This document shows positions 1-64,000 of a stretch of DNA of 64,000 bases, in pieces. The notes below the pieces were generated by a model. It was not told the DNA's origin and searched no databases. It saw only the letters and a list, made by a program, of their open reading frames with translations. The stretch is from NCBI GenBank assembly GCA_047601445.1, contig JASGJH010000001.1, positions 4,320,001 to 4,384,000 of the forward strand, written 5' to 3'. Each line of letters begins with the position of its first letter. Positions within the stretch are counted from its first letter, which is position 1. The translations under genes and the position numbers were made by a program. This DNA comes from Myxococcales bacterium. Lineage in GTDB: Bacteria > Myxococcota_A > Polyangia > Polyangiales > DASUME01.

Positions 1-173
1 TCTTCGGGCGCCAGACGATCTGTGCCTTCGCACCCAGTGATCTCGATGGCGCGCTGGCGTTCCTGGCGCAACACGACGGGGCCTTGCCGCGCGCCACGGT
101 GGTCGAAGTGATGGGCGACTCGACGCTCCAATTGGGCTTGAAGCCGCCGCCATGGTTCACCAGCGCGGCCTGA
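1..173 (+). CDS. 3' end of a hypothetical protein (partial, begins before the window)
   Basis: Frame 3 is open from base 3 to TGA at 171-173 (FGRQTICAFAPSDLDGALAFLAQ...) with GC3-rich codons. Confidence 0.45.
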   Translation, partial: FGRQTICAFAPSDLDGALAFLAQHDGALPRATVVEVMGDSTLQLGLKPPPWFTSAA

Positions 174-227
174 ACGTCGAGTACGGGGCCCAAGCCGTAC
201 GAAGGACCCACGACGCCGCGCTTGGGG

Positions 228-731
228 TCAGCTGATCTTCGCCGCGAGGAGCTCGTCGAGCTGATCGAAGGTCTCGCAGGTGCCTGGAATCACTCCGGAC
301 GCCAGCGCTTCGTCGAGGGCCTCCTTGGACGGGTGGAGCTCGTGCAACGTCAGCGTGGTCCTCCCGGCTTTCTCGGTGAACGTCGCCGTGCTGACGAAAT
401 CGCCCGCGTCCGCGTTGGTCCAGACGAGACGCGCCGGCCGCTGAACCTCCAAATACGTTCCGTAAAATTCCATGGTCTTGGGGCCCTCGACCGCGAACAC
501 ATAGCGATACTGTCCGCCGACGCGAAGGTCGATCTCACAGGAGACGAGCTTGATGCCGAACGAACGCGGCGCCCACCAGCGCGTCACGAGCTCGGGCTTC
601 GTCCACGCATCGAACACCACCTCCGCGGGGCCGTTGAAGGTCCGCGTGACGACGAGCTCGCAGTCCGACTTGCGCTCGATGGTGGTCTGATTCTTCGTCA
701 CCGGCTCACTTGCGTTTTTTTCGACCTGCAT
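228..731 (-). CDS. SRPBCC/AHSA1 (START-like) domain protein
   Basis: Typical motifs ELVVTRTFNGPAEVVFDAWTKPELVTRWW, DLRVGGQYRY and C-terminal DQLDELLA. Overlaps the upstream ArsR gene, the usual ArsR-SRPBCC pairing. Confidence 0.9.
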   Translation of the reverse strand: MQVEKNASEPVTKNQTTIERKSDCELVVTRTFNGPAEVVFDAWTKPELVTRWWAPRSFGIKLVSCEIDLRVGGQYRYVFAVEGPKTMEFYGTYLEVQRPARLVWTNADAGDFVSTATFTEKAGRTTLTLHELHPSKEALDEALASGVIPGTCETFDQLDELLAAKIS

Positions 732-1048
732 GACCCTTCTCCGCTTTCATTTCCTCGATGAGCTCGTCCAGAGCCTCGAAGCGTCCGTCCCAGAGTTGGC
801 GATAGCGCTCGAGCCAGTCGTGAATCTCACGGAGCGGCTCCGGACGCAGCGCATAGAGCCGCTGCTGCGCGCGCGCTTCGACCCGCACGAACCCCGCGTC
901 TTTCAGCAGCTTGAGGTGCTTCGACACCTGGGGTTGGTTCAGCTGGAGCTTCTCGCCGATTCTCGTTCACCACGCAAGGCCCCGCACGTAGGAGCTCCAC
1001 GATGCGATAGCGATTCGGCTCGCCCAGTAAGGCAAACGTCTCGTTCAC
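706..1048 (-). pseudogene. ArsR/SmtB-family transcriptional regulator, frameshifted near 960 (pseudogene or sequencing indel)
   Basis: N-terminal part MNETFALLGEPNRYRIVELL (ORF 827-1048) and C-terminal part SKHLKLLKDAGFVRVEARAQQRLYAL (ORF 706-927) are in different frames. Removing one base near 960-961 gives a continuous ...VNEIGEKLQLNQPQVSKHL... Confidence 0.85.
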
Positions 1049-1056
1049 ACCCTCGT

Positions 1057-1076
1057 ATATGCCCTACGCGGCATAT
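1057..1076. promoter_or_regulatory. Inverted repeat ATATGCC-N6-GGCATAT, probable ArsR autoregulatory operator
   Basis: Perfect 7-6-7 palindrome a few bases upstream of the arsR GTG start at 1048. Confidence 0.6.
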
Positions 1077-1256
1077 GCCTGTCAATGCATGTTGTGGCGA
1101 TTTCGGTCGGAGCGCAGTGCACGCGGTTCCGGCAGCGTGCAGTGCGTGGCGGGGTTGTGCACTGATCGGGCGCCCGCGTCGCGCTGAGCCCCACGGGGAC
1201 TCGAGGCGTGAGGCGAACGCGGCTGCAGAGGGGCTAAACTCCAGGAGGGAGGCACC

Positions 1257-2054
1257 ATGCCGGAGTCTCACGTGCCCAGCAAGCAGCCGGGCGACGACTG
1301 TTTTGTCGCCCTGGCAGAGTCCATCGACGAGCTGGTGTTCGTCTGGACCACGGACGGGCAGCTCCTGTGGGCGAACGAAGTGTTTGCCCGGGAGACAGGC
1401 ATGCGCGCCGACGACTTCGGCTTCGACAACCGCGACAACCCCTTCATCCACCCGGACGATCTAAAACGTGTACTGACCCAGCTCGATGTCTTCTTCAACT
1501 CAGACGCACGGCGTTCTCCTCCCATCGAGAATCGCTTCATCGACCTCTGGGGACGCACGCGTCACCTCAGCTCCATCGTCCACAAGATCACATGGAAAGG
1601 GGAGCCCGCTCTGTTGTTTTCTGCGTCCCTCCAGCGGGAGCGCGATGGACGGAACGAGAGTGACGTCATCCATCAGCAGCTAGTGGAGGCAGCGAGTGAG
1701 CTCATCTTGAGGCTCGATCCTTCGGGGCGCATCGTGTACTCGACTCGACGTTTTCAGCATCTAATCGGACTCCCCGTCGTGATCATCGCCAAGCGTCAGC
1801 TACAGGACTTCCTGGAACCCGACGATCGCGGACAGTTCGAGAATGCGCTACGTCGCGTACAGCAAGTCGACACCTCGGTGAGCCTCGAGCTCAGCCTGCG
1901 TTCGGCCTCGGAGGGCGTGCGACGCATGAGCGCCAAGCTCACTCGGCTCGCGGATCGCGCCACACCGTGCTTGCTGGTACTGCGCGACGTCACCGAGCTG
2001 CGAAGACTCGAAGCCGCGCTCGAACATGGCGACAAGAATCGCCCTACTGGCTGA
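1257..2054 (+). CDS. Tandem PAS-domain sensor protein with no output domain
   Basis: Strong RBS (GGAGG). Two PAS-like segments (IHPDD; LEPDD ... LRDVTE). Stops shortly after the PAC coiled coil. Confidence 0.8.
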   Translation: MPESHVPSKQPGDDCFVALAESIDELVFVWTTDGQLLWANEVFARETGMRADDFGFDNRDNPFIHPDDLKRVLTQLDVFFNSDARRSPPIENRFIDLWGRTRHLSSIVHKITWKGEPALLFSASLQRERDGRNESDVIHQQLVEAASELILRLDPSGRIVYSTRRFQHLIGLPVVIIAKRQLQDFLEPDDRGQFENALRRVQQVDTSVSLELSLRSASEGVRRMSAKLTRLADRATPCLLVLRDVTELRRLEAALEHGDKNRPTG

Positions 2055-2141
2055 AGTGGTGAACGGGCTGGCCCGCTCCCGAGTAGGGCCGGGCACACCG
2101 GCTGGGCATGAGGCGAAGGAGGCGCTCACCCCGTCAAGGGC

Positions 2142-3860
2142 ATGGCGTTTGCTCTGTACTGCTCCCGCAGGAGTACGGTGGCACAACTTGACACTTCGTT
2201 GCACGCACGGCGCTCGCGCGTCGTCGCCGCAGGCTTCGCTTTGCTCGTGGCCGGACTCGTTGCTGCGCAAGTCGTGCTGGTGGGTGATTGGCGAGTCGAC
2301 GACTCCTACATCACGTTCGCCTTCTCGAAGAATCTCGCCCTCGGTCGCGGGGCCATCTATAGCCACGACGTTCGTGTCGAAGGGTACACGAACTTTCTTT
2401 GGATGGTCCTCAACGCGGTGCCGATCGGGCTGTGCCCGGACGCGGACCCCATCTGGGCGGCGCGTGTGCTCGCCTTCGTGTTCCTGGCGGTATTGCTGTG
2501 GAGTGTGTACGAGCTCGGCAAAACGCTGCTGCCGACGTCCTGGGCCATCCTTCCAGTGGTCCTGCTGGCGTGCTGGACTGACCTCTCCCGGGCTGCTTTG
2601 TCGGGCCTGGAAACGGTGCCCCATGCCGCGCTCCTTTCAGTCGGTGTCCTCTTCTACTCCCGCGAGGCGGTGAGCCAGCGTCGGGACTCACTCTGGTGGT
2701 TCATGCTCGCCGCGCTGATGCGGATCAGTAGCATCACGCACCTGGCGTTCGTTTTGTCGTTCGAGGCGGCATGGTGCTGCACGCCGCGGGGCATGTCCGT
2801 TCGCTCCGTCGCGCGCTGGGCGTTGCCACCGTTGCTGGTGTTCGGCGCCTACTTTCTGTGGCGTTGGTCGTACTACGGCCTGCCGCTGCCAACGACGTAC
2901 TACGCCAAGAACCTGGCCGCAGCGAGAGAGCCCCTACGCGGACTGCAATACCTCACCGACGCTGTGAGCGACCTCGGCGGATACTGGGTAGCGCTCCCGG
3001 TGACCCTCGCGGTCGTGAGGCACCCCGACGTTCGCAAAGGATTCTTGGCGGCGTTGATCGCCGCGGAAGTCGCGACGGTGGTGCACGTGAAGGGCGACTG
3101 GATGCCTTTCAATCGCTTCTGGATCCCGATCGGAGGCCCACTCGCAGTCTTGTTCTTGGTTGGTTTGAGAGAGCTTTGGGTATGGGCAGCATCGCGGGCG
3201 AAGTTGCCGCGACGCGCACTCGAGGCAGGGACGGCGGTCGTGTACATGGCGGTCATTCTGCACGTGGACTCGCACGTCGTATTCACGGACGAGGAGGCTG
3301 CAAAGCTGCGGCGGGCAGCCCGCGAAAAGACGCACACCATGCGGAACCTCCTGGCGAACTGGCGCTTTCTCGCGGCGATCACGCGCCAACCTGGCGATCT
3401 ACTCGTCACCGACTACGGTGGAGTCGTCGGATACTATACCGACGCCAGCGTCATCGAGATGTGGGGGCTGTGCAATCGAGAGATCGCTCTGCGGGGCAAC
3501 ATCGAGGGCATCAATCCCATTTTTGGGAAGACGTGTGTGGCCTGCTACGCCGAGTTCGAGCCGGACTACTTGCACACCAAGACGCCTCTCGTCCGCGACG
3601 CGAACGCCTTTGCAAACCAGACCCAGGTCGTTCGTGCAGTCTTCCAAGGACCGGCACTCGACCGCGTCCTCGACTTCGAGCGCAACTACGTGACTGGGCG
3701 GGTGCTCAACCGAAAGGGGAAACGCGCTCTGTTCTTCCTGGAGCGTCGCAGGCCAGGCAGGATCCTGGCGACTCGACGACACTCGAACGGCGTGTATGTC
3801 GACTATCCTTTCGAACAGCAGCGACAAGTTGACCATTCCCTTAATTCGGAAGCAAGGTGA
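2142..3860 (+). CDS. Polytopic membrane protein, GT-C (arabinosyl/mannosyltransferase-like) family
   Basis: Motifs DDSYITF, VEGYTNFLW, SGLET, YYGLPLPTTYYAK, GDWMPFNRF and DMWGL-like; many TM helices. Confidence 0.75.
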   Translation: MAFALYCSRRSTVAQLDTSLHARRSRVVAAGFALLVAGLVAAQVVLVGDWRVDDSYITFAFSKNLALGRGAIYSHDVRVEGYTNFLWMVLNAVPIGLCPDADPIWAARVLAFVFLAVLLWSVYELGKTLLPTSWAILPVVLLACWTDLSRAALSGLETVPHAALLSVGVLFYSREAVSQRRDSLWWFMLAALMRISSITHLAFVLSFEAAWCCTPRGMSVRSVARWALPPLLVFGAYFLWRWSYYGLPLPTTYYAKNLAAAREPLRGLQYLTDAVSDLGGYWVALPVTLAVVRHPDVRKGFLAALIAAEVATVVHVKGDWMPFNRFWIPIGGPLAVLFLVGLRELWVWAASRAKLPRRALEAGTAVVYMAVILHVDSHVVFTDEEAAKLRRAAREKTHTMRNLLANWRFLAAITRQPGDLLVTDYGGVVGYYTDASVIEMWGLCNREIALRGNIEGINPIFGKTCVACYAEFEPDYLHTKTPLVRDANAFANQTQVVRAVFQGPALDRVLDFERNYVTGRVLNRKGKRALFFLERRRPGRILATRRHSNGVYVDYPFEQQRQVDHSLNSEAR

Positions 3861-3876
3861 GGCTTCGCGTGGAGAG

Positions 3877-4635
3877 TCACGCCGTGCGTTGCACGCGGCC
3901 CGTGGCGCTGAGGGGTGCCCCGATCCGTCGGTCGTCAACCAGGCGCTTCGTGACCCTTCCGGCGAACTCCTCGGTCACGACGTACACGTGCACGTCCTTG
4001 CTCGCCGAGCGGAGCTTGCCCTTTTGCAGGGCGAGACGCTCCGTGGTCACCTTGTAGAACGGACGCTTGAGGATTGGCTCGAGCGCAGCCCTGAACGCAG
4101 GCTTCAAAAAAGGCAACGTGCACTTCACGCTGTCGCGTAGGACCGTGACCGTGGCGTCCAGGGCTCCGCGATCGTGCGCGCAGTAGGCAAGACACTGCAG
4201 AGCCTTCATGAAGACGAAGGCCTCGAAGTCCGGGGCCTCGAACGTTGCCTCATCGCTATCGTGCTCGATGTGCACGACTGGGCTCGGCTTGCCACGTGCC
4301 GCGAGGCTGGGAACCCATCCCCACTCATTGCCAGCGGCGCCCTGCGCGAAGGCAACGAACGCAGGCCAACGTGGGCGGTCGGACGGCTTGCCTCGATGTG
4401 CCGCCGCTCGCCGCAGAATCTCCTCCGGCGCGAGCCATTCCAGGTCGGGGTGAGCCTTCAGCACGTGAGGCTTGGGCGCTCCGAGTCGCTGCCCGTTCTT
4501 TCGCCCCCCTTCCGCCGTCCTGCTGCGGAGGAGACCGCGGGCCGACATTCGTTCATAGCAGGGAGACACCACCACGCCGTAGTGCTGCTTCAGTTCGCTC
4601 ACGAGGTTTGCGGGCATCGCGCGCAACCTTACCAT
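3877..4635 (-). CDS. Hypothetical protein with an SMI1/KNR4 (SUKH)-like region
   Basis: FVAFAQGAAGNEWGW...PVVHIEHD...APDFEAFV resembles the SUKH core. Start is uncertain. Confidence 0.5.
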   Translation of the reverse strand: MVRLRAMPANLVSELKQHYGVVVSPCYERMSARGLLRSRTAEGGRKNGQRLGAPKPHVLKAHPDLEWLAPEEILRRAAAHRGKPSDRPRWPAFVAFAQGAAGNEWGWVPSLAARGKPSPVVHIEHDSDEATFEAPDFEAFVFMKALQCLAYCAHDRGALDATVTVLRDSVKCTLPFLKPAFRAALEPILKRPFYKVTTERLALQKGKLRSASKDVHVYVVTEEFAGRVTKRLVDDRRIGAPLSATGRVQRTA

Positions 4636-4662
4636 GGGATCGCGTTCGGACGCCCTCCACGT

Positions 4663-5681
4663 TCATCGCTCGCGCACGCCGAGGGCTCGCTTCGCACGAG
4701 CGGACAAGAGCGCCGTTTCGTGCGTGACCTGTCCGTCATGCGTGCGCCCCAACCAAATCGGGTCGTGATTGCGGCGTGCCGGGAAGAACAGCACCAAGGA
4801 GCCGGTGTCCTTGCGGTACCAGAGCTCGAACGCGTGGGCTTCGTCGTTCTTGTAAAACGTCTGCAGCGCCTCACGGGCGCTTTCCAGGGCCGCGCCCTCG
4901 AGGCGACCGTCGGAAGGCAGGCTGCGATTCTTGTTGCGGGCGCAAACGGGCCACCACGGAGGCGGCTTCGGCGAGTGCAGCCTGTTGGGCCGTCTGCGCC
5001 CGATCCGGTCGGGCTTCACTGCGCAGCTGGACGCGGGTGCGCGTCGCGAAGGACACGATGGGGTCGCGCCGCCGCTCGATGCGATAGACGGCAAAGCCCA
5101 CCGAGAGCAGGCCGACAACGAACAACGCGGAGAGCCTGCGCGGAGCGTGCTCCTGGTGGAAATGGATCACGCTGGTGACGATGGGCATCAGGAACATCAG
5201 CACTACCACCGCCTCCGCGAGCAGGGAACCCAGCGCGATCGGCATGTAGTCGTCCAGCGCGAGCTCCGGCGGACACACCCGCAGGTACTGCACCACCAAG
5301 GACACGACCAGAAAGCAGAACGCTGGCCAGGTGTAGCCCTTGTAGAGCCAGAACTCGTCGCGCGCGCTTCGGTTGAAGAGCCAATAGGGCGCGAGCAGCG
5401 GGTACAGCACGTAGTACAAGAAGGTCCGCGGAGGATGCTCGCTGTAGAACGCCTGAAACGCCAGTTCGTTCGAGAACACGCGGCACAGCAGCGGGCGGCC
5501 CCCCAGCGTCCTGCGCGCGGTCTCTCCGAGCAAGAACACGCCAAGGGCAGCCCCCACCTGCACGATGGCTCCGGTCACCGGAAAGAGCTGCGCCGCGAAC
5601 ACCACCCAGAAACGGGGCCGCGGCGAAGAAGCTCAGGCGCAGGGCGAAATCGAGGCTGCGGCGAAACGTATCGAGCTGCAC
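4663..5681 (-). pseudogene. Multi-TM hypothetical membrane protein with two apparent frameshifts (~5605 and ~4920)
   Basis: Plausible protein is spread over three frames: MQLDTFRRSLDFALRLSFF (from 5681), TM core (ORF 4871-5605) and C-terminus AREALQTFYKNDEAHAFELW (ORF ending 4663). Confidence 0.6.
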
Positions 5682-5753
5682 AGTGGGGCCACGACTCTAT
5701 CACGTCGACACGGACGATATGCGGCCCTCATCGTCGACACCGCGCACCTCCAC

Positions 5754-7644
5754 TCAACGTCCGAGCTTGAAGCTCGCGCTGCCCTTGGCTTCGGCCTTGA
5801 CGGTGGGCGCCTTGATTCTCAGGTCCCTTGAGCTTGACGCCCGCTCGAGCCTTGCCCTGCCCCTTGGCATCGCCGGCAGCGGCTGCCAGCGCTTTACCGT
5901 TGGCCTCGAGCTTGGCGTCCGCGTCGAGCTTGGCCTTGGCCTTGGCCTCCAGCTTCGCCTTGGGGCCATGCAGGTCGAGCGCATGATGTGCATCCACGCC
6001 AGGCGTACCAATCACGGCAGCGGCGTCGAGTTCGGGCGCGTCCACATTCCAGCTCGCGCGCGCTTCCGCCGCCGCCTGGAGGTTCGGCGGATTCACGTGG
6101 ATGGCATGACCGAGTTGAAGGCCCCACTTGGCGTCGAGTTCGCCCCGTGCACGCGGCGGCTTCACGGCGAATACGGTCGCTAGCCTACCCTTCACTTCGG
6201 CGCCCAGGATGGCCTTGGCTGCGAGCTTCGGAGGGCGCATATAGAAGGCCACCTTGCCGCGCGGCGGGGCCACGTTGGCGCTGGCCTTGGCCTGCCAGTC
6301 CAGGCTCGGAGCGCCGATCCAAAGGGCGCGCGCCGAGGCCGTGAACTTGGGGGTCGGCGGCGTGAAGAACTTGAACTTGAGCTTGGCGTCGAGATCCGCG
6401 CTCGGAACGGCAGGCGGCGTGACCTTCGCATAGAACTCCGGCACCACCACGCCCACGAACGTCGCGTTCATCCGCCCGCGGGGATGGTGCAGGTAGTACG
6501 AAAAGCGCAGGGGCTCGAAGTAGGCACTGGCGACGAGATCGAAACGCTTGGGCCAGAGTACGGCGGCCTGCACGCGCGGCTCCACCTTGGCCCAGGCTTC
6601 GACGTCCGGATGGCGCACGTACAGGTCACCTGCCAACACGGCGTGCGATAGATAGGCCTGGCTCAAGTATTCCAGGCGCAGTGCGGTCAGGTACGACGCC
6701 TCGAGGTCGAGCGCCGCCTCCGGCAGGGTTGCTTCGTAGTGGGGAGTCGCGTTCGCTTGGGCATCGGCTGCAGCGGTCGTCTCGAACTTGGCGAGTGGTG
6801 CGCTCAGGTTACCGACCACGCCGTAGCTGGCCTCGAGCTCCGACGCGAGCTTCGCCATGGCATCTCCGTGAAGGGCGATGGTGGCATCCGCATTGAGACC
6901 CGCTTCGGCCTGGTCGCGCCATGCTCCCCAGTTGTCCTCGCGGAATGCCACCGGAGCGGCCAGGGTGCCGGCCCCCTCGAGAGCCACCGCGTGGTTGGCT
7001 TCGAGTGTGATGGGAGCATTGAGGGCGGCCGCTCCGGCCACGGACAACGCGCCCTCTTCCACACCGACGCGAGCGTCGCCATCCGCCGCGACACCGACGC
7101 CGAACACCGTGCCCTTGGTGGCGACGATGCCTGCCGACGTGAACACCACAAAGGGTCCTTCTCCGGGCATACGAGGCGTGACGCTGAAGCGAGCCACTCC
7201 ACCTAGCACGGCGGCCGACGAGGCCGGATCGGCCGTGCTCACGCGACTTCCGATCGAAAGGGTGGAGACTTCGGCGATCTCCGCGGTGCTCTGATCCGCG
7301 AACAACACCGTCGCACGCGCGTGGTCGCCTACCCGCACTTGGTCGCCGAGATAGAGCGCCTGATGGGGCTTCGCCGCGCCGAACGCTTCCTCTCCCAATC
7401 GCCGCACCTCCACGGAGCCATCGACCCCTGCGAGAACGGCCAGGGCTCCTTCCGAGTGTTGGATGCCGCCCGCTTCGATGCCGACTTGTGACACCAGCGC
7501 CGACGCGGCCGCAGCGGCCATCACGTCGTTGGTTGGAGCTTCGGCGCCAGCGCGCGTTGCGGCGTCGTCACCGCATCCGCAGAGAGCTGCCGAGGCTGCG
7601 ACCATCGTCGTCAACATGGTTTGCAATGGGGCTTTGGTTCTCAT
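5754..7644 (-). CDS. FecR-domain lipoprotein with Ala/Lys-rich C-terminal tail (probable frameshift ~5820)
   Basis: Lipobox-like AALCGC and FecR motifs (LYLGDQVRVG, ATKGTVFGV, VGVEEGAL). The tail IKAPTVKAEAKGSASFKLGR continues in another frame to the stop at 5754; the unshifted ORF ends at 5728. Confidence 0.75.
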
Positions 7645-7897
7645 GCCGCGCACTGTCGATCCCAACGCAAGACCACCGAAAGGTCCGACGCGGGAAAAGC
7701 CCGCAGGTGCGAGCACGTTTTCCCCGAGCACGCCCCCTGTGCGATGCCCGATGCTTCGCAATGAAAGTCGATGCTTGCGCGACACCGCGGATGGCGCGGG
7801 CCGAATGTAAAAGGTTGTCGCGCGGTCCGAAATGCAAGCCAGGTCGCAACTGTGCCTTGCGCTTGAAGCCTACCGATCCGCTTGGTACGAGCCCGGC

Positions 7898-8362
7898 ATG
7901 TCCTCCAACAGCACGTACACGATCCGAAGGCTCGTCGCTCGCGATACGGAGCTCGTGCACGGAATGCTCACCATGTTCGGCGAGGCCTTCGAAGACGTGG
8001 AGAGCTACGGAAAGGCCCGCCCGAGCGCGGCATACCTGGACCGGCTGCTGGCTGGAGAGTCGTTCATGGCGCTGGTGGCCTTGAAGGACGACGAGGTCGT
8101 GGGCGGGCTCGCCGCCTATGAGCTACGCAAGTTCGAGCAGGAGCGCAGCGAGATCTACATCTACGACCTGGCAGTCGCGGCTCCTCATCGGCGACAGGGC
8201 ATCGCCGAGACGTTGATCCGTGAGCTGGGCAAGCTCGCAAGGGATCGCGGTGCCTACGTGGTGTTCGTCCAGGCCGACCTCATCGATGCTCCTGCCATCG
8301 CGCTGTACACGAAGCTCGGCACCCGCGAGGACGTGCTCCATTTCGATTTGCGGGTGGTCTAG
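7898..8362 (+). CDS. AAC(3)-I family aminoglycoside 3-N-acetyltransferase (GNAT)
   Basis: Family-typical motifs MFGEAFED..SY...PS..YL..LL, GGLAAYELRKFEQERSEIYIYDLAV...HRRQGIA and VQAD..DAPAIALYTKLG.REDVLHFD. Confidence 0.85.
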   Translation: MSSNSTYTIRRLVARDTELVHGMLTMFGEAFEDVESYGKARPSAAYLDRLLAGESFMALVALKDDEVVGGLAAYELRKFEQERSEIYIYDLAVAAPHRRQGIAETLIRELGKLARDRGAYVVFVQADLIDAPAIALYTKLGTREDVLHFDLRVV

Positions 8363-8379
8363 GCGACGCAGCCGCTCCC

Positions 8380-8865
8380 TCAGCTCGGAGGCCGCGGCGT
8401 CCAACGATATTGCACGAAGGAAGTGGCCTCGGCGACGCGGTCGTAGAGGGCTCTCGCAGTCGCGTTTTCAGCCTGCGTGACCCAGTACACACGGGCTGCT
8501 CCCTGGCTCGAGGCCGCGCGGTACACGGCCTCCACCAAGGCGTACCCGGCCCCCCTACCCCGGGCCGCGGGGTCCACGAAGAGGTCCTCCAGGTAGCAAT
8601 AGCCACCTGTTGCCCAGGTCGAGAGGTGGAAGTGGTAGATAGCAAAGCCCAACACTTGTTCGTCCGGGCCCACGGCAGCCAATCCATGGGGCTGATCGTT
8701 CGGGTCGAGCAAGCGGCGCCAGGTGTGCTCGGTGACTTCGTCAGGCAGTGTGCAGCCGTAGAACTCCAGGTAGCCGTTCCACAACTCCCGCCAACGAGGC
8801 GCATCGGCGGCGGACAAGAGGCGTACACTGATCGACTGCATGCGTACGGTGTCGTCAAGGGCCAT
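8380..8865 (-). CDS. GNAT family N-acetyltransferase
   Basis: WRELWNGYLEFY, YCYLEDLFVDPAARGRGAG, RVYWVTQAENATARALYD. Start is 8865 or 8841. Confidence 0.9.
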   Translation of the reverse strand: MALDDTVRMQSISVRLLSAADAPRWRELWNGYLEFYGCTLPDEVTEHTWRRLLDPNDQPHGLAAVGPDEQVLGFAIYHFHLSTWATGGYCYLEDLFVDPAARGRGAGYALVEAVYRAASSQGAARVYWVTQAENATARALYDRVAEATSFVQYRWTPRPPS

Positions 8866-9068
8866 GGTGCCGAAAGCAAAGCGCGATGTGCCCAATGTGC
8901 AAGCCGGGTCCTGGCCTGAGCACACGCAGTCTCACCTGTGTCTACCCGTCCGACCTTCCGCTGGGGCTTCCCAGGCCGGTATGATCCCGCTCCCAAGGGA
9001 GGTCGCCGTACTGGTCCGTGCTCCGCGCACCGGAGCGCTTCGAGTCCGCTGCGATCGAAGGAGACGCG

Positions 9069-9821
9069 ATGACACTGTCACGACGACTGACGGCAGAGGC
9101 ATTTGGAACGTTCTGGTTGGTGTTCGGAGGCTGCGGTAGCGCGGTCCTGGCAGCTGGTTTTCCCAAGGTGGGCATCGGCTTGCTGGGGGTCTCGCTGGCC
9201 TTCGGTCTGACCGTGCTCACGATGGCCTACGCCATCGGGCACGTCTCGGGTTGTCACCTCAATCCAGCCGTATCGGTCGGGCTCGCGCTGGGCAAGCGCT
9301 TCCCGATGGCCGAGGTACCTGCCTATGTGGCGGCCCAGGTCGTGGGCGCCATCGCCGCAAGCGGGGTGCTGTACGTGATCGCCAGTGGCGCCGACGGCTT
9401 CAGCCTGGCGGGCGGGTTCGCTTCCAATGGCTACGGTGAGCACTCCCCCGGCGGCTACTCGCTGATGGCTGCACTGGTCGCAGAGGTGGTTCTCACCTTC
9501 TTTTTTCTGATGGTAATCCTTGGGTCCACCGATGCGCGGGCACCCGCGGGCTTCGCCCCGCTGCCGATCGGCCTGGGGCTGACCTTGATCCACTTGATCG
9601 GCATCCCCGTCACGAACCTCTCCGTGAACCCTGCGCGCAGCACCGGCCCAGCCCTATTCGTGGGCGACTGGGCTCTCTCGCAGCTGTGGCTCTTCTGGGT
9701 CGCACCGATCGTCGGCGCTGCGCTCGCTGCGCTGGTCTACCGGTCACTGTTCGAGGCACAGGCCCAAGCGCCTCGAGATGTCCGCGATGCCGAGAGCGGG
9801 TCGACGTCACGCGCGGCCTGA
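9069..9821 (+). CDS. aqpZ: Aquaporin Z
   Basis: [21 protein letters not shown]; two NPA motifs ([16 protein letters not shown]); RBS AAGGAG upstream. Confidence 0.95.
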
Positions 9822-9909
9822 GGCCCGGTCGCCTGCCGTGCTCTCGAGTGACGCAACTCCGCAGCGGATCGCCGCCACGGGGAGCGCCACTCGGAGCGGC
9901 TTGGCCAGT

Positions 9910-10434
9910 TCACGGCGTGCGCAGGGGATAACCCATCGCGTTGTATGCCACGCCATCCACGGTCACCGCTCGCACCGACGCGTCGAGCTCGTTGGCGCGA
10001 ACATAACCGATGGCTCCGCGCAACTTGGACACGGCCGCGCGCACGACCACGCTGGAGGGCGCGATGCGCGGCGGGAGTCCCTGGCCGCGGATGCGGCGAT
10101 CGATCCAGTAGCGACCGGCATCGTCGCCCATGAAGCCGAGCAGGGTCGCGTCGAAGGAGCGCCGCATGGGATGGTCCGCGGCGTAGTTGAGCGGGACGAA
10201 GCGCGTGCCGTCGTACTCGGTGACCTCACCGAGGAAGATGCGCTTCAAGAGCGCCCTGGGGAGGTCGCGAATGCCCGACTGGGCCGACACGATCACCACC
10301 AAGGGGACAGGACTACCCACGTTCGGCTGAGCCGAAGCGAGCGTGTGCGGGCCTTCGACCAGAACGGTAGCCAGCACGAGTCCCAGCATCATGAGTTTCA
10401 GGAAGTGGAAGAAGGTACGCATCAGAATGCCCAC
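9910..10434 (-). CDS. Periplasmic phosphate-binding-protein-like small protein
   Basis: Signal peptide; LKRIFLG, ...GAIGYV...VRAVTVDG. Lies downstream of the porin, a common porin-PBP pair. Confidence 0.7.
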   Translation of the reverse strand: MGILMRTFFHFLKLMMLGLVLATVLVEGPHTLASAQPNVGSPVPLVVIVSAQSGIRDLPRALLKRIFLGEVTEYDGTRFVPLNYAADHPMRRSFDATLLGFMGDDAGRYWIDRRIRGQGLPPRIAPSSVVVRAAVSKLRGAIGYVRANELDASVRAVTVDGVAYNAMGYPLRTP

Positions 10435-11903
10435 GCTACCTGGCCGGCGATGAGGGTCACTTGGGGATCGGTCTTGCCCACGTCGGGCAGATTGACCCAG
10501 ATAACCTGACCCTTGAGGACCAAGCTCGGGACCGGTCGGATGTTGAGTCCGGCCGCGTACGCCAGTGTGTTTCCGGGCTTGCCCACGCCGAATTGGTTCG
10601 GGGTCGCGCCCGTGACGTTCTCAATCTGCTCCAGCATGACGAAGGGCATGAGGGAGAGCCACGGCAGACGGTAACCCGCCAAGGCGTACCAACCCCAGCT
10701 CAGATTGTCGGCCACCTGGCCCCTCGTGACGCCGGATGGATCGGTGTAGACCTTGCGGCCGGGTTCGAGATACTTCACCTGGCGCGCAACCGCCTCGCTC
10801 TGGAAGTGAAAGCCCTTCACGTCCCACTGCACGTCCGCCGCCAACGCGAGTTCGTCGTATTGGTCGTTCGATTTCGTCAGGAGCTTGACCGCCCCCGAGC
10901 TCAGGTCGACCGCCGTGTATGGCTGCATGGTTGCGCGGCCACCGTAGGCGGAGACACCGAGCTTGAGCGAACCCACCGCGTCCGTGGCCAAGAAGAGGCG
11001 ACCGCCCAGGGCTTTGTTCTTGTCGTAGTCTGCGTTCAGGATGTCGCTGCGACCGTTGGAGACCGTGAAGTGGTAGCCGAGCGTGGTCTCGCCCACCAGC
11101 TTGGAGCCGAACACCTCGAGTCCAGTCTGACGCTGAGGAAACAGACCTTCGCCGACGATATAGGGCTTGGTAGTGGGGATGATGGTAGGGCTGCCGTGAT
11201 CCACGTTCCAGATGCCGTAGGGCGTGAGAAACTGGCCCAGGCGCAGGTTGAGCCAGCTCCGGTAGGCATAGTCCACGTGGACGCGTTGCATGATGATGCC
11301 GCCCCACTGCTCCGTGCGCTGGAGGTTGGCGCCATCGGCGGCGTCGGTGGACGTGTAGCCGCCCCCCGCAGCGCTGGTCCCATTGGGCATGTACGAGAAG
11401 CGAACTTCCACCAAGCTCGAGAATCCGCGGGTGAGGTTGGCGGCCATGTACAGGTTGACGTTCCCCACCGAGAACGCCGCATTGCTCGGCGGACTGACCA
11501 TGTCGTGAAAATAGGTACGGGAGAGTCCGGCGTCGGCGAAGCCGTAGAACGTGAGCCCAGGGCCATCCGCCTCGACTGCCTTTTGCTCGTCGACCAGCAA
11601 CGCTTCTAGCGCCGCCGCGTCCTCACTCGTCGTCTCATTCGCGGCGGCGGCAGGCGCAGGTGACGCGACCGTCTCCGTCGAACTTGGAGGCGCGACGGCG
11701 TCCTGAGCGTCTGCGCTCGGGGCGTCGGGCACCGAGGTGGCCGGCGCTTCCGGTGCTGCGCCGATAGCGGCTTGAACGTCAGGCCCATTGGGAGAAGCGG
11801 GCTCGACGCCACCTGCGTCCTGGGCGAACGCATGGCCCGAAGCCAGCGCCCACGCAAACACCAACGTGGCCTGAGCCACTTGAGAAATGGGATTCTTTTT
11901 CAT
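10422..11903 (-). CDS. Outer-membrane porin-like beta-barrel
   Basis: Signal peptide, Ala/Pro-rich linker, LRLGQFLTPYGIWNVDHGSP, NKALGGR, terminal aromatic residue (VAWAF). Confidence 0.8.
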   Translation of the reverse strand: MKKNPISQVAQATLVFAWALASGHAFAQDAGGVEPASPNGPDVQAAIGAAPEAPATSVPDAPSADAQDAVAPPSSTETVASPAPAAAANETTSEDAAALEALLVDEQKAVEADGPGLTFYGFADAGLSRTYFHDMVSPPSNAAFSVGNVNLYMAANLTRGFSSLVEVRFSYMPNGTSAAGGGYTSTDAADGANLQRTEQWGGIIMQRVHVDYAYRSWLNLRLGQFLTPYGIWNVDHGSPTIIPTTKPYIVGEGLFPQRQTGLEVFGSKLVGETTLGYHFTVSNGRSDILNADYDKNKALGGRLFLATDAVGSLKLGVSAYGGRATMQPYTAVDLSSGAVKLLTKSNDQYDELALAADVQWDVKGFHFQSEAVARQVKYLEPGRKVYTDPSGVTRGQVADNLSWGWYALAGYRLPWLSLMPFVMLEQIENVTGATPNQFGVGKPGNTLAYAAGLNIRPVPSLVLKGQVIWVNLPDVGKTDPQVTLIAGQVAWAF

Positions 11904-12325
11904 GATGCTTGATCCGCGTCGTGTGTGCAGGCCATGGGCAGGCCCGGCACGAACATGGAGAGGTCCGTGCACGTCCAGCCCGGATCGCAGCTGTCTGCGG
12001 TGCAGTCAGGCACGATGCAGTAGCCGTCTTTGACGTTGCAGAAGCTCGCGTCGAAGCCGGCGCAGTCAGCGTTGCTGCTGCACGGTTCCAGCTGCCCCGT
12101 GTAGCCGTGCTCGGCGCTCGCACTGGCGTCGCTGCCAGCGTCGCTGACCGGTGCCTTGGGCTCGGCCTTGCAAGCGTTGCCATTGAGCACGAAGCCAGAC
12201 TCACACACACAGAGGTCGTCCTTGAACACCTCGTGAGGTCCGCAACGGTTATTCGTATCGTAGAGGCACGCCGAGGCGCACCCCAACCAAGCGACCGCCA
12301 ACGCGGATCGCAACCAACTGCTCAT
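11900..12325 (-). CDS. Cys-rich lipoprotein
   Basis: Lipobox (ASAC) and EGF-like Cys spacing; 4-bp overlap with the porin start. Confidence 0.75.
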   Translation of the reverse strand: MSSWLRSALAVAWLGCASACLYDTNNRCGPHEVFKDDLCVCESGFVLNGNACKAEPKAPVSDAGSDASASAEHGYTGQLEPCSSNADCAGFDASFCNVKDGYCIVPDCTADSCDPGWTCTDLSMFVPGLPMACTHDADQAS

Positions 12326-12388
12326 ACTGTCCCCTTCAAAACAAAAAACTCAGACTCGTCTCGTCATCCCGCCTGAAGAACCCCCTCG

Positions 12389-15049
12389 TCAGGCCGAAGC
12401 TTGTCTCTTTCTGCGGAGCTCCTGCTCCAACACGCGCGCCGTCCCGGCGAACAGCCCGTTCACCCGACGGGCGAGCTCCGCGGCCTGACTCACGTCGCCG
12501 CTCTCGCTGTCGTGCTGAATGCGTTCGCACAGCGCAGCCATCGCAACTGCACCCACGCTCGCGCAGCCGCCCTTGAGCTTGTGGGCCAGCGGTCGAATCT
12601 TCTCCGGATCGGACGTCTCCACCACCTCGAGCAAGGCTTTCAGCTGCCCCGGAACGAGCTTGAGAAACAGCTCGATCACGCGCTCGGAGCGCGGCACCTC
12701 GGAGCTGACGAGCTCCTCGGCCACATCGTTGGCGGGCTCGGTCGCGGCCAGCGCGACCTCCAGCTCTCGTCGAAGCCCGGAGTCCACCAGCGATCCCTCG
12801 TCCCGACCAGGCCCCGTGAGCAGCCAGCGCGCGAGCGTCTGTTCGAGCGAACGCACCGGGATCGGTTTGGTGAGATAGTCGTCCATGCCGGCCGCGAGCA
12901 CCTTCTCTCGCTCTCCCGAGAGGGCGTGTGCCGTGAGCGCGATGATCGGAATGCGTGGCCTTTCGTTGTCGGCCTCCCAGGCCCGAATGGCGGAAGCGGC
13001 CGCGTAGCCGTCCATCACGGGCATCTGGCAGTCCATCAGCACGGCGGCATAGTGCTGCGTCTGCACGGCCTGGAAGGCCTCGAGCCCATTGCCCACCACG
13101 TCGACCTCCAAGCCGAGCTCGCTCAGGAGCTCCTCGGCGACCGCCTGGTTGATCTCGTTGTCGTCCACGGCCAGCACGCGTCCGTGCAAGCGGCTGCGGC
13201 GCTTGGCGCCCGGCTTCGAATCCTTGAGCTTGTCGCCCTGCGGCGCGTGGAACGCATCCATCAAGCAGTCGAAGAGATCCGACTCTCGGAGGGGCTTGGT
13301 GACCGTTGGCAGCCGCCGCAGCGCGTCGGGTCGGCTCGAGTCGCTCTCGTTCGTCATCAACACAAGAGGCATGCCCACGTGGCTCGACACCACGGCGCTC
13401 GCCAGCTCGAGGCCACCCTGCTCTGGCAGCTCGGCGTCCAGCAGCACCGCATCGAAGGGCGTGCCCTCCATCAGCGCACGCTCGATGCTGATCATGGCTT
13501 CGGCCGCGCTGTCCACGCTGACACAGCGCATGCCCCAGTACACCAGCTGCTCCTCGAGCAAGCCTCGTATGCTCGAGCTATCGTCCACGATCAGGACGCG
13601 CTTGCCAGCCTGCGCATTGGGGGCTGGACGCTCCGTCCCGGAGGCGGCCGTTGCGCGCAGGCTGTAGATGAACGTGCTGCCTTCGCCCAAAGTGCTCTCG
13701 ACCGTGACGGTGCCGCCCATGAGCTCGGCCAGCTTCTTGGAGATGGCGAGCCCGAGACCGGTGCCGCCGTAGCGGCGCGTGCTCGATCCATCGACCTGGG
13801 AGAAGGAGCTGAACAGTTTGGCCACGTTATCCCGGCTGATGCCCGGTCCCGTATCGCGCACCGAGCAGCGCAGACTCAGTTCGGTGCCCACGCGCTCCGC
13901 CACCCCGATCGTGAGCACGACCTCTCCCCGCTCGGTGAACTTCAGCGCGTTGCCGATCAAATTGGTGAGCACCTGTTTGAAGCGGTCCGGGTCTGCCCGG
14001 ACGAGCCGAGGCACCTCGGGTGCGACGCGGTAGGCCAGGTCGAGCTGCTTGTCCCGGGCGCGCGGCGCGAGCAGCTCGATCATCTCCTGGACCTGCGTGC
14101 GCAAATCGAACTCGCTCGGCGATAGCTCGTATTTGCCCGCCTCGATCTTGGAGAAATCGAGGATGTCGTTGATGATCGTCAGCAGACTTCGGGCGGAAGC
14201 GCGCACGATCTCGGCGAACCTCGCCTGACGCTCGTCCAGGTTCGTGCGCAGCAGCATGTCGGTCATGGCCAGGACACCATTCATGGGCGTCCGGATTTCG
14301 TGGCTCATGTTCGCCAAGAATTCGCTCTTCAGGCGGGTCGCCTCCAGGGCCTGGGCGGTCGTCTCGGTCAGTCGCTTGAACGCCCCGCTCACGATCTCGA
14401 GCAGCGGGCTCACGTACAAGTTGACGAAGGCCAGCGCGAGGGCGAGGGCGACCAGACAACCGACGCCTCCGGCCAACAGCACGTTCGCGCGCAGGCGGTC
14501 TCCGGCGCGCAGGCGCTCGGACGAGACGACGAGCGCCACGCGACCGACCAACACGCCCTCGATGGTCACGTCGCCATGGGAGTACAGCGCATCTTCGGTG
14601 CGTGCGAGCTTCCCCGGCTTGCCTCCGAAGAGCTCCGCGCGACCGATGTCCGTGGCGCCTGCCTTGTAGAGGACCTTGCCGTCGGCCCGCACCACCGTGA
14701 TGGCAAGCACGTCGGGATCATCGGAATAGTGCGCAATCTGACCGGCCAGCGCAGTCGGGTCCTCGGTCAACACCCCATCTTCCACGTCCCGGCCGAGGGC
14801 GAGCGCGCCGCGCGATGCCTTCCACTCCAAATCACGGCGTAGGGTCGGCGTGAGCGAGTCGAAGATCTGCGAGACGATCAAGAAGATCATGCCCGAGAGC
14901 GCGACCAGGACGCCCAGCGAGAAGAGCAAGAACCCCGCCTTGATGCGCTTGCCTAGCAGGGCGGTCTCTTCCGCCTCGCGCCTGAGTGGATCATTCTTAC
15001 CGAGCAGCGTGGCGTCCGAAGTAGGAGTAGAGGTCCTCGTGTCAGTCAC
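12389..15049 (-). CDS. Hybrid sensor histidine kinase (HisKA-HATPase-REC-REC-Hpt)
   Basis: FLANMSHEIRTPMNG, NLIGNALKFT, GGTGLGLAIS, two receiver domains (second with MDCQMP), Hpt AHKLKGG. Confidence 0.95.
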   Translation of the reverse strand: MTDTRTSTPTSDATLLGKNDPLRREAEETALLGKRIKAGFLLFSLGVLVALSGMIFLIVSQIFDSLTPTLRRDLEWKASRGALALGRDVEDGVLTEDPTALAGQIAHYSDDPDVLAITVVRADGKVLYKAGATDIGRAELFGGKPGKLARTEDALYSHGDVTIEGVLVGRVALVVSSERLRAGDRLRANVLLAGGVGCLVALALALAFVNLYVSPLLEIVSGAFKRLTETTAQALEATRLKSEFLANMSHEIRTPMNGVLAMTDMLLRTNLDERQARFAEIVRASARSLLTIINDILDFSKIEAGKYELSPSEFDLRTQVQEMIELLAPRARDKQLDLAYRVAPEVPRLVRADPDRFKQVLTNLIGNALKFTERGEVVLTIGVAERVGTELSLRCSVRDTGPGISRDNVAKLFSSFSQVDGSSTRRYGGTGLGLAISKKLAELMGGTVTVESTLGEGSTFIYSLRATAASGTERPAPNAQAGKRVLIVDDSSSIRGLLEEQLVYWGMRCVSVDSAAEAMISIERALMEGTPFDAVLLDAELPEQGGLELASAVVSSHVGMPLVLMTNESDSSRPDALRRLPTVTKPLRESDLFDCLMDAFHAPQGDKLKDSKPGAKRRSRLHGRVLAVDDNEINQAVAEELLSELGLEVDVVGNGLEAFQAVQTQHYAAVLMDCQMPVMDGYAAASAIRAWEADNERPRIPIIALTAHALSGEREKVLAAGMDDYLTKPIPVRSLEQTLARWLLTGPGRDEGSLVDSGLRRELEVALAATEPANDVAEELVSSEVPRSERVIELFLKLVPGQLKALLEVVETSDPEKIRPLAHKLKGGCASVGAVAMAALCERIQHDSESGDVSQAAELARRVNGLFAGTARVLEQELRRKRQASA

Positions 15050-15837
15050 TTACTCAGATCCTCCAGGGCGCGCTCAAGCCTCGTAACGTGCATGGCGGCA
15101 ATCGTGGTCAGGTTGGACGCCGTATTCGCGTCGTCCAGATCAGTGAACAGTCCCAAGGCTCCGCGCATGGCTTGCCGCGCTTCGAATGACAGCCGACCTG
15201 CTTCTGCGCTGCGCTCCACGAGCTCAACCAGCTTACCCACCGCCTTGAAGAGCTGTGAGACGCCGGCGCGCTTGAGTTGATCTCGCAACGTCCGGACCGC
15301 GCGCAGAAGTGGCTCCCAATCGAGCGCCTTTCCGGCTTTGCTGTCTGCGATGGCACTCAGTCCAGCACCTGCCGCGGCGGTGATGGCTCGTTTTTCGTCC
15401 GCGTTCAGGTCTCCCGTACGTCGATTCGCGGAAGCTGGCGTCTTCTCCTTGGAGAGCCCGCGCTGAAGGGCCAGAGGCAAGGTCTTGCGCATCGAGTCCT
15501 TGGTCACGGTGAATACGCCGGGCATGTTCGCCGCCACGCTCTCGAGCGTTTCGGTGGAGGAGCCTGAGATCAGGACCGTTGGCAAGTCACAGATCCTGTC
15601 CCAGCTGCGCAGCAATGAAATGAAGCGATCTCCGCGCATGACCGGCATGTTCAGGTCCACGACCACCGCGTCGATCCCTTCGCTCATGATCACGCGCGTG
15701 GCGCCAATAGGAGACGACAGACAAATCACCTCGTAGCCGGCGTCCGCCAGCACACTACGGATGGTCTCCAGCGCGATCTCATCGTCATCGATCACCAGGA
15801 CGCGCCTAGCCTGGTTGCCAATCCCCCGATTTGACAT
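15046..15837 (-). CDS. Response regulator receiver protein with a helical C-terminal domain
   Basis: RVLVIDDD, VVDLNMPVMRG; 4-bp overlap with the kinase start. Confidence 0.85.
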   Translation of the reverse strand: MSNRGIGNQARRVLVIDDDEIALETIRSVLADAGYEVICLSSPIGATRVIMSEGIDAVVVDLNMPVMRGDRFISLLRSWDRICDLPTVLISGSSTETLESVAANMPGVFTVTKDSMRKTLPLALQRGLSKEKTPASANRRTGDLNADEKRAITAAAGAGLSAIADSKAGKALDWEPLLRAVRTLRDQLKRAGVSQLFKAVGKLVELVERSAEAGRLSFEARQAMRGALGLFTDLDDANTASNLTTIAAMHVTRLERALEDLSK

Positions 15838-16322
15838 CCGTGAAAATGCTACCGAGAGACATTGCGCTTTTGAACAACCGATCTGCGCACGACGCGAGAA
15901 AAGCAGCGCTTGTGTGGCGCGGCTTGCGCGTCGCAGCCGGGGGACTTCGAGAGAGCGCCGCTCGCACGAGACTGTGTCCGCGCGATGTGCAGGCAACCTG
16001 ACGAAACGTGTCGCGGTCGCCTGAGTCCGTCTGCACGTCGCCGTAGACATGTTCAGAGTCAGACCGTCAGACCGGAGACACAAAAGCTCGGCCGACCGGC
16101 CGACACTCTGTTACCTGGATTCGCTGCGCCGCGCTGCCCCCGATTCGCCGCGCGCCCCGTACCGTCTATCCCGTCGCTCTCAACCCTCTGCCCCTCGCCC
16201 CCGCCAGCTGGCGTAGCGTCATCCCCCAGCGACATCACGTCGATGTTGTCCGCGCGCCCCTGTCGAGGCACCTGGTGGTACCCTGCGGCATGCGGTGGTG
16301 GCTTGGAGCATAGCTGGGGTGG

Positions 16323-16889
16323 TTGGGACTGGGTGGGCTCCCGACGGATCGCGCGCACGCCGCCGAGCCGATCCGTCTGCCGGTTCTCATCCACGTCGCA
16401 CAGGAGCAGCAGATCGACGTGGCCGAGCGCATCTTCTGGGAGCGACAGCTGGCGCGCGCCAACGAGATCTTTGCGCCCTACGAGGTCGCTTTCGAGCTGC
16501 AAAAGGTGGTGCCTGCTCGGGGCAAGCCGCGCATGGACGATCGGGCGGACCGCGATGCCCTGGCAGCGCAGCTCGAGGCTGGGGTAGTCAATGTCTTCGT
16601 GGTCGCCGCGCTGACGGACGTGGATGAGCCGCCGCGCCCGCGACGCGGCGTCCACTGGCACGCCGGGAGTCCTGCGGGAGCTCACTACGTGATCCTCTCG
16701 GTAATCGCAGAGCCTGAGGTGCTGGCCCACGAGCTTGGGCACTACCTGGGAAACCCGCGGCATAGTGAGGTGCCAGGGAACCTGATGAGCTATCAGCGCG
16801 GCGAAGGGCTGCCAGTACTCGATGAGGCGCAGCAACGGCGCGTGAGGACTACGGCGCGGGCGTATCGGCGCTGGCCAGAGAGGATGTAG
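16323..16889 (+). CDS. Metzincin zinc metallopeptidase (matrixin/pappalysin-like)
   Basis: HELGHYLGNPRH zinc motif plus NLMS Met-turn. An in-frame ATG at 16290 is separated from it by TAG at 16311, so the signal peptide may be interrupted. Confidence 0.75.
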   Translation: MGLGGLPTDRAHAAEPIRLPVLIHVAQEQQIDVAERIFWERQLARANEIFAPYEVAFELQKVVPARGKPRMDDRADRDALAAQLEAGVVNVFVVAALTDVDEPPRPRRGVHWHAGSPAGAHYVILSVIAEPEVLAHELGHYLGNPRHSEVPGNLMSYQRGEGLPVLDEAQQRRVRTTARAYRRWPERM

Positions 16890-17133
16890 CGGTGGCCTCG
16901 TCGGCGGCAACCCCGGGTTGTCCCGCATCGCCGTCGAGCACGAACGGAGCAGACACAGTGGCCATCCTTGCGAATGCACCGGCGCCATTTTGCGTGGAAT
17001 CCCCCTGAACCTGCTCATGCTATGAGGTGTCATGCCCGGTTGGTATGACTGCTCCGTGCTGGCCCCAGAGCGAACCGCGGAGTCGACGAGCCGAAAGCTA
17101 GAAGCGAAGCTCCTCAGCGAAACACGGTCCCCA

Positions 17134-17586
17134 ATGTCCCGCATTGATCGAGTCCTGACGACGGTCGCGCTGGCCGCACTCTGCATGGTCGGTTGCTCGC
17201 ACGACTTCAAGACGACACCGATACCGCTGCCGAAGAGCCGCCTACAGGCACTGGCGGACCACGTCAAGACGTGTACGCAGACCACCGAGGCGGGTTCCCA
17301 GGGGCCGATCCGCGAGCTGATCTTTGGGGTCACCATCGCGGACGGCGGCGCTCCGCGTGACGTGGCTATCCTCGAGATCCAGCCGCGTAACCTGGAGCTC
17401 GAATCATGTGTGCTGAGGGTTCTGCTCGCGGAGCACTTCGACTGGTGGTCAGGGGGATACTGCGTGGTGGGTCAGCTGCGGGGCGACGATCCGAAACAGC
17501 AGGTGATCACGGCGCCCGTTGTGAGTCCGATGGGGACCGCCTGGTGTGAGAGGCCATACGCCTACCCCGTGGTTCCGGAGCGCTAG
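17134..17586 (+). CDS. Lipoprotein with a TonB-C/AgmX-like domain
   Basis: Lipobox MVGC; VKTC...TIADGG..DVAI...LESCVL..L pattern. Confidence 0.55.
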   Translation: MSRIDRVLTTVALAALCMVGCSHDFKTTPIPLPKSRLQALADHVKTCTQTTEAGSQGPIRELIFGVTIADGGAPRDVAILEIQPRNLELESCVLRVLLAEHFDWWSGGYCVVGQLRGDDPKQQVITAPVVSPMGTAWCERPYAYPVVPER

Positions 17587-17608
17587 GAGACACAGGAGCT
17601 AGCGTCAC

Positions 17609-18170
17609 GTGAGCATGTTGGTCCATATTGCGCGCGCCTCGACGGAGGCGAGCATCAAGCGGAGCGGACTCCACGCGACGCGTCTTCGGATGCCGACCCG
17701 CGATGGCGAGCGAGAGGTGCACGGCGTTTTCCTGTTTCCCGTGCTCGACAACTTCGCAGCCACCTACCAGTGGGGTGCGCGAGCTACGGCGCCACCACGA
17801 TGAGCGCGTTCTCGCGGTCCACGTACGCGGGAAGGACGATGACGCGGTGCTCGTGGGGCGTTTCGGCACGCCGCAGCGTGAGACCTCGCTCGGAGACGCC
17901 ATCCGCTGGACTCGGAGCCACCCGTGGGGCGCGCAGATCGTCATGTTGCACGCGGTCCCAGCTGCCCGCGCACTACTCGGCATTGGCGGGCGCAACCGCT
18001 TCCTGCACGCCACGCAGACCATGGCCGAAGGCGCTCTGCTCGAGATTATCGATGACCTTCAGTACGTGGCAGGTGCGCGTGCTCTCTTCGAGCGGCTCCC
18101 GAGCACCACCGATGCGATTCGCAAGCGAGTCACGTCCGCGATCGAGTCGCTAGACCCCGATGCGACCTGA
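17609..18170 (+). pseudogene. Conserved hypothetical protein, frameshift in the G-run at ~17772
   Basis: MLVHIA...IKRSGL...GVFLFPVLDNFAATYQW continues as VRELRR...AVHVR..DDDAVLVGRF only if one G is removed from TGGGGTG. Confidence 0.6.
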
Positions 18171-18599
18171 GAGGCGTTCTTCATCAAAGCGGAGAGTCGT
18201 AGCGAGAGAGGCCGAGCGTCGAAAGTGCGTAGATGATGCCTGAATCCCCGGTCGCGAGGCCCGAGGGAATGGCGTCGATTTCGGACGCACGTGAAACCGC
18301 TCAGGTCCTGCGGCGTGCGACAGAGTAAGGGTGTGCGGTCTTCGGGTGCACGTCCACCGATCAGGGTGGCGACGTACAGGGCCCCGTGCTCGTCCAACGC
18401 GCTCGCCGCGGGGTAGAGGTCGATATAGTCCTCGCGATTCAGGAGGGCGGCGGACACAGGCGGATCATCGGCCATGTCGTAAACGATCAGATCACCGCTC
18501 TCCGTGCTGCCCACGAGCCTTGGCGTGCCCAAATGCGGGGACGAGCGGCGAGCCCGCGATCGACAGGCCGACGTACGGAGAGAATCCAATGAGCCGCGT

Positions 18600-18800
18600 C
18601 GCGCTCGCTGGTCGAACGCCCTTCGAACTCGGGCAGGCGCCGATGGATCACCAGGAACACCTCCTGGCAGGCATCTTCGAGCTCGCGCTCGGGTACCTAC
18701 CCCGTAGCGCCGCAGGACGCGCCACACGAAGGCGGCGTGCGCCCGAAAGAGCTCACGAAAGTCCTCAGCAGGTGGAGCATGGGTAGGCAAGCGCGGACGG
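18600..18800 (-). pseudogene. ECF sigma-70 factor remnant (region 2 only)
   Basis: FRELFRAHAAFVWRVLRRYGV, then a duplicated GGTA causing a frameshift, then PERELEDACQEVFLVIHRRLPEFEGRS. No region 4 follows. Confidence 0.7.
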
Positions 18801-19109
18801 TTCCTGGGTCGGGGTCTGCCATTCGTGCAGCCAGCTCGCATCTCGCCCAAGAAAATCGTCGGGGTGATGTCGATTTTCTTCGCGCGCTCCAGTGAGCGAG
18901 CGGCGACGGAGTCACCCCGAACAGCGTGTGTATGGTGGATTAGATCACGCCTGGACTCGCGTAGATCGCACCGAGTCAAGCCGCTCCTCGACGCTCAGTC
19001 CCCCCAAACAGCTGAGCTCCACGAGGTTCGACGTGGCTCCTAGTAGCAAGACCTCCGCTGAGGTTCGGTCGCTGTTCAGCCGCACGCGGTGGTCGGAAAG
19101 CGACAAAGC

Positions 19110-20681
19110 ATGAAACGACATCATCTCCCCGCGAAGCCGTTCGATTCTGTAAAGCCCATCTATGCGCGCTCGTCCATCTTCGGCAGTCTGGTGATCGCGA
19201 CGAGCCTCCTCAGTGGTTGCGAGGCGAGCCAACCCACCGACGAGAACATAGGATCGAACGAGCAGTCCATCGTAGGCGGCAAGCCCGCGCGCGGGCGTGA
19301 CTACCCGTGGATGGTGGCGTTGTTCGAGGTTTGGAATGGCCACCAGGAGTTCATGTGCGGTGGCACGTTGATCGATGCGACCCACGTGCTCACCGCCGCG
19401 CACTGCTCGGTGTCCGCAGAACTCGACGACGACCTGCACATGTTCGTGACCTCGCCGACCACCCCTGCCAACGTCGTGGTGGCGCGGCGCCCCGCATCGC
19501 TGTCCGCCCTGGAAAACAAGGACTACCTCGCGGTGCACAACGTCGTCGTGCATCCCCAATACGACGAGGGCTCGTCAGACTACGATGTGGCGGTGTGGGA
19601 ACTGGCGGCGCCGATCCGGCTCGCCGAGTATCCGCAGTTGATGACCAACCCGGTCGTCGTCGATTGGCTGAGTGCGCTGCATCTTCCCGTACGGGTCATC
19701 GGCTACGGCGCCCTGAGCGAAGAGGCCACCGAAGCCTCCGACATTCTCCGGCAGGTCGATGTGCCGCTCGTTTCTCGCGAGCAATGCCGGGACGACTACG
19801 CCCAGGAGTGGCCGGACATTCCACCGGAGGAGATCATCACGGACCGGATGGTCTGCGCTGGCCCACGCCGCGGTGGCAAAGACTCTTGCTACGGCGACAG
19901 CGGCGGTCCCTTGTTCGTGCCCACGCCGGGCAGGCCGCCGCTCCTGGCGGGCGTGGTCAGCTGGGGCGCCGTATGCGCCGCGCCCAAGCTGCCCGGGGTG
20001 TACGCCAACGTCGCGGCGCTCGCGGATTATGTCCAAGATTGTCAGGCTGGGAAGTGTGAGACCCGGGCACCGCAGCGCGAGTGCGACTGGGGCTACCTGG
20101 ACTGCGACGGGGAAGCCGCCAACGGCTGCGAGGCGCTTCCCGCGACCCCGGAGCGTTGCGGTGCGGGCTGCGATGCTGGACCTTGCGGAACGAGCGAGGC
20201 CTGCATCATCGGCGACGAGTTCTACTGCACAACTGCCAAGCCCGTCACGCCAGGCGTCACCTGCGTCTTCAAGGAGCCCGACTCATTCGGCGAGTACACC
20301 GTGTGGTTCAGCCTGCTCAGCGAGAACGAGGGAAGCATCCAGATCCCGCTCTCCGATCAGCACCTCACCAACGGAGCCCAGCCGTTCTTCACAATGGACG
20401 TCATTCCCTCTGGCCTCACCGAGTTCGCCACGCTGGCGATCCTCGAGCGGCCGGACGCCGGAAGCTACACCGTGACCGGTCCCGATGGCCAGGCTCGCAC
20501 GGCGACCGTCACGGCCGACACGCCGGACTGCGAGACGCTCGCCGGGCAATCCGAGGAGGCTCCCACCGATGCAACCTTGGCGCACGGCAAGAGTGCGCGC
20601 GACCTGGGCGGATTGGCGGCACGCCCGAACATGCACCGTACGTGGACACCACGGCGCGCGGGCGCATCGCGAGGGCAGTGA
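19110..20681 (+). CDS. Trypsin-like (S1A) serine protease lipoprotein with Cys-rich C-terminal domains
   Basis: Lipobox LLSGC, IVGG, LTAAHC, DYDVA, DSCYGDSGGP, GVY. Confidence 0.93.
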   Translation: MKRHHLPAKPFDSVKPIYARSSIFGSLVIATSLLSGCEASQPTDENIGSNEQSIVGGKPARGRDYPWMVALFEVWNGHQEFMCGGTLIDATHVLTAAHCSVSAELDDDLHMFVTSPTTPANVVVARRPASLSALENKDYLAVHNVVVHPQYDEGSSDYDVAVWELAAPIRLAEYPQLMTNPVVVDWLSALHLPVRVIGYGALSEEATEASDILRQVDVPLVSREQCRDDYAQEWPDIPPEEIITDRMVCAGPRRGGKDSCYGDSGGPLFVPTPGRPPLLAGVVSWGAVCAAPKLPGVYANVAALADYVQDCQAGKCETRAPQRECDWGYLDCDGEAANGCEALPATPERCGAGCDAGPCGTSEACIIGDEFYCTTAKPVTPGVTCVFKEPDSFGEYTVWFSLLSENEGSIQIPLSDQHLTNGAQPFFTMDVIPSGLTEFATLAILERPDAGSYTVTGPDGQARTATVTADTPDCETLAGQSEEAPTDATLAHGKSARDLGGLAARPNMHRTWTPRRAGASRGQ

Positions 20682-20756
20682 CGCAGGTCGTGAAGGCGCG
20701 CCGCTGGGGCGCCGGCCGCTGTGAGGGGAGCCACGGCGGCCGGCGCCCTGTACGCT

Positions 20757-21431
20757 TCAGAAGAAGCCGCTGATGCCTATTTTGGGGCCCATCGCGCCGA
20801 GCTCGGCGCGCATCGCCACATGGTCCGAGAAGTTGTAGAAGAGACCGGCCGCCACGTCCCAGTAGAAGAAGCCGTTGTCGATGCCGTCGTTGACACCGCC
20901 GAAGTCGTCTTCGTTGAGCCAAATACCGATGTCGTAGCCGAGGCCGATCGCACCGTAGGGGCGGAACTTCGGCGTAATGTGGAAGGACCACATGGCATAG
21001 ATGGCCGGCGTGATGTCGAGGTACTTCACGCGGTCGTCCACGAACGCATAGCCGCGGCTGCGGTAGCCGACGGAGATGCTCGGCTCGAGCGAGATCTGGT
21101 CGTTGATCGACGGGATGAAGCCGTCCTTCACGATGGGGATCTCGACGCGCGCGTTCACTCCGATACCGACACCCATGTACCAGGGGATGTAGGCCATGGC
21201 GCTGATGCCGATTGGCCGCGATTCGTGGATGCTGCGATCCTTGATCGTGCCTTCCTTGCCGGGTTCGACTGCCGCTGTGGTCGCGGTCGTGGTCGACGCC
21301 TCGGGGGCCGCGCTGGCTTCGATGGTCTCACTATTCTCGGCCTGTCCTGCCTCACCGGCCGCGGGCGTCTCCTGGGCCAATGCAGAGCCCGACAGCAACG
21401 ACAGAGCGATCAAAACTCCCACGCGACTCAT
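20757..21431 (-). CDS. Outer-membrane beta-barrel protein
   Basis: Signal peptide; amphipathic strands (RPYGAIGLGY); terminal Phe. Confidence 0.75.
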   Translation of the reverse strand: MSRVGVLIALSLLSGSALAQETPAAGEAGQAENSETIEASAAPEASTTTATTAAVEPGKEGTIKDRSIHESRPIGISAMAYIPWYMGVGIGVNARVEIPIVKDGFIPSINDQISLEPSISVGYRSRGYAFVDDRVKYLDITPAIYAMWSFHITPKFRPYGAIGLGYDIGIWLNEDDFGGVNDGIDNGFFYWDVAAGLFYNFSDHVAMRAELGAMGPKIGISGFF

Positions 21432-21543
21432 CTTCAGAAGCCTCCTCCTGCACTGCTCGCCGAGCTGGCGAACGTTCAGCGCATGCGAAACCGACGCGTG
21501 TGGAGGGCGACCATTCTGTGCGTTTAGGGTGACGCAGTGCCCT

Positions 21544-22125
21544 TTAGAAGCTGCCCGTGAAGGCCAGGCTCAACGGCATGCTCGCACCTGCGCCATTCGG
21601 CCCCGAACCGTCCTCTGCGCGTCGGGCCGACAGGTTGTGAAAGCCGACGCTCGCGCCGACCATCGATCCGGCGATGGCGATCACCGCAAGATAGGGGGCC
21701 ATGCCCTCCAGCCGCTTTCGCTGTTTTTCGGGGCGATGGTAGAGCTTAAGCGCGCCTGCCACGAGGGCGCTACCAACGAAGCCACCGAGCGCGGCGCCTC
21801 CCAGAGCAGCTCCGAAGGCCCCTTTGTCGTCGTAGCCTCGCCCGACGCCGTCGACGATGCCCGCCGTCACCAGCGTGCCTGCTCCCAGCACGATCGCCCC
21901 CATCGACCAGAAGAGCCCGTTGTGGTCGTCGATTGCGACGGCGGAGAACGCAGTCACCCCAAAGGCAGTCACGGCTGCCAGGGGCAGTGCAGCTACCGTC
22001 TTGACCGCAGTGCTCGTGGCGTCAGGAGCTTCGGCGCGCGCAGGCATGCTCAGGGCGAGGGCCAGCGCGAAGGCGAGGGAGAATCGACGCATGCGGCTTG
22101 GCGAGAGCATGGGTACTGCGAGCAT
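21544..22125 (-). CDS. Hypothetical membrane/secreted protein
   Basis: Signal peptide, Gly-zipper hydrophobic segments, C-terminal TGSF. Confidence 0.6.
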   Translation of the reverse strand: MLAVPMLSPSRMRRFSLAFALALALSMPARAEAPDATSTAVKTVAALPLAAVTAFGVTAFSAVAIDDHNGLFWSMGAIVLGAGTLVTAGIVDGVGRGYDDKGAFGAALGGAALGGFVGSALVAGALKLYHRPEKQRKRLEGMAPYLAVIAIAGSMVGASVGFHNLSARRAEDGSGPNGAGASMPLSLAFTGSF

Positions 22126-22248
22126 GCAGCGGGCTTTAGCACTCGCTTCGTCGACGACGAAGCACGCGTCACCCCGAACAAGGGACCACGAATCTGTGGC
22201 TCACCAAGCTCTCCGCAACTGCAGCGCTTCCCTGACGGTCCAGGGTCC

Positions 22249-23088
22249 CTAGCGAAGAGGCGAGCGCGTGACTGGCGCCAAGCGGTCGAGCAGCGCAAGA
22301 CACCGCGGTCCGAGCTCCCCCGTGCTGTTGTCGACGGTCTTGATCGAACCCTCCGCGTCGTTCATCACGCAGCGCGGCTCTGCGCAGTGGTTGAGTCCTA
22401 GCATGTGCCCCACCTCGTGCACCGCGGTGGACACGACACGAAAGCGATAGAGCTCGGCGCGCGGGTTGCCTCGCCGCAACCGGAACGTCGAGATCACCGA
22501 GCTCGTGCCTCCGATCATGCCCAGGCCGAACACGCCCCAATCCTGATGCCGCCCCTTGGTTGTGCTGATATCCACCTCGGTCATCCCGAGCACACTCGTT
22601 TGCGCCGGCTGCTCGCGCTCGATCACGTGCAGCAGCTTTTCGGCTCGGTACCGCCTGCGAGGCGGATAGTACGCCTCCGCGGGCAGCGCGCGCCGCACCG
22701 TGGGCAGAACCTGCACCCGCAGCTCCCTCCGGAGCCCGGCTTCGATCTGGGGAATGACCTCTTCGGGGAAGTCGCCGAGGATCTCGAGTAGGACGTTCCG
22801 GCGCACCAGGTCGCCGCGGGCTGAGTCGTGAGCATCGTCTGGGTGTTCACGGGCGCGGTCCCCGAGTGCAGGGGGCATGATCTGCATCCCGGAGCGCCCT
22901 GGCTCGCTCGACTCGCCACTCGCTGGGCCCGGAGGCTCGGCGCGGGAACGAGCGCAGGCCCCCAACCCGAGGAGCCACAGGGCGAGCAGCGCGTGCAGAG
23001 GAGCCGAAGGAGGTCGAGGTGCCAAACGATGATGAGACACCGAGGCAGGCAAGAAGGTTCCCGGAAGCATGCCGTCTCGGCCGATCAC
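22249..23088 (-). CDS. Archaemetzincin-like (M54) zinc peptidase lipoprotein
   Basis: HEVGHMLGLNHC...CVM motif; lipobox LGAC. Start is uncertain. Confidence 0.85.
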   Translation of the reverse strand: MIGRDGMLPGTFLPASVSHHRLAPRPPSAPLHALLALWLLGLGACARSRAEPPGPASGESSEPGRSGMQIMPPALGDRAREHPDDAHDSARGDLVRRNVLLEILGDFPEEVIPQIEAGLRRELRVQVLPTVRRALPAEAYYPPRRRYRAEKLLHVIEREQPAQTSVLGMTEVDISTTKGRHQDWGVFGLGMIGGTSSVISTFRLRRGNPRAELYRFRVVSTAVHEVGHMLGLNHCAEPRCVMNDAEGSIKTVDNSTGELGPRCLALLDRLAPVTRSPLR

Positions 23089-23658
23089 CTAGCCGAATAG
23101 CGACGCGGCGCGGATCCTCTCCCACTCACCGCGGACCATGAACTTGCCCGGAATCAGGGCGAAGCCACCTCGCCGGACACCGCGCGCAAGGACGCGCTGC
23201 TCGACCCAGCGCTCGTCGAAGCCCGCCCATTCGCCCAAGCCGCTGAGCAAGTTCCCGATCAACACGGGGTGCAGCTCGCGATAGAGGATCTCTTCGGCCT
23301 GATCCAAGCTGTAGCCACTCCGCTGCAAGACCAGGGCAATGCGAGCGTGGTCAGCGCCATCGAGCTCCGTGTCCAGGTAGAGCTCCGACAGGGCGCTCCA
23401 AACGGGACGTCTGCGGTCGAGATCGCTGGCTGCATCGGGCAGACACTCGCTGCGACGCCGCCAGATTCCGGGGAACAGACCGATCGCCACCATCGGCGTC
23501 ATCACGAGTGCCATGCCGATCACGCCGAGCGCTTCCCAGGGGCGCAACCACAACCAGGCACACAGGCCGGCTCCGAGGGCCACCAACAGCATCCACGCCA
23601 ACACGCGGCGAGGGAGCGAAACGGGCTTGGTAGCTGCGGACGACGAGCTCGATTGCAT
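23089..23658 (-). CDS. Hypothetical protein: 2 TM helices plus a conserved soluble domain
   Basis: RRPVWSALSELYLDTEL...SGYSL...NLLS..GEWAGFD pattern. Confidence 0.7.
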   Translation of the reverse strand: MQSSSSSAATKPVSLPRRVLAWMLLVALGAGLCAWLWLRPWEALGVIGMALVMTPMVAIGLFPGIWRRRSECLPDAASDLDRRRPVWSALSELYLDTELDGADHARIALVLQRSGYSLDQAEEILYRELHPVLIGNLLSGLGEWAGFDERWVEQRVLARGVRRGGFALIPGKFMVRGEWERIRAASLFG

Positions 23659-24147
23659 GGGTCCAATGTGGAGGACGTAAACTGGTTACACAACCAATCT
23701 ATCTGCTCATCAGCTTCCCGATCTTTCCGGCCCCGATTCGGCGCCCTTCGCAGAGCGCAAAAATGCCCTCCAAGCTCTGAGGCGCACGCTGAAGCGTTGG
23801 CCGCCTACTTCCAGGTGGCAGGCGAACTTGTCGCCCTGAATCGATCGCGTCTTGCCCCTCTCGGCGGTCGAAAGTAGCCGGACAAATGCCATCGCGTGGG
23901 CCTTCATGAACATGGCGACGGACGTACCCGCCCTGATTCCGCGTCGACCTTTGGTGGTTAGACCACTCTCGTCCGCGCACGCAGTGCGTACGGTTTTTTG
24001 AAGTGCACCTGCTACGCGCTGGCACGAATGTCATTTCGGAGGTCGCGCCGGCAAATTGTGTCAGAACGGAGGGCTGAGAGCTCCACCCTAGTATCCACAC
24101 GCTTCGCGCTCGGAGGGGCTGCGCGACGCGGGGGAGGGGGAGCAGTC

Positions 24148-25197
24148 GTGTCGAACGTCGAGGCGGTCGAGCATCACTTATCCTTGGCCTTCGCCCGCGG
24201 CTTGATCGAAGCCGTCGAAGCTCTCGGGATCTCGCAGGAAGAGCTGCTGCGCGACACGCCGCTCACGGAAGCTGGGCTGGCCGTGAAGGGCGCCACCCAA
24301 CCTCTGCATGAGCTCGACAAACTGGTGGAGCGTGCGCTGGTGCTCACGGGCGATCCTGCGCTCGGCCTTCGCTGGTGGGATCGTGCAACTTTCAGCGCAT
24401 TCGGCGCCGTCGGGTCTGCACTCGCGGTGGCCGAAAACTACCGCGCCGCGCTGGAGCTGGTGGCTCGCTACTGGCCTCTCTATTCGAACGTCGAGCTCTT
24501 CTCGCTCTGTGACGAGTCTGATGTGTGCCGGCTCACCATGATCCACCACTCGGGGTCTGCGTTGGCGCATCGCGTGTACATGGAGTCGGTGGCTTTCGTC
24601 CTGAGGCGCTTGCTCCGCCAACACGCTGGTCTCTCGTCCGTTCCTCGCTGCATCAGCTTCGACTTTCCCGCGCCGCCACACGCACACCTGTACGAGCGGG
24701 TGCTCGATTGTCAGGTGATTTTCGACGCGCCAGCCACCGAGATCGTCGTCGAACAGGCGCATGCACTGCGGCCGCAGCCGAACTACGTGCCCGAGCTCGA
24801 AGCGCATTTGACTGCGTTCGCCGACGAACTGATGCAGCAACGCGGAATCGACGCGCTCGCCAGTAAGGTGCTCAAGCTGCTCCGTGCGACAGCGGATGCC
24901 CATCGCACCACGATGGAGGACGCCGCCGAGCAGCTTGGAATGAGCGAACGCACACTTCGCCGTCGTCTGCAGCTCGAAGGGACGTCCTATCCCGTGCTCG
25001 TGCAGCGCGTGCAGCGTGAGGTGGCAGAGGCCTTGCTGCTCGATCGGACTCGCTCGGTAAAGGAGATTGCGAACGTCCTGGGCTTCGCGAATTCCCGCGG
25101 ATTTCACCGTGCAGTTCAGCGCTGGACTGGCCGATCCCCGACGGCGCTGCGCGGAACCCACAGCTCGCATCCTTCATCGGCCAAAGCCGCCCGCTAG
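24148..25197 (+). CDS. AraC-family transcriptional regulator
   Basis: TGDPALGL N-domain; HTH LGMSERTLRRRL; LGFANSRGFHRAVQRWTGRSP. Confidence 0.92.
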   Translation: MSNVEAVEHHLSLAFARGLIEAVEALGISQEELLRDTPLTEAGLAVKGATQPLHELDKLVERALVLTGDPALGLRWWDRATFSAFGAVGSALAVAENYRAALELVARYWPLYSNVELFSLCDESDVCRLTMIHHSGSALAHRVYMESVAFVLRRLLRQHAGLSSVPRCISFDFPAPPHAHLYERVLDCQVIFDAPATEIVVEQAHALRPQPNYVPELEAHLTAFADELMQQRGIDALASKVLKLLRATADAHRTTMEDAAEQLGMSERTLRRRLQLEGTSYPVLVQRVQREVAEALLLDRTRSVKEIANVLGFANSRGFHRAVQRWTGRSPTALRGTHSSHPSSAKAAR

Positions 25198-25346
25198 CAG
25201 CACATGTCCGTCGACGGACAAAGCAGGTCCTGCCACGGAACGTCATTGAGCTGGCGCAAAGCGTAAGGCTAAGTGGGACCGGGCGGCTTCAACGCACGGC
25301 TCTGGCGTTCCTTGCGAGCTCGAGCGTGGCCGCAACAGGGAAAGCG

Positions 25347-26804
25347 ATGTCGATGCGTAGCTCCTCCTTCTTGGCTTCAGTGTGTCTGGCCGCGACCCTC
25401 CAAGGATGCGCTGAGCCCGCGACCGGCTATCGGCCTGGTTTCAGCGGCGATGGCGACGCCGTTACCCATGGTGATGGGGACGCATCGGCGGCGGATCCAG
25501 AGGAAGGCGACGGCGACGGCGATGGCGACCGCGTTAGCCCCAAGCCGGCCAAGGGTGACGGCGACGGCGATGGCGACGCGACCGGAGATGGGGACGGGGA
25601 CGGAGACGGGGACGGCGATAGCGGCACACCGGGCGACGGCGATGCGGGCGAAGACTTGCCGACCGACGGCTCCTTGCCCAAGGGCGTGCCCGCTGACAAC
25701 GGCTGGACCTGGGTGGAGATGAAAGCCTCCAAGTGTCGCAACGGATCGCCTGCCGGATACTTCTACCGCAAAGGCACCGAGAACTCGCTGATGATCTTCC
25801 TCAATGGAGGCGGCGCGTGCGCGGACAAGTTCTTCTGCAGTCTGAACCCCGTCGACGTGAACCACGACTTGCCGATCGAGTATCTCTCGCATGGCGCCCC
25901 GGATCTTCTCTTCGGCGTGCGCGAGCAGCGTCAGCAGGCCCCAGAATCCGGCATCTTCAAGCGCAGTGATGCTACGAACCCCGTGGCCAAGTGGAACATG
26001 GTCTTCGTCCCGTATTGCACGGGAGACATCCACTCGGGCAGTCGCAAGGACGTGACGGTCAAGGACGTGCCCGGCACCCAGCAGTTCGTCGGCTACCTCA
26101 ACTACGGGCTCTTCCTGAACAGCTTCGGGCCAACCTTCAAGGACTCGGACAAGGTGCTCTTGACGGGTTCCAGCGCGGGCGGCTTCGGTGCGCTCTTCAA
26201 TGGCGACCGCACCATCGAGTACTTCGAGAAGGACAGCGGCCAAAAGAAGGTCTTCATCATCAGCGATTCGGGCGTGCCATTTCAAGACACGTACATGGCG
26301 GCGTGCTTGCAAAAGCGCTGGCGTGATTACTGGGGATTGAACGACGCCCTGCCCAAGGATTGCGCAGCTTGCTTCAACGCGGATGGCGGCGGCATCGTGA
26401 AGGGCTACGGAACCTACCTCTTCAACGAAAAGTACGCGGGTCGCATGCTCGGAGGATTCGTCTCGTCACAGAAGGACGAGATCATCCGCGGCTTCTACTC
26501 GCCGGGCCTCAGCGCCAAGGCCGGACAGCCCGACGACTGCACCCTGGATCCCACCTGGGAGACCATCCAGGTGGCGGTCATCGGCGGCGCCCGCTACGAC
26601 GGCGACAAGTTCAAGGCAGGCCTCAAAGACGTGATCGACAACGTGGTTGGCCAAGGCAAGGTGGCGACGTACACGATTCCCGAGACGCCCCATATGCACC
26701 TCTGGCGCGACCGCTACTATCAAGAGAACGGCAACGGCCAGACCATCGCGGCGTGGGTCAAAGACGTGCTCGACGGGAAGGCCACCAAGAGCGGCGAGCT
26801 CTGA
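25347..26804 (+). CDS. Pectinacetylesterase-family hydrolase lipoprotein with a Gly-Asp repeat linker
   Basis: Lipobox LQGC, CRNGSPAG, FLNGGGAC, VPYCTGD, LTGSSAGG. Confidence 0.88.
   Translation: MSMRSSSFLASVCLAATLQGCAEPATGYRPGFSGDGDAVTHGDGDASAADPEEGDGDGDGDRVSPKPAKGDGDGDGDATGDGDGDGDGDGDSGTPGDGDAGEDLPTDGSLPKGVPADNGWTWVEMKASKCRNGSPAGYFYRKGTENSLMIFLNGGGACADKFFCSLNPVDVNHDLPIEYLSHGAPDLLFGVREQRQQAPESGIFKRSDATNPVAKWNMVFVPYCTGDIHSGSRKDVTVKDVPGTQQFVGYLNYGLFLNSFGPTFKDSDKVLLTGSSAGGFGALFNGDRTIEYFEKDSGQKKVFIISDSGVPFQDTYMAACLQKRWRDYWGLNDALPKDCAACFNADGGGIVKGYGTYLFNEKYAGRMLGGFVSSQKDEIIRGFYSPGLSAKAGQPDDCTLDPTWETIQVAVIGGARYDGDKFKAGLKDVIDNVVGQGKVATYTIPETPHMHLWRDRYYQENGNGQTIAAWVKDVLDGKATKSGEL
25446..25645 (+). 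repeat. Low-complexity (GD)n coding repeats
   Basis: GGCGAC/GGGGAC hexamer runs encoding GDGDGD within the esterase N-terminal linker. Confidence 0.8.
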
Positions 26805-26823
26805 CACTGCCGGCGTGCGAAGG

Positions 26824-27495
26824 TTAGCGCGTCACCTCGAGCGCTCCCAGAGCTTCCCCAAACTGCGCCCGCAGACTCGCACCGGGGGCGAGGGGCAGCG
26901 GTTCCACGAACGAGCCGCACAGGATGACTTGCCCACGCGCCAGCTGTCCTCCCGCGGCGACCACCTGGCGAACCACCAAACTTACGGCCTCGAGGGGATC
27001 CTGGGGAACCGTGTCGTCGCGTTTCGCGCTCCTCGCTCCATCCGAACTCACCAAGCTCGGGCACTCGCGCGGCAATCCACGGAACTCGTCGGCCGGGTGC
27101 ACCTGCCCCATGACGAAGCCCACATGGAAGAAAGAATGCTGCAGCATGCCCGCGAGGTCTCCGCGCGGCAGCGCGTAGTCCACCACTTCCAGGCAGGCTG
27201 CGTATCCCGCCACATAGCCTCGGAGCTCGCTGGCCGAGAGCTCCGCTCCAACATCCTTTCCGAGCAGCACCGCTAGCTCCGCCTCGACGTGGGGCCGACG
27301 GTCCGCAGCGAACTGGAGCGCTTCACTCGACCCCTGCATCGCAGCACGCGTCAGAGGCGCGACCAACGAGTGCTTCAACCCCAGCTTGCGCTGCACCTCG
27401 GGGAAGTTGATCGCCACCTTCCACCCGACGATGATCTCGCCGCGATTTTCTAGATCTGCGATGAGTTTCGCGAGCGCTACGCGGTACTCGGTCAT
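26824..27495 (-). CDS. 2-keto-4-pentenoate hydratase-like (fumarylacetoacetate hydrolase family) protein
   Basis: VGWKVA, VEAELA, CLEVVD, GQVILCGS. Confidence 0.8.
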   Translation of the reverse strand: MTEYRVALAKLIADLENRGEIIVGWKVAINFPEVQRKLGLKHSLVAPLTRAAMQGSSEALQFAADRRPHVEAELAVLLGKDVGAELSASELRGYVAGYAACLEVVDYALPRGDLAGMLQHSFFHVGFVMGQVHPADEFRGLPRECPSLVSSDGARSAKRDDTVPQDPLEAVSLVVRQVVAAGGQLARGQVILCGSFVEPLPLAPGASLRAQFGEALGALEVTR

Positions 27496-27558
27496 GGGCG
27501 CCTCTGCGTTGGTTGGGAACTATCCACGGCGCCGCAGCGCCGACCGTTGCTCGAACCC

Positions 27559-28287
27559 CTACGGCTCGGAGTCGCTTGGTCCTAGTAGCCCTGCCGCAGG
27601 GCCGGCGGCTCTTCGAGGGCCCCTCGCTGGCTTCGTCGTCTTGGGCTCATCCATCTTGGTCTCGCCCATGGTCGCTTCCACTGGCAGCATGGCGATGTCG
27701 GATTCACCCGTATTTTCTGGTCCGTCGAAGCTGGGAAGCTCGGGCACGTTCTCTGGCGCACTCTCACTCGCACAATCCACGAACCGGGCGATTGCGTACT
27801 TCTCGCAGGCGTTGCGCACCGAAGAGTCCAACAGGGACAGCTGAGCCTGCACCTTGTCGCCAGTCGTCCAGTGGCGATCGGCGCGCATGAGTCTGCTGTT
27901 GAGCTCTGCCAGATCGGGCAACGTCTTTGGCAACACGGACACCACCGCACCCACCGCTCCCGCCACGCCGGCCACTCGCCTCAAGGAGATCTTGTCGAGG
28001 AACCCAGCCAACGCGCTACCAATCGCGGCGAGCGCGGCCCCCGCGATGAGATAGATGTTCGCCAAGCTCTCGGTCTCCCGGATCTCGGCCTTGATGTCGG
28101 CAATACGGGCCTTGCAGCCGGTTGCCCGGTGCTCGACCTCGGCCGTGGAGGCATCGTCGGCGCGGGCGTAGTGACACGGCAGCAAGGCGGCCACCGCGAG
28201 GAAGGTGGCGAGGCCAAGGGTTGCGAGGACCTGTCCAACAAAGGCAGCGATTGGGCCACTGGACTCGGGTCGACCGTGAAGGCTCAT
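27559..28287 (-). CDS. Hypothetical protein with signal peptide and 2-TM hairpin
   Basis: Coiled coil followed by two hydrophobic helices. Start is uncertain. Confidence 0.55.
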   Translation of the reverse strand: MSLHGRPESSGPIAAFVGQVLATLGLATFLAVAALLPCHYARADDASTAEVEHRATGCKARIADIKAEIRETESLANIYLIAGAALAAIGSALAGFLDKISLRRVAGVAGAVGAVVSVLPKTLPDLAELNSRLMRADRHWTTGDKVQAQLSLLDSSVRNACEKYAIARFVDCASESAPENVPELPSFDGPENTGESDIAMLPVEATMGETKMDEPKTTKPARGPRRAAGPAAGLLGPSDSEP

Positions 28288-28490
28288 GGCCTGTGATAGT
28301 GCCGAAGGGCACCGGGCTGTCAAGATGGAGACAATGGGCAGACTCGCAGCCGAGAACGCTTCACGGCACCGCGGTCTAACTCGAGCTGTTCGCTCCCCAG
28401 TAGGTCACCCGCCCGTGGATGCACGCGGCGCTCGTGGTGCCTTTGGGACGCGCCGTGCCGCCCGAAGCTGGGCCTCTACGAGGCCCTCCG

Positions 28491-31400
28491 CTATCCCTGG
28501 ACTTTTCGAGGTTCGGACCTGCGGAATGCCTGCAGTGCAGCGCACACAATGTCCTGGGTGTCCTCCCCCAGTGTCAGCAGCGGTGCGCCGCCCTCCGCCA
28601 GCACTGCAGCTCCGACGAGTCCGTGCTTGGAAACCAGGGGAAGCCAGCGATAGCGGCGCTTGCCGAGCGGGAGCAGATTCTCGCTGACGGGATGGTCCAC
28701 ATCTCTCCCCCGCCTCTGTGCACATCCACGTGCCCACAGCTCGACCTGAGCGGGCATCTCCGAGCCTTTGGTGGTAGCTACCAGGCGCAGCTCGGCACCT
28801 TCGACCAGGAACAGATAGCCTTCCTCCTCTGAGCCCGCGCGATGCACGAGCACGGACAATGCGCGCCCCGCGCATTCGGCCAGCGTTCGGCTCTCGGTGA
28901 GCATCTCACGCACGCTGGCCCCCAGTGCGATCCTGACCGTGCCGCTGTCATCCAGTGCGCCCGCCGCCAGTTCACGCGCGTCGCGACCTTCTTCGATCAG
29001 CCGCTCGCAGCGCTGGATAAGGCTCGGTTGCGCCGTCGGGACGTACCAGGCGCGCATCGCGCGCGCATGCTCCCGATAGGCTTCGCGCTCGCCGGCCAAC
29101 AACGCCACCTGGGCACGGGCCTCGTGAAGGGCACCGAGCGTGAGTGGGTTCTCATTCGGAGCGTAGCGCTCGAGCAGTGCCTCGAGCTGCCGCGCCGCGG
29201 GTTCCACGCGGCCCAGCCCTGCCTCCGCAAGTGCCAGCTCAACGGGCAGGTTGAGGTTCATCGCGGTGAACTCGAGATCTTCGGGCGCCATCTCGGACAG
29301 CGCCCGCATGCAGATAGCGCGCGCGCGCGCATGCTCTCCAAGGGCATTGCACGCTCTCGCCATACACCCCTGCGAGCGCGCCCAGCCCACTACCGAAAGA
29401 GGCTCTTCAGGTTGCTCCTCGAGGGACTGGAGAGCGTGAACATGGTCGCCTCGCAACAGCAGATAGGCGCCCTCGGCTCGACGCGCCAGAAGCTGCATGG
29501 ACGGGACCTCCTCCGCCAGATGCTGGAGCTCCTGCACCGTCCGCTTCATCCCAATCAGGTCATCGGTCCGCATGTACACGGGGATGTTGGCTGCCGGCGC
29601 CCAAGTCTCCACTTGCCAAGCCGTCCCGTTCCGAATCGCGTGCTCCTCCACCTTCTTGGCGCACTGTTCGGCCAAGCGAAAGTTGCCGCGATGCGCGTAG
29701 TAGAGGGTCCGTAGGCGGTTTGCGAACGTGGCGTAGAGCTGCGCGTGCAGCGCGTCGAGTTCGGCCGCGTGCGCGAGCACGGCGGGTCCGGCGCCGTCGC
29801 GCCATGACTCGAGGGTGCCACAAGCATAGAGTCCGCCTGCTAGGAATTCGCGCTGCGACGCCTCGTCCAGTCCCCGAATGCGGGTGCTCTGCAACACGCT
29901 GAGAAGGGCACGATGCCTGAGGTGGGCGCTGTGCTGCCGATCTCGGATCACTTCGGCGAGGCCTTGACAGTACCGATATATGTAGTTCGCGCTATGTCGA
30001 GAGCCCAGTCCGGACAGCGGGCGCAATGTGTCGGCGCAGCGCGCGGCCCCATCGGGATCAATGCAAATGGCATGCACGCCCGTGAGCTGCGTAACAGCCT
30101 CGAACAGCAGACGCATGGCGTCCACGAAGCTCGGGACCCGCGGATTCCTCCTGCGCACCCAAAACCCAGCACATGCCACCGCGGCGCCAATCACCGCGCT
30201 AAGCCACGCGCCGAGCCAAGGACGAAGCGACCTCATGAGGTCGAGTCGCAGGCAGCCCGAGAGCAGCTTCAGCGTGTGATCTCCATAGCGGTCCGCCCAG
30301 CGACGGTCCACGAAGTAGCCGGCCGCCGTAAGACGCGCCAGTGGCCAGATCAACTCATGGGACTCATACCCTGCCTCGCGAAATTCCCCAAAGGCATTTT
30401 CCAGCTCGGGTCCCAGCGTCACGTAGGCATCGGGGCCCCGCGCCGTCTTGCAGGCCTTGACTACCCACTCGCTGCCGCGTGGCCGCTCCCCTCCGCGCAT
30501 CAGGTGGACGCCCGCGACCAAGAGCTCGAGCGGCGTCGGGTCCTCGCGCCCCCCGAGCACGCGCCCAAAACAGCGATGGGCGCGACGGGCGCTCCGAGCC
30601 TCTAGCTCTGACCATAGCGCTGCGCGTAGCTCCTCGTTGCAGAAGCGGTAGCCAAGCGGCGAGCCGCTCAGGATTCCAGCCTGGGTGAGCCCCTCAAGGG
30701 CCGAGAACGCGTCGCCCGATTCATTGGACAGCGCGGTGCATACTTCGAGCGGAATACCGCCGGAATGCACGCTGAGCAGCCGCCCGAACGCGCGCTCCGC
30801 AGCGCCAAGTCGGTCCAGGCGACGCTGCTCGAGCTCCAGGCGGGTCGCAGGCAGCAAGACACGTGACACATCGTGGGGGATGACCCAGGTCCCCTCCAGA
30901 TAGCGGATCACTTTGCTCTGAACGAGCACGTCGCACAGCTCGAGGGCGTGACCCGGATTGCCTTCGCTCAAGCTGTGGAGGTGAGCTGCAAGCCTGGCGA
31001 GGTAGGGGACTCGTCCAAACACGGAGGTCAGGAGCTGCTCGAGTTCCTCCACGCGCAAGGCCGGCAGCTCACAGCGTCGCGCGCGCTGTCGAAACATCTC
31101 GGCCGTGAAGGTCGCTGCCTTGGCCCGGCCGCTCGAACGTGCAGCCACGATCATGAGGGGAAGGGAGGCGGCCTCGAGCGACAGTGACGTGAGCCAAGCG
31201 GCGGACGGCTCGTCGAGCGCGTCGAAGTCGTCCACCAACAGCACGAGAGGACGACGCTGCATGACCGCCACGAACCAGTCGTGGAGCGCAGCTTGGATTT
31301 GAGCGCGGCTCTCGCGTGCCTCGACCTCGATCGGCCGTTCTGTGGCCGGGATCAGCCGGGCGCGGAGGCGGGGCGACGCGAGCGCAAGAGTTCCTCGATA

Positions 31401-32561
31401 GGGCTGAGCGGCCTCGCGCGCCTCATCTGGAAGCGCCTCGAGTAGCAACGCGCTCAGCGCGCCAGCTCCAGCGTAGGCGCCCTCCTGTGCGGCGCCCGAC
31501 ACATACAACACGATCTCGCCTCGCACCCGAAGGTCCAGGCCGATCTCGCGCAGGAGCCTGGTCTTCCCGCCGCCCGCCGGCGCCTCGAACAGGCTGCAGG
31601 AGCCGCGGCCACGGCGAGCTTGCTCGAAATCCTCGCGAAGCGCCTGCAGGACCTCGCCCCTGGCCACGAAGGCGTGACTCTCGAGGAAGGCGTGCGCCAG
31701 CCCGGCAGGATCGCCGTGGCTATCCTCGGTGATCGCCGCCAGCTGGTCGATCACCTCGGCGGTGCTGGCTGGGCGCGCCATCGGGTTGACGTTGAGTAGG
31801 GCCTTGAGCAACGTCTTTAAGCGTTCGGGAATCTCGGGCCATGGGCGCTCGGCCGGCTCCGCAAGGCGCGTCGCCGCGCTACCCGGGCCCTTGCGCCAAA
31901 GCTGCGACAGCGCGGTGAACGACGCCGCAGGATAGGCATGCTCACCCACCAACAGCCAATATCCCAGCGCTCCGAGGGAGTAGAGATCCGAACGGCCGTC
32001 AATCGGCTGTCCATAGAATGCCTCCGGTGCGACCAGCGCCGGGACACCGGCGACGTCTTCGGGAATACCGAAGGACGCGAGCGTGCCGAAGTCGATCAGC
32101 TTGATGACTCCCTGATCCGTCTTCCACACGTTTCTGGGGCTGATGTCGCGGTGCACCAGCCGCCGCGCGTGGAGCACGCCAAGTGCGGAGGCCACTTCAC
32201 GCATGACGCGACACGCCTCGCGCCACGGCAAGGGTGGCGCGCCGCGCAAGTCGGCGCCGCTCAGAAGCTCCATCGTGTAGTAGGGTCCTTGGGCGTCTAC
32301 GCCGTAGTCGAAGACTACGAGCGCGTGGTCGTGGTGGAGCGTTGCAAGTGTGTGGAACTCTCGCTGAAACATGGATACTGCGCCGGCCGACGCATCGCTC
32401 CGAAGGCGCTTTAGCGCGAGCTCGACTCCGCTGAGTTCGTCGCGGACCTGGAACACTTCGCCCATCCCACCACGGGCCAGCGTGCGCTGAACTCGATAGC
32501 GACCCGAGATGAGCTCTGGCTCGCGTGTGCGCGCTTCGAACTCCATACTCCCACCGCGCAT
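28491..32561 (-). CDS. Ser/Thr protein kinase fused to AAA/STAND ATPase and helical repeats
   Basis: GGMGEV, LALK, HRDISPRN, DFG, APE; Walker A GGGKT and Walker B LLVDD. Confidence 0.92.
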   Translation of the reverse strand: MRGGSMEFEARTREPELISGRYRVQRTLARGGMGEVFQVRDELSGVELALKRLRSDASAGAVSMFQREFHTLATLHHDHALVVFDYGVDAQGPYYTMELLSGADLRGAPPLPWREACRVMREVASALGVLHARRLVHRDISPRNVWKTDQGVIKLIDFGTLASFGIPEDVAGVPALVAPEAFYGQPIDGRSDLYSLGALGYWLLVGEHAYPAASFTALSQLWRKGPGSAATRLAEPAERPWPEIPERLKTLLKALLNVNPMARPASTAEVIDQLAAITEDSHGDPAGLAHAFLESHAFVARGEVLQALREDFEQARRGRGSCSLFEAPAGGGKTRLLREIGLDLRVRGEIVLYVSGAAQEGAYAGAGALSALLLEALPDEAREAAQPYRGTLALASPRLRARLIPATERPIEVEARESRAQIQAALHDWFVAVMQRRPLVLLVDDFDALDEPSAAWLTSLSLEAASLPLMIVAARSSGRAKAATFTAEMFRQRARRCELPALRVEELEQLLTSVFGRVPYLARLAAHLHSLSEGNPGHALELCDVLVQSKVIRYLEGTWVIPHDVSRVLLPATRLELEQRRLDRLGAAERAFGRLLSVHSGGIPLEVCTALSNESGDAFSALEGLTQAGILSGSPLGYRFCNEELRAALWSELEARSARRAHRCFGRVLGGREDPTPLELLVAGVHLMRGGERPRGSEWVVKACKTARGPDAYVTLGPELENAFGEFREAGYESHELIWPLARLTAAGYFVDRRWADRYGDHTLKLLSGCLRLDLMRSLRPWLGAWLSAVIGAAVACAGFWVRRRNPRVPSFVDAMRLLFEAVTQLTGVHAICIDPDGAARCADTLRPLSGLGSRHSANYIYRYCQGLAEVIRDRQHSAHLRHRALLSVLQSTRIRGLDEASQREFLAGGLYACGTLESWRDGAGPAVLAHAAELDALHAQLYATFANRLRTLYYAHRGNFRLAEQCAKKVEEHAIRNGTAWQVETWAPAANIPVYMRTDDLIGMKRTVQELQHLAEEVPSMQLLARRAEGAYLLLRGDHVHALQSLEEQPEEPLSVVGWARSQGCMARACNALGEHARARAICMRALSEMAPEDLEFTAMNLNLPVELALAEAGLGRVEPAARQLEALLERYAPNENPLTLGALHEARAQVALLAGEREAYREHARAMRAWYVPTAQPSLIQRCERLIEEGRDARELAAGALDDSGTVRIALGASVREMLTESRTLAECAGRALSVLVHRAGSEEEGYLFLVEGAELRLVATTKGSEMPAQVELWARGCAQRRGRDVDHPVSENLLPLGKRRYRWLPLVSKHGLVGAAVLAEGGAPLLTLGEDTQDIVCAALQAFRRSEPRKVQG

Positions 32562-32716
32562 TATCCTTCAGGCGGCATCGGGGCGCCGGTGCCTTGGCGA
32601 TCCTGAGCAAAGCTCCATGCACAAAAGGGCACGCCGTCGAGCGTCTCCGCTCGGTGCAGTGCCCAATCTCAGGGTCGTGTGTGCCACTCCAAACGCGCGC
32701 GCCCTAATCTAATGAG

Positions 32717-34534
32717 ATGGGTCTGCGCGCGAACTTGCGTTCTCATGCAAGAGGCTATTTCGACGCGACGCACGAGGTCGTGCTGCTGCTGGCCGCGGTG
32801 CTTTTGATCACGGTCGGCGTGAGTTCGTCCGCCCCCGTTGCGGTCGCCGCCGCAAGTTTGCTCGCGGCCTGGGCAGCCGTAGGCATCGCGGTGAAGCGGT
32901 CCGCTTCCCCCCGCACCAAGCCAGCGCCCCATCATGAGCAACACGTGAGCGATCCGAGACTGCGGGCGCCGGAGGAGCGACAGACAACGCGCAGCACCTC
33001 GCAGGTGGAGCGCACCTTCTTCGAGGCCGTCCTCGAGGCCACGCCCGAGCTCGTCGCGATCGCCTCCGCGGATCGCAGACTCACGTACATGAACGCGTCG
33101 GGCAGGCGTCTGCTCGGGATAGACGGCGTCGAAGACATCTCACGACGTACCCTGCTCGATCTGCCTGCGAGCGTGTCGACGGCTCGCAGCGTCGAGGAGA
33201 TGCTGCCGAGGGCGGAGCACAGTGGCAGCTGGAGTGGAGACATTGTCTTGCGGCACGGCGACGGCTCCACCGTCCCGGTCTTTCAAACGTTGATCTGCGC
33301 GCGGCGCGAGAGCGGTCCCGCCGAGGCCTACGCATTGATCGCGCGAGACCTCAGGGATCGCGCGCAGCTCGAGAAGGCCTTGCTCGAGGCGTCGGCCCAA
33401 CTCGAGCACGCTCGCCGCCTCGAGGCCGTGGGCCGGCTCGCTGGAGAGTTCGCGCACGACTTCAACAACCTCATCACGGTGATGGCATGCGTCAGCTCGC
33501 TGGCGCTGCGCAAGCTCTCGCCCGACCACCCTGCACGGCCCGAGGTCCTCGAACTTCAACACGTCAGCGAACGCGCGACGGCCTTGGCACGCCAACTCTT
33601 GACCTTCAGCCGCAAACGCGCGAGCGAGCCTCGCATCGTGGAGATTAACGCCCTATTGCTCGGGCTGCGAGCTCTGATGGTTCGCGTCTTGGGCGAGCAT
33701 ATCGAGCTCGATTGGCGGCTCGCGCGCGATCTCGGTCGGGTGCGCATCGATCCCGCAACGCTCGAGCAAGTCGTCGTCAACTTGGTGATCAACGCCCGTG
33801 ACGCCATGCCCACAGGAGGCGTGGTGACGTTGGAAACCGAGAACGTCGCGCCACAATCATCCCTTACCGAGCGCGCCTCGGCGCCGAGCCACTATGTCCG
33901 GATCAACGTACGCGACACGGGTGTCGGTATGGGGCCGACCACGCAGCTTCGCATGTTCGAGCCGTTCTTCACCACCAAGGGATCCAAAGGGACGGGCCTG
34001 GGCCTCGCGACCGTTCACTCTATCATCGAGCAGAACGGCGGCTTCGTGGCCGTGCAGAGCGAAAAGGGTGTCGGGACGAGCATCGAGGTTTGCCTCCCGA
34101 AGGTCGCCGACGAGGTCACACCGCCGCGGGCCATCGAAGGAGCGAGAGAGCCCTGGCTGCCAGGTCAGCACGTACTCGTGGTCGACGACGATGATTCGCT
34201 GAGGGCGCTCCTCACCCGGGTACTCGAAGCCGAGGGATATCATGTGCGTTCTGCGGCCAACGCCCACGCAGCACGCGAGCTCGTCGAGGAGCAGAAGCAG
34301 GGGGTCGATCTGTTGCTCTCGGATATGGTGATGCCTGGCCCCTCGGGCTCCGAATTGGCCTCTGCCCTCAAGCGACGACTGCCCGCTCTGCGGGTGATCT
34401 TCATGTCCGGTCATCTGGACCACCTCGACGCCACCAATATCCATGGCGCGCCCCTGCTACACAAACCCTTTCCTCCCGAACTGCTCTTGCAGACGATTCA
34501 CGAACTACTCGTGCCCCCGGCGAGCGCGCCATGA
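32717..34534 (+). CDS. PAS hybrid histidine kinase/response regulator
   Basis: AHDFNNL, NLVINARDAM, FEPFFTTK, GTGLGL, C-terminal receiver. Confidence 0.93.
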   Translation: MGLRANLRSHARGYFDATHEVVLLLAAVLLITVGVSSSAPVAVAAASLLAAWAAVGIAVKRSASPRTKPAPHHEQHVSDPRLRAPEERQTTRSTSQVERTFFEAVLEATPELVAIASADRRLTYMNASGRRLLGIDGVEDISRRTLLDLPASVSTARSVEEMLPRAEHSGSWSGDIVLRHGDGSTVPVFQTLICARRESGPAEAYALIARDLRDRAQLEKALLEASAQLEHARRLEAVGRLAGEFAHDFNNLITVMACVSSLALRKLSPDHPARPEVLELQHVSERATALARQLLTFSRKRASEPRIVEINALLLGLRALMVRVLGEHIELDWRLARDLGRVRIDPATLEQVVVNLVINARDAMPTGGVVTLETENVAPQSSLTERASAPSHYVRINVRDTGVGMGPTTQLRMFEPFFTTKGSKGTGLGLATVHSIIEQNGGFVAVQSEKGVGTSIEVCLPKVADEVTPPRAIEGAREPWLPGQHVLVVDDDDSLRALLTRVLEAEGYHVRSAANAHAARELVEEQKQGVDLLLSDMVMPGPSGSELASALKRRLPALRVIFMSGHLDHLDATNIHGAPLLHKPFPPELLLQTIHELLVPPASAP

Positions 34535-34591
34535 GCCGATCCCATTGTGGGCCTTGGGCGAGCCATAGGTTCACCGAAGACAGCCCGCCAC

Positions 34592-35233
34592 CTACTTGAA
34601 CGCCTTCTCGAACTCGTGCAGGAAGTGCTCCCGCGAGTGGAACTCCGCAAGCGTGCGTCCCCAGGTCCGCTCGGCCTCCTGGAACGCTCTCTTCGACAGC
34701 GCCGGGCTCGCGGTCGCCGCGATGACCAGCGCCGGGTGGAGCCTCCGCATCGCCTGACGCTGTAGCTTCGAATCGGACCGCAGGACCTCGTGGACCAAGT
34801 TCACCTCGAACGGCTCATCGAGCGACTCCGGCTTGTCCCCAACAACCGCACAATGTTGGACCGCGGCATCGTACAGGCGGTTATGAGCGTCCAGGAAGGA
34901 CTCGATGGTGAGGACCCCCGGGGCCGAAGCGGCCAGCGTCATACTCGCCTCCCGCAGGTGAAAAAAGGGCGGGTCCGCGGCCAGGAAATAGCCCAAGTAC
35001 GGAGCGGCCGCCTCGAGCTTCTTCACAAATGCGATCGAGCGCGCGTCCCTGGGCAGGCTGCCGATGCCGGAAGATTCGAACGAGAGCATGAAGCACGAAC
35101 GCTTCGCACGCGCAGCAGCTGGCTTCTTGGACAACTCATCCAACAACCTTGCCAAAACCTTCACGTTGCCCGCTTGAAGGTCCGCTCCGCTGATCGATAG
35201 GATAACCGTCTCTTCTCCAAAGCCCATTGTCAC
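34592..35233 (-). CDS. Hypothetical protein, CRR6/DUF1817-like N-terminal domain
   Basis: FMLSFE...RSIAFVKKLEAAAPYLGYFL resembles the CRR6 motif; 4-bp overlap with the upstream gene. Confidence 0.5.
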   Translation of the reverse strand: MTMGFGEETVILSISGADLQAGNVKVLARLLDELSKKPAAARAKRSCFMLSFESSGIGSLPRDARSIAFVKKLEAAAPYLGYFLAADPPFFHLREASMTLAASAPGVLTIESFLDAHNRLYDAAVQHCAVVGDKPESLDEPFEVNLVHEVLRSDSKLQRQAMRRLHPALVIAATASPALSKRAFQEAERTWGRTLAEFHSREHFLHEFEKAFK

Positions 35234-36315
35234 GTCCCCACCGCGGCGAGCATCCGCTGGGACAGCGACATGAGAAGGATCCAGATCTCCGCTTCCGCGT
35301 TACGATCGGTCTTTGTGCCGAGGTCGCGCCGCCAGTTCGTCGGCACCCAGACGCATTGTTCGCCGAATTCGGAATTCAGCGCAAAAGGACGCACGCTCGC
35401 CGCCGCCAGCGCTGCCGACCTCTCGAAGGGCGCGGCAAAATAGTCGAGCACGCTCAAGCCGTCCGATTCGCAGAGGTCATTCAACTCCATGACAATCGGA
35501 GCGTACACGGGGTGGCCAGAGCCGCGCTCGAGGACCTCTGCGGCGGTGCCGACGAGCTCGATGTGCTCGGCAACGTGCAGGTCATTGACCATCTCGAGAT
35601 AGCCATACGTTCCGTCTCGTGGATCTGCCAACTTCCGCTTCGCTGTCTCACGGCACAGCAGTCCGAAAGCTGCGCCCGGCCGCCGGGTGCAGAGCGCAAG
35701 CGACGACAACATGCCAAATGCTTCGAACGCCCTCGTGCCAAGGAGACTGCTGCACAGCGTAAACGCCGACGAGTAGCAAGCTGGCAAACCAGTCAGATGT
35801 TCCATGAGTTGAAACGCGTTGAGCCCCCGATAGTGCGTCCAGAATTGAGCATAGACTGCGTTGCCTTCGAGTACGGCGAGGTCCGAAATGCCGTCCGTCT
35901 GCGGCGCTTGCAGTGCGACCAGCCGATCCTCGAGCTGTTCAGCGACGTGCGAAGGTGGGATCTGCGGCAGATCGTTGAGATTGGTGACAGGCCACTTGAC
36001 GCAGTCGCGCAGCAGCGCATACCGCTCGACGGCTATCAAGTAGGGAAAGCCCATTGTTGCAATCTGGATGGCGTGAGTCACCTCATGGGTGATTCCCTCG
36101 ATGATGGAGCGCCGGCCGAGATCCAGCTGCGACAGGTCCGGACAGTTCAGCGCTGCGTGCAGGTCTTCGAGCGTCGCGTTTAGCCGCACGACTCCCGTGG
36201 GCCAGTCCAGGTAAGCGACCTGGTGGTCGTCCATCTGCAAGCTCGCAAAATGGTTTGCCCATGAGTGAGTCATGGGCGCGCAAACCGCATGGTTATCTGC
36301 TCTTTCATCGTCCAA
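35230..36315 (-). CDS. Putative zinc metallopeptidase (HExxH...E)
   Basis: ITHEVTHAIQ with a downstream LEGNA third-ligand-type motif. Start may be 36273. Confidence 0.6.
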   Translation of the reverse strand: MDDERADNHAVCAPMTHSWANHFASLQMDDHQVAYLDWPTGVVRLNATLEDLHAALNCPDLSQLDLGRRSIIEGITHEVTHAIQIATMGFPYLIAVERYALLRDCVKWPVTNLNDLPQIPPSHVAEQLEDRLVALQAPQTDGISDLAVLEGNAVYAQFWTHYRGLNAFQLMEHLTGLPACYSSAFTLCSSLLGTRAFEAFGMLSSLALCTRRPGAAFGLLCRETAKRKLADPRDGTYGYLEMVNDLHVAEHIELVGTAAEVLERGSGHPVYAPIVMELNDLCESDGLSVLDYFAAPFERSAALAAASVRPFALNSEFGEQCVWVPTNWRRDLGTKTDRNAEAEIWILLMSLSQRMLAAVGT

Positions 36316-36917
36316 CCACGCGGTTCGTTGGTCGCTTCGATGATCTTGGCGTCCTCGAGTCGACGCAGCGATTGTTGCAGAGCCGACTCGTCCACGAACG
36401 GAAGGCGCTCGCTCGCTCGCTGCTCGTTAAGGCGTTCCAGCAGGCTTTCAGCCGCAGTCCACGTGTTGCGATTCTTGTGGACCCACAACGTCCACAAGAC
36501 GATCGCCTCGTCACGGTGAAGCTTCTCGCCCTTCAACTTGTCGGAATTGCTGTATATCGCAAGCGCGGCACCGATGCTCGCGATCGCCAGTGCCGGCACG
36601 GCCACTCCCGCGACGAGAACCGCGGGAGCCGCCGCGGCCACGGCCAGCGGCTTCACCGCACCGACGAGACCTGCAACCCCCAGAATAAGACGCCCCACCT
36701 TCCGTTGGGTGGCGTCGACCGGCGACTGCATTTGTACTAGCTCCGGCGATTTCGCCTCACCCATGGGAGTGACGTAGGACTGGACAACGCTGAGCACACG
36801 CGCGCGATCGTCACTATTCAGCTCCGGGTGAGCCTCACTCAGGTAGGCCGCCACCGCGGCCGTCACGGCACCTTCGTGCCCCTCAGGAATGCTGTCCGGT
36901 CTCATGTTACCCCTCAC
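36270..36917 (-). CDS. Hypothetical protein: hydrophobic hairpin plus wHTH-like C-terminus
   Basis: Central Ala/Val-rich hydrophobic segment; LQQSLRRLEDAKII...W. RBS GAGG upstream of ATG 36905. Confidence 0.6.
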   Translation of the reverse strand: MRGNMRPDSIPEGHEGAVTAAVAAYLSEAHPELNSDDRARVLSVVQSYVTPMGEAKSPELVQMQSPVDATQRKVGRLILGVAGLVGAVKPLAVAAAAPAVLVAGVAVPALAIASIGAALAIYSNSDKLKGEKLHRDEAIVLWTLWVHKNRNTWTAAESLLERLNEQRASERLPFVDESALQQSLRRLEDAKIIEATNEPRGWTMKEQITMRFARP

Positions 36918-37361
36918 GCAACCACGTACTCACTCGGAGAACCGTTGACGGAGTGCGGCGAAGCGAGTCGAGTCGACACCACGCATTTGGCCTTCCGGGC
37001 GAAGACCAGACGACACCACAGCCCATCATGAGCGGCCTGGGATGCAGCAAAGGTTGCACGCCTGTGTGCTCACCAGCAAGCGGAGAGCGCGGAGATTCTA
37101 TAGGTACATTTTTCGGGCACGCGAAGCTTCGGCAATCCGATCTCGACATTCGAGGACGCGAAGGATCAGCGATAAGGACAAGGCCGACGACGACGCTCAC
37201 GACAAGCTCAAGAGCGGCTCCGACGAAGCCGGCGGCGCGACGGACTGAGCGGGAGCAGCCTCAGTACCGCTGGCAGTTAGAGGTCACGAGTTGGATCGCA
37301 TCGGCGCCGCGCGTAGTCATTTGTTCGCTGAGCGTCTCCACTAGAGATGTAGACTGCGCCC

Positions 37362-39326
37362 ATGCCGTCACTCCGCACCCTCATGCTAGCAGTTGCCTTG
37401 TCTGTCGCTGCCGCGTCGGCGGTCCAAGCCGACGTCGTCCAACTCAAGGACCGCACGATCGACCTCGACCCTCACCTGCAGGGCTTCCCGTACAACAACA
37501 TCTACATCGACCTGCGCGGGTCGAAGATTTTCTACCAGCGCAGGGGCAAGACCGACGAGCTCATGATGCTGACCTACGACCCTGCTTCCAGGAGCAAGGT
37601 CGACCTATCCAAGGGCAGCGTCATCTCGCCGCGGGACTTCGCCAAGCGCAATCTGTGGGGTGCAGCCTGGAGCCCCGTGACGAAGTCGATCATCATCCAA
37701 GCCGACGAGCAGAACGACGAGATCGTGAACCTCTACTCGCTCGACCCCAAGACCGGCGTCGAGAAGCGGTTGACCAACACCGCGTACATCTACGGATGGC
37801 GGCTCAGCGACGACGCACGAAGGGTCGCCTACGTCACGCGCGCCACCAAGGACGAGATGTCGCCATCCGAGGTGCACGTGCTTGACCTCGGCAGTGGCCA
37901 AGACCGCACCCTGTACACGGACACGCCGGCGCGGAAGATCGTGTGGACAGACGTAGCTTGGCAACCGAACGGACGGGGCGTTCTGCTGTCGTTCAACGCC
38001 AACGGCGATCGGCGCCGGAAGAATCTCTTGTATGTGCCGTTCGACACGAAGGCCGGGCCGCGCGTACTCACCGACTCGAACGCTCGGCGCTACACGGTCC
38101 GCCCGCTGGAGAAGTGGCTCGGAAACGACGAGTTCCTCTACACTTCCGACGAGGCGGGAGTCGTCTCGGTCTACCGCGGTTCACTGACCGAAGGCGCGCC
38201 ACCGGTGCGCGTGACGGCCGCTGGTGACAACGTCAAGGACGCGGCGCTGCTAGCCGATGGCAAGCGTCGCACGCTGGTGGCCATCATCGGGGATCCGCTC
38301 AAGAGCACGATCACGACAGTAGATCCCCGGACCGGTGCGGTCCTAGAAAAGGAGACCCGCGACGGCCAGTGGACCATGGACATGTCGATCGACAAGCGCG
38401 TCATCCTGCACGGGACTTCACTCTCGGTTCCCCTGGCAGACATCGAGCTAAGGCTGAAGGGACGCGGTTTCGAAAGGTTCGAACGGCTCGCTTACCCCGA
38501 TGACCTGCTGACCACGATCATTCAGTGCGACGTCGAAAAGGTCAGCTTTCCGACCTTCGACAAGCTCTCGGCGCCCGGTGAGCAGGGCACGCTGCACGCA
38601 TACCTGCTCAAACCCAAACGACCCACCGCCGTGCCCGACCGACGAGCGCTGGTCGTCGCATTCTATGGCGGCGACAATAAGTTCCTGCGGAACTTCGGCA
38701 TCCTTTGCGACGCTGGCTACTACGTCATGAGCCCAGCGCCTCGCGGCACCAGCGATTTCGGCAGCGACTTCCTCGATCTGGCCGCGGGTGATTGGGGCGG
38801 TGCCGAGACGCTCGACGACTTCGCGGCCGGCAAGTACCTCCGGGACCAGCTAGCGATTCCCGCGCAACGCATTGGCATCATGGGCCACAGCCGCGGCGGC
38901 TACGACACGATGCGCGCGATGACCTTTCCCGGCACGGTCAACGGCGTGAAGGAAGATTTCCGTTTCGGCTTCGGCATCTCCGGATCGGGCATCAGCAACA
39001 TCATTCGTGCCGCCAAGGACGGGAACATCTCGCAGTGGTACGCGAACCTGACCGGCGGTGATCCGTCGAAGGACCCGGCGAAATGGAACGACCGCTCGCC
39101 CGAGGTTCACGCGAACATGTTGTCGGGCCCGATCTTGCTCACGCACGGGAGCAAAGACAACCGGGTGCCCGTGACGGAGAGCCGCGCGATGCACAGCACG
39201 CTGAAGAAGCTAGGCAAGCCGTCCCACTACCTCGAGCTCGAGGGACAGGGCCATGCCTACGTCGGCATCGAGGCTCAAACGCGCTTCTGGCACGCCGTCT
39301 TCGAGTTCCTCGATGGTCTGCGCTGA
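37362..39326 (+). CDS. S9 (prolyl oligopeptidase family) secreted peptidase
   Basis: Signal peptide, beta-propeller, GHSRGG nucleophile, HGSKDNRVP, GQGH. Confidence 0.92.
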   Translation: MPSLRTLMLAVALSVAAASAVQADVVQLKDRTIDLDPHLQGFPYNNIYIDLRGSKIFYQRRGKTDELMMLTYDPASRSKVDLSKGSVISPRDFAKRNLWGAAWSPVTKSIIIQADEQNDEIVNLYSLDPKTGVEKRLTNTAYIYGWRLSDDARRVAYVTRATKDEMSPSEVHVLDLGSGQDRTLYTDTPARKIVWTDVAWQPNGRGVLLSFNANGDRRRKNLLYVPFDTKAGPRVLTDSNARRYTVRPLEKWLGNDEFLYTSDEAGVVSVYRGSLTEGAPPVRVTAAGDNVKDAALLADGKRRTLVAIIGDPLKSTITTVDPRTGAVLEKETRDGQWTMDMSIDKRVILHGTSLSVPLADIELRLKGRGFERFERLAYPDDLLTTIIQCDVEKVSFPTFDKLSAPGEQGTLHAYLLKPKRPTAVPDRRALVVAFYGGDNKFLRNFGILCDAGYYVMSPAPRGTSDFGSDFLDLAAGDWGGAETLDDFAAGKYLRDQLAIPAQRIGIMGHSRGGYDTMRAMTFPGTVNGVKEDFRFGFGISGSGISNIIRAAKDGNISQWYANLTGGDPSKDPAKWNDRSPEVHANMLSGPILLTHGSKDNRVPVTESRAMHSTLKKLGKPSHYLELEGQGHAYVGIEAQTRFWHAVFEFLDGLR

Positions 39327-39403
39327 CATCGATCGTCGACGGCTGGGCCGACCACCATGCGGAGCAGGATTCCAAAGAGACGCCCCGTGGAGAACAACCG
39401 AGG

Positions 39404-42400
39404 TCATCCCTTCGATCCGCTGCGTGCGTCCAGAAGCGCGCGGGCCTTTTCGCACAACGCTTCCCGCGAGATCGGCTTCTGCAGCCGTCCCACGCCAGCC
39501 TGCGTGTCCGCCTCGTTGGGTACGTACTCCCCCGTGTAGCCGGAAATGAACAGAACTGCCGCGTGGGGCAATTCGGGTGCGAGCCGCTCGTAAAGCTCTC
39601 GACCGCCCATCCCGGGCATGACGATATCGGTGACCAACAGGTCCAGGCTCCCCCCGAGTTTTCGCGCGACGTCGAGGGCCTCGAGAGAGCTGCCGAAGGC
39701 GAGGACGTGGTAGCCCTCGGCCTCGAGGACTTCCCGCACGACGTTGCGGACCGCATCGTTGTCGTCAACGACGAGCACCGTCTCGCCGCCCCCTGAACGC
39801 GCGACCGCGTCTCGACCCGCACTGAGCGACCTCTGCGCGAGCGGCGTGCCATCCGTCACGCACGGAAGCGTAATCTCGAACGTCGTCCCGCGGCCAGGCT
39901 CGCTGTGAACGGACATCTCGCCCCCGTGCTGCTTCACGATGCCGTAGACGGTCGGCAGCCCGAGGCCGGTCCCCTTCCCTGGCGGCTTGGTAGTAAAGAA
40001 GGGATCGAACAGCTTGTCGAGGGTGATGGTGTCCATCCCTTGACCCGTGTCGTGCACACGCAGCACGACGGCGGCCCGTCGCACCGGTGGCTCGTCGTTG
40101 GGCTGGTCGACGTCGCTGGCCAGCAGGGTCCCCTGCCGCGTCTCGAAGGTGATCGTTCCCGAGCTCGGCATGGCGTCGGCAGCGTTCGTCCCGAGGTTCA
40201 TGAGCACGCGTTGCATCTGTGCGTGGTCTGCCAGCACCAGCTTGATCGCGCGATCCAAGTCGAGGCGAACCTCGATGTCCTCTCGCACCAGGCGGCGGAA
40301 CATCCGCTCGAAGCTGAGGAGCTCCTGGTTGAGATCGAGCTCGCGCGGCTCCAGAACTTGCTGGCGCCCGAAAGCGAGCAGCTGGCGGGTGAGGCTCGCG
40401 GCGCTCTCAGCAGCGTCACGGACCTGCGCAATCTGCGCACGGATGGGAGACTTCTCGGGCAGCGCGCCGATAGCCAGCTCCGAGTAAATCAGGATTGGCG
40501 TGAGCAGGTTGTTGAAGTCATGTGCGATGCCGCCGGAAAGCCTACCTATCGACTCGAGCCGCTGGGCCTGGTGCAACTGCGCCTCGAGGCGCGCGCGATC
40601 GGTTTCCATCTCACGTTGCGCGCTGATGTCCTGAAAGGCGACGATGGCGTAGCGCACCGCGCCGTCTTGGCCGTGAATCGGCGTGGCCCAGGCGGCGATC
40701 GGCACGGTGCGATCGCGCCGCGCCACCGCGATGTCGTCCACCATGACCGTCTCTCCTTGGAGGGCTCGCGAGGCCGGCAATCGCTCCATCGGGTACGCCT
40801 CGTTGGTGCCGGCGACCACGATGTGATGGGCCATCGTGGCCTGTGCCAGCGTCGGCGTTGGATCGTGGGGTGCCCCGGTGATCTCGATGGCTTTGCGATT
40901 CGCAAGCGTGATCTCGCCGCGCGGGTTCACCACGTAGACCCCGACCGGCATGCCCTCGAGGAAGTCACGCAGCAGCGCTTCGCTCCCGCGCAGCGAATCG
41001 TAGAGTCGGGCGTTCTCGAGCGAGATGGCCGCCTGGACGACCAACAGGCGCAGCATCTCGAGGCGCTTCTTGGTGAAAGCATCGCTCGACAGGTCGTTTT
41101 CGAGAAACAGCACCGCGGTGATGCGGTCGCGGTGACGCACGGGCAGCGAGACGATCGATTTGGACGCGCGCGCACGCACGTAGGGGTCCGCGGTGAAGGC
41201 GCCAGCTTCCGCCGCGTTGGCGAGCACGACGTCCTCTCCGCTCCGCAACGTGTGCAGGACGATGGCCTCCGACACCAGAATGCGTCCGTTCCCTTGATGG
41301 TCGCCGGAAACCTCGAGCAACCCGCGCTCGACGTCCAGGCGTGCCTCCAGACGAAGCTGTCCATCGCGTTCGACCAGCAATGCGGCGCGCTGCGCCCCGG
41401 CCGCCTCCACGCAGATGTGCATCAGCTTCTCGAGCAGCTTGTCGAGCACCACTTCGCTCGACAGCGTCTCGGCCGCCTTGAACAACGTCAGGGCATCGAA
41501 GCTCACCCCCTCCCCTGATGTAATCGGCGTCGTCCAGCGTCGCGCCGCGGGCAGTGAAAGGAGAACCACCTCCTCTTCGAGTTGCTTTACCTTGGCGGAT
41601 GCCCCGTAGTGGGACCACGTGTCGAGCGCCCCTCGGAACCACTGCGCCGCCACGTGCGGATGCCCCTGCGAAAGGCAGAAGCGCGCGTAGAGTTCCTGGG
41701 CGAGTGCCTGCTCGTGGAGCGCCCCGGCCTGTGCGGCGGCCTCGATCGCGGCATGGAAATGGGGTTCGGGGCTCCCCCCCTCGACGCGCTCGAGCTCTGC
41801 GCGCAACAGTTCGTGCTTGTGACGGTAGTTTTCGGGACAGTGCTTGGCCCAGCGGCTCAGCTGCGCCTCGAACACATGGCTCCTCGCCAGACGGGTCGCG
41901 CGCTCCGCAGGCGATCCGCGCTCGGCGGCCGCCACCAGCGAGAGAGCAGCGTAGGTCGCGAAGACGGGTCGAATGTCGAGGCAAGCGAGCACATCCTCAT
42001 GCTGCGCACCCTGCTCGAGCCACCCGAGCGCCCCATCCACGTCTCCGAACACGAATGCCAGCTGAAGTCGCGTGGTCGCGTACTCTCCGAGGGCGTAGCG
42101 GTCATGGGAGCCAGGGCGCACGATGGCCGACTCAGTCTCCTCTTCGAAGCGCCCGCGCTGCGGGGTCGCCCCCTGCAGGCAGCGGATGGCCTGCTGGTAC
42201 AGCTTGAGCTGACTGGTCCACCCGCGCTGGCCGGGACGGCCGACGAGGGGTTCGAGTACCGCGGCCGTGCTCCGCAGCTCGTCGCCCGCGAGCAACAGCG
42301 TGCGCACGACCTTTAGCTCGCTGTACCACGCCCACATCAGCTCTCCGGACTCGATGCCTTTCGCCGCGATGACGTGAAGCTCGGGAATGACGGAACGCAG

Positions 42401-45313
42401 CGGGGACCACCAATGGCTCATCGAGCCCGTCACGAACAGGGTCGCCGCGGCGCGCGCCCCAAGCTTGCCAGCGAGCCCGACTGCCAGCTGGCTGAACGCC
42501 TGCGCTCGCGCCAACTCCCCGCGCCGCACCAGCACGACACAGAAGTTCGCGTAGGCCGGCGCGGCCAGCGCTGTGCTGCCGTGTTTCACCACCGATCGCA
42601 GCAGCCACAGCGCGAGCACGGTCCAGCGCTTCGGATCGCTGCGGAAGAACGGCGGCAAGAGCTCGAGTAGCAACGTTTGCAACGCCACCTGTTCAGGGTC
42701 TTGTGCGGGCGGGACATTCGCGAGCTCCTCGATGTTAAGGCCTGCAAGCACTCCCTCGACCTCAGCCGTGACCTGCGCGGCCGTCAGCTCGGGATCGGCC
42801 TCGAATAGCTCGAGGCCGAACAGGCGCAGCGCCTCGCTGCCCGCCTGAATGGCGCGCGGAAAGTCGAGCAGCATCGTATAGCCGAACACACGCACCTCGT
42901 AGAGCTGCGCCTTCTCCAGGCGCGTACGCGCGCTCGAGAGTGCGTGGTGCAGCAGCTCTTCTGCCTCCTCCTTCGCGCCGCTGACGAAGGCGAGCTGAGC
43001 GGCGTCGCGGTGCAGGCCGATGGCCAGCTCGTGTGCGATAGAAAAGCCGGCGGGTCCGAGCAGCGCGAGCGCACGCCGCAGGTAGACAATCGCCACCTCG
43101 TAGGCCGCACCCGTCTTGGCCCGCTCGGCTGCCCTGGCGTTGAGTTCAGCGAGCTCGAGCCGCTCGTCCGTGAGTGTGAGCAGGCTCTCGGCGCGGTTGA
43201 GTTGCTCGACCACCTCGAACAACGGAAGGGGCGTGCGCTCGCGCAGGGCCTCGCCGATGGCACGATGCAGCGAGAGTCTGCGGGCCTCGGGGAGGAGCTC
43301 GTAGGCTGCCTGCTGCACGCGATCGTGCACGAAGCGGTACGCCGGGCGCTCACGGTCCGCGTCGCGCCCGAGCGTGATCAGGTGCTCTCGGGCCGCGAAC
43401 CACAACGCCTGCGCCATCTCCGGCTCGCTCTGCGCTGCCACCCGCGCCACGAGCTCGAGCTCGAACCGGCTACCGATGCAGGCGGCCACCGTCAGGCCGA
43501 GGGCGGTCGCCTCGGGCAGCCGTCGAATGGACTGCACGAGCAGGTCGATGACGCTGTCGGGGGCAGGCAACGCGGCGATGCGCGCAAGATCCCAGGTCCA
43601 GGTGTTGGCGCCCGCGTCGAACGTCAAGCAATCCGCCCCATGCAGCATGCGCAGGAAGCGCGTGGCGAACAGCGGGTTCCCAGTGGTCTTGTGCAGCACG
43701 AGCTCTGCCAGGGGACGACAGCGCTCAGGTGGAGCACGCAGTACGTCACCGAGCATCTCGACGAAGGCGTCCACCCCGAGCGGGGCGAGGGAGATGGTGA
43801 CGACGTGACCTCCAGCGCCTCGGATCTCTTCCACCACGCAGGCCGCCGGGTGATCTCCCGCTGCCTCTTCGCTGCGCCAGGAGACGATGATCAGCAGGTT
43901 GCCGAGCTCGGCTCCGCTGAGCAAAGCGCCCAAGAGCTTGAGCGAAGCCGCGTCGGCCCACTGCAGATCATCGAAGAACAGCACGAGCGGTCGCCCCGGC
44001 TGCGCGAGGGCGCGCAGAAAGCTGGCCAGCGCGTGTTGGGTGCGGTTCTCCGCCTCGACCGGCCCCACCGGCAGGAGCGGAGGCTGCACACCGAAAAGTG
44101 CCTCGAGGCGTGGCACGATCGAAGTGAGCACACCGGCATGGGGACCGACCATCTTTCTGACCCGGTCGCTCAACTCAGAAACGGTCTGCCCGGCAGGATC
44201 GAGCCGCTCCCGCGTGAGCTCGTCAAGGGCCTGCGCAAGCACTGCGAAGGGAACGTGACGTAGCAGCGGCTGACACTTCCCTGCCGCAAAAAGCGCTTCC
44301 TCGGCAATCCGCCCGCGCAGATCCTCGACCAGCGCGGTCTTTCCCACGCCGGCCCATCCTTGCACGACCGCCAGCGTGTTCCCACCCGCGCGCACTGACT
44401 CGTACGCGGTGGCGAGCTCCGCCCGCTCTCGCTCGCGGCCGTAGAGGGACTGAGCCAGCGAGAGCTCGCGGCGGTCGAGACGGGCCAGCTCGAACGTGCC
44501 GAGGCTTCCGTCGCGCAGCCAGCGCCGCTGCGCCTCTGCGAGGTCGGCTTCCAGCGCGTCGGCCGTTTGGTAGCGCCACTCTGGCATCTTCGCGAGCAGC
44601 TTCATCACGATGTCGGAGAGCAGCTGCGGCAGGCCGGGTCGAATCGTCGCCGGCAGCGCCGGCAGGCGTGCGAGATGTCCGTGCAAGACCTCGAGCGGAT
44701 CGGTCGATGGAAATGGGGGAGCGCCCGTCAGCATTTGATAGAAGGTCGCTCCAAGCGAATACAAGTCTGCGCGCTGATCGACCCAGCGATTCGTGCGCCC
44801 TGTCTGCTCGGGGGCCACGTACGGAAGAGTCGCTTCCAGGCGGCCCGTCCCGCGAGGTAGCTCCGCGAGCCCCGTGACCACGGTCGCGAGTTCGAAGTCG
44901 ACTAGCGTCACACCACCGTGGTCGTCGAGCACGAAGTTGGCCGGGCTCACGTCGCGATGGATGATGTTTTGACGGTGGACGCCCGCAACCGCGGCCGCCA
45001 TCTGCACGGCCAGCCGCAAGAAGGCCGCCACGTCCAGGGGTGCACCGCGCAGCGTCTCCTCGATGTCCCGCGTTCCAACGTCCTCGAGAACCAACGCCAG
45101 GCACCCGTCGATCAGCTCCAGGTTGTGGGGCCGTACGACACCGGGCGCTACCAGGCGCGAGAGCAGGGCGTGCTCGTGACGCAAGCGTGAAGCGCTCTCC
45201 CCGTCGGCGCGATCGGTCCGCGCCATCTTGACGACGAACGGCTCTCCATAGCGTTCGCCGCGAAACACTGCATAGCGCGCTCCGAGGTGGATCTGCCTCA
45301 GTCCAGTCCACAT
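39404..45313 (-). CDS. Multidomain Ser/Thr kinase-AAA ATPase-GAF-PAS-histidine kinase-receiver protein
   Basis: HRDVSPAN, APEQTGR, GVGKT, FFDDLQWAD, GAF (AISLENARLY), PAS, AHDFNNLL, receiver TDIVMP. Confidence 0.93.
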   Translation of the reverse strand: MWTGLRQIHLGARYAVFRGERYGEPFVVKMARTDRADGESASRLRHEHALLSRLVAPGVVRPHNLELIDGCLALVLEDVGTRDIEETLRGAPLDVAAFLRLAVQMAAAVAGVHRQNIIHRDVSPANFVLDDHGGVTLVDFELATVVTGLAELPRGTGRLEATLPYVAPEQTGRTNRWVDQRADLYSLGATFYQMLTGAPPFPSTDPLEVLHGHLARLPALPATIRPGLPQLLSDIVMKLLAKMPEWRYQTADALEADLAEAQRRWLRDGSLGTFELARLDRRELSLAQSLYGRERERAELATAYESVRAGGNTLAVVQGWAGVGKTALVEDLRGRIAEEALFAAGKCQPLLRHVPFAVLAQALDELTRERLDPAGQTVSELSDRVRKMVGPHAGVLTSIVPRLEALFGVQPPLLPVGPVEAENRTQHALASFLRALAQPGRPLVLFFDDLQWADAASLKLLGALLSGAELGNLLIIVSWRSEEAAGDHPAACVVEEIRGAGGHVVTISLAPLGVDAFVEMLGDVLRAPPERCRPLAELVLHKTTGNPLFATRFLRMLHGADCLTFDAGANTWTWDLARIAALPAPDSVIDLLVQSIRRLPEATALGLTVAACIGSRFELELVARVAAQSEPEMAQALWFAAREHLITLGRDADRERPAYRFVHDRVQQAAYELLPEARRLSLHRAIGEALRERTPLPLFEVVEQLNRAESLLTLTDERLELAELNARAAERAKTGAAYEVAIVYLRRALALLGPAGFSIAHELAIGLHRDAAQLAFVSGAKEEAEELLHHALSSARTRLEKAQLYEVRVFGYTMLLDFPRAIQAGSEALRLFGLELFEADPELTAAQVTAEVEGVLAGLNIEELANVPPAQDPEQVALQTLLLELLPPFFRSDPKRWTVLALWLLRSVVKHGSTALAAPAYANFCVVLVRRGELARAQAFSQLAVGLAGKLGARAAATLFVTGSMSHWWSPLRSVIPELHVIAAKGIESGELMWAWYSELKVVRTLLLAGDELRSTAAVLEPLVGRPGQRGWTSQLKLYQQAIRCLQGATPQRGRFEEETESAIVRPGSHDRYALGEYATTRLQLAFVFGDVDGALGWLEQGAQHEDVLACLDIRPVFATYAALSLVAAAERGSPAERATRLARSHVFEAQLSRWAKHCPENYRHKHELLRAELERVEGGSPEPHFHAAIEAAAQAGALHEQALAQELYARFCLSQGHPHVAAQWFRGALDTWSHYGASAKVKQLEEEVVLLSLPAARRWTTPITSGEGVSFDALTLFKAAETLSSEVVLDKLLEKLMHICVEAAGAQRAALLVERDGQLRLEARLDVERGLLEVSGDHQGNGRILVSEAIVLHTLRSGEDVVLANAAEAGAFTADPYVRARASKSIVSLPVRHRDRITAVLFLENDLSSDAFTKKRLEMLRLLVVQAAISLENARLYDSLRGSEALLRDFLEGMPVGVYVVNPRGEITLANRKAIEITGAPHDPTPTLAQATMAHHIVVAGTNEAYPMERLPASRALQGETVMVDDIAVARRDRTVPIAAWATPIHGQDGAVRYAIVAFQDISAQREMETDRARLEAQLHQAQRLESIGRLSGGIAHDFNNLLTPILIYSELAIGALPEKSPIRAQIAQVRDAAESAASLTRQLLAFGRQQVLEPRELDLNQELLSFERMFRRLVREDIEVRLDLDRAIKLVLADHAQMQRVLMNLGTNAADAMPSSGTITFETRQGTLLASDVDQPNDEPPVRRAAVVLRVHDTGQGMDTITLDKLFDPFFTTKPPGKGTGLGLPTVYGIVKQHGGEMSVHSEPGRGTTFEITLPCVTDGTPLAQRSLSAGRDAVARSGGGETVLVVDDNDAVRNVVREVLEAEGYHVLAFGSSLEALDVARKLGGSLDLLVTDIVMPGMGGRELYERLAPELPHAAVLFISGYTGEYVPNEADTQAGVGRLQKPISREALCEKARALLDARSGSKG

Positions 45314-45488
45314 GACGGTTCTATGATCCCATGCCTGGCCCGCCCGGGCAGGCTCAGTCGCCAACGACTCCCGAGGCGAGACCGCAAAGCAGCGAGAACT
45401 AGTGGCGCGAGCGCGCGCCGAGCGTGAGTTTGCGAGAGAAAGGGGCGCTGCCGTGTGCGATAGTGAGCGATGAACCGATCGGAAACCT

Positions 45489-45926
45489 ATGGCCGAGATC
45501 ACCATCGTTGATGAGTTCGACGCTCTGCTGCTCCGCTACACCGTGCCGCAGGGAAGGTCCGGGCTCGCGGGCGCGGCTCTCGAGGGAGCGCAGTTGCCGG
45601 GCGCGCAGCTCGCAGGCGCAGACCTCAGCGGTGCAGATCTCTACTGGGCGTCCCTGTTTCGAGCCGATCTGCGCGGCGCCAAGCTCGACAACGCTGTGCT
45701 CTGCGGTGCGGACCTCAAGCAGGCCAATCTCGAAGGAGCGTCCCTCAAGAACGCGGACTTGGGTCTTGATCGACTCAATGGCTCTACCTCGCTCGAGGGA
45801 GCCAATCTTCGCGGCACGGACCTCCGCTGGACCAAGCTCACGGGAGCCCAATACGACGAAGCAACCCAGTTCCCTGCAGGGTTCGACCCCGCGCAAGCGG
45901 GCATGCGTCGCACGCGGAGGAGCTGA
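45489..45926 (+). CDS. Pentapeptide repeat protein
   Basis: A(D/N)LxG repeats; C-terminal [15 protein letters not shown] motif. Confidence 0.92.
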
Positions 45927-46263
45927 GTCGGTCGGTTCGAGAAGGCAGTCTTCTGACTACTCGACCGCGTAGTCCTTGCACGGTGCGCTTCGCACTCAAC
46001 GCTCTCGGTCAAATCCGAAGGCATATGCCGAAGAAATGACCAGAGCGGTTAGGCGCATGAAGATCGTGTTGGCGTGAGTTGTAGAGTCGTTCAGTGTCGT
46101 CAGCGAAACTGTGTAGACGGGGAAGCCGGTCGGTTGACGCGTCGTACCCTGCCCCGTGGAGCGCGACCTGATTCGCTCGCCCAACATCTCTCTGCACTGG
46201 AGGTAGCCGTCAGGTCGCCCTGGACACATCCGTGTTCAACGTAGCGCTCGATTGGAGGACTCT

Positions 46264-47451
46264 ATGCGCGACATAAGAAAGAGCAATCGGCAGTTCGTTC
46301 AAAGGCACTTGCCGGCATTCAGGATGTGCTTGGCGACGCTGCTTGCAGGCACAAGCGGATGCGCCGAGCTGCAGGCAGACGACCTCGATGGCGACGAGCG
46401 TGGTTCCGCGATCGAGCGAGACCAGAGCAGCGACAAGCAACCAGTTGAAGGCGTCGAGCAAGCGGTCTATCTGCCGGGCCCGTGCATCCCGACCGTTTTC
46501 AACCCTTGCCCGAGCGGAGCGCTCCTGGTGGGGACCAAGAAACCAACAGGCCTCGCAGCCAATGATCAGCTCGTGTTCTGGTCCAGCGCACCGGACGCGG
46601 CGGGCGCTGCGGTGTTCAAGATTCCCGTGACAGGCGGAGCAGCCAGCACCGTCGTCTGGAGTCACACCAGCCCCTTTCCAGCCTATGTCACGTCGCTCGC
46701 AATCGACCCCGTCAATGTGTACTGGTTCAACGCGGATTTCGATCCGAACGACCCGCACAACAGCATCAGCTTCCCGTACACCCTCTGGCACGCTCCCCAA
46801 GCTGGAGGTACCGCTGCGTCGCTGTTCCAGGGCCAGACGGACACACCTACGATGCCGCTGCAAGGACTGGCCCCGTCGTCCACGTCACAGAGCGTCTACG
46901 CGGCGCTCACGGTCTCTGGGATCCGCCGGGCCTCCTACCTCAGTTTCTTGAACATCCATACCTGGCTCAACTCGGCCATCGAGCTGAATGGGATACCGTG
47001 GTACCCATTTGATCTTACGGTTGACACGCAGAACGTCTACTTCAGCGACAACGTTGCCGGAAGCCTGTATCAAAGGCCTTTGTCCTTGGCGGCCGACGAC
47101 CCCAATGTCATCCACTTGGGTGACGCGATCGCAACGCCCAACTCGCCGCTCGCCAACTACAATGGACGCCTCTACTACGCGAGCGGCAATTCAATCAAGT
47201 CGGTCCCCAGCGGCGGCGGTGGCCAGCCCTCCACCTTCGCCACGGACTCGGGCCCGCCCACCAGCTTTGCCGTGGATGGCGCGAACCTCTACTGGACCTG
47301 CACGAAATGCGGAACCGTGTCCAAGCAAGCATTTGGCGGCGGCGCCGCCACCGTGCTGGCCTTCAATCAATCGTCTCCGAAGTTCGTGGCGGTCAACTCG
47401 ACCGACGTGTTCTGGGGGACTTCGAGCAGCATTCGCTACACGACGAAGTAG
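46264..47451 (+). CDS. Lipoprotein with beta-propeller repeats (xxVYW type)
   Basis: RBS GGAGG, lipobox TSGC, repeats LAIDPVNVYW, LTVDTQNVYF, FAVDGANLYW. Confidence 0.75.
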   Translation: MRDIRKSNRQFVQRHLPAFRMCLATLLAGTSGCAELQADDLDGDERGSAIERDQSSDKQPVEGVEQAVYLPGPCIPTVFNPCPSGALLVGTKKPTGLAANDQLVFWSSAPDAAGAAVFKIPVTGGAASTVVWSHTSPFPAYVTSLAIDPVNVYWFNADFDPNDPHNSISFPYTLWHAPQAGGTAASLFQGQTDTPTMPLQGLAPSSTSQSVYAALTVSGIRRASYLSFLNIHTWLNSAIELNGIPWYPFDLTVDTQNVYFSDNVAGSLYQRPLSLAADDPNVIHLGDAIATPNSPLANYNGRLYYASGNSIKSVPSGGGGQPSTFATDSGPPTSFAVDGANLYWTCTKCGTVSKQAFGGGAATVLAFNQSSPKFVAVNSTDVFWGTSSSIRYTTK

Positions 47452-47559
47452 TGCGGCGTTTGAGACAGGCGCTCCTTTGCTTCCCTCCGAGAGCCGGCGC
47501 TAGGCTGCGCCCACATCAGGCGTTGGCCTTGTCACCGGGGGACCGGGCGACAGCAACTG

Positions 47560-47985
47560 CTACTTGCCATCGAGAAAGCGCCACGAGAGCTCGTCGGCAA
47601 GCGCTCGTTGCTCGGCAGTCCAGCCTTCGTACGCGGTGTCGTTCAGGCGCGCCTGGATCAGCTCGTACTCCGCCTCATTCCGAATCCTCTTCCCAAGCAG
47701 GATCTTGAGGACTTTGCGCTCGTCGCTGCTGCGCAGCGAGGTGAGTGTAGGAGCGCCTGCAGCGGTCAGCTCGGTGTCGAGCGCGGCGAGCTCAGGTCCT
47801 TTCAAGTCTTGCAGCATTTCGACGCTGTCGCGGACCACCATACGCATCCCGGCCACCTGCTTGCACTGCATGACCGCCGGAATGAAGTATTCATCGACTA
47901 AAGGGACTCCTCGCGCCTTTCTATGGCGAGCGATCACAAGAGCGAACTTACGTAGAGCCTCGAGCTCGGGATTGATGCGGGGCAT
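47560..47985 (-). CDS. Hypothetical protein
   Basis: 141-aa ORF with an RBS-like GGAG upstream and plausible codon usage. Confidence 0.6.
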   Translation of the reverse strand: MPRINPELEALRKFALVIARHRKARGVPLVDEYFIPAVMQCKQVAGMRMVVRDSVEMLQDLKGPELAALDTELTAAGAPTLTSLRSSDERKVLKILLGKRIRNEAEYELIQARLNDTAYEGWTAEQRALADELSWRFLDGK

Positions 47986-48107
47986 ACGGCGGCTTTCTCC
48001 CGGTCACTATACAGTGCGCCGGATGCGATGGAAGGCACTGCTGCCTTGCAGGCCTGAAGACGGCAGTCGCGGACACCAACGCCTCGGTGGAAGGGCTGAT
48101 TGCTCCT

Positions 48108-49349
48108 TCACGTGGATGGCAGAAGGGCCAACCGGCTGAGTAGGTATCCCTTCATCGCGTCGTCCGTCGTCAACCCGATCGCGATGCTCAGGGCCTCGAC
48201 CGCCCCCGCGGTCTCCTCGGCGCACGCGAGCAGATGCCCCTTCGCCGCCCAATACGGCTGGTACGACTGCATGCGCTTGTCGTTCTCGAGCGGCGCCAGA
48301 TCGGCGAGGGCCGCGCGCGGTCCGTGCACCTCGGCACGCGCGACCGCACGGTTGAGGATGACGACGGGCGAGCCCGTGAGCGCGAGCAGGTGATCGTAGA
48401 GCGCGACGACAGCTGGCCAGTTCGAAACGCCCGTGAAGCGTCGCGCGACGTGTGCGGATTGGATCGCCGCCTCGATCTGGTAACGCCCGCTCGGCCCACC
48501 GACGTTCGCCCGACGCAGCAAGTTCTCGGCGAGCGCGAGCGATGCGACGTCCCAGAGGTTGGTGTCCTGTTGCTCCAGCGGCACGTAGGCGCCGGCCACG
48601 TCGCGACGCGCGGCCCGACGGGCGGCCGTGTAGAGCAGCAGCGCCAGCATGCCCTTGGCTTCGGGCTCGTCGGGGAGCAGCGAGACGACGAGCCGCGCGA
48701 GCCAGATGGCCTCGTCGGCGAGCTCGGGCAGTCCGTCTTCGCCTACCTCGTTCCAGCCCTTGGTGTAGGCCGCGTAGATCGCGTCGAGCACGGCCGCGAG
48801 CCGCTCCGGCAGCTCCGCGTGGTCCGGCTCGGAGAAGGGGATTCCCGCGTCGCGGATGCGAAGCTTCGCCCGCGAGAGCCGTTGCCCCATCGTCTTGGGC
48901 GGAAGCAGGAAGGTGGAGGCCATGTCCTCGGCGGTGAGACCGAGGATGGTCTGGAGGATGAGCGGCGTGCGCACGCTGCGCTCGATGGCGGGATGCGCGC
49001 AGGCGAACATCAACGCGAGCCGGCGATCCGGGACCTCGTTCGGCGTGTCCCCCAGCGCTTCGAGCTCGTCGCCGACGAGCTGCAGATGCGCCTCCCCTGC
49101 GTCACGAGTCTGCCGCTTGCGCACGACGTCGGTCTGCCGCCGGCGCGCTGCGGTCAGTAGCCATGCCTGCGGATTCTCCGGCACGCCGTCGATCGGCCAA
49201 CGGTGGAGCGCGGCGGCGAAGGCCTCGCCGAGCGCATCCTCTGCTTCCGCCACATCGCGCGTGCGCGCGGTCAGAAAGGCGAGGAGGCGTCCGTAGCTCT
49301 CGCGCGCAACGCGCTCGGCGGCGCGATTGGCCTCTCCCGCCACCGGCAT
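48108..49349 (-). CDS. ECF sigma factor with C-terminal extension (ECF42/DUF6596-type)
   Basis: AEDALGEAF..AL..WP..GVP.NP.AWL, DRRLALMFACAHPA, GRYQIEAAIQSAH. Coupled to YciI. Confidence 0.9.
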   Translation of the reverse strand: MPVAGEANRAAERVARESYGRLLAFLTARTRDVAEAEDALGEAFAAALHRWPIDGVPENPQAWLLTAARRRQTDVVRKRQTRDAGEAHLQLVGDELEALGDTPNEVPDRRLALMFACAHPAIERSVRTPLILQTILGLTAEDMASTFLLPPKTMGQRLSRAKLRIRDAGIPFSEPDHAELPERLAAVLDAIYAAYTKGWNEVGEDGLPELADEAIWLARLVVSLLPDEPEAKGMLALLLYTAARRAARRDVAGAYVPLEQQDTNLWDVASLALAENLLRRANVGGPSGRYQIEAAIQSAHVARRFTGVSNWPAVVALYDHLLALTGSPVVILNRAVARAEVHGPRAALADLAPLENDKRMQSYQPYWAAKGHLLACAEETAGAVEALSIAIGLTTDDAMKGYLLSRLALLPST

Positions 49350-49699
49350 CAACGCTTGCCTGCCCGCGTATCCATCATCGGCCGCACCTCGACCGAGCCG
49401 TACTTGCTCGACGGGCAGCGCTTCGCCCACGCAATTGCTTCATCGAGGCTCGGGACCTCGACGAAGAAGTAGCCTGCGAACTGCTCCTTCGTGTCCGCGT
49501 AGGGGCCGTCGAGCACGTCGGTCCTCCCCTCGTGCTGGCGGACGGTGGTCGCGGCCGAGCTCGGCTGCAGGCGCTCTCCGGCGGACGAGCCTTCGGCCTT
49601 TGCGAGTGCGTCGTTGAAAGCGGCGTACTCGGCCCAGAGCTCCTTCGGGGCATTCGCGAGGGCGGCTTCGTCGTGGTGAATCAGCATCATGAATCGCAT
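49349..49699 (-). CDS. YciI/DGPF-family protein
   Basis: DGPYADTKEQFAGY, EAIAWAKRCP, VEVRP. Confidence 0.92.
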   Translation of the reverse strand: MRFMMLIHHDEAALANAPKELWAEYAAFNDALAKAEGSSAGERLQPSSAATTVRQHEGRTDVLDGPYADTKEQFAGYFFVEVPSLDEAIAWAKRCPSSKYGSVEVRPMMDTRAGKR

Positions 49700-49784
49700 G
49701 TCGTTCGCTCCTGACGGGAACACGGGTCCCGATATACCGGTGACGGGCGAGGCGCCGGGAATTCTACTGGGTCGCTCGATTTTC

Positions 49785-50237
49785 TCACGGCGTCGCGGCC
49801 GGTCGCAGCAACGGAAGGATACCGAGGACGCGGTTCGCCGGCCGCAACGCCCACGATGTAAGCGTCATCAGCGCGATCACCGCGGTGACGGCCAGGTGCC
49901 AGCGTTCGCTGCCGATCACGAGATGCGACACGAACGCGCCGGTCATATTGAAGACGATGCCGGCATAGGCCCACTCCTTGAGCCGCACCAGGCCCGGCGC
50001 GAGGAGGACGAGTGCGCCGAGCACCTTCCAGAAGCCGAGGATGGCGATGAAGTAGCTCGGATATCCGAGGCGCAGCATCCCTTCCATGGTCTCCGGGCGT
50101 TGGACGAGCTCGGAGACGCCGCCGGAGAGCATGAAGAACGCGATCAAGGCCGTGGTCGTCCAGTAGGTGATGGTCCGGGCCTTCGTGGGGAAAGCGGGGG
50201 TGGCGGGGGTGGGAGGGATCGTCGTGGTGTGTTGCAT
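49785..50237 (-). CDS. DoxX-family membrane protein
   Basis: YWTTT, LGYPSYF..ILG.WKVLG, RLKEWAYAG. Confidence 0.9.
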   Translation of the reverse strand: MQHTTTIPPTPATPAFPTKARTITYWTTTALIAFFMLSGGVSELVQRPETMEGMLRLGYPSYFIAILGFWKVLGALVLLAPGLVRLKEWAYAGIVFNMTGAFVSHLVIGSERWHLAVTAVIALMTLTSWALRPANRVLGILPLLRPAATP

Positions 50238-50755
50238 GGGGTCGCTCCGTCGCGGGAAGTTCGGTCCCGCTATAGGCATGACGGGCGTGAGGTCGGCATT
50301 TCTACAGGGCGTGGGAGAAATGTCGCTGGAGCATGCTTTCGGCGAGCTCGATGCGCCCCCGCCTCCTGAGTGCCGCCCTAAGTCGGGGCATGTCTTGCCT
50401 GATCTGGGTCAGCCCTCTCAGAGGTCGAAGGTAGCGTGCTGAGCGCGCGCGATCGGTGCCGTGCGGCGTGGCTGCGAGTGCTCACGCCTAGTTGGACGAG
50501 GTCAAGCAGGCAAACCGTGCCCCTTTTGGCTTGATGCTACCGTATGGCTACAAGGTAGATGGCGGCCTCGCGGCCGCGAGGGAGCTGCTCGAGGAAACTT
50601 GGTCGCCGTTGTCGGCTTCGAGTCCTACGAACTCGCGCAGCAGGCCCTCTCACTTCGAGCGGTGAGGTGGTGGCCTATCTCTGGACGACCATCGACCCGG
50701 CAGGAAGCCCGCTTCATCTGAATGCTCTGCGGTGAGTGCGCCCGAGGAGACGGAC

Positions 50756-52087
50756 ATGGGGACCATGACGAAGGATCGGCATGCATTGCGTCTCACGCTG
50801 GCGCTCGGCCTTGCATCGCTCGCCGGTTGCGGCAGCGACGAGGGCGGGCACTCGAGCGAGAGCGATGCAGCCGACGCCGGAAGCGAGGTCGTTCTCGAGT
50901 TGTTCAGCTGGTGGAAGGCGCCGGGTGAGGCGGAGGCGCTCTCCGCTCTCATCTCCGCGCATCACGCGCGCTATCCGAACGTGTCCATCTACAACCTCGC
51001 GGTCTCCAACGAAGACGCTCCCTACGTGATGGCCGAACGCTTCGGCTTCAAATGCACAGCGAAGCGCACACTCGACACCACCGTCGACTGTCGGCGTGAC
51101 GAGAGCATCACGCCGGACCCTGTGGATCTCATGCAATGGAATCTCGGCGACGTGAAGCGCGTGTGGATTGACCAGGGCGTCAAGTTCACCGCGCTCGACG
51201 CCGTGCTCGATGAAGAGAACGTCGTCGATCAACTTCTTCCCGAAGCCCGCGAGGCCGTGACGGTAGACGGCGAGATCATCGCCCTACCCGTCGGCATCCA
51301 TCGCAACAACAACCTCATCTACAATCGGGACGTGCTCGATGTCGCCGGTGTGGACCCCGAAGGCCTCGAGACGTGGGAGGACTTTATCGCGGCCTGCGAC
51401 AAAGTTCAGACGAGCGGCAAGACCTGTCTCGCCACCGGCACCCAGGGCTGGATCATGAACATCCTGTTCGGCAATGTGGTGGCCATGACGATGGGGGCCC
51501 AGGGCTACGTCGATTACTATTCTGGGAAGAGCAGCGCCGATGACCCCAAGTTGGCCGAAGCCGTGCAGAACTTCGACCTGCTCATGCGCAAGTACGTGGG
51601 CAAGACCGCCGAGCTTCCAGGCGGATGGGACGAAGCCTGCGCGAAGCTGCAGGACGGCAAGGCTGCGTTCTACCTCCACGGCGACTGGGCTGTCGGCCTG
51701 CTCAAAGCCCGCGGCTGGGACTCCACGAACTTCGGCGTAATGGCCTCGCCCGGTAGTCAGGGCCTCTTTCTGTTCGGAGTCGATGGCTTCCTCTTGCCGG
51801 AGGGCAGCATGCACGGCGACGCAGCGCTCGAGGTGATTCGCACCTGGAGCTCGCCCGAAGCGCTGGCGGCGTTCTCGAAGGCCAAGGGGGCCACACCGCC
51901 GCGAAAGGACGTAGACCTCACCGACGACCCCCTGGCTAACGGCACTTATCAGGACCTGCTCAAGGCCGAGTACCCGCTGCCAGAGAACGACCGCGGCGTG
52001 AAGTTCGAGACCCTCGCGGAATACGTAACCGGGAAGAAGACCGTTGCCGACATCCTGACGGAGGCAAAGTCGGTCTACGCCAGGTGA
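50756..52087 (+). CDS. Carbohydrate ABC transporter substrate-binding lipoprotein (orphan)
   Basis: Lipobox LAGC, FSWW..PGEAEAL, PVGIHRNN, GKAAFYLHGDW. No permease or ATPase genes adjacent. Confidence 0.85.
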   Translation: MGTMTKDRHALRLTLALGLASLAGCGSDEGGHSSESDAADAGSEVVLELFSWWKAPGEAEALSALISAHHARYPNVSIYNLAVSNEDAPYVMAERFGFKCTAKRTLDTTVDCRRDESITPDPVDLMQWNLGDVKRVWIDQGVKFTALDAVLDEENVVDQLLPEAREAVTVDGEIIALPVGIHRNNNLIYNRDVLDVAGVDPEGLETWEDFIAACDKVQTSGKTCLATGTQGWIMNILFGNVVAMTMGAQGYVDYYSGKSSADDPKLAEAVQNFDLLMRKYVGKTAELPGGWDEACAKLQDGKAAFYLHGDWAVGLLKARGWDSTNFGVMASPGSQGLFLFGVDGFLLPEGSMHGDAALEVIRTWSSPEALAAFSKAKGATPPRKDVDLTDDPLANGTYQDLLKAEYPLPENDRGVKFETLAEYVTGKKTVADILTEAKSVYAR

Positions 52088-52121
52088 GGTCGAGGCGTTC
52101 GCGGCCAACGCGCGTCGACTC

Positions 52122-52229
52122 GACCTCCGCTGGCCCAAGCTCACGGGAGCCCAATAAGACGAAGCAACCCAGTTCCCTGCAACGTTTGATCCGGCAAGAG
52201 CGGGTATGCGTCGCGAGCGGAGGAGCTGA
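52122..52229 (+). repeat. Degenerate 108-bp direct copy of the pentapeptide gene 3' end (45819-45926), with a premature stop
   Basis: Ungapped manual alignment gives about 13 mismatches in 108 bp; TAC becomes TAA in the copy. Confidence 0.9.
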
Positions 52230-52921
52230 CCTAGTCGCTCCCAGTAGGAACTCTTCGCAGCGTAGCGAGGCAGGCGCGACGCGAATCTGCCCAACCAGTT
52301 GACCCAGCTTTCCGAATACGGACGGTCGAGAAGTTCGAGCAGCATCTCTTGGCCGCCGATCCGTTTAGGCATTTCTTCGCTGCGATGCAGACGGCATGGC
52401 TTAGGGAAGTGCTGCGAATGAGCGCAGAACTTCCTGGGACAAGCAGGCCGAACCGCAGCGACGGATCGAACGATTGACCATCCATCCGAGTCTCCTGCGA
52501 CCAAGCAATTGCGTCGACGACGTTACCGCCGGCAAGCCTTCCTGCAACAATTGCCATCACCCCCTCTTGAATGAGACGACCTCTGAGTCTGCAGAACGAC
52601 ACTTCCTCGGAGACCGCTTAGTCACTTCTTTGGCCCGCAACAACTTCCGCGCCGCCGCCAGAGATGCACGTTCATGCGACTCGTCGGAGTGGATGCTGTT
52701 TTCGTTGCTTGAGTTGCGAAGTGCTTCTTGCTTTCGTTGAGGCATCGCTATAAATGGTGACTCATGCTGACTAGCAGGAGATGTCCTTCCAGGACTGATC
52801 CCTAGGCGGGGCGCCGCACCACCAGTTCGATGGTGTCGTGTCACGCACTTCTCTCTGCACGGTCTGACGCAGTTCCAATCGATGTGCTTTGTCATCAACA
52901 GCAAACCACGGTATCGGACGC

Positions 52922-54184
52922 ATGACAGATCTGACGGAGTTCCTGGATTTGCTCGCAGGTGATCCCCGGCTGCGCTCGGAGTTCGCCGCGGCACCGGCCG
53001 CGACACTCGCGCGCGCTGGTGTGAACACCGAAGGGCTCGAGCTTCCAGAACGCATGGATCTCGGGGATCTGGAAGAGCGCCTGAGCACGCTCGCTGAGGT
53101 TAGCGAAACCAGCCCGGTTGTCGCCGCAGCGTCGAGCGGCTTGCACACGCCGGTCTGGTCGGGCGCCGCCGCAGAGACAGCAGTTCCCGAAGCCTCACGG
53201 CGCCGGTTGCGCCGCGGGCGGCCGCTTCCTGGCATACATTGTCCGTCAAGACTCGAGAGCCGCCGTGAGGACGACTCGCGGGAGGCCGACGGTTCCTCCA
53301 ACCGTGGTGTCTCTCCTTTCAGGGGCGACGGTGAGGTCAAGAATCACCGCGCGGACGCCGGCCGAAAGCCATCAAAGGTCGAGAAGACTGCGGTCACCGA
53401 GGCGACGCCGTCGCTCAAGGGCGCATCGGAGGCCCCCCTGCCGGGCGCGTGGTTCGCGACGAACGGCACCGCGATCAGTCGCGCGCTCAGCATTCGTCCG
53501 CAGGGAGTCTCGATGGTGTCCGAGGCAATCTTCGGTCAGGACGATCGGCAGCACGTCCCCGATGCTTCAGCGCCACCCTACAGCTGGTTGTGCGCGCTCG
53601 TGATCACCGCTGGCAATGGTACCCGCTGGTTCGGCACCGGCTGGCTCGCAGGGCCGCGGCTCGTCGTCACTGCCGGACATTGTGTCTTCATGCCGACGCA
53701 GGGTGGGTGGGCTCGCGAGATCACGGTTCTGCCGGGTAGAAATGGCGCTTTGACCGAGCCGCGTATCCGCGCAAGCCAGTTTCACTCCGTGGAAGGCTGG
53801 GTAGTCAATGGACGGTCCGAGGTCGACTACGGAGCCATCGTACTGCCCGAGGGCTCGCTCGCGGCTGACTGGGGCTACTTCGGCTACGGCGCGCTCGACG
53901 ATGGCGAGCTGCTTGAGTCGCTTTTCAACATAGCCGGATATCCGATCGACAAGGAGCAGGGAACGCTGTGGGCTCAGGTCAACAATCTTCTGACGCTTTC
54001 AGGGGAAGTACTGATCTACGAGAATGACACCTACGGCGGCATGAGCGGATGTCCCGTCATTCGGTGGGACGAGTTGGACTACGTAGCTGTCGGAATCCAC
54101 AACTACGGTGACCTCGTAGGCAACCGCGCAACACGCATCAATCAATCCGTCTTCGACAACATCAATTTCTGGAAGACCTTGTGA
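52922..54184 (+). CDS. V8-like glutamyl endopeptidase (S1B) with an N-terminal NHLP-leader-like domain
   Basis: Catalytic TAGHC / DYG / DTYGGMSG; VGIH; mature-type start E-AIFGQDDR. N-terminus FLDLLAGDPRLRSEFAAAPAATLARAGV. No signal peptide. Confidence 0.85.
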   Translation: MTDLTEFLDLLAGDPRLRSEFAAAPAATLARAGVNTEGLELPERMDLGDLEERLSTLAEVSETSPVVAAASSGLHTPVWSGAAAETAVPEASRRRLRRGRPLPGIHCPSRLESRREDDSREADGSSNRGVSPFRGDGEVKNHRADAGRKPSKVEKTAVTEATPSLKGASEAPLPGAWFATNGTAISRALSIRPQGVSMVSEAIFGQDDRQHVPDASAPPYSWLCALVITAGNGTRWFGTGWLAGPRLVVTAGHCVFMPTQGGWAREITVLPGRNGALTEPRIRASQFHSVEGWVVNGRSEVDYGAIVLPEGSLAADWGYFGYGALDDGELLESLFNIAGYPIDKEQGTLWAQVNNLLTLSGEVLIYENDTYGGMSGCPVIRWDELDYVAVGIHNYGDLVGNRATRINQSVFDNINFWKTL

Positions 54185-54197
54185 CAAGGAGCGGCCT

Positions 54198-55040
54198 GTG
54201 AACATTTACATTTGGGATGACGACACCACCGCAACCTCCACGCCCGAAGCTGGCTCGCTCAAAGCCACGCCCAACAGCGCGATGGCGACTGTCGCAGGCA
54301 CGATCGCCCGCCCAGGAGGGAGCGCAGCGTTCCTCGACATCCACTACCACGGAAAGGAAGGCATCTCCTCGCTGCCCTCGGCCACTGGTGCGGTCGCACG
54401 CCCGGGAGGCAGCGCGGCGTTCCTCGACATCCACTACCACGGAAAGGAAGGCATCTCCTCGCTGCCTGCGGCTGCGGCACGCCCAGAGGCCGGCGCAGCA
54501 GTCTCTGCCAGCAGCCTGGGCCGCGCAGCGGTCGCTGCACCGATACGCCCGGGAGGCAGCGCGGCGTTCCTCGACATCCACTACCACGGAAAGGAAGGCA
54601 TCTCCTCGCTGCCCTCGGCCACTGGTGCGGTCGCACGCCCGGGAGGCAGCGCGGCGTTCCTCGACATCCACTACCACGGAAAGGAAGGCATCTCCTCGCT
54701 GCCTGCGGCTACGGCACGCCCAGAGGCCGGCGCAGCAGTCTCTGCCAGCAGCCTGGGCCGCGCAGCGGTCGCTGCACCGACACGCCCGGGAGGCAGCGCG
54801 GCGTTCCTCGACATCCACTACCACGGAAAGGAAGGCATCTCCTCGCTGCCCTCGGCCACTGGTGCGGTCGCACGCCCGGGAGGCAGCGCGGCGTTCCTCG
54901 ACATCCACTACCACGGAAAGGAAGGCATCTCCTCGCTGCCTGCGGCTACGGCACGCCCAGAGGCCGGCGCGGACACCGGTGAGCCGTCCTCCGGCTCGCT
55001 ACACATCGGCGCGTCCCTCGACATTCATTTCGTGGGTTGA
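54198..55040 (+). CDS. Putative multicore RiPP precursor peptide (6 x RPGGSAAFLDIHYHGKEGISSLP)
   Basis: RBS AAGGAG at 54186-54191, GTG start 13 nt after the protease stop, stop overlapping the next gene (TTGA). Sits between the protease and three radical-SAM genes. Confidence 0.8.
   Translation: MNIYIWDDDTTATSTPEAGSLKATPNSAMATVAGTIARPGGSAAFLDIHYHGKEGISSLPSATGAVARPGGSAAFLDIHYHGKEGISSLPAAAARPEAGAAVSASSLGRAAVAAPIRPGGSAAFLDIHYHGKEGISSLPSATGAVARPGGSAAFLDIHYHGKEGISSLPAATARPEAGAAVSASSLGRAAVAAPTRPGGSAAFLDIHYHGKEGISSLPSATGAVARPGGSAAFLDIHYHGKEGISSLPAATARPEAGADTGEPSSGSLHIGASLDIHFVG
54309..54970 (+). repeat. Higher-order tandem repeat: 237-bp unit x ~2.8, each with two 69-bp cores
   Basis: Cores start at 54309, 54399, 54546, 54636, 54783 and 54873 (alternating 90/147-bp spacing) and are near-identical at DNA level. 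Confidence 0.95.
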
Positions 55041-57046
55041 TCGTGGCGGCGCCGACGATTGCGCTCGTCAGCATGCCGTTCAATGTCACCGTCATGCCGC
55101 CGATCGGGCTTGGAACCCTTAGCGCAATATTGCGTGAGGCTGGCCTGCCCTGCACGACATATCACCAGAACCTCGAGCTGCTACCGTGGCTTGGGGTGCC
55201 TCTCAATGAGGCTTCGGAGATCTTTGATGAGATCAGCTATCTGTGGGACTTCTTGCCTGGAGAATGGCTATTCTCGCCGCAGGTCTCGGCTGAACAGGAC
55301 GCCGCATACCTGCGGTCGCTCGACGAGGACGCCGGCGTGCGCCCGCAGCTCATCGAAGTTCTTGCCCAGCTGCGCAGGATCGCTCCGCATTTCATCGCGC
55401 GCTGCGCAAGCCAGATCGCTGACGCTGGGCATGACATCGTCGGCTTCACGAGCTCATTCATGCAGACCCAGCCGAGCCTCGCAGTGGCCCGGCACCTCAA
55501 GCAGCTGCGGCCGGAAGTAACGATCCTCTTTGGCGGCTCCAATGCCTTTGGGACCATGGGCCGCGCCGTGCTCGAATACTGCGATGCCATCGATGTGGTC
55601 GCCCACGGTGAAGCCGACCGCCTAATCGTCCCACTTGTGCACGCCTTGCGCGAAGGCACCAGCCTGCGGCAGCTACAAGGCATCTCCTATCGCGACGTCT
55701 CGGGCATCGTCGACCAGTCCGTCGACTCGACGCGCGTGGCGATGGACGACCTACCGGTCCCTGATTTCGATGACTACTTTTGCACTCTCGATCGGCTACG
55801 GAGAGACCATCGCCAGCCGCTGGATCTCCCGCGCTTCGTGCCCATCGAGACCGCACGCGGATGCTGGTGGGGCGAACGATCGCATTGCACCTTCTGCGGC
55901 CTCAACGCTGACCGCATGCGGTTCCGATCCAAATCGCCCGAGCGTGCGCTGCATGACTTCCGCGACCTCTACCGTCGATACGGGGTCGGCAACTTTTTCG
56001 CTGTCGACAACATCATTGATCACAAGTATTTCGACACTGTCCTCGCGAGTCTCGCCGAACAGCGTGAGCGCTTCTTCATCCACTACGAGATCAAGGCAAA
56101 CCTCTCGCGCAAGCAGGTCGAGTCGCTGTACGCAGCAGGGGTTCACAAGATCCAGCCGGGAATCGAGAGCCTGTCCACACCGGTGCTCAAGCTCATGCGC
56201 AAGGGTATCACTGCCCTGCAGAACATCCAGACGCTCCGCTGGCTCACGGAGCACGGCCTGCGGACCTCCTGGTACATGCTGTATGGCTTCCCCGGCGAGA
56301 ATCTAGCCGCGTACAAGGAGGTCGCGAATCTCCTGCCGCGCCTCACGCATATCGTACCGCCAAATGAGCTAGCGCCGGTCTACATCGAGCGCTTCAGCCC
56401 ATACCAGATGAGACCAGACCAGTACGGGATCCGGCTGACCGGTCCGGCGCGGTGGTATCGGCATGCCTTCCCCGGCATCGGTGACGATCAGCTCGCCGAG
56501 TTAGCCTATCGCTTTGAATACGAGGAGCCGGGCCGTGATCCCGCGCTCACCCGCTTCATCGAGCACGAGCTGCGGCCATTGCTGACCGCGTGGCAACGGC
56601 GCTACGCCGCTGAAGGGCCCACACTTGGCGTCATCCACGGCCCCGAAGAGTCGCTGCTGGTGCTAGGCCGCCTCACAAATCCGATTCGGGTGTTGCGGCT
56701 GGACGCACCCGTCGCTGCGGTGCTGCGGGCAGCGGATCAAATCGTCTCCGCAACGACGCTCGACAAACTCGGCGACGGCCCGGTCGGCGCAGTTAACGGT
56801 CCGATGCTTGACGAGGCTGACTACCATGTCGCGGTGCGGCGTCTCGCCGGCCGGGGCTTGTCCCTGGAAACGTCGACGCCAACGCCACTAGACCTGCGAG
56901 GCGCGGCACTGGTAGCGAAACTTGAGACACTAGGGCTTGTGTTGCAAGAGGGTAACCGAGTGCTGTCGCTTCCAATCAATTTGTCCCGCGTCGTCGAGCG
57001 CCAGAACGCGGCCGCGGTGCCGTTGGTGTCCAGTGCTGCCTACTAG
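55037..57046 (+). CDS. RiPP maturation radical-SAM C-methyltransferase (B12-dependent, class B) #1
   Basis: LVSMPF...PPIGLGTL, GEWLFS, VGFTSSFMQ, ETARGCWWGERSHCTFCGLN (CX7CX2C), IQPGIESLS. Confidence 0.92.
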   Translation: MIVAAPTIALVSMPFNVTVMPPIGLGTLSAILREAGLPCTTYHQNLELLPWLGVPLNEASEIFDEISYLWDFLPGEWLFSPQVSAEQDAAYLRSLDEDAGVRPQLIEVLAQLRRIAPHFIARCASQIADAGHDIVGFTSSFMQTQPSLAVARHLKQLRPEVTILFGGSNAFGTMGRAVLEYCDAIDVVAHGEADRLIVPLVHALREGTSLRQLQGISYRDVSGIVDQSVDSTRVAMDDLPVPDFDDYFCTLDRLRRDHRQPLDLPRFVPIETARGCWWGERSHCTFCGLNADRMRFRSKSPERALHDFRDLYRRYGVGNFFAVDNIIDHKYFDTVLASLAEQRERFFIHYEIKANLSRKQVESLYAAGVHKIQPGIESLSTPVLKLMRKGITALQNIQTLRWLTEHGLRTSWYMLYGFPGENLAAYKEVANLLPRLTHIVPPNELAPVYIERFSPYQMRPDQYGIRLTGPARWYRHAFPGIGDDQLAELAYRFEYEEPGRDPALTRFIEHELRPLLTAWQRRYAAEGPTLGVIHGPEESLLVLGRLTNPIRVLRLDAPVAAVLRAADQIVSATTLDKLGDGPVGAVNGPMLDEADYHVAVRRLAGRGLSLETSTPTPLDLRGAALVAKLETLGLVLQEGNRVLSLPINLSRVVERQNAAAVPLVSSAAY

Positions 57047-59006
57047 TGCCCATAGCCTGCGGGTCGCGCTGGTCGAGATGCCGTTCGGGCCCGTGGCATG
57101 GCCGTCGATAGGCACCTCGGTACTCAAGCCGCAGCTGGCGCGGCGCGGCCACCGCGCCGAAGTTGTGTACCTCAACCAACTCATGCTCGAGCTCCTTGGG
57201 CCGCCGGACTCGGACACGGTTGGGCGATACCAGGCTATCTCAGACGCGTTCGGTGTTCATCTCGGCGAGTGGGTATTCGCCCGTGCCGCGTTCCCCGACT
57301 GCCGAGACCAGGCGGCACTCGATGACGAGTACCTCTCGCGGCTACGGACCGGCGGTTTCGATGCGGCGACGTTGTCGGCAGCCCTCGACCTTCGCGACCG
57401 CGCTGATGAGTTTCTGACCCGATGCCTTGCCGAAGTGCCGTGGTCCGACCTCGACGTAGTCGGCTTTGCCAACTCCTACTCTCAGCTCAACGCATCGCTA
57501 GCGCTCGCGCGACTGCTGAGCATGAGCTTCCCCGCGCTGCGCCTCATCATCGGCGGCTGCGGCTGCGCCGACGTCATGGGTGTGGCCACGTTGCGCGTAT
57601 GCGAGCACCTGTGCGCCGCAGTGCTGGGCGAAGGCGACGAGATCATCGCCGACCTCGCGGAGGCGGTCGTCAGCAACGACGAGGCGCGACTGCGCGCGAT
57701 ACCGGGCATCGCGTTTCGAAGTCACACCGGCAAGATTGAGCTCGGTGCACCTCAACGCCGCGTCACGGATCTCGACGCGCTCCCGGTGCCCGACTATAGC
57801 GATTACAGCCGCAATCTTGCGCCCGCACTCCGAACGTTCCTGCCTTTCTACATTCCCGTCGAGGCATCGCGCGGCTGCTGGTGGGGTGCGAAGCACCATT
57901 GCACATTTTGCGGACTCAACCCGCAGCGCATCTCCTACGCGCGTAAGGAACCGGCCCGTTTTCTCGCCGAGATCGCGACGCTTACGGCAACCTACCAGCC
58001 GCGCCGCTTTATGGCAGTCGACAACATCATGCCGCACGACTACCACACCGCGGTCATCCCAGAGCTGACTGAAAGCTCTGGAGGAGCCGAGTTCTTCTTC
58101 GAAGTGAAAGCCAACTTTCGCCGCGAGCAGCTCGAGGCTTTCACCCGCGCCAACGTGCGACAGATCCAACCCGGCATCGAAAGCCTGCGCACCCCGGTGC
58201 TGAAGCTGATGGAAAAGGGCACGACGGCGATCGCCAACGTCTACACGCTGCGTTTGTGCGAAGACCTCGGTGTGCGTGCCCACTGGTCTATCCTCTTCGG
58301 CTTCGCTGGCGAGACCCTCGACGACTACCGTGTCTCGAGTGAGCTCACCAGGCGCATTATGCATCTGCGGCCGCCGCTGGCGCTGGTGCCGGTTGAAGTC
58401 GAGCGCTTCTCACCGATGTACCGACGACCCGCCGAGCATGGGCTCACCGGTCTACGCCCCTCGACTTGGTACTACTTCTGTCACCCCGTCTCAGCGGAGG
58501 TGCTGGCAGACTTATCCTATCGCTTCGTCGCCGACTTCGTCGGCCGTCCGGCAGAGCTATCAAGCTCCATTACTACGATGCTGGAGCCGCTCGTAGAGCG
58601 TTGGCGAGCAAGCTACGGCGACGGTGCCCAGGCCCTGTGGACGCCGGCCGGGCGGAACCACGAGGTACGGCGCCGGGTCGGTGGCGAGGAATGGCGTTAC
58701 ATTCTCGACACGGTGTGTACGGCGCTGCTCGATGAACTGGACGAGCCGCGCGGCCTACGCGCCCTTTTCCCCCAAGCCGCGACCACCCTTCACGAACCGT
58801 ATCTCGATCCCGAGTTTCTGCGTACGGCCTCGTCAGCGATGTACGAGCGCGAGGTCACTCTGCGCGCCTCTTCGAAGGTTGACGCATACCAGCAGCTCCT
58901 ACGTCACGGACTGATCGTCCAGGAAAGCGGCCACGCGGTTAGTGTCGTTTGCCGGCGGAAGCCCTCTGCGCGGCGCGAGCTGCGCGTGCTCGCCGCAGAA
59001 CCGTAA
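57033..59006 (+). CDS. RiPP maturation radical-SAM C-methyltransferase (B12-dependent, class B) #2
   Basis: LVEMPF...PSIGTSVLK, GEWVFA, EASRGCWWGAKHHCTFCGLN (CX7CX2C), IQPGIESL. GTG start at 57033 inferred from overlap with the previous stop. Confidence 0.92.
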   Translation: MLPTSAHSLRVALVEMPFGPVAWPSIGTSVLKPQLARRGHRAEVVYLNQLMLELLGPPDSDTVGRYQAISDAFGVHLGEWVFARAAFPDCRDQAALDDEYLSRLRTGGFDAATLSAALDLRDRADEFLTRCLAEVPWSDLDVVGFANSYSQLNASLALARLLSMSFPALRLIIGGCGCADVMGVATLRVCEHLCAAVLGEGDEIIADLAEAVVSNDEARLRAIPGIAFRSHTGKIELGAPQRRVTDLDALPVPDYSDYSRNLAPALRTFLPFYIPVEASRGCWWGAKHHCTFCGLNPQRISYARKEPARFLAEIATLTATYQPRRFMAVDNIMPHDYHTAVIPELTESSGGAEFFFEVKANFRREQLEAFTRANVRQIQPGIESLRTPVLKLMEKGTTAIANVYTLRLCEDLGVRAHWSILFGFAGETLDDYRVSSELTRRIMHLRPPLALVPVEVERFSPMYRRPAEHGLTGLRPSTWYYFCHPVSAEVLADLSYRFVADFVGRPAELSSSITTMLEPLVERWRASYGDGAQALWTPAGRNHEVRRRVGGEEWRYILDTVCTALLDELDEPRGLRALFPQAATTLHEPYLDPEFLRTASSAMYEREVTLRASSKVDAYQQLLRHGLIVQESGHAVSVVCRRKPSARRELRVLAAEP

Positions 59007-59020
59007 CTCAGGAGGTAACG

Positions 59021-60079
59021 ATGGAGTCCGCAGTCCTTCTCACCACGATGCGCTGCAACATTCGCTGCGAGCACTGCTCGGTCGATTCCCACCCACACAG
59101 ACAGGAGCGCCTCGATCAGGCGCGCGCCCTCTCGCTCGTCGACGGCCTCAGCCGCATTCCTGGCCTCCGCTACATCGACGTAACCGGCGGCGAACCCATG
59201 CTCCACGCTGACGACGTCATTGCCATCGCTCGCGCAGCCCGCGCCCGTGGCAAGGCCGTTCGCCTGGTCAGCAACGGGTTTTGGGCCCACACGGTCGAGC
59301 GCGCCCGGGACACGCTGGTTGCTCTCAAGAATGCCGGGGTAACGTCAGTCGGACTGTCCGTCGACGAGTGGCACCTGCCCTTCATTCCACCGTCGACGAT
59401 TCACAACTACCTCGTTGCCTGCCGCGACGTTGGTCTCCTCCCCCTCCTCTCGTGCGTAGTCGCCGCCAGCGTGGGCGACGGAGATTGGCCGGCGAAGGTG
59501 ATCGAACTGCTTGCCCGTTACGGGATCGAACGCAGTTCCTGCGTCGAGCTGTACGCCTGGAGCCAGGGGCGCGAGTCCGACGCCGACGAGCGGGATGCGC
59601 GGGCCGGCGTAGTCCTCATCAACTGGCAGTTCCTTACGGGCGAGGGCCGCGCCCGCGACCTCGGTGTCCCGTCCCAGCCCATCAATGTTGCGCCAGACGA
59701 GCCGTGCCGCATGGCCGGCCGCCTCCCAACCATCGACGAGGCCGGTCGGCTCTTCCCCTGCTGCTCGCCATGGATTTCGCGCAAAGCCCACGCCCTCGCC
59801 GTCGTTACCGGCGACGATGTGCCGAGCGCCGTCGCCGCCATGCAACGCGAGCCCCTCGTCCAGGTCATCCATCGCATCGGTCCGCGCGCCATGCTCGAAG
59901 AGCTTCGTCGTCGAGGTTGGGCCCTCCCACACAACCAATCCGGCATTTGCAACCAGTGCGGCGTCATGCTCGACGCCGTCCCGCTCGCCGTCCTTCGCGA
60001 GGTCGCCGCCGAGCTCCTCCACGCCCGCGTCACGGTTGCCCTTGGCCTCCAGCCACGCACCAACCCGCCCCGCGCCTAA
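59021..60079 (+). CDS. Radical-SAM enzyme, YydG/EpeE peptide-epimerase-like
   Basis: RBS AGGAGG; CNIRCEHC; TGGEP; LVSNGFW; SVDEWHLPFI; GRLFPCCSP; ICNQC. Confidence 0.8.
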   Translation: MESAVLLTTMRCNIRCEHCSVDSHPHRQERLDQARALSLVDGLSRIPGLRYIDVTGGEPMLHADDVIAIARAARARGKAVRLVSNGFWAHTVERARDTLVALKNAGVTSVGLSVDEWHLPFIPPSTIHNYLVACRDVGLLPLLSCVVAASVGDGDWPAKVIELLARYGIERSSCVELYAWSQGRESDADERDARAGVVLINWQFLTGEGRARDLGVPSQPINVAPDEPCRMAGRLPTIDEAGRLFPCCSPWISRKAHALAVVTGDDVPSAVAAMQREPLVQVIHRIGPRAMLEELRRRGWALPHNQSGICNQCGVMLDAVPLAVLREVAAELLHARVTVALGLQPRTNPPRA

Positions 60080-60163
60080 TCACAAAAGGCTCGAACCAAG
60101 AATTCACCCTGGCGGACCGCTTCAGGCCAAAGCGCGTCCCCCTTGGCGCGCTGACCATGGAGC

Positions 60164-62617
60164 CTAGGCCCTGCGCGCTGTCGCAATCCATTGCGTGGCG
60201 TGCGGGGTCGAACCGTCGGTACACGTTGAGGCCAGCTCCTCGCGGACGCGGTAGCCACGGCGGAGCCATCGGATACTGCCGTGAAGGTATTGTCGCACGA
60301 GCGTGTGAAGAGGCTCTTCAGCCCGAGGTCGACTTCGCCTCAGCTCCACCTGCTGAAAGCCAGCGCTTTCGAGCATGCTGCGGAGAGCCCCGCTAGTCAT
60401 CCCCATCGTCTTGGTCTTCACAGACTCGCCGCAGGCTTCATAAATGGCAGCATAGGCAGGGCTGTCTTGTGTCCAGACCCCTACGACCAGCCTACCCGAT
60501 GGCTCGAGAAGGTCGTGGAGCCGTGCAAGCGCCGTCCCGGCGTGCTCGCCAAGGTGTTGGATCAGGTGCTGCGCAAAGATCACGTCGTAGCGCTGCGCGG
60601 CTTGGACCTTGAGGACGTCGTTGACAGCGTACTCAATTTTGCGAGCGCCCCTGACCTCGTGCGCAACTCGAATGGCGTCGCGACTCGAATCGAATCCGTG
60701 GATTGCAGCGGAGCGGAATTTGTCAGCTGCGACGCGTGCAACGATGCCGGAACCGCAGCCCGCGTCCAAGATATATCGGGGCTTGGAGAGGTCGGAGCAA
60801 GCGTTCAACAGCTCCCTAGCGCACGGCAGGAACAGCGACTGTACCAGGCCGGCCTCCAGGTTGCGCTCCTTCACGAGCATGCTCGCGCGGTCGCGGTGTG
60901 CGCGTTGGCGCAGCACCGTGGCGAGCGCTTCGTTTCCCGCCAGTAGTTTGGCCGTTCCTTTCAGTTGGCTTTTCGCCTGCGCACCCTTAAGCAGAGACGA
61001 GAGTGCTCGAGGCTCGGTCCTATCGCCGTTGCTCAGCCTGACTTCGACGTGGTAGTCGTCCCAGGTGAAAAGCGACACGCGAAACGGCTGCTTCTTCTCG
61101 TGGCCGCGAAGAGCACGTCGCAGGAGCTGATAGCCCGAAGAACTCCTACGCCAGTACGTGACTTCGTCGACATCATCGGGTGCGTCCGCGATCCAGAGCT
61201 TGAGCTCGCGGCAGTAAAGTCTTGCCCCATTGTGCGAGCAATCGTCGACTACCCCTCCAGCCTCGACCACGATTCGGAACGAACCAGCGGGAGCAGGAGG
61301 AATTGCCTTGTGAGCCGCCCCGGTAATTGCCTCAGCCGCTTCAGGTCGCAGGCGTTCCGACTCGAGGTCGGCCGCCCCAGCCTGGCGTTGAAGCAGCGCG
61401 CTATGCAGCTTCGGAGAATGCTTCGCAAGAGGGCTCTCACCGCCCGTGCGGCAAACTACGCGGTGAAAGGCACGCGGTATCCCTTCACCGCGGAACGTAA
61501 CGAGATAGAGCGGCCCCTCCCGTCGTGTCTGGTCGAGGAGCACCACGTGATCGGGCTCTCCCTGCTCATAGCGAAACCGGCCCCCGCTGACGCGAAGCAC
61601 CCTCCAGGCGAGGAGGCGATGCAGCGGTTGCGTCCGAAAGGACATGGGGTTGGGGGAGCGTCCACGCCAGGTCACATCGATGCCTGGCCGCAGGTTACTC
61701 TCGAGAAACTCATCCAGATCCTTCCACGACGTCTTGAGCAACCCGTACTTCTCGAAAACCAACGCGGAGCGGTCGAGGCTATGGTGTTCGTTGCCTCCTG
61801 CCTCGGCCACCTTCCATTCGAGATCCACAATCGTTGTTCTCACCGGCTCGAGAATCGAGCAGGCGTGGTCAAGGAAGGGCCCGTGATCGAAGTTGACCAA
61901 CGTCGCCCGCAAGAAGTCCACGGCGCCCCCGTCTCCATCGCCACAGATCAACAGCTTTGTATGCTTGTCCAAGGTCTCGAGCGGATGCTGCGCCAACGCG
62001 TCCATCTGCCAGTAGGACAGGCGTGGCAGCGTGGGCAAGGTGCGCTCGATTCCGAATCCGAGCGCGAGCACCACCACTTCAGGCGGTTTCGGATACTTGC
62101 CGCCAGTGAGGCCCACGAGCTCGACTTTGCCGTCCCGTGTCAGGCGAAAGTCGGTGATCTGCCGCGGCATCGCGCCCATGAGTGCTTCGTACTGCGTGAC
62201 AATCTGCGTGCGTACGTCGTGGGCGCTTCCCGCGAACCAGTTCAGGATCGGCAGGTTCGCCGAAGCCATCGTACTATGCTCCGCGGGCCATTCGACGATG
62301 CGAGGATGCAGGAATCGATGGTGGCAACCTAGCTGCAGGTGCATCGGCTCAGCCGCGCGATCGAACACCTCGACCTTGGCACCAAGCACGCGAAGAGCAG
62401 CAGCACAGGTCAACCCACCAGCACCGGATCCAATGACCCATGCGCGCTTGCCCTCGACTAACTTGGCTTCATGGAGTGCCCAGACCAGATTGAGAGCGCG
62501 GCATTGCTGCGCCGCGACATTGATGCGCGGGCGGCGCTCGCTAAAGAGGACAAAGACGTTGTCACATCCATCCACCGAGGCTTCCTGCCTGAGCCGCTCG
62601 CTGTCGCTGTCCATCAT
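60164..62617 (-). CDS. FAD/NAD(P)-binding oxidoreductase fused to a pYEATS-like domain and a class I SAM methyltransferase
   Basis: QQCRALNL, VIGSGAGG, LALGFG, CGDGDGG; middle DEVTY...FTWDDYHVEV; C-terminal ILDAGCGSG. Confidence 0.7.
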   Translation of the reverse strand: MMDSDSERLRQEASVDGCDNVFVLFSERRPRINVAAQQCRALNLVWALHEAKLVEGKRAWVIGSGAGGLTCAAALRVLGAKVEVFDRAAEPMHLQLGCHHRFLHPRIVEWPAEHSTMASANLPILNWFAGSAHDVRTQIVTQYEALMGAMPRQITDFRLTRDGKVELVGLTGGKYPKPPEVVVLALGFGIERTLPTLPRLSYWQMDALAQHPLETLDKHTKLLICGDGDGGAVDFLRATLVNFDHGPFLDHACSILEPVRTTIVDLEWKVAEAGGNEHHSLDRSALVFEKYGLLKTSWKDLDEFLESNLRPGIDVTWRGRSPNPMSFRTQPLHRLLAWRVLRVSGGRFRYEQGEPDHVVLLDQTRREGPLYLVTFRGEGIPRAFHRVVCRTGGESPLAKHSPKLHSALLQRQAGAADLESERLRPEAAEAITGAAHKAIPPAPAGSFRIVVEAGGVVDDCSHNGARLYCRELKLWIADAPDDVDEVTYWRRSSSGYQLLRRALRGHEKKQPFRVSLFTWDDYHVEVRLSNGDRTEPRALSSLLKGAQAKSQLKGTAKLLAGNEALATVLRQRAHRDRASMLVKERNLEAGLVQSLFLPCARELLNACSDLSKPRYILDAGCGSGIVARVAADKFRSAAIHGFDSSRDAIRVAHEVRGARKIEYAVNDVLKVQAAQRYDVIFAQHLIQHLGEHAGTALARLHDLLEPSGRLVVGVWTQDSPAYAAIYEACGESVKTKTMGMTSGALRSMLESAGFQQVELRRSRPRAEEPLHTLVRQYLHGSIRWLRRGYRVREELASTCTDGSTPHATQWIATARRA

Positions 62618-62983
62618 GCCATCGACCTCTTTGCCAGTTCCCTACATTGATTGGCACGCTCATGTCCTTACTTGTTTGAGCGCGAGCAAGAAATGCCTAA
62701 GCCGCGGCATTGCCTCTAGGACGCCGTGGTTCCCCGCGAGGAGTCGCTGCGCACAACGCCTCTCCGCGTTCCGAGAGCTGCTTCGCCAACGGACGCCCTC
62801 ATGAGCTCGGACCAGTCGGAAGCCAGCGCGAATCAGCGGCAGGGTCGCGAATAGTCAATCATTCGCCGTCGACTGGTCCGCCGTCGAATGATCCAGCGGC
62901 GAGTTTCGGTCGAGGGGAATTCAGCGCCGTGGCCCGCGTATGCCACCGCACTAGCCCTGGAGATCTGCGTGCCGCTCCCACGT

Positions 62984-64000
62984 GTGACCGCGAAACAGAT
63001 CCGCTACCTGGCTCTCGAAGGCGGTGGCGGCAAGGGAAACGCGTTCGCGGGTGCGCTACGCGCGCTGGCCGATCCGCGCGTAGGTGAAGACGGGCAGGGA
63101 ATCCTGCGCTTCGAGCGCTATCGCCCCGTGTCGTTGAAGGGCTTTTCTGGTGCATCGGCGGGCGCCATCACCAGCTGCATGCTGTCCTGTGGTTTCGATG
63201 GCGAAGAAATCATCGCCATCATGCGCGGACAGAACTTCGACGACTTCTTCGATCCGCTGCGCCCCGGCTACGTGCCTGCGGTCGGACGCTTTGTTGAGAA
63301 GCCCAAGGAGTCTGTGAACCGCGAGCTCCTCGCGCTCGTCAGCTCCCTCTGCAAGCTCCAGACTGGCATCGTGTCGATGCGTGATCTGGCACGAATCTTC
63401 GGCGAGCTCGGACGCTTCGAGCTGCAACGGTTCGGCTCAATCATCGGCGGGCTACTCGCGGTCTTCCCGACCCTTGCAAAGCAGCTCCCTGCCGCCGCAC
63501 GCGTGATCGGCGGAAACGTGGAGGCTGCCGGCCTCTCGCTCGTGCAGGACTTCGGCATCTTTCCGGGCGAGGCGGCGCGACGCTTCATTCACAAATGGGT
63601 CTCCATCGGCGCTGTGCGCGCCACCAGTCCTCAATGGATGGCTCAGATTCCAGGCTGGGATCACGTTGCCGGGGACAGTGTCGAGGCCAGGCGACAACGC
63701 ATTCACTTGTTGTCCGAACACTGGGGCCGCGATGGCAGCAAGTTTCCGATCAATCACGCGCTTTCGGGGATGACATTCGAGGAGCACCAGCGCACCTTCG
63801 GCGTCAAGCTCGCCGTGACAGGAACAGAGCTCGAGACGCTCAAGACACACGTCTTCAGCGCGAACACGACCCCCCAATTCCTGGTCGAGGATGCGGTTCG
63901 CATCTCGATGAGCTTGCCTGGGGTCTTCAAGCCCTATGTGATCCGCGGCGCAGACGCAGAGCGCGCATCGCGCGGAGCGATCGCATCGTTGGAAGGAGTG
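62984..64000 (+). CDS. Patatin-like phospholipase (partial, runs off the window)
   Basis: Manually translated open frame, absent from the ORF track: YLALEGGGGKG, GASAG, LAVTGT, DAVRISMSLPGVFKP. Start is GTG 62984 or ATG 62888. Confidence 0.88.
   Translation, partial: MTAKQIRYLALEGGGGKGNAFAGALRALADPRVGEDGQGILRFERYRPVSLKGFSGASAGAITSCMLSCGFDGEEIIAIMRGQNFDDFFDPLRPGYVPAVGRFVEKPKESVNRELLALVSSLCKLQTGIVSMRDLARIFGELGRFELQRFGSIIGGLLAVFPTLAKQLPAAARVIGGNVEAAGLSLVQDFGIFPGEAARRFIHKWVSIGAVRATSPQWMAQIPGWDHVAGDSVEARRQRIHLLSEHWGRDGSKFPINHALSGMTFEEHQRTFGVKLAVTGTELETLKTHVFSANTTPQFLVEDAVRISMSLPGVFKPYVIRGADAERASRGAIASLEGV

Follow-up and report, generated by a model that had tools for sequence, protein, structure and literature searches.

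A five-gene locus with a repeat protein

The window, that is, the whole 64,000-nucleotide stretch of Myxococcales DNA analysed here, contains five consecutive genes for a protease, a repeat protein, two B12-dependent radical SAM enzymes (MT1 and MT2) and a third radical SAM enzyme related to EpeE (Table 1). The junctions from gene 1 to gene 5 are a 13-nt gap, a 4-nt overlap (or a 2-nt gap with the alternative start of gene 3), a 14-nt overlap and a 14-nt gap, and these ORF coordinates bear out the original prediction of one co-oriented unit whose genes neither overlap nor lie apart by more than 14 nt. A mechanically called MT2 ORF beginning at 56937 would overlap MT1 by 110 nt, and its start is probably too far upstream. 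As had also been predicted, the five genes and the five adjoining ORFs scanned contain no YcaO, LanM or C39 domain; two C39 peptidase genes are located elsewhere in the genome. The promoter and terminator scan gave no signal above chance, and neither second copies of the genes (paralogues) nor a stand-alone leader was found elsewhere in the genome.

Table 1. Coordinates of genes and features, in positions of the window
Feature	Position	Strand	Remark
Gene 1, glutamyl-endopeptidase-like S1 protease	52922-54184	+	420 aa
NHLP-clan leader-like helical domain, protease residues 1-62	52922..53107	+	sub-threshold matches
Glu201, immediately N-terminal to the mature protease domain; predicted site of self-activation	53522..53524	+	invariant in 16/16
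Gene 2, putative multicore precursor (repeat protein)	54198-55040	+	280 aa; GTG start; AAGGAG upstream
Repeat 1 (RPGGSAAFLDIHYHGKE)	54309..54359	+	
Repeat 2	54399..54449	+	
Repeat 3	54546..54596	+	
Repeat 4	54636..54686	+	
Repeat 5	54783..54833	+	
Repeat 6	54873..54923	+	
Conserved C-terminal element (LHIG..LDIH), degenerate seventh copy	54999..55037	+	
Gene 3, MT1, B12-dependent radical SAM enzyme	55037-57046	+	TTG start, or GTG at 55043
Gene 4, MT2, second TIGR03975 enzyme	57033-59006	+	GTG start
Gene 5, EpeE/YydG-like radical SAM enzyme	59021-60079	+	AGGAGG upstream; predicted peptide epimerase

The repeat protein and the protease

The putative precursor encoded by gene 2 contains six exact copies of RPGGSAAFLDIHYHGKEGISSLP, with AAFLDIHYHGK as the repeat, and a degenerate C-terminal SLDIHFVG; its N-terminal strand is NIYIW and its C-terminus is LHIGASLDIHFVG. 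At the DNA level the gene consists of a 237-bp unit in 2.8 copies with 98% matches, and the six motif copies are identical in DNA, so that their number may have grown recently or may be an artefact of assembly. The six AFLDIHYHG copies of Rhodobacter maris have six different DNA spellings, which indicates that the repeat is preserved as protein rather than as a DNA repeat, and this divergent codon spelling rules out a CRISPR- or REP-like element.

From 25 listed matches to the precursor, 19 were examined and 15 proved to be precursor-like relatives; four were unrelated, and the six left out were long proteins of 25-31% identity. Two motif types, FLDIHYHG and FLDINYG, occur in these relatives, with 2-8 repeats per precursor and linkers of ~12 to 55 residues. 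All 78 distinct repeats contain AxxDIxY, with its Tyr, although the search pattern determined this count in part; Phe occurs in 71/78 and gives way to Leu in terminal copies. In the HYHG subfamily the C-terminal element reads GLHIGxAALLDIHYHG and stands directly before the stop codon. The precursor had been predicted to be His-rich; the FLDIHYHG repeats are indeed present, but the FLDINYG subfamily makes His dispensable, and His-richness thus does not define the family. In genome contigs the FLDINYG pattern gave no match, and at two loci with a single HYHG-pattern match each, L046 and L047, none of the five genes was matched. The precursor has no recognisable leader: no NHLP model matched any of 18 precursors, a leader profile was found in 0/18, and none of the NCBIfam precursor models fits these 18. 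In an AlphaFold2 model of low confidence (mean pLDDT 54, pTM 0.51), the six motifs and both termini form beta-strands, with the motifs scored best; Foldseek found no match to a solved fold, and no usable Atlas match was obtained.

The gene 1 protease is of the trypsin fold (S1) and V8/Glu-C-like, with a glutamyl endopeptidase (1p3c, E 6e-13) as its closest PDB entry. The residues H253, D302, S375, T370, H393 and E201 are kept in 16/16 aligned clade members, and alignment shows that 1p3c has the same Thr and His in the S1 pocket, two residues with a role in acid specificity. With its His-Asp-Ser triad and pocket Thr/His, the sequence resembles that of a glutamyl endopeptidase, for which cleavage after Glu/Asp is predicted, and relatives are named 'V8-like Glu-specific endopeptidase' in their source records. 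The protease has a long propeptide but, by eye, no evident signal peptide, and in the alignment mature 1p3c begins two to three residues past Glu201.

The N-terminal domain of the protease resembles leaders of the NHLP clan. The same 35-55 residues give sub-threshold matches to TIGR04509, NF038399 (Os1348), the IniB N-terminus, PF14407 and Nif11, the window copy scoring 18 bits against a cut-off of 34 (TIGR04509), while the best clade E values are 5e-6 (NF038399) and 5e-5; Atlas matches were below the Atlas score bars. A hydrophobic-x4-Leu motif is located at residues 45-50, with no Gly-Gly afterwards, and recurs in 14/15 full-length protease leader-like domains. Such a domain was found in 14/119 protease relatives screened, and the segment behind it is conserved in neither sequence nor length. 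A frameshift hiding a small separate precursor in gene 1 was considered and rejected, since leader-like domain and protease are read in a single open frame in 14 database relatives. Neither the predicted acid specificity of the protease nor the leader-like domain was part of the original prediction.

The position of acidic residues in the precursors was analysed in 18 of 20 sequences, P0012, almost identical to L052, and P0028, whose motifs are degenerate, being left out. Asp or Glu lies within the first seven residues after the motif in 28/30 distinct short linkers (10000 shuffles: mean 13.3, maximum 22) and within the last nine linker residues in only 5/30 (shuffle mean 16.5), and with one linker per precursor the post-motif acid is found in 16/18 against 7.9 by shuffle; as the sequences are related and not independent, these shuffle tests overstate significance. 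Because Asp/Glu stands behind the motif, an acid-specific protease would free one-motif peptides. Simulated cutting after Asp and Glu, with the motif Asp spared, yielded one-motif pieces in 17/18 precursors, and the pieces predicted for the window precursor are three identical 30-mers, two 36-mers and one 37-mer. Cutting at Glu only gave one-motif pieces in 3/18 precursors, the window included, and multi-repeat pieces in 15/18, so that the model requires cutting at Asp as well, with the sparing of the motif Asp assumed. In the precursor fragment P0019, acids are missing between the repeats. Moreover, Lys/Arg occurs four to seven residues upstream of the motif in 28/30 linkers and Gly at -3 in 73/78 repeats, which makes alternative cut sites possible, and the post-motif acid could instead be structural.

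Radical SAM enzymes and the distribution of the cassette

Two B12 radical SAM methyltransferases had been predicted, and both enzymes pass TIGR03975 (546.7 bits for MT1 and 471.8 for MT2, cut-off 281.85). The CX7CX2C motif, C276, C284 and C287 in MT1, is present in 28/28 of the first MT1 rows and in 5/5 MT2. The MT1 model (pLDDT 94) is closest to TsrM, CysS, TokK and OxsB (Z 20-21.6 over ~400 residues) and also matches B12-binding domains; with PF02310, MT1 scores below the cut-off, the L052 orthologue of MT2 passes (38.1 vs 32.1) and the window MT2 has no match. MT2 is 36.6% identical to MT1 over 525 residues, carries GGCGC in the B12-domain loop in 5/5 orthologues and forms a separate long branch in a FastTree phylogeny, in which MT1 belongs to a 28-row clade with support 99 (79 rows: first- and second-tier MT1 matches minus the window's database copy, every third of the remainder, and five MT2). 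CX7CX2C B12 enzymes C-beta-methylate peptides (PMC5682303; 10.1101/2024.01.23.576971). The C-terminal domain of MT1 comprises three strands and then helices, with a clade-specific insert; from this order of secondary structure in the models, we infer that the C-terminal domains of MT1 and MT2 may be RRE-like (PqqD-type). Pfam gave no match there, and the fold search mostly covered residues up to 524.

The closest PDB entry to gene 5 is EpeE (profile E 3.5e-36), and TIGR04078 (YydG) is the best family for 30/30 members of its clade (best E 3.7e-30). The enzyme carries CX3CX2C and auxiliary-cluster Cys at 229, 247, 310 and 313, of which C229 and C247 are found in 30/30 and C310 and C313 in 29/30. 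With a numbering offset of 25 relative to the EpeE PDB chain, itself inferred, Cys248 corresponds to EpeE C223, the hydrogen donor on Val and Ile (PMC13012085), and is present in 29/30 aligned relatives. The predicted EpeE-like identity is thereby strengthened, despite a window score of 102.3 bits, below the TIGR04078 cut-off of 300. The proton-relay residue D210 of EpeE is absent, the aligned position 235 being Met in 16 sequences, Leu in 13 and Val in 1; the nearby T237 (30/30) and D239 (29/30) could be its substitutes. The family is discrete, with 29 matches at E <= 8e-88 and the next one at 3e-23.

The same gene order, with the repeat protein, was found in 4/4 full-length loci with available DNA, namely in Yoonia, Pseudophaeobacter, R. 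maris and one metagenome contig, and three incomplete loci have the same order as far as they extend. A repeat ORF had been expected to accompany homologous radical SAM genes, and all four full-length gene 5 relatives have one, together with two TIGR03975 genes and a protease. Since the whole five-gene set recurs in other genomes, its assembly is not due to chance; and since 43/45 loci, distant or partial radical SAM matches, have no match to the other four genes, the association is specific. Parts were also tied indirectly to common sources through identical lengths of the longest contig, all four searched parts in three cases (15136, 39736 and 382814), three in two (103647 and 8113) and two in two (11079 and 11944). 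Of 15 precursors checked, nine were linked to an enzyme and six were not (short contigs or no size record). Flanking genes differ among loci L001, L002, L049 and L052. The epimerase was not found in nine genomes of the same genus (72-99% complete, fragmented) or in 400 sampled genomes of the phylum, and a plasmid collection gave only two distant matches of ~25% identity. The cassette appears to be self-contained and sporadically distributed.

Interpretation and comparison with known systems

Taken from sequence, the cassette probably represents an undescribed multicore RiPP family whose products are predicted to bear C-methyl groups and D-residues, possibly with the leader supplied in trans. 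Gene 2 would be translated as a leaderless chain of 2-8 repeats, in which MT1 and MT2 would C-methylate unactivated carbons of the motif, with A, F, L/V, D and I as candidate residues and with separate targets for each enzyme, as in PoyB/PoyC or the bottromycin set. In each repeat the EpeE-like enzyme, donating hydrogen from Cys248, would invert one or two aliphatic residues, of which the invariant Ile or the Leu/Val are the likeliest. The protease would activate itself at Glu201 and then cut behind the post-motif Glu/Asp, the motif-internal Asp being spared through methylation or an adjacent D-residue, and peptides of ~20-45 residues would be released with the modified motif close to the C-terminus. 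The leader-like domain would most likely dock the protease on the modifying enzymes and may substitute for the leader absent from the precursor. More tentatively, and to our minds doubtfully, this NHLP-like domain may bind the recognition domains of the B12 enzymes in trans, activate them and tether the protease; on the same uncertain footing, a single machine would methylate, epimerise and cut the leaderless repeat protein, and its acid-specific S1 protease, as well as its EpeE-type epimerase from outside Bacillota, would be without precedent among the RiPP pathways of the literature searched. The weakest step is the role of the product, which may be an amphipathic, self-assembling beta-strand peptide; as no immunity or export gene travels along, a clavusporin-type surface-active or structural peptide is favoured over a pore-forming toxin.

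Several alternatives should be weighed against this reading. The repeat protein may be modified and left largely uncut, with motifs stacked as beta-strands into a fibre or solenoid (a functional amyloid or a metal-binding His/Tyr ladder) and the protease merely trimming conserved E-S/A sites in long linkers. We think this unlikely: the strands modelled at all motifs and termini, the conserved strand-like ends, the lack of an exporter in the cassette, the multi-repeat pieces left by Glu-only cutting and the presence of Glu in 21/23 long linkers vs 21/49 short ones are in its favour, but the fold model has low confidence and matches no solved fold, the strict D/E position right after the motif suits unit release, and both copy number and linker length vary. 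It is unlikely that one B12 enzyme, rather MT2 than MT1, cross-links the motif aromatics (Phe, Tyr, His) into a small macrocycle, an idea that is compatible with the remainder of the preferred reading. In its favour, the B12 radical SAM enzyme PbsB links one aromatic side chain to another, Tyr being among its possible substrates (PMC12257519), Tyr is invariant and Phe frequent in the motif, and MT2 has both a long branch and an unusual loop sequence, GGCGC. Against it, both enzymes here pass TIGR03975 and carry the CX7CX2C of known C-beta methyltransferases, the terminal copies replace Phe by Leu, and the main text on PbsB has no 'CX7' (PMC12257519).

Cyanobactin precursors contain internal recognition sequences, and the motif may be one, with the variable Ala/Val/Pro/Thr-rich linkers as the methylated and epimerised cores. 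Small aliphatic residues, on which PoyB/PoyC and MpcB usually act (PMC5682303; 10.1101/2024.01.23.576971), abound in the linkers, and the motif is strand-forming, like RRE-bound leader motifs (PMC10858898), on a precursor with no other leader; yet no acid cut site separates the motif from its upstream linker, where acids are depleted, the linkers, unlike the three conserved enzymes, have little sequence in common between taxa, and the final motif copy stops at the stop codon with nothing beyond, which makes this quite unlikely. It is more improbable still that the leader-like domain is a relic of an old precursor-protease fusion, either vestigial or marking the propeptide as the substrate, with the repeat protein accessory. 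A TIGR03975 enzyme of the sister clade, at locus L060, adjoins an ordinary-looking precursor with an LxxxxL..GG junction (by eye; no family match), so that a leader of this kind was probably part of the ancestral substrate, and the propeptide contains several E-S/A sites. Against this, the region behind the leader domain is unconserved while the repeat motif is nearly invariant, and a vestige is unlikely to be retained in 14 database proteases and that of the window, from alphaproteobacteria to this genome. Least probable of all, the system has already been described in some paper or supplement: R. maris was sequenced long ago and its MT1 bears the TIGR03975 name, but the Yoonia precursor is annotated 'hypothetical protein' and no NCBIfam model fits the precursors. 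A literature search covering few subscription journals and no supplements found no characterised cluster, in agreement with the original prediction that enzyme set and precursor are not a described family; in the literature searched, the motif strings occur in no paper, none connects glutamyl endopeptidases to both RiPPs and radical SAM enzymes, and none links R. maris to RiPPs.

If the multicore reading is right, the cassette is a compact, fully encoded route to undescribed peptides with predicted C-methyl groups and D-residues, with cultured carriers in R. maris JA276 and Yoonia sp. R78084. The serine proteases of RiPP maturation listed in a 2026 paper all belong to S8 or S9 (PMC12957482); the cassette would add a trypsin-fold protease and extend EpeE chemistry beyond Bacillota. 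Should the leader act in trans from the protease, the cassette would be a natural example in which B12 methyltransferases and an epimerase modify a precursor with no leader of its own, with a bearing on enzyme activation by leaders. It would then also be of use in engineering: any peptide with the short motif might be modified, in many copies per gene.

Compared with characterised systems, the cassette does not fit the definitions of proteusin, epipeptide or clavusporin clusters. With the proteusins (poy, aer; PMC5682303) it shares two CX7CX2C B12 C-methyltransferases and a radical SAM epimerase, here predicted to act on one ribosomal peptide, and putatively an NHLP-type leader domain in the cluster; compared by motif and family, the TIGR03975 pair is of the PoyB/PoyC type. 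However, the proteusin precursor itself carries the NHLP leader, with LxxxxL and Gly-Gly, and one core, whereas here the NHLP-like domain is on an S1 protease, the precursor is multicore, and the predicted epimerase belongs to the EpeE type, whose auxiliary cluster is missing from the PoyD type (PMC13012085). Among solved structures, the epipeptide enzyme EpeE (epeXEPAB, Bacillus subtilis) is nearest to gene 5, and its hydrogen-donor Cys and four auxiliary Cys align, but D210 is lost, the TIGR04078 cut-off is not reached, EpeP and EpeAB are absent from genes 1-5 and their neighbours, two methyltransferases are extra, and the precursor is multicore rather than single-core; epipeptides are reported to be restricted to Bacillota (PMC13012085), while the cassette occurs outside them. 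In the clavusporins (mpc, Streptomyces clavuligerus), a CX7CX2C B12 radical SAM enzyme beta-methylates an amphipathic, strand-like peptide and a dedicated serine protease is present; mpc has a single core with leader and follower, an S9 peptidase, a transporter and a DUF5825 partner, the last three absent from genes 1-5, whereas the cassette combines repeats and an S1 protease with two full predicted methyltransferases and a predicted epimerase. WprA/WprB/WprP likewise combines a radical SAM precursor of repeated motifs (WPR) with release by a dedicated serine protease (PMC12957482), but with cyclophane chemistry, an S9 protease, three repeats and neither B12 enzymes nor an epimerase. Finally, the glutamyl endopeptidases (V8, Bacillus intermedius 1p3c) share with gene 1 the fold, the triad, the S1-pocket Thr/His and a propeptide ending at Glu (for gene 1 by prediction), and differ in that gene 1, with no evident signal peptide, carries a putative NHLP-clan domain and lies inside a putative RiPP cassette.

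Layout, genomic setting and recurrence of the cassette

The five co-oriented genes, encoding an S1 protease, a repeat precursor, the B12 radical SAM enzymes MT1 and MT2, and an EpeE-like radical SAM enzyme, were found at the positions originally predicted, and the tight operon spacing was borne out: genes 1 and 2 lie 13 nt apart, genes 2 and 3 overlap by 4 nt, genes 3 and 4 overlap by 14 nt, and 14 nt separate genes 4 and 5. The host genome (9.5 Mb, one contig) holds no second copy of gene 1, 2 or 5 and, elsewhere, no further TIGR03975 member above cut-off; it encodes CobS, four MYXO-CTERM matches, which make a myxobacterium the probable host, and two C39 peptidase genes, both distant from the cassette. 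Tetranucleotide usage of the cassette is mildly atypical, an equal deviation occurring in 6% of 332 windows. The pentapeptide-repeat remnant listed in the table could be the trace of a rearrangement or insertion at this point.

Positions of the cassette genes (starts) and of other features in the window and at related loci
Feature	Position	Strand	Remark
Gene 1, protease	52922	+	
Gene 2, precursor	54198	+	
Gene 3, MT1	55037 (or 55043)	+	
Gene 4, MT2	57033	+	
Gene 5, EpeE-like	59021	+	
Pentapeptide-repeat gene remnant	52083-52208		just upstream of cassette; 69% identity to C-terminus of gene 45489-45926
FAD/NAD-binding Rossmann region + C-terminal class I methyltransferase	60164-62617	-	817-aa fusion, convergent to cassette; not seen adjoining other cassettes
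Large Ser/Thr kinase-AAA ATPase fusion	28494-32561	-	
Large Ser/Thr kinase-AAA ATPase fusion	39404-45505	-	also histidine kinase and receiver domains
Trypsin peptidase	19089-20678	+	not recurring with cassette as far as seen
M54 peptidase	22252-23088	-	not recurring with cassette as far as seen
S9 peptidase	37362-39323	+	not recurring with cassette as far as seen
Downstream of metagenome cassette L052	L052:7241-10994		aspartyl protease immediately after epimerase, then nuclease, exonuclease, KfrA plasmid protein
PapB-like radical SAM/SPASM gene (below cut-off)	L001:1785-3248		~800 bp upstream of Yoonia cassette; absent from other cassettes
Sister-clade TIGR03975-like enzyme, Acidobacteria MAG	L060:2083-4553		small LxxxxL..GG ORF encoded divergently

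Searching with gene 5 returned 45 loci, among them two full-length relatives at 47%. These two, from a Pseudophaeobacter MAG and from Yoonia sp. R78084, are the only loci of the 45 that match the other four genes, and they do so in identical order. The neighbourhood mining proposed with the prediction finds the repeat ORF recurring with the enzymes and the protease. In addition, the Rhodobacter maris JA276 cassette was recovered through the DNA pattern of the motif, and a two-repeat pattern in metagenomes yielded one full cassette (L052) and its truncated near copy (L053). Two further truncated cassettes, both with the FLDINYG motif, cover protease and precursor (L054) or these and the start of MT1 (L055). 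The flanking genes differ at every locus, and the surroundings of L052 are a mobile-element setting.

Among 1.84 billion representatives, a precursor search matched 25; of these, 19 were fetched and 15 proved precursor-like, one of them from a Burkholderiaceae MAG. The epimerase family is sharply delimited (29 matches, beyond which E-values worsen by 64 orders of magnitude), the MT1 clade comprises 28 rows of the tree, and the N-terminal domain of gene 1 is present in 14 of 119 protease relatives. As an indirect link, records of precursor, protease, MT1 and epimerase all share a longest contig of equal size at 15136, 39736 and 382814, three of the four do so at 103647 and 8113, and two at 11079 and 11944. 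Searches of 9 same-genus genomes and of 400 genomes of the phylum did not recover the epimerase. The patchy spread of the cassette across distant groups suggests horizontal movement. The cassette is very probably a functional unit.

Precursor repeats and the predicted acid-specific protease

The window precursor contains six exact RPGGSAAFLDIHYHGKEGISSLP copies in units alternating between 30 and 49 residues, with a degenerate end. The motif occurs 91 times in 20 sequences; in the 78 copies that are distinct when flanks are included, A, D, I and Y are invariant (D, I and Y being fixed by the search pattern), Phe occurs in 71, Gly lies three residues before the motif in 73, and His and Asn are divided 64/14. 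The six R. maris copies are written in six DNA spellings and are therefore under selection as protein. In the HYHG subfamily, the final copy runs up to the stop codon, and no NCBIfam precursor model fits the precursors. An 89-aa relative, P0028, has degenerate motifs with His or Cys replacing Tyr and Asp, representing either a decaying copy or variant chemistry.

An acidic residue stands among the first seven positions after the motif in 28 of the 30 distinct short linkers (10000 shuffles: mean 13.3, maximum 22) and is rarer than expected in the nine residues preceding the next motif (5/30; shuffle mean 16.5); with one linker taken per precursor, the post-motif acid is found in 16/18 against 7.9 expected from shuffles. 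When cuts are placed after Asp and Glu except for the motif Asp, 17 of 18 precursors yield one-motif pieces; with cuts after Glu only, 3 of 18 do, the window's included. A basic residue four to seven places ahead of the motif is equally regular (28/30), and cut sites other than the acids may exist.

The catalytic domain of gene 1 is closest to glutamyl endopeptidase 1p3c, and its triad, together with the pocket Thr and His that we take to set acid specificity, is conserved in all 16 members of the protease clade. In RiPP maturation, S8 and S9 are given as the only serine proteases known (PMC12957482). Residues 1-62 of gene 1 show below-cut-off matches to five NHLP-clan leader-type models, and the Atlas leads are NHLP and Franean1_4349 clusters, with scores under its bars. 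NHLP leaders are described as binding enzymes through LxxxxL, four residues ahead of Gly-Gly (PMC10858898). A hydrophobic-x4-Leu motif is conserved in 14 of 15 full leader-like domains, and GG or GA following it is absent in 15 of 16 rows. A profile of the domain matched 0/18 precursors and nothing else in the host genome. Since the leader-like domain sits on the protease, none is found in precursors, and the small ORF adjoining a sister-clade methyltransferase (L060) has, on visual inspection, an ordinary LxxxxL..GG junction, the leader appears from sequence to have shifted from substrate to protease; that it acts in trans from there is conceivable but less likely than not. The small ORF has no family match. 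The sister clade of about 22 proteins, with two pairs on equal-sized contigs (5376 and 5457), seems to be a further RiPP family that lacks a description.

Modifying enzymes

MT1 and MT2 both pass the TIGR03975 profile, as predicted. The MT1 model is of high confidence (pLDDT 94), with a fold similar to TsrM, CysS, TokK and OxsB, and its last domain has three strands then helices, in the same order as an RRE; from this model we infer an RRE-like domain. It bears an insert of ~25 residues missing from generic TIGR03975 members, with a similar one in MT2, and a Pfam search of the C-terminal domains gave no match. CX7CX2C enzymes such as PoyB/PoyC, the bottromycin set and MpcB are reported to perform C-beta methylation (PMC5682303; PMC11285071; 10.1101/2024.01.23.576971), and PbsB, a B12 radical SAM enzyme, is reported to join aromatic rings instead (PMC12257519).

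The EpeE-like assignment of gene 5 was supported: TIGR04078 is its best family, although at one third of the cut-off score. Its alignment with EpeE spans both domains (E 3.5e-36). EpeE is described as using C223 as hydrogen donor and D210 as proton relay, targeting Val and Ile, with Bacillota given as the range (PMC13012085). The Cys matching C223 and four auxiliary ligands are conserved in 29-30 of 30 aligned relatives, and D210 is not conserved among them.

Proposed pathway and relation to known systems

The sequences show co-inheritance, the enzyme families, the catalytic residues and the placement of acids. In the pathway proposed from them, the precursor would be C-methylated and epimerised inside AFLDIxY and cut by acid specificity into units of about 20-45 residues, and the protease would dock on the modifying enzymes through its leader-like domain; as a whole, this mechanism is somewhat probable. 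The main rival holds that the product is an intact modified fibre protein. In its favour, a low-confidence AlphaFold2 model gives every motif a beta-strand, and strand-like motif relatives lie at both precursor ends; against it, the post-motif acids are placed as cutting between motifs would have them. Product function is the weakest part of the cutting pathway; because no exporter or immunity gene accompanies the cassette, our best guess is a self-assembling or surface-active product.

The prediction that this is not a described family stands in the literature searched, which comprised few subscription papers and no supplements: the searches turned up neither a matching characterised cluster nor a description of the system, motif strings included. 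Genome-mining supplements could list such clusters. Judged against that literature, the cassette is a real, undescribed multi-gene RiPP family. In its workings it resembles a cross between proteusins, for the methyltransferase pair together with an epimerase, epipeptides, for the epimerase type, and multicore systems. Features that define proteusins, epipeptides and clavusporins are lacking.

Follow-up and report, generated by a model that had tools for sequence, protein, structure and literature searches.

A V8-like protease at the head of a multicore RiPP cassette carries an N-terminal domain homologous to NHLP-clan leaders

We analyzed 64,000 nucleotides of a Myxococcales genome (contig JASGJH010000001.1, positions 4,320,001 to 4,384,000; hereafter the window), in which a V8-like protease is the first of five closely packed genes on the same strand. 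The N-terminal domain of this protease is homologous to the leaders of the NHLP clan, with which it shares a D-x3-R-x2-F-x3-P-x3-L-x3-G module, the window copy scoring below the curated cut-offs. Its nearest relatives are the split-borosin SonA leader, Os1348, and TIGR04509. The domain is not a strict NHLP and lies outside TIGR03793, the borosins, and the proteusins. The features of the cassette and its surroundings are as follows.

52922-54184, + strand: V8-like protease open reading frame, 420 aa, ATG at 52922, first gene of the five-gene cassette
52922..53101, + strand: leader-like domain of the NHLP clan, aa 1-60; predicted helices at residues 4-13, 15-23, and 25-31, extended at 32-46, helix at 47-59
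53102..53524, + strand: protease linker and propeptide, variable and of low complexity, pLDDT<50 over most of its length
53525..54184, + strand: V8-like (glutamyl) serine protease domain, residues 202-420, starting at codon 202
54198..55040, + strand: multicore precursor (P0002), 280 aa; the unit AAFLDIHYHGKE repeated identically six times, an LDIHFVG variant at the C-terminus, and a short MxIxx N-terminus
55037..57046, + strand: B12-dependent rSAM C-methyltransferase 1 (P0003); TIGR03975 at 546.7 bits, cut-off 281.85
56549-57043, + strand: C-terminal domain of methyltransferase 1, DUF5825/RRE-like at family level
57033..59006, + strand: B12-dependent rSAM C-methyltransferase 2, a paralogue of methyltransferase 1; TIGR03975 at 471.8 bits
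59021..60079, + strand: radical SAM enzyme (P0005), nearest to YydG-type peptide epimerases; TIGR04078 at 102 bits, below the cut-off of 300
60164-62617, − strand: 817-aa fusion, FAD/NAD-binding in its N-terminal region and a class I methyltransferase at its C-terminus, in convergent orientation to the cassette and with no sign of membership in it

The start of methyltransferase 2 at 57033 was placed by its overlap with the upstream stop. The two cassette methyltransferases form sister cassette-specific clades (support 1.0 and 1.0; together 0.971). By sequence, the third rSAM enzyme may be a peptide epimerase; the PoyD-type epimerase family TIGR04517 was absent among the best 25 of 55 families for P0005. 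Profile scans found no borosin methyltransferase among the five cassette genes, and a promoter and terminator scan returned nothing above chance.

The precursor has a 237-bp repeat period (window 54309-54970) with two core units per period, 2.8 copies, and a 98% match, and its repeat has therefore expanded recently. We found 12 precursor homologues, 11 of which repeat DIHYHG-type units and one of which repeats DINYG. All open with a short, unstructured M-x-I segment, and those with DIHYHG units close with a conserved tail. No folded leader was seen in any of the 12, by profile scan for those inside loci and by eye for the rest. Likewise, no clan model matched the window precursor in profile scans, which bears out the claim of the preliminary description that the leader-like module sits on the protease and not on the precursor. 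Each HYHGK of the window precursor is immediately followed by a Glu, and the homologues have their next acidic residue 5-12 positions past the Asp. This spacing would fit cutting by a Glu/Asp protease.

The protease begins as previously described, with the ATG at 52922, a linker, and a mature domain from codon 202 (53525). A trypsin fold is indicated by a Pfam Trypsin_2 match (E 0.0015), and many homologues are named glutamyl endopeptidase. The triad H253, D302, and S375, together with T370 and H393, is invariant in 12 of 12 aligned sequences. We take T370 and H393 to occupy the positions that set Glu specificity in the V8 family, and cleavage after Glu/Asp is the predicted specificity. The propeptide contains short conserved motifs near P103 and at A176-R187, which are also found in domain-less proteases of the same clade. 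E201 (53522-53524), the last residue before the mature domain, is invariant as well, including in the domain-less clade proteases. V8-family zymogens self-activate after a Glu, and by analogy E201 is the probable self-activation site. No signal peptide was apparent in the clade proteases inspected. In the family alignment, linker identity is 9-35% and domain identity 29-67%; in conservation, the domain comes close to the catalytic domain, with six positions invariant in 12 sequences. Because it stayed conserved while the adjoining linker drifted, we consider the domain to be under selection.

Over its 60 residues, the window domain matched TIGR04509 (E 8e-5, 22.6 bits, below the cut-off of 34), the IniB N-terminus (E 2.6e-4), and Nif11 (E 0.048), the latter two also below cut-off, and had no match to TIGR03793 (cut-off 50.9 bits) at E<=1. 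TIGR03793 was matched by 5 of the 12 domain family members, with a best E of 0.0036. The clan profiles most often matched by the family were TIGR04509 (9/12) and Os1348 (7/12), with a best clan E of 1.6e-7, and a PDB search with the 12-sequence family profile placed SonA first (E 4.6e-5, residues 1-38). The leader pattern proposed in the preliminary description fits with Leu at its [FL] position (DPRLRSEF...P...L...G), but what the domain matches is the NHLP clan at large rather than TIGR03793 itself. The similarity to NHLP-type leaders on which that proposal depended exceeds chance and is thus present at the level of clan homology.

The predicted fold points the same way. In a fold search with the domain model (pLDDT 85), clan members took ranks 1, 2, 4, 15, and 20, with SonA best, Os1348 second, MprE7 (8TB1) at rank 4, and DprE2 (9CJX) at rank 15. 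Foldseek gave no match at E<=0.001, though SonA chains were at ranks 2-7 and 9, and Atlas feature scores for the domain (0.81-0.82) were at chance level. The conserved module spans residues 1-58 and is predicted to form three helices plus one, and the model includes the N-terminal trihelical bundle (alpha1-alpha3) that is a feature of NHLP leaders. Such leaders also have beta1/beta2 strands behind the bundle (PMC12537861, available portion) and a Gly-Gly cleavage site followed by the core (PMC2887384, available portion). Neither model has a strand or a beta-hairpin over residues 1-60, and Gly-Gly is absent within residues 49-70 in 12 of 12 proteases. In all 12, position 45 is hydrophobic (M/L/I/Y) and L50 invariant (M45-x4-L50 in the window, at 53054-53071), a spacing that may correspond to the L(X)4L motif near the end of NHLP leaders but is modeled partly as helix. 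This motif region was aligned to ELSDAEL by hmmsearch but not by hhalign, and it has diverged in the three alphaproteobacterial domain copies.

We then placed the protease among its relatives, examining 160 loci (the best 80 of 263 and the best 80 of 226 matches) and counting domain presence by HMM. In a tree of catalytic domains (n=261), the 14 domain-bearing proteases all belong to a single clade of 31 members (FastTree 0.996), which IQ-TREE separates from the ten nearest outgroups at 100/100. Among the 160 best-match loci, a RiPP gene lies directly downstream at 10 of 10 clade loci (8 distinct): a precursor and/or methyltransferase at 8 and a class III LanKC at 2 (L019, L099). At the 150 non-clade V8 loci, 82 of them with at least 3 kb downstream, there was no precursor, methyltransferase, third rSAM enzyme, or LanKC. 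The domain was found at none of these 150 loci (136 with the 5' frame end inside the contig). As far as examined, V8 proteases away from RiPP clusters therefore do not commonly carry the domain; a wide occurrence there would have spoken against the preliminary description.

Three Rhodobacterales genomes have these five genes in identical order and with the domain: a Pseudophaeobacter MAG (L018 = L022 = L100), Yoonia sp. R78084 (L101), and Rhodobacter maris (L102). The five genes also occur in that order, without the domain, on metagenome contig L023 (partial copy L024). In every cassette, the multicore precursor is directly downstream of the protease. Four of the five distinct complete rSAM cassettes keep the domain. 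No other ORF of at least 150 aa is common to these four cassette loci, and there is therefore no conserved transporter. Gene context is known for 4 of the 14 domain-bearing proteases, and 3 of these 4 come from related genomes. No further cassette was found among 61 relatives searched with P0003 or on plasmids and viral contigs, and 401 Yoonia-family genomes yielded the two known cassettes, two catalytic-domain-only matches, and nothing further. A search of 401 genomes from the class of the window with the domain profile gave 10 weak matches, spread over 9 other genomes, and no V8 protease was among the proteins matched. In that class, a clan-like helical module heads an unrelated protein of ~270 aa (L274:1180-2295 and L276:1324-2298; weak, E 4e-5 and 4e-4).

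In L023/L024, the protease frame is closed by an upstream stop with no domain match, and the precursor and three rSAM genes are intact. The precursor, methyltransferases, and third rSAM enzyme are 59-65% identical to those of the alphaproteobacterial cassettes, and the protease groups as sister of the three domain-bearing proteases from alphaproteobacteria (100/100). A decayed domain remnant upstream of this protease was considered and rejected (-1.4 bits against shuffles up to 2.6). The sequences of L023 and L024 part immediately upstream of the protease, which suggests that the domain-less cassette is mobile. Its neighbors at L024:285-844 and 1238-1438 look by eye like what we take to be a toxin-antitoxin pair and an integrase fragment.

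The protease beside LanKC in L099 is complete and also lacks the domain. P0035 lacks it too; its contig has the same length (15,136) as that of P0128, a DIHYHG precursor, which is no more than a hint that the two belong together. The P0020 sequence starts within the fourth helix of the domain. Monophyly of the domain-bearing proteases was rejected (p-AU 1.2e-5), with the qualification that some domain-less rows may be 5'-truncated. The simplest reading is an ancestral domain with repeated loss, although the inner branches have weak support and truncation of this kind may affect several domain-less proteins.

Other members of the clade sit beside different RiPP genes. In Nonomuraea angiospora (L099:1376-6050) and in L019, a clade protease lies directly upstream of a class III LanKC, and in L099 a repeat-containing putative precursor follows the LanKC. 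This suggests that the V8 clade serves multicore RiPPs of several classes. A second precursor type, with repeated AAFLDINYGK units, lies behind a clade protease at L020:843-1454 and L021:733-1140 and is represented by P0139; in L021 it is followed by a methyltransferase 1 orthologue, and the L020 and L021 contigs end before the protease N-terminus.

A folded leader is not a general need of TIGR03975 enzymes, because few of the TIGR03975 loci screened showed a clan precursor and the clavusporin leader is short. We examined 80 of 575 other TIGR03975 matches, drawn from 10 of the 64 parts into which the collection is divided. A V8 protease was seen at none of these loci, and a clan precursor lay within 10 kb at 3 of the 80 (L180, L224, L253). 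The screen was a crude regex that gave 6 candidates in 5 loci; four candidates were then scanned, which confirmed clan-type precursors at those three loci. A free-standing precursor beside the TIGR03975 gene of L253 aligns with the profile of the protease domain through the motif region (hhalign covers residues 18-41 only). That locus holds a TIGR03793 NHLP precursor (6024-6464, − strand) and a short Nif11-like precursor resembling the protease domain (8044-8361, + strand). At L280:3-968 (− strand), a clan-type leader is followed by many AAIYASxP repeats, making a multicore precursor that keeps a folded leader. The clavusporin methyltransferase, as described in the available part of 10.1101/2024.01.23.576971, works with a leader of ~17 residues rather than a folded domain.

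The cassette methyltransferases may carry an RRE-like C-terminal domain, judging from family-level sequence comparison. Across the methyltransferase family, the C-terminal domains matched PqqD in 9/91 and DUF5825 in 8/91, with none of the ten cassette rows among these. The Atlas DUF5825 score for the C-terminal region was 0.92. The family profile matched RRE proteins in the PDB weakly (E 0.04-0.9; TfuB1 E 0.04, PqqD E 0.1), and the window methyltransferase 1 domain had no Pfam match at E<=0.1. In NHLP leaders, helix 1 and L(X)4L engage an RRE, L(X)4L binding as a strand (PMC12455567, available portion), and the trihelical bundle engages LanM (PMC12537861, in the same limited portion as above).

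Among known systems, the split borosins (SonA/SonM; types V-VIII; BBD-GNAT fusion) are closest, the borosin-binding/LigA domain of SonA being the best sequence and fold match. In both cases, a mobile clan module is found on a precursor or an enzyme; the accessible text of 10.1101/2024.01.09.574750 describes a borosin binding domain that moved from precursor to methyltransferase, was fused to a GNAT, or was lost in Legionellales. Unlike in borosins, the cassette has no borosin N-methyltransferase, and a serine protease carries the module, with rSAM enzymes as its partners; in place of the five-helix bundle, four helices are predicted, and ~40 residues (1-42) align to SonA. As in proteusins, a trihelical N-terminal bundle is predicted and the cluster encodes B12 rSAM C-methyltransferases; the M45-x4-L50 spacing may correspond to the L(X)4L motif, and the third rSAM enzyme is epimerase-like. 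Unlike in proteusins, the window domain has no TIGR03793 match, predicted beta-hairpin, Gly-Gly, or core behind it, the precursor is multicore and without an NHLP leader, and the protease is V8-like, not C39 or C1A (PMC10885120, available portion). The clavusporin cluster (mpc: MpcB B12-rSAM, MpcC DUF5825, MpcP protease) likewise pairs a B12 rSAM C-methyltransferase and a DUF5825-like region with a cluster-encoded site-specific protease. There, however, MpcA is a 39-mer with a single core and short leader, and the protease is an S9 peptidase (10.1101/2024.01.23.576971, available part), whereas our cassette has two full methyltransferases, a third rSAM enzyme, a multicore precursor, and a V8-like protease. 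Os1348 and TIGR04509 are free-standing precursors of 60-90 aa, whereas here a module of the same clan is fused to a 420-aa zymogen. The protease resembles V8/glutamyl endopeptidases in its catalytic triad, Thr/His determinants, and propeptide ending in Glu, but differs from other V8 proteases in forming a separate clade beside RiPP genes with no apparent signal peptide.

The explanation we lean toward, tentatively, is that the domain is an accessory tag for docking, through which the pro-protease would be tethered to the RRE-like C-terminal domain predicted for the B12 rSAM methyltransferases. With binding, protease specificity, and pathway product as predicted, the precursor would be recognized via its own short motifs (the MxIHxxG start, the repeated (F/L)DIHYHG, and the conserved C-terminal tail), C-methylated and possibly epimerized, and then cut after Glu/Asp between units. 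The domain would dock the pro-protease on the methyltransferases and couple cutting to modification in the cytoplasm, and the tag would be shed when the zymogen self-cleaves at E201. Against docking stand the intact L023/L024 cassette without a detectable domain, the missing Pfam match and weak PDB RRE matches of the methyltransferase C-terminal domain, the diverged motif region of the three alphaproteobacterial copies, and the few known contexts (4/14, three from related genomes). Moreover, L47-L59 is modeled as helix, whereas L(X)4L binds an RRE as a strand. A less probable but serious alternative is that the domain serves the protease itself, through zymogen dimerization, keeping a cytoplasmic Glu-protease off, or precursor binding, with no rSAM contact. 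Os1348, which ranked second in the fold search, assembles into a homodimer via hydrophobic contacts between helices (PMC7726476, available portion), clan-like domains also head other proteins (IniB; L274/L276), the lack of an obvious signal peptide means that intracellular control would matter, and loss of the domain from several lineages is compatible with an accessory control element. However, the complete clade member beside a non-rSAM enzyme (L099, LanKC) lacks the domain and 4 of 5 rSAM cassettes keep it, and the propeptide motifs and E201, common to domain-less clade proteases, are better candidates for zymogen control.

The preliminary description proposed a leader acting in trans. Clan homology in sequence and predicted fold agrees with this, but its obligatory form is weakened by L023/L024 and the 3/80 loci and is unlikely, because L023/L024 and L099 lack the domain. 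We regard as improbable, though worth stating, a natural split leader, in which the folded leader moved from precursor to protease propeptide and would switch on the methyltransferases in trans for a leaderless multicore substrate. It is just as improbable that release at self-cleavage sets an order of "modify first, cut later" and that domain-less cassettes are derived, with constitutive enzymes. The absence of a folded leader from the 12 precursor homologues (by profile scan for those in loci) favors a split leader, as do the failure to find another clan leader in the window's genome, where controls gave no signal in the same search, and the need of the clavusporin methyltransferase pair for its leader for full activity (10.1101/2024.01.23.576971, available part). 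That same leader is short and not folded, the precursor has its own conserved terminal motifs, clan precursors are scarce at TIGR03975 loci (by the crude screen), and L023/L024 keeps its precursor, both methyltransferases, and third rSAM enzyme without the domain, all of which argue the other way. The preliminary description also raised the pro-region as a modified substrate, which found little support since the linker is not conserved. In its fuller form, the protease N-terminus would be leader, core, and enzyme, as in type 0 borosins with their order of binding domain, core, and enzyme (10.1101/2024.01.09.574750, accessible text), and the rSAM enzymes would modify the linker. Although RiPP cores are hypervariable (PMC2887384, available portion) and low linker identity is compatible with this, every cassette has a dedicated multicore precursor immediately behind the protease and the linker has no DIHYHG-like unit, repeat, or Gly-Gly, and we give the idea little credence. 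We give still less to a fusion relic, in which the protease gene would have absorbed an old precursor gene whose leader no longer has a role. The patchy distribution, with domain-bearing proteases not one clade (p-AU 1.2e-5, some rows possibly 5'-truncated), would suit a relic, but a domain that is nearly as conserved as the catalytic domain, with six invariant positions in 12 sequences beside a drifting linker, would not.

In the literature searched, mostly without subscription journals, we found neither a clan domain fused to a protease nor a DIHYHG/DINYG cassette, and no description of the RiPP-associated V8-like protease clade with its conserved multicore cassette. Fig. S5 of the borosin preprint (10.1101/2024.01.09.574750, accessible text) lists unusual fusions and could bear on the protease fusion. 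Because the cassette occurs naturally both with the domain (window, L018, L101, L102) and lacking it (L023), the role of the domain can be put directly to the test. If the domain docks on the methyltransferases, a leader fold would have found a second use as a tag between enzymes, and the borosin pattern would reach into rSAM pathways and proteases. Such a tag would then be a transferable means of recruiting a protease or of modifying substrates without a long leader.

Follow-up and report, generated by a model that had tools for sequence, protein, structure and literature searches.

The window analysed here, a whole stretch of 64,000 nucleotides, carries on its forward strand five co-oriented, tightly packed genes, the second of which is a multi-repeat open reading frame (ORF; 54198..55040, GTG start, 280 aa). 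From its sequence and its neighbours, this ORF is probably a multi-core RiPP precursor whose repeated motif would be C-methylated and epimerised and then cut after acidic residues. The repeat itself, the family of related ORFs, the five-gene order, the enzyme families and their catalytic motifs are direct observations, and together the cassette and its precursors form a candidate new RiPP family.

The repeat ORF and the precursor family

An earlier note on this DNA had described six identical 23-aa units separated by alternating 7-aa and 26-aa linkers, and these were found exactly as claimed. The six exact copies start at aa 38, 68, 117, 147, 196 and 226 (window positions 54309, 54399, 54546, 54636, 54783 and 54873), with linkers of 7, 26, 7, 26 and 7 aa between them, 37 aa ahead of the first and a 32-aa tail after the last. 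The near-identical 237-bp superunit was also recovered: Tandem Repeats Finder reports an array at 54309..54970 (+) with period 237, 2.8 copies, 98% matches and a score of 1289, the runner-up among the six tandem rows of the 64-kb window scoring 69. Between superunits 1 and 2 there are 5 mismatches in 237 bases, superunits 2 and 3 show no difference over their first 188 bases, and each of the three has its own combination of variants. At the DNA level units 3 and 5 are the same, as are units 2, 4 and 6, the two sets lying one silent base apart, while unit 1 holds three further silent changes, so that every DNA difference among the six units is silent in the GTG frame. Within the 12-codon motif described below, pairwise differences come to 10 synonymous and 0 non-synonymous. 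An RBS-like AAGGAG (54186..54191, +) lies 6 bases 5′ of the GTG, and a purine-rich site of this kind precedes the start in all six related precursor genes inspected. Both the silent changes and the homologues track the GTG frame, as the earlier note had assumed, and on these grounds the overlapping ORFs at 54217-55122 (+) and 54162-54914 (-) were dismissed. Matches of the ORF to Pfam CBM_56 and DUF3188 and to NCBIfam TrbL are repeat artefacts, in which no stretch passes alone. That annotation pipelines might miss the ORF did not hold, since gene callers do predict it; the label they give is hypothetical, as foreseen. The repeat is real and protein-coding, and an assembly artefact is unlikely as its source.

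Relatives were collected by several routes. A protein search with the repeat ORF gave 12 (8000 candidates scored), and a profile search of 1.84 billion representatives gave 17 matches at E up to 0.001, of which 15 proved to be true members when inspected. Pattern matches were confirmed in 3 of 18 cases in a genome scan and in 6 of 165 in a metagenome scan, whereas an ESM Atlas search with the ORF gave no usable match. P0055 (E 1e-5) and P0056 (E 3e-4) proved to be unrelated repeat proteins and were excluded from all counts. In total, 24 sequences with 123 motif copies were examined (L019 is the L016 contig, and L020, L021 and L023 are near-identical to one another), each with 2 to 8 copies, a variation that fits a multi-core precursor. 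Their near-invariant unit is G-x-A-A-F-L-D-I-H-Y-H-G, which in the window lies at 54318..54353, 54408..54443, 54555..54590, 54645..54680, 54792..54827 and 54882..54917 (all +). Downstream, a C-terminal L-H-I-G element with a degenerate seventh motif (54999..55037, +) matches the usual C-terminal block of the family. The 23-aa core of the earlier note does not survive this comparison: the conserved unit is about 12 aa long, and the identity over 23 aa belongs to a homogenised DNA tract of one strain.

A minor D-I-N-Y-G subtype makes up 15 of the 123 motif copies, contains Asn and is one residue shorter. This His-free subtype, with a C-terminal element of its own, occurs in L022, L024, P0012, P0048, P0053 and P0054, and its precursors adjoin a protease of the cassette type and, in L024, also the first methyltransferase (MT1). 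Another member, the 89-aa P0049, has three degenerate motifs with two Cys substitutions and is possibly decaying.

Motif positions 0 to 5 were used for picking motifs and are invariant by construction; at positions -6, -3 and -1, which were not so used, 359 between-genome pairs gave 234-264 synonymous and 0 non-synonymous differences. Judged from these codons, the motif peptide is under purifying selection. Within single genes of R. maris, Yoonia and Pseudophaeobacter the copies diverge at many silent sites, which indicates that the repeat architecture is old and held by selection on the peptide. Fresh amplification is seen only in the studied genome and in the metagenome contig L020 (228 bp, 98%). 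Across the family short spacings of 21-33 aa alternate with long ones of 37-66 aa (for example 27/62/27 and 27/49/27/49 in relatives). The history proposed earlier, a core duplicated and the dimer then amplified, is therefore right in its second step, in that the three-fold amplification of the superunit is recent as read from the DNA, but not in its first, as the 30/49 rhythm is by the same comparison the plan of the family and not a local core duplication.

The five-gene cassette and its enzymes

The cassette runs in the order protease, repeat ORF, MT1, methyltransferase 2 (MT2) and epimerase. Its first gene (52922..54184, +) encodes the zymogen of a glutamyl-endopeptidase-like (V8/GluC type) serine protease of 420 aa, so assigned by profile, fold and triad. 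The protease has a trypsin fold with the triad His253/Asp302/Ser375 and, in alignment to 1p3c, Thr370 and His393 at S1-pocket positions, which we take to have the S1 role here; these residues are invariant wherever the alignment covers them. The glutamyl endopeptidase 1p3c is also the closest PDB match (E 2.6e-21 by profile, rank 1 by fold), and by the triad and the S1 Thr/His the enzyme is a predicted glutamyl endopeptidase. An invariant Glu201 stands just ahead of the predicted mature N-terminus, and the protease has no signal-peptide-like hydrophobic stretch.

Protease aa 1-63 (52922..53110, +) form an NHLP-leader-like four-helix domain (AlphaFold pLDDT 71-88), followed by about 135 disordered residues. 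TIGR04509 matches it with E 9.7e-5 and 22.4 bits against a cut-off of 34, in one of the four N-termini scanned, and TIGR03793 gave no match, though its control matched nowhere either. Further likeness is to a distant locus, L027 (L027:8701-15073, G307:C218), a conventional cluster with two NHLP-type precursors, an EpeE-like epimerase and two TIGR03975 enzymes. The block shares 35% identity over 55 aa with one of these precursors, the other having no BLAST match, and a custom profile of the domain matches both (E 4e-7 and 3e-4). The L027 precursors have Val/Ala/Gly-rich cores behind a Gly run, and a long conserved follower. Among the 120 listed protease homologues, 12 carry the domain, and all 12 belong to a single clade (31 of 59 rows, support 100/99) in which every cassette-linked protease is also found. 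The domain is missing in L020/L023, as seen from the DNA upstream, and also in P0072 and P0070, although for these two the start may have been mis-called; on these comparisons it is common, not obligatory. In the studied genome the match on the protease is the only one of its kind, and no other NHLP-like precursor for the cassette enzymes was found there. The earlier description of the precursor as leaderless thus stands for the ORF itself, which matches no leader family in NCBIfam or Pfam, but not for the cassette, whose leader-like domain sits on the upstream protease.

Downstream of the ORF lie two B12 radical SAM C-methyltransferases of the proteusin type, both with Cx7Cx2C: MT1 (55037..57046, +, start at 55037 or 55043; TIGR03975 547 bits, cut-off 282) and MT2 (57033..59006, +, start inferred at GTG 57033; TIGR03975 472 bits). 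They are 33% identical to each other, and each has its own orthologue in relatives, with 47-52% identity to it and 33-37% to the other. The C-terminal domain of MT1 resembles DUF5825 (TM 0.51). The last gene (59021..60079, +) encodes an EpeE/YydG-like radical SAM enzyme, a predicted peptide epimerase on the basis of TIGR04078, its PDB match and its motifs. Its score against TIGR04078 (YydG/EpeE), 102 bits, is far under the 300-bit cut-off; the closest PDB match is EpeE (E 1.5e-36, the next family at 4e-7). CxxxCxxC, P-C-C-S-P and a C-terminal CxxC are all retained, the latter two align letter for letter with the EpeE chains, and both Cys of the C-C pair are invariant (18/18). The second of them is, by numbering, presumably Cys223 of EpeE. 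A cobalamin synthase gene is present in the studied genome.

From the literature, EpeE inverts Val and Ile with Cys223 as H-donor (PMC13012085), and epimerases of both the EpeE and the proteusin type appear active without a leader (PMC8326336). Cx7Cx2C B12 enzymes C-beta-methylate polytheonamide and bottromycin, with one residue type per enzyme in bottromycin (PMC5682303), and such an enzyme beta-methylates clavusporin (10.1101/2024.01.23.576971).

The earlier note had pointed to B12 radical SAM genes as the neighbourhood of relatives, and the complete five-gene order indeed recurs in four other loci, from Pseudophaeobacter (L016), Rhodobacter maris (L017), Yoonia (L018) and the metagenome contig L020. 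In L021-L024 the cassette is partial and the contigs end there. Five further protease/precursor sets are indicated indirectly by contigs of equal size (15136, 382814, 8500, 8113 and 11079, the agreement being three-way for 15136 and 382814), and one precursor is assigned by name to a Burkholderiaceae MAG. A search of 400 genomes from the order did not find the repeat ORF, and one of nine same-genus genomes (72-99% complete) did not find the epimerase. An epimerase profile matched one of 400 genomes of the phylum, the distant L027, and gave one further distant partial match in 300 genomes of the R. maris family. A genome scan with just the protease domain yielded 51 pattern matches with none confirmed, viral contigs yielded 50 with none confirmed, and plasmids gave no match. 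The cassette is rare and patchy among bacteria, a distribution which suggests transfer as a block.

Flanking genes differ at every locus compared, and no transporter is part of the cassette. In Pseudophaeobacter (L016:4802-8246) TonB-dependent receptor, DUF2218 and AraC genes lie just upstream, and in Yoonia (L018:16261-17661) an SBP56 gene lies downstream; neither arrangement is conserved across loci. In the window, a gene for an 817-aa fusion of a FAD/NAD-binding domain with a class I SAM methyltransferase (60164-62617, -) is convergent with the cassette, and the flanks of related loci showed no such fusion. A gene at 45489-45926, which we take to be pentapeptide-repeat-looking, seems to be partly duplicated at about 52080-52300, a short way upstream of the cassette; the overlapping-frame translations of the two match closely, and the duplication is possibly an insertion scar.

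Proposed maturation and alternative readings

In the preferred reading, the motif and not the linker would be the modified core. Phe, Leu, Asp, Ile and Tyr are the candidate residues for methylation, with MT1 and MT2 each perhaps acting on a separate one, and a hydrophobic residue of the motif may be inverted by the epimerase. The protease would activate itself after Glu201 and then cut at E-A/E-S/E-G sites, freeing motif copies, with a modified Asp or a neighbouring D-residue perhaps shielding the motif from it. The NHLP-like domain could dock the protease on the modifying enzymes or prime these in trans. The product might be a short amphipathic peptide, alternating hydrophobic residues with Asp/His, that acts at surfaces or binds metal; this is the most speculative step, and a metal role via His could not be universal, given the D-I-N-Y-G subtype without His in its motif. 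Several lines favour a multi-core RiPP: the conserved gene order, the retention of MT1 and MT2 orthologues, purifying selection on the motif, the lack of another NHLP-like precursor for the cassette enzymes in the genome, the single protease clade, and L027, where enzymes of the same trio stand beside two NHLP-type precursors. It is weakened by the lack of a transporter, the patchy NHLP-like domain and an epimerase under the YydG cut-off. A more elaborate version is tentative and less likely than not: a split RiPP in which the NHLP leader on the protease zymogen engages the methyltransferases in trans and couples activation to modification, while leaderless cores expand by tandem amplification into D-residue-containing, beta-methylated His-Tyr-His peptides.

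The linkers bear on how copies might be released. Of 93 unique linkers, 81 have an acidic residue at most six residues past the motif (46 ± 5 in shuffles, with a maximum of 62), E-[A/S/T] is found in 33 of 38 unique long linkers and 2 of 55 short ones, and an S-rich element in 19 of 38 and 0 of 55, although the linkers are related by descent and all these counts therefore overstate. P0049 and L020 were excluded from linker and cutting counts. In the studied genome K-E follows every motif, and cutting after Glu only is predicted to leave all six motifs single, in three 30-mers, two 36-mers and one 37-mer that each end just past the motif. Over 22 sequences Glu-only cutting is predicted to leave just 47 of 112 motifs single, against the release expected of a RiPP, and Glu plus Asp cutting 110 of 112, provided that the motif's own Asp is spared. 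Moreover, Lys/Arg (absent from 0 of 83 linkers) and Pro are distributed no less evenly than Asp/Glu (absent from 1 of 83), and the acidic pattern may therefore reflect nothing more than repeat homology, or else structure. The insufficiency of Glu-only cutting across the family and the equal spread of Lys/Arg and Pro weaken the multi-core RiPP reading.

The main rival, which we consider unlikely, leaves the repeat protein mostly uncut: its motifs would stack into a parallel beta-solenoid or amyloid-like sheet that bears Asp/His ladders on one face, with the radical SAM enzymes stiffening or reshaping the stack and the protease doing no more than trim the Glu-rich long linkers. In R. maris and Yoonia Glu-only cutting is predicted to leave blocks of two to three motifs, short spacings cluster at 21-33 aa, and both termini hold degenerate, cap-like motif strands. 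In the AlphaFold model every motif forms a 10-residue strand, the strands are stacked in parallel and further strands flank the stack on either side (eight of 5-10 residues and one of 4 in all; motif pLDDT about 70, pTM 0.53), an arrangement that fits an intact fold and weakens the RiPP reading, and the top fold matches of this model are parallel beta-helix and LRR stacks (Z up to 9.2, rmsd 4.3). However, the mean pLDDT of the model is 53 with half of the chain below 50, Z values of 8-9 on repeats may reflect a common arrangement, and the fold matches are generic parallel-beta stacks. The linkers, varying from about 17 to 60 aa, are long and low in complexity, the motif of the D-I-N-Y-G subtype is without His, and in the studied genome Glu follows every motif.

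Less probable still is that the motif is a recognition sequence, and that the modified part lies in the variable linkers or in the linker of the protease, which would then be a leader-core-protease fusion. The logic of conserved flanks around variable cores is established for cyanobactins (PMC10885120), the only leader-like domain of the genome sits on the protease ahead of the disordered stretch, and the E-S/A followed by the S-rich stretch provides a second conserved element in the long linkers. Against this, the linkers of the ORF and of the protease are poorly conserved in both length and sequence at a distance where the methyltransferases and epimerase are about 48% identical, and some full cassettes are without the NHLP-like domain. 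Finally, that the gene is real and its third superunit an assembly artefact, the true copy number being lower, is very hard to credit: P0047 (141 aa) and L020:1392-2045 (217 aa) are indeed one precursor exactly one 76-aa superunit apart, a disagreement between assemblies or strains that may come from strain copy-number variation or short-read collapse, but the genome forms one N-free contig of 9.5 Mb (98.7% complete), each superunit has a distinct variant set, independent higher-order repeats occur in L020 and P0004, and assembly errors tend to collapse repeats.

Significance and comparison with known systems

The motif string was not found in about 8.4 million searchable papers, nor was a link of Rhodobacter maris or of a glutamyl endopeptidase to RiPPs found in the searchable literature, though closed journals and supplements of genome-mining surveys could still list such clusters. 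If the multi-core RiPP reading is true, the cassette would define an undescribed RiPP family whose polar, repeated core is modified both by an epimerase of the epipeptide type and by two methyltransferases of the proteusin type. It would further bring a glutamyl endopeptidase into RiPP maturation, a type left unnamed in the serine-protease section of the 2023 RiPP leader-protease review, which names S8 and S9 proteases and mentions GluC as a commercial reagent (PMC10885120). It would also supply enzymes that C-methylate and epimerise a defined 12-aa target independently of a leader, as well as a natural setting in which to ask whether a leader can act in trans from another gene. Rhodobacter maris JA276, a cultured strain, carries the cassette, as does a complete Yoonia genome, which makes the reading directly testable.

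Among known systems, proteusins (poy, PoyB/PoyC) come close in that they likewise combine two Cx7Cx2C B12 methyltransferases, a radical SAM epimerase, a dedicated protease and an NHLP-type leader in one cluster. There, however, the leader is on the precursor, whereas here the NHLP-like domain is on the protease, the ORF has neither an NHLP nor a Nif11 leader, and the precursor is multi-repeat and polar. The proteusin epimerase is of the PoyD type with one cluster and an RRE (defined in general terms in PMC12710340), the one here EpeE-like with auxiliary-cluster cysteines, and PMC8326336 gives no significant homology between EpeE-type and proteusin epimerases. The proteusin protease PoyH belongs to the C1A cysteine proteases (PMC10885120), unlike the trypsin-fold serine protease of the cassette. 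The L027 epimerase is also EpeE-like and not PoyD-like (27% identity to the cassette epimerase), and L027 may be viewed as a proteusin-like cluster with the "wrong" epimerase and plausibly as the ancestral layout. Epipeptides (EpeX/EpeE, formerly YydF/YydG) provide the closest solved relative of the cassette epimerase, with P-C-C-S-P and the C-terminal CxxC in common. As described in PMC8326336 and PMC13012085, they have a single core behind a 32-aa leader, are without methyltransferases and are restricted to Bacillota; EpeP and an ABC exporter belong to them, neither of which was found in the five cassettes, and the precursor here is multi-repeat.

Clavusporins (mpc, MpcB/MpcC) share a Cx7Cx2C B12 enzyme, which beta-methylates a short alternating amphiphilic core, and the DUF5825-like C-terminus of MT1 recalls their stand-alone DUF5825. 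They are known from Actinobacteria only, with a single 39-mer precursor that has leader and follower and with no epimerase, and the stand-alone DUF5825, S9 peptidase and MFS transporter are not in the cassette. Bottromycin resembles it in having several residue-specific Cx7Cx2C methyltransferases and a precursor without a canonical leader (PMC5682303, PMC10885120), but has a single core with a follower, YcaO chemistry and other proteases, none of which is in the cassette. The likeness to cyanobactin and fungal multi-core precursors drawn by the earlier note is a limited one: several repeats per precursor and a variable copy number are indeed shared, whereas cyanobactins rely on the S8 proteases PatA/PatG and set variable cores between conserved flanks, and here no S8 protease is present, the protease has a trypsin fold and the repeated part, our presumed core, is the conserved one. 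By its sequence features, the cassette resembles a proteusin or clavusporin pathway, yet appears to lie outside the proteusins, epipeptides, clavusporins and cyanobactins alike.
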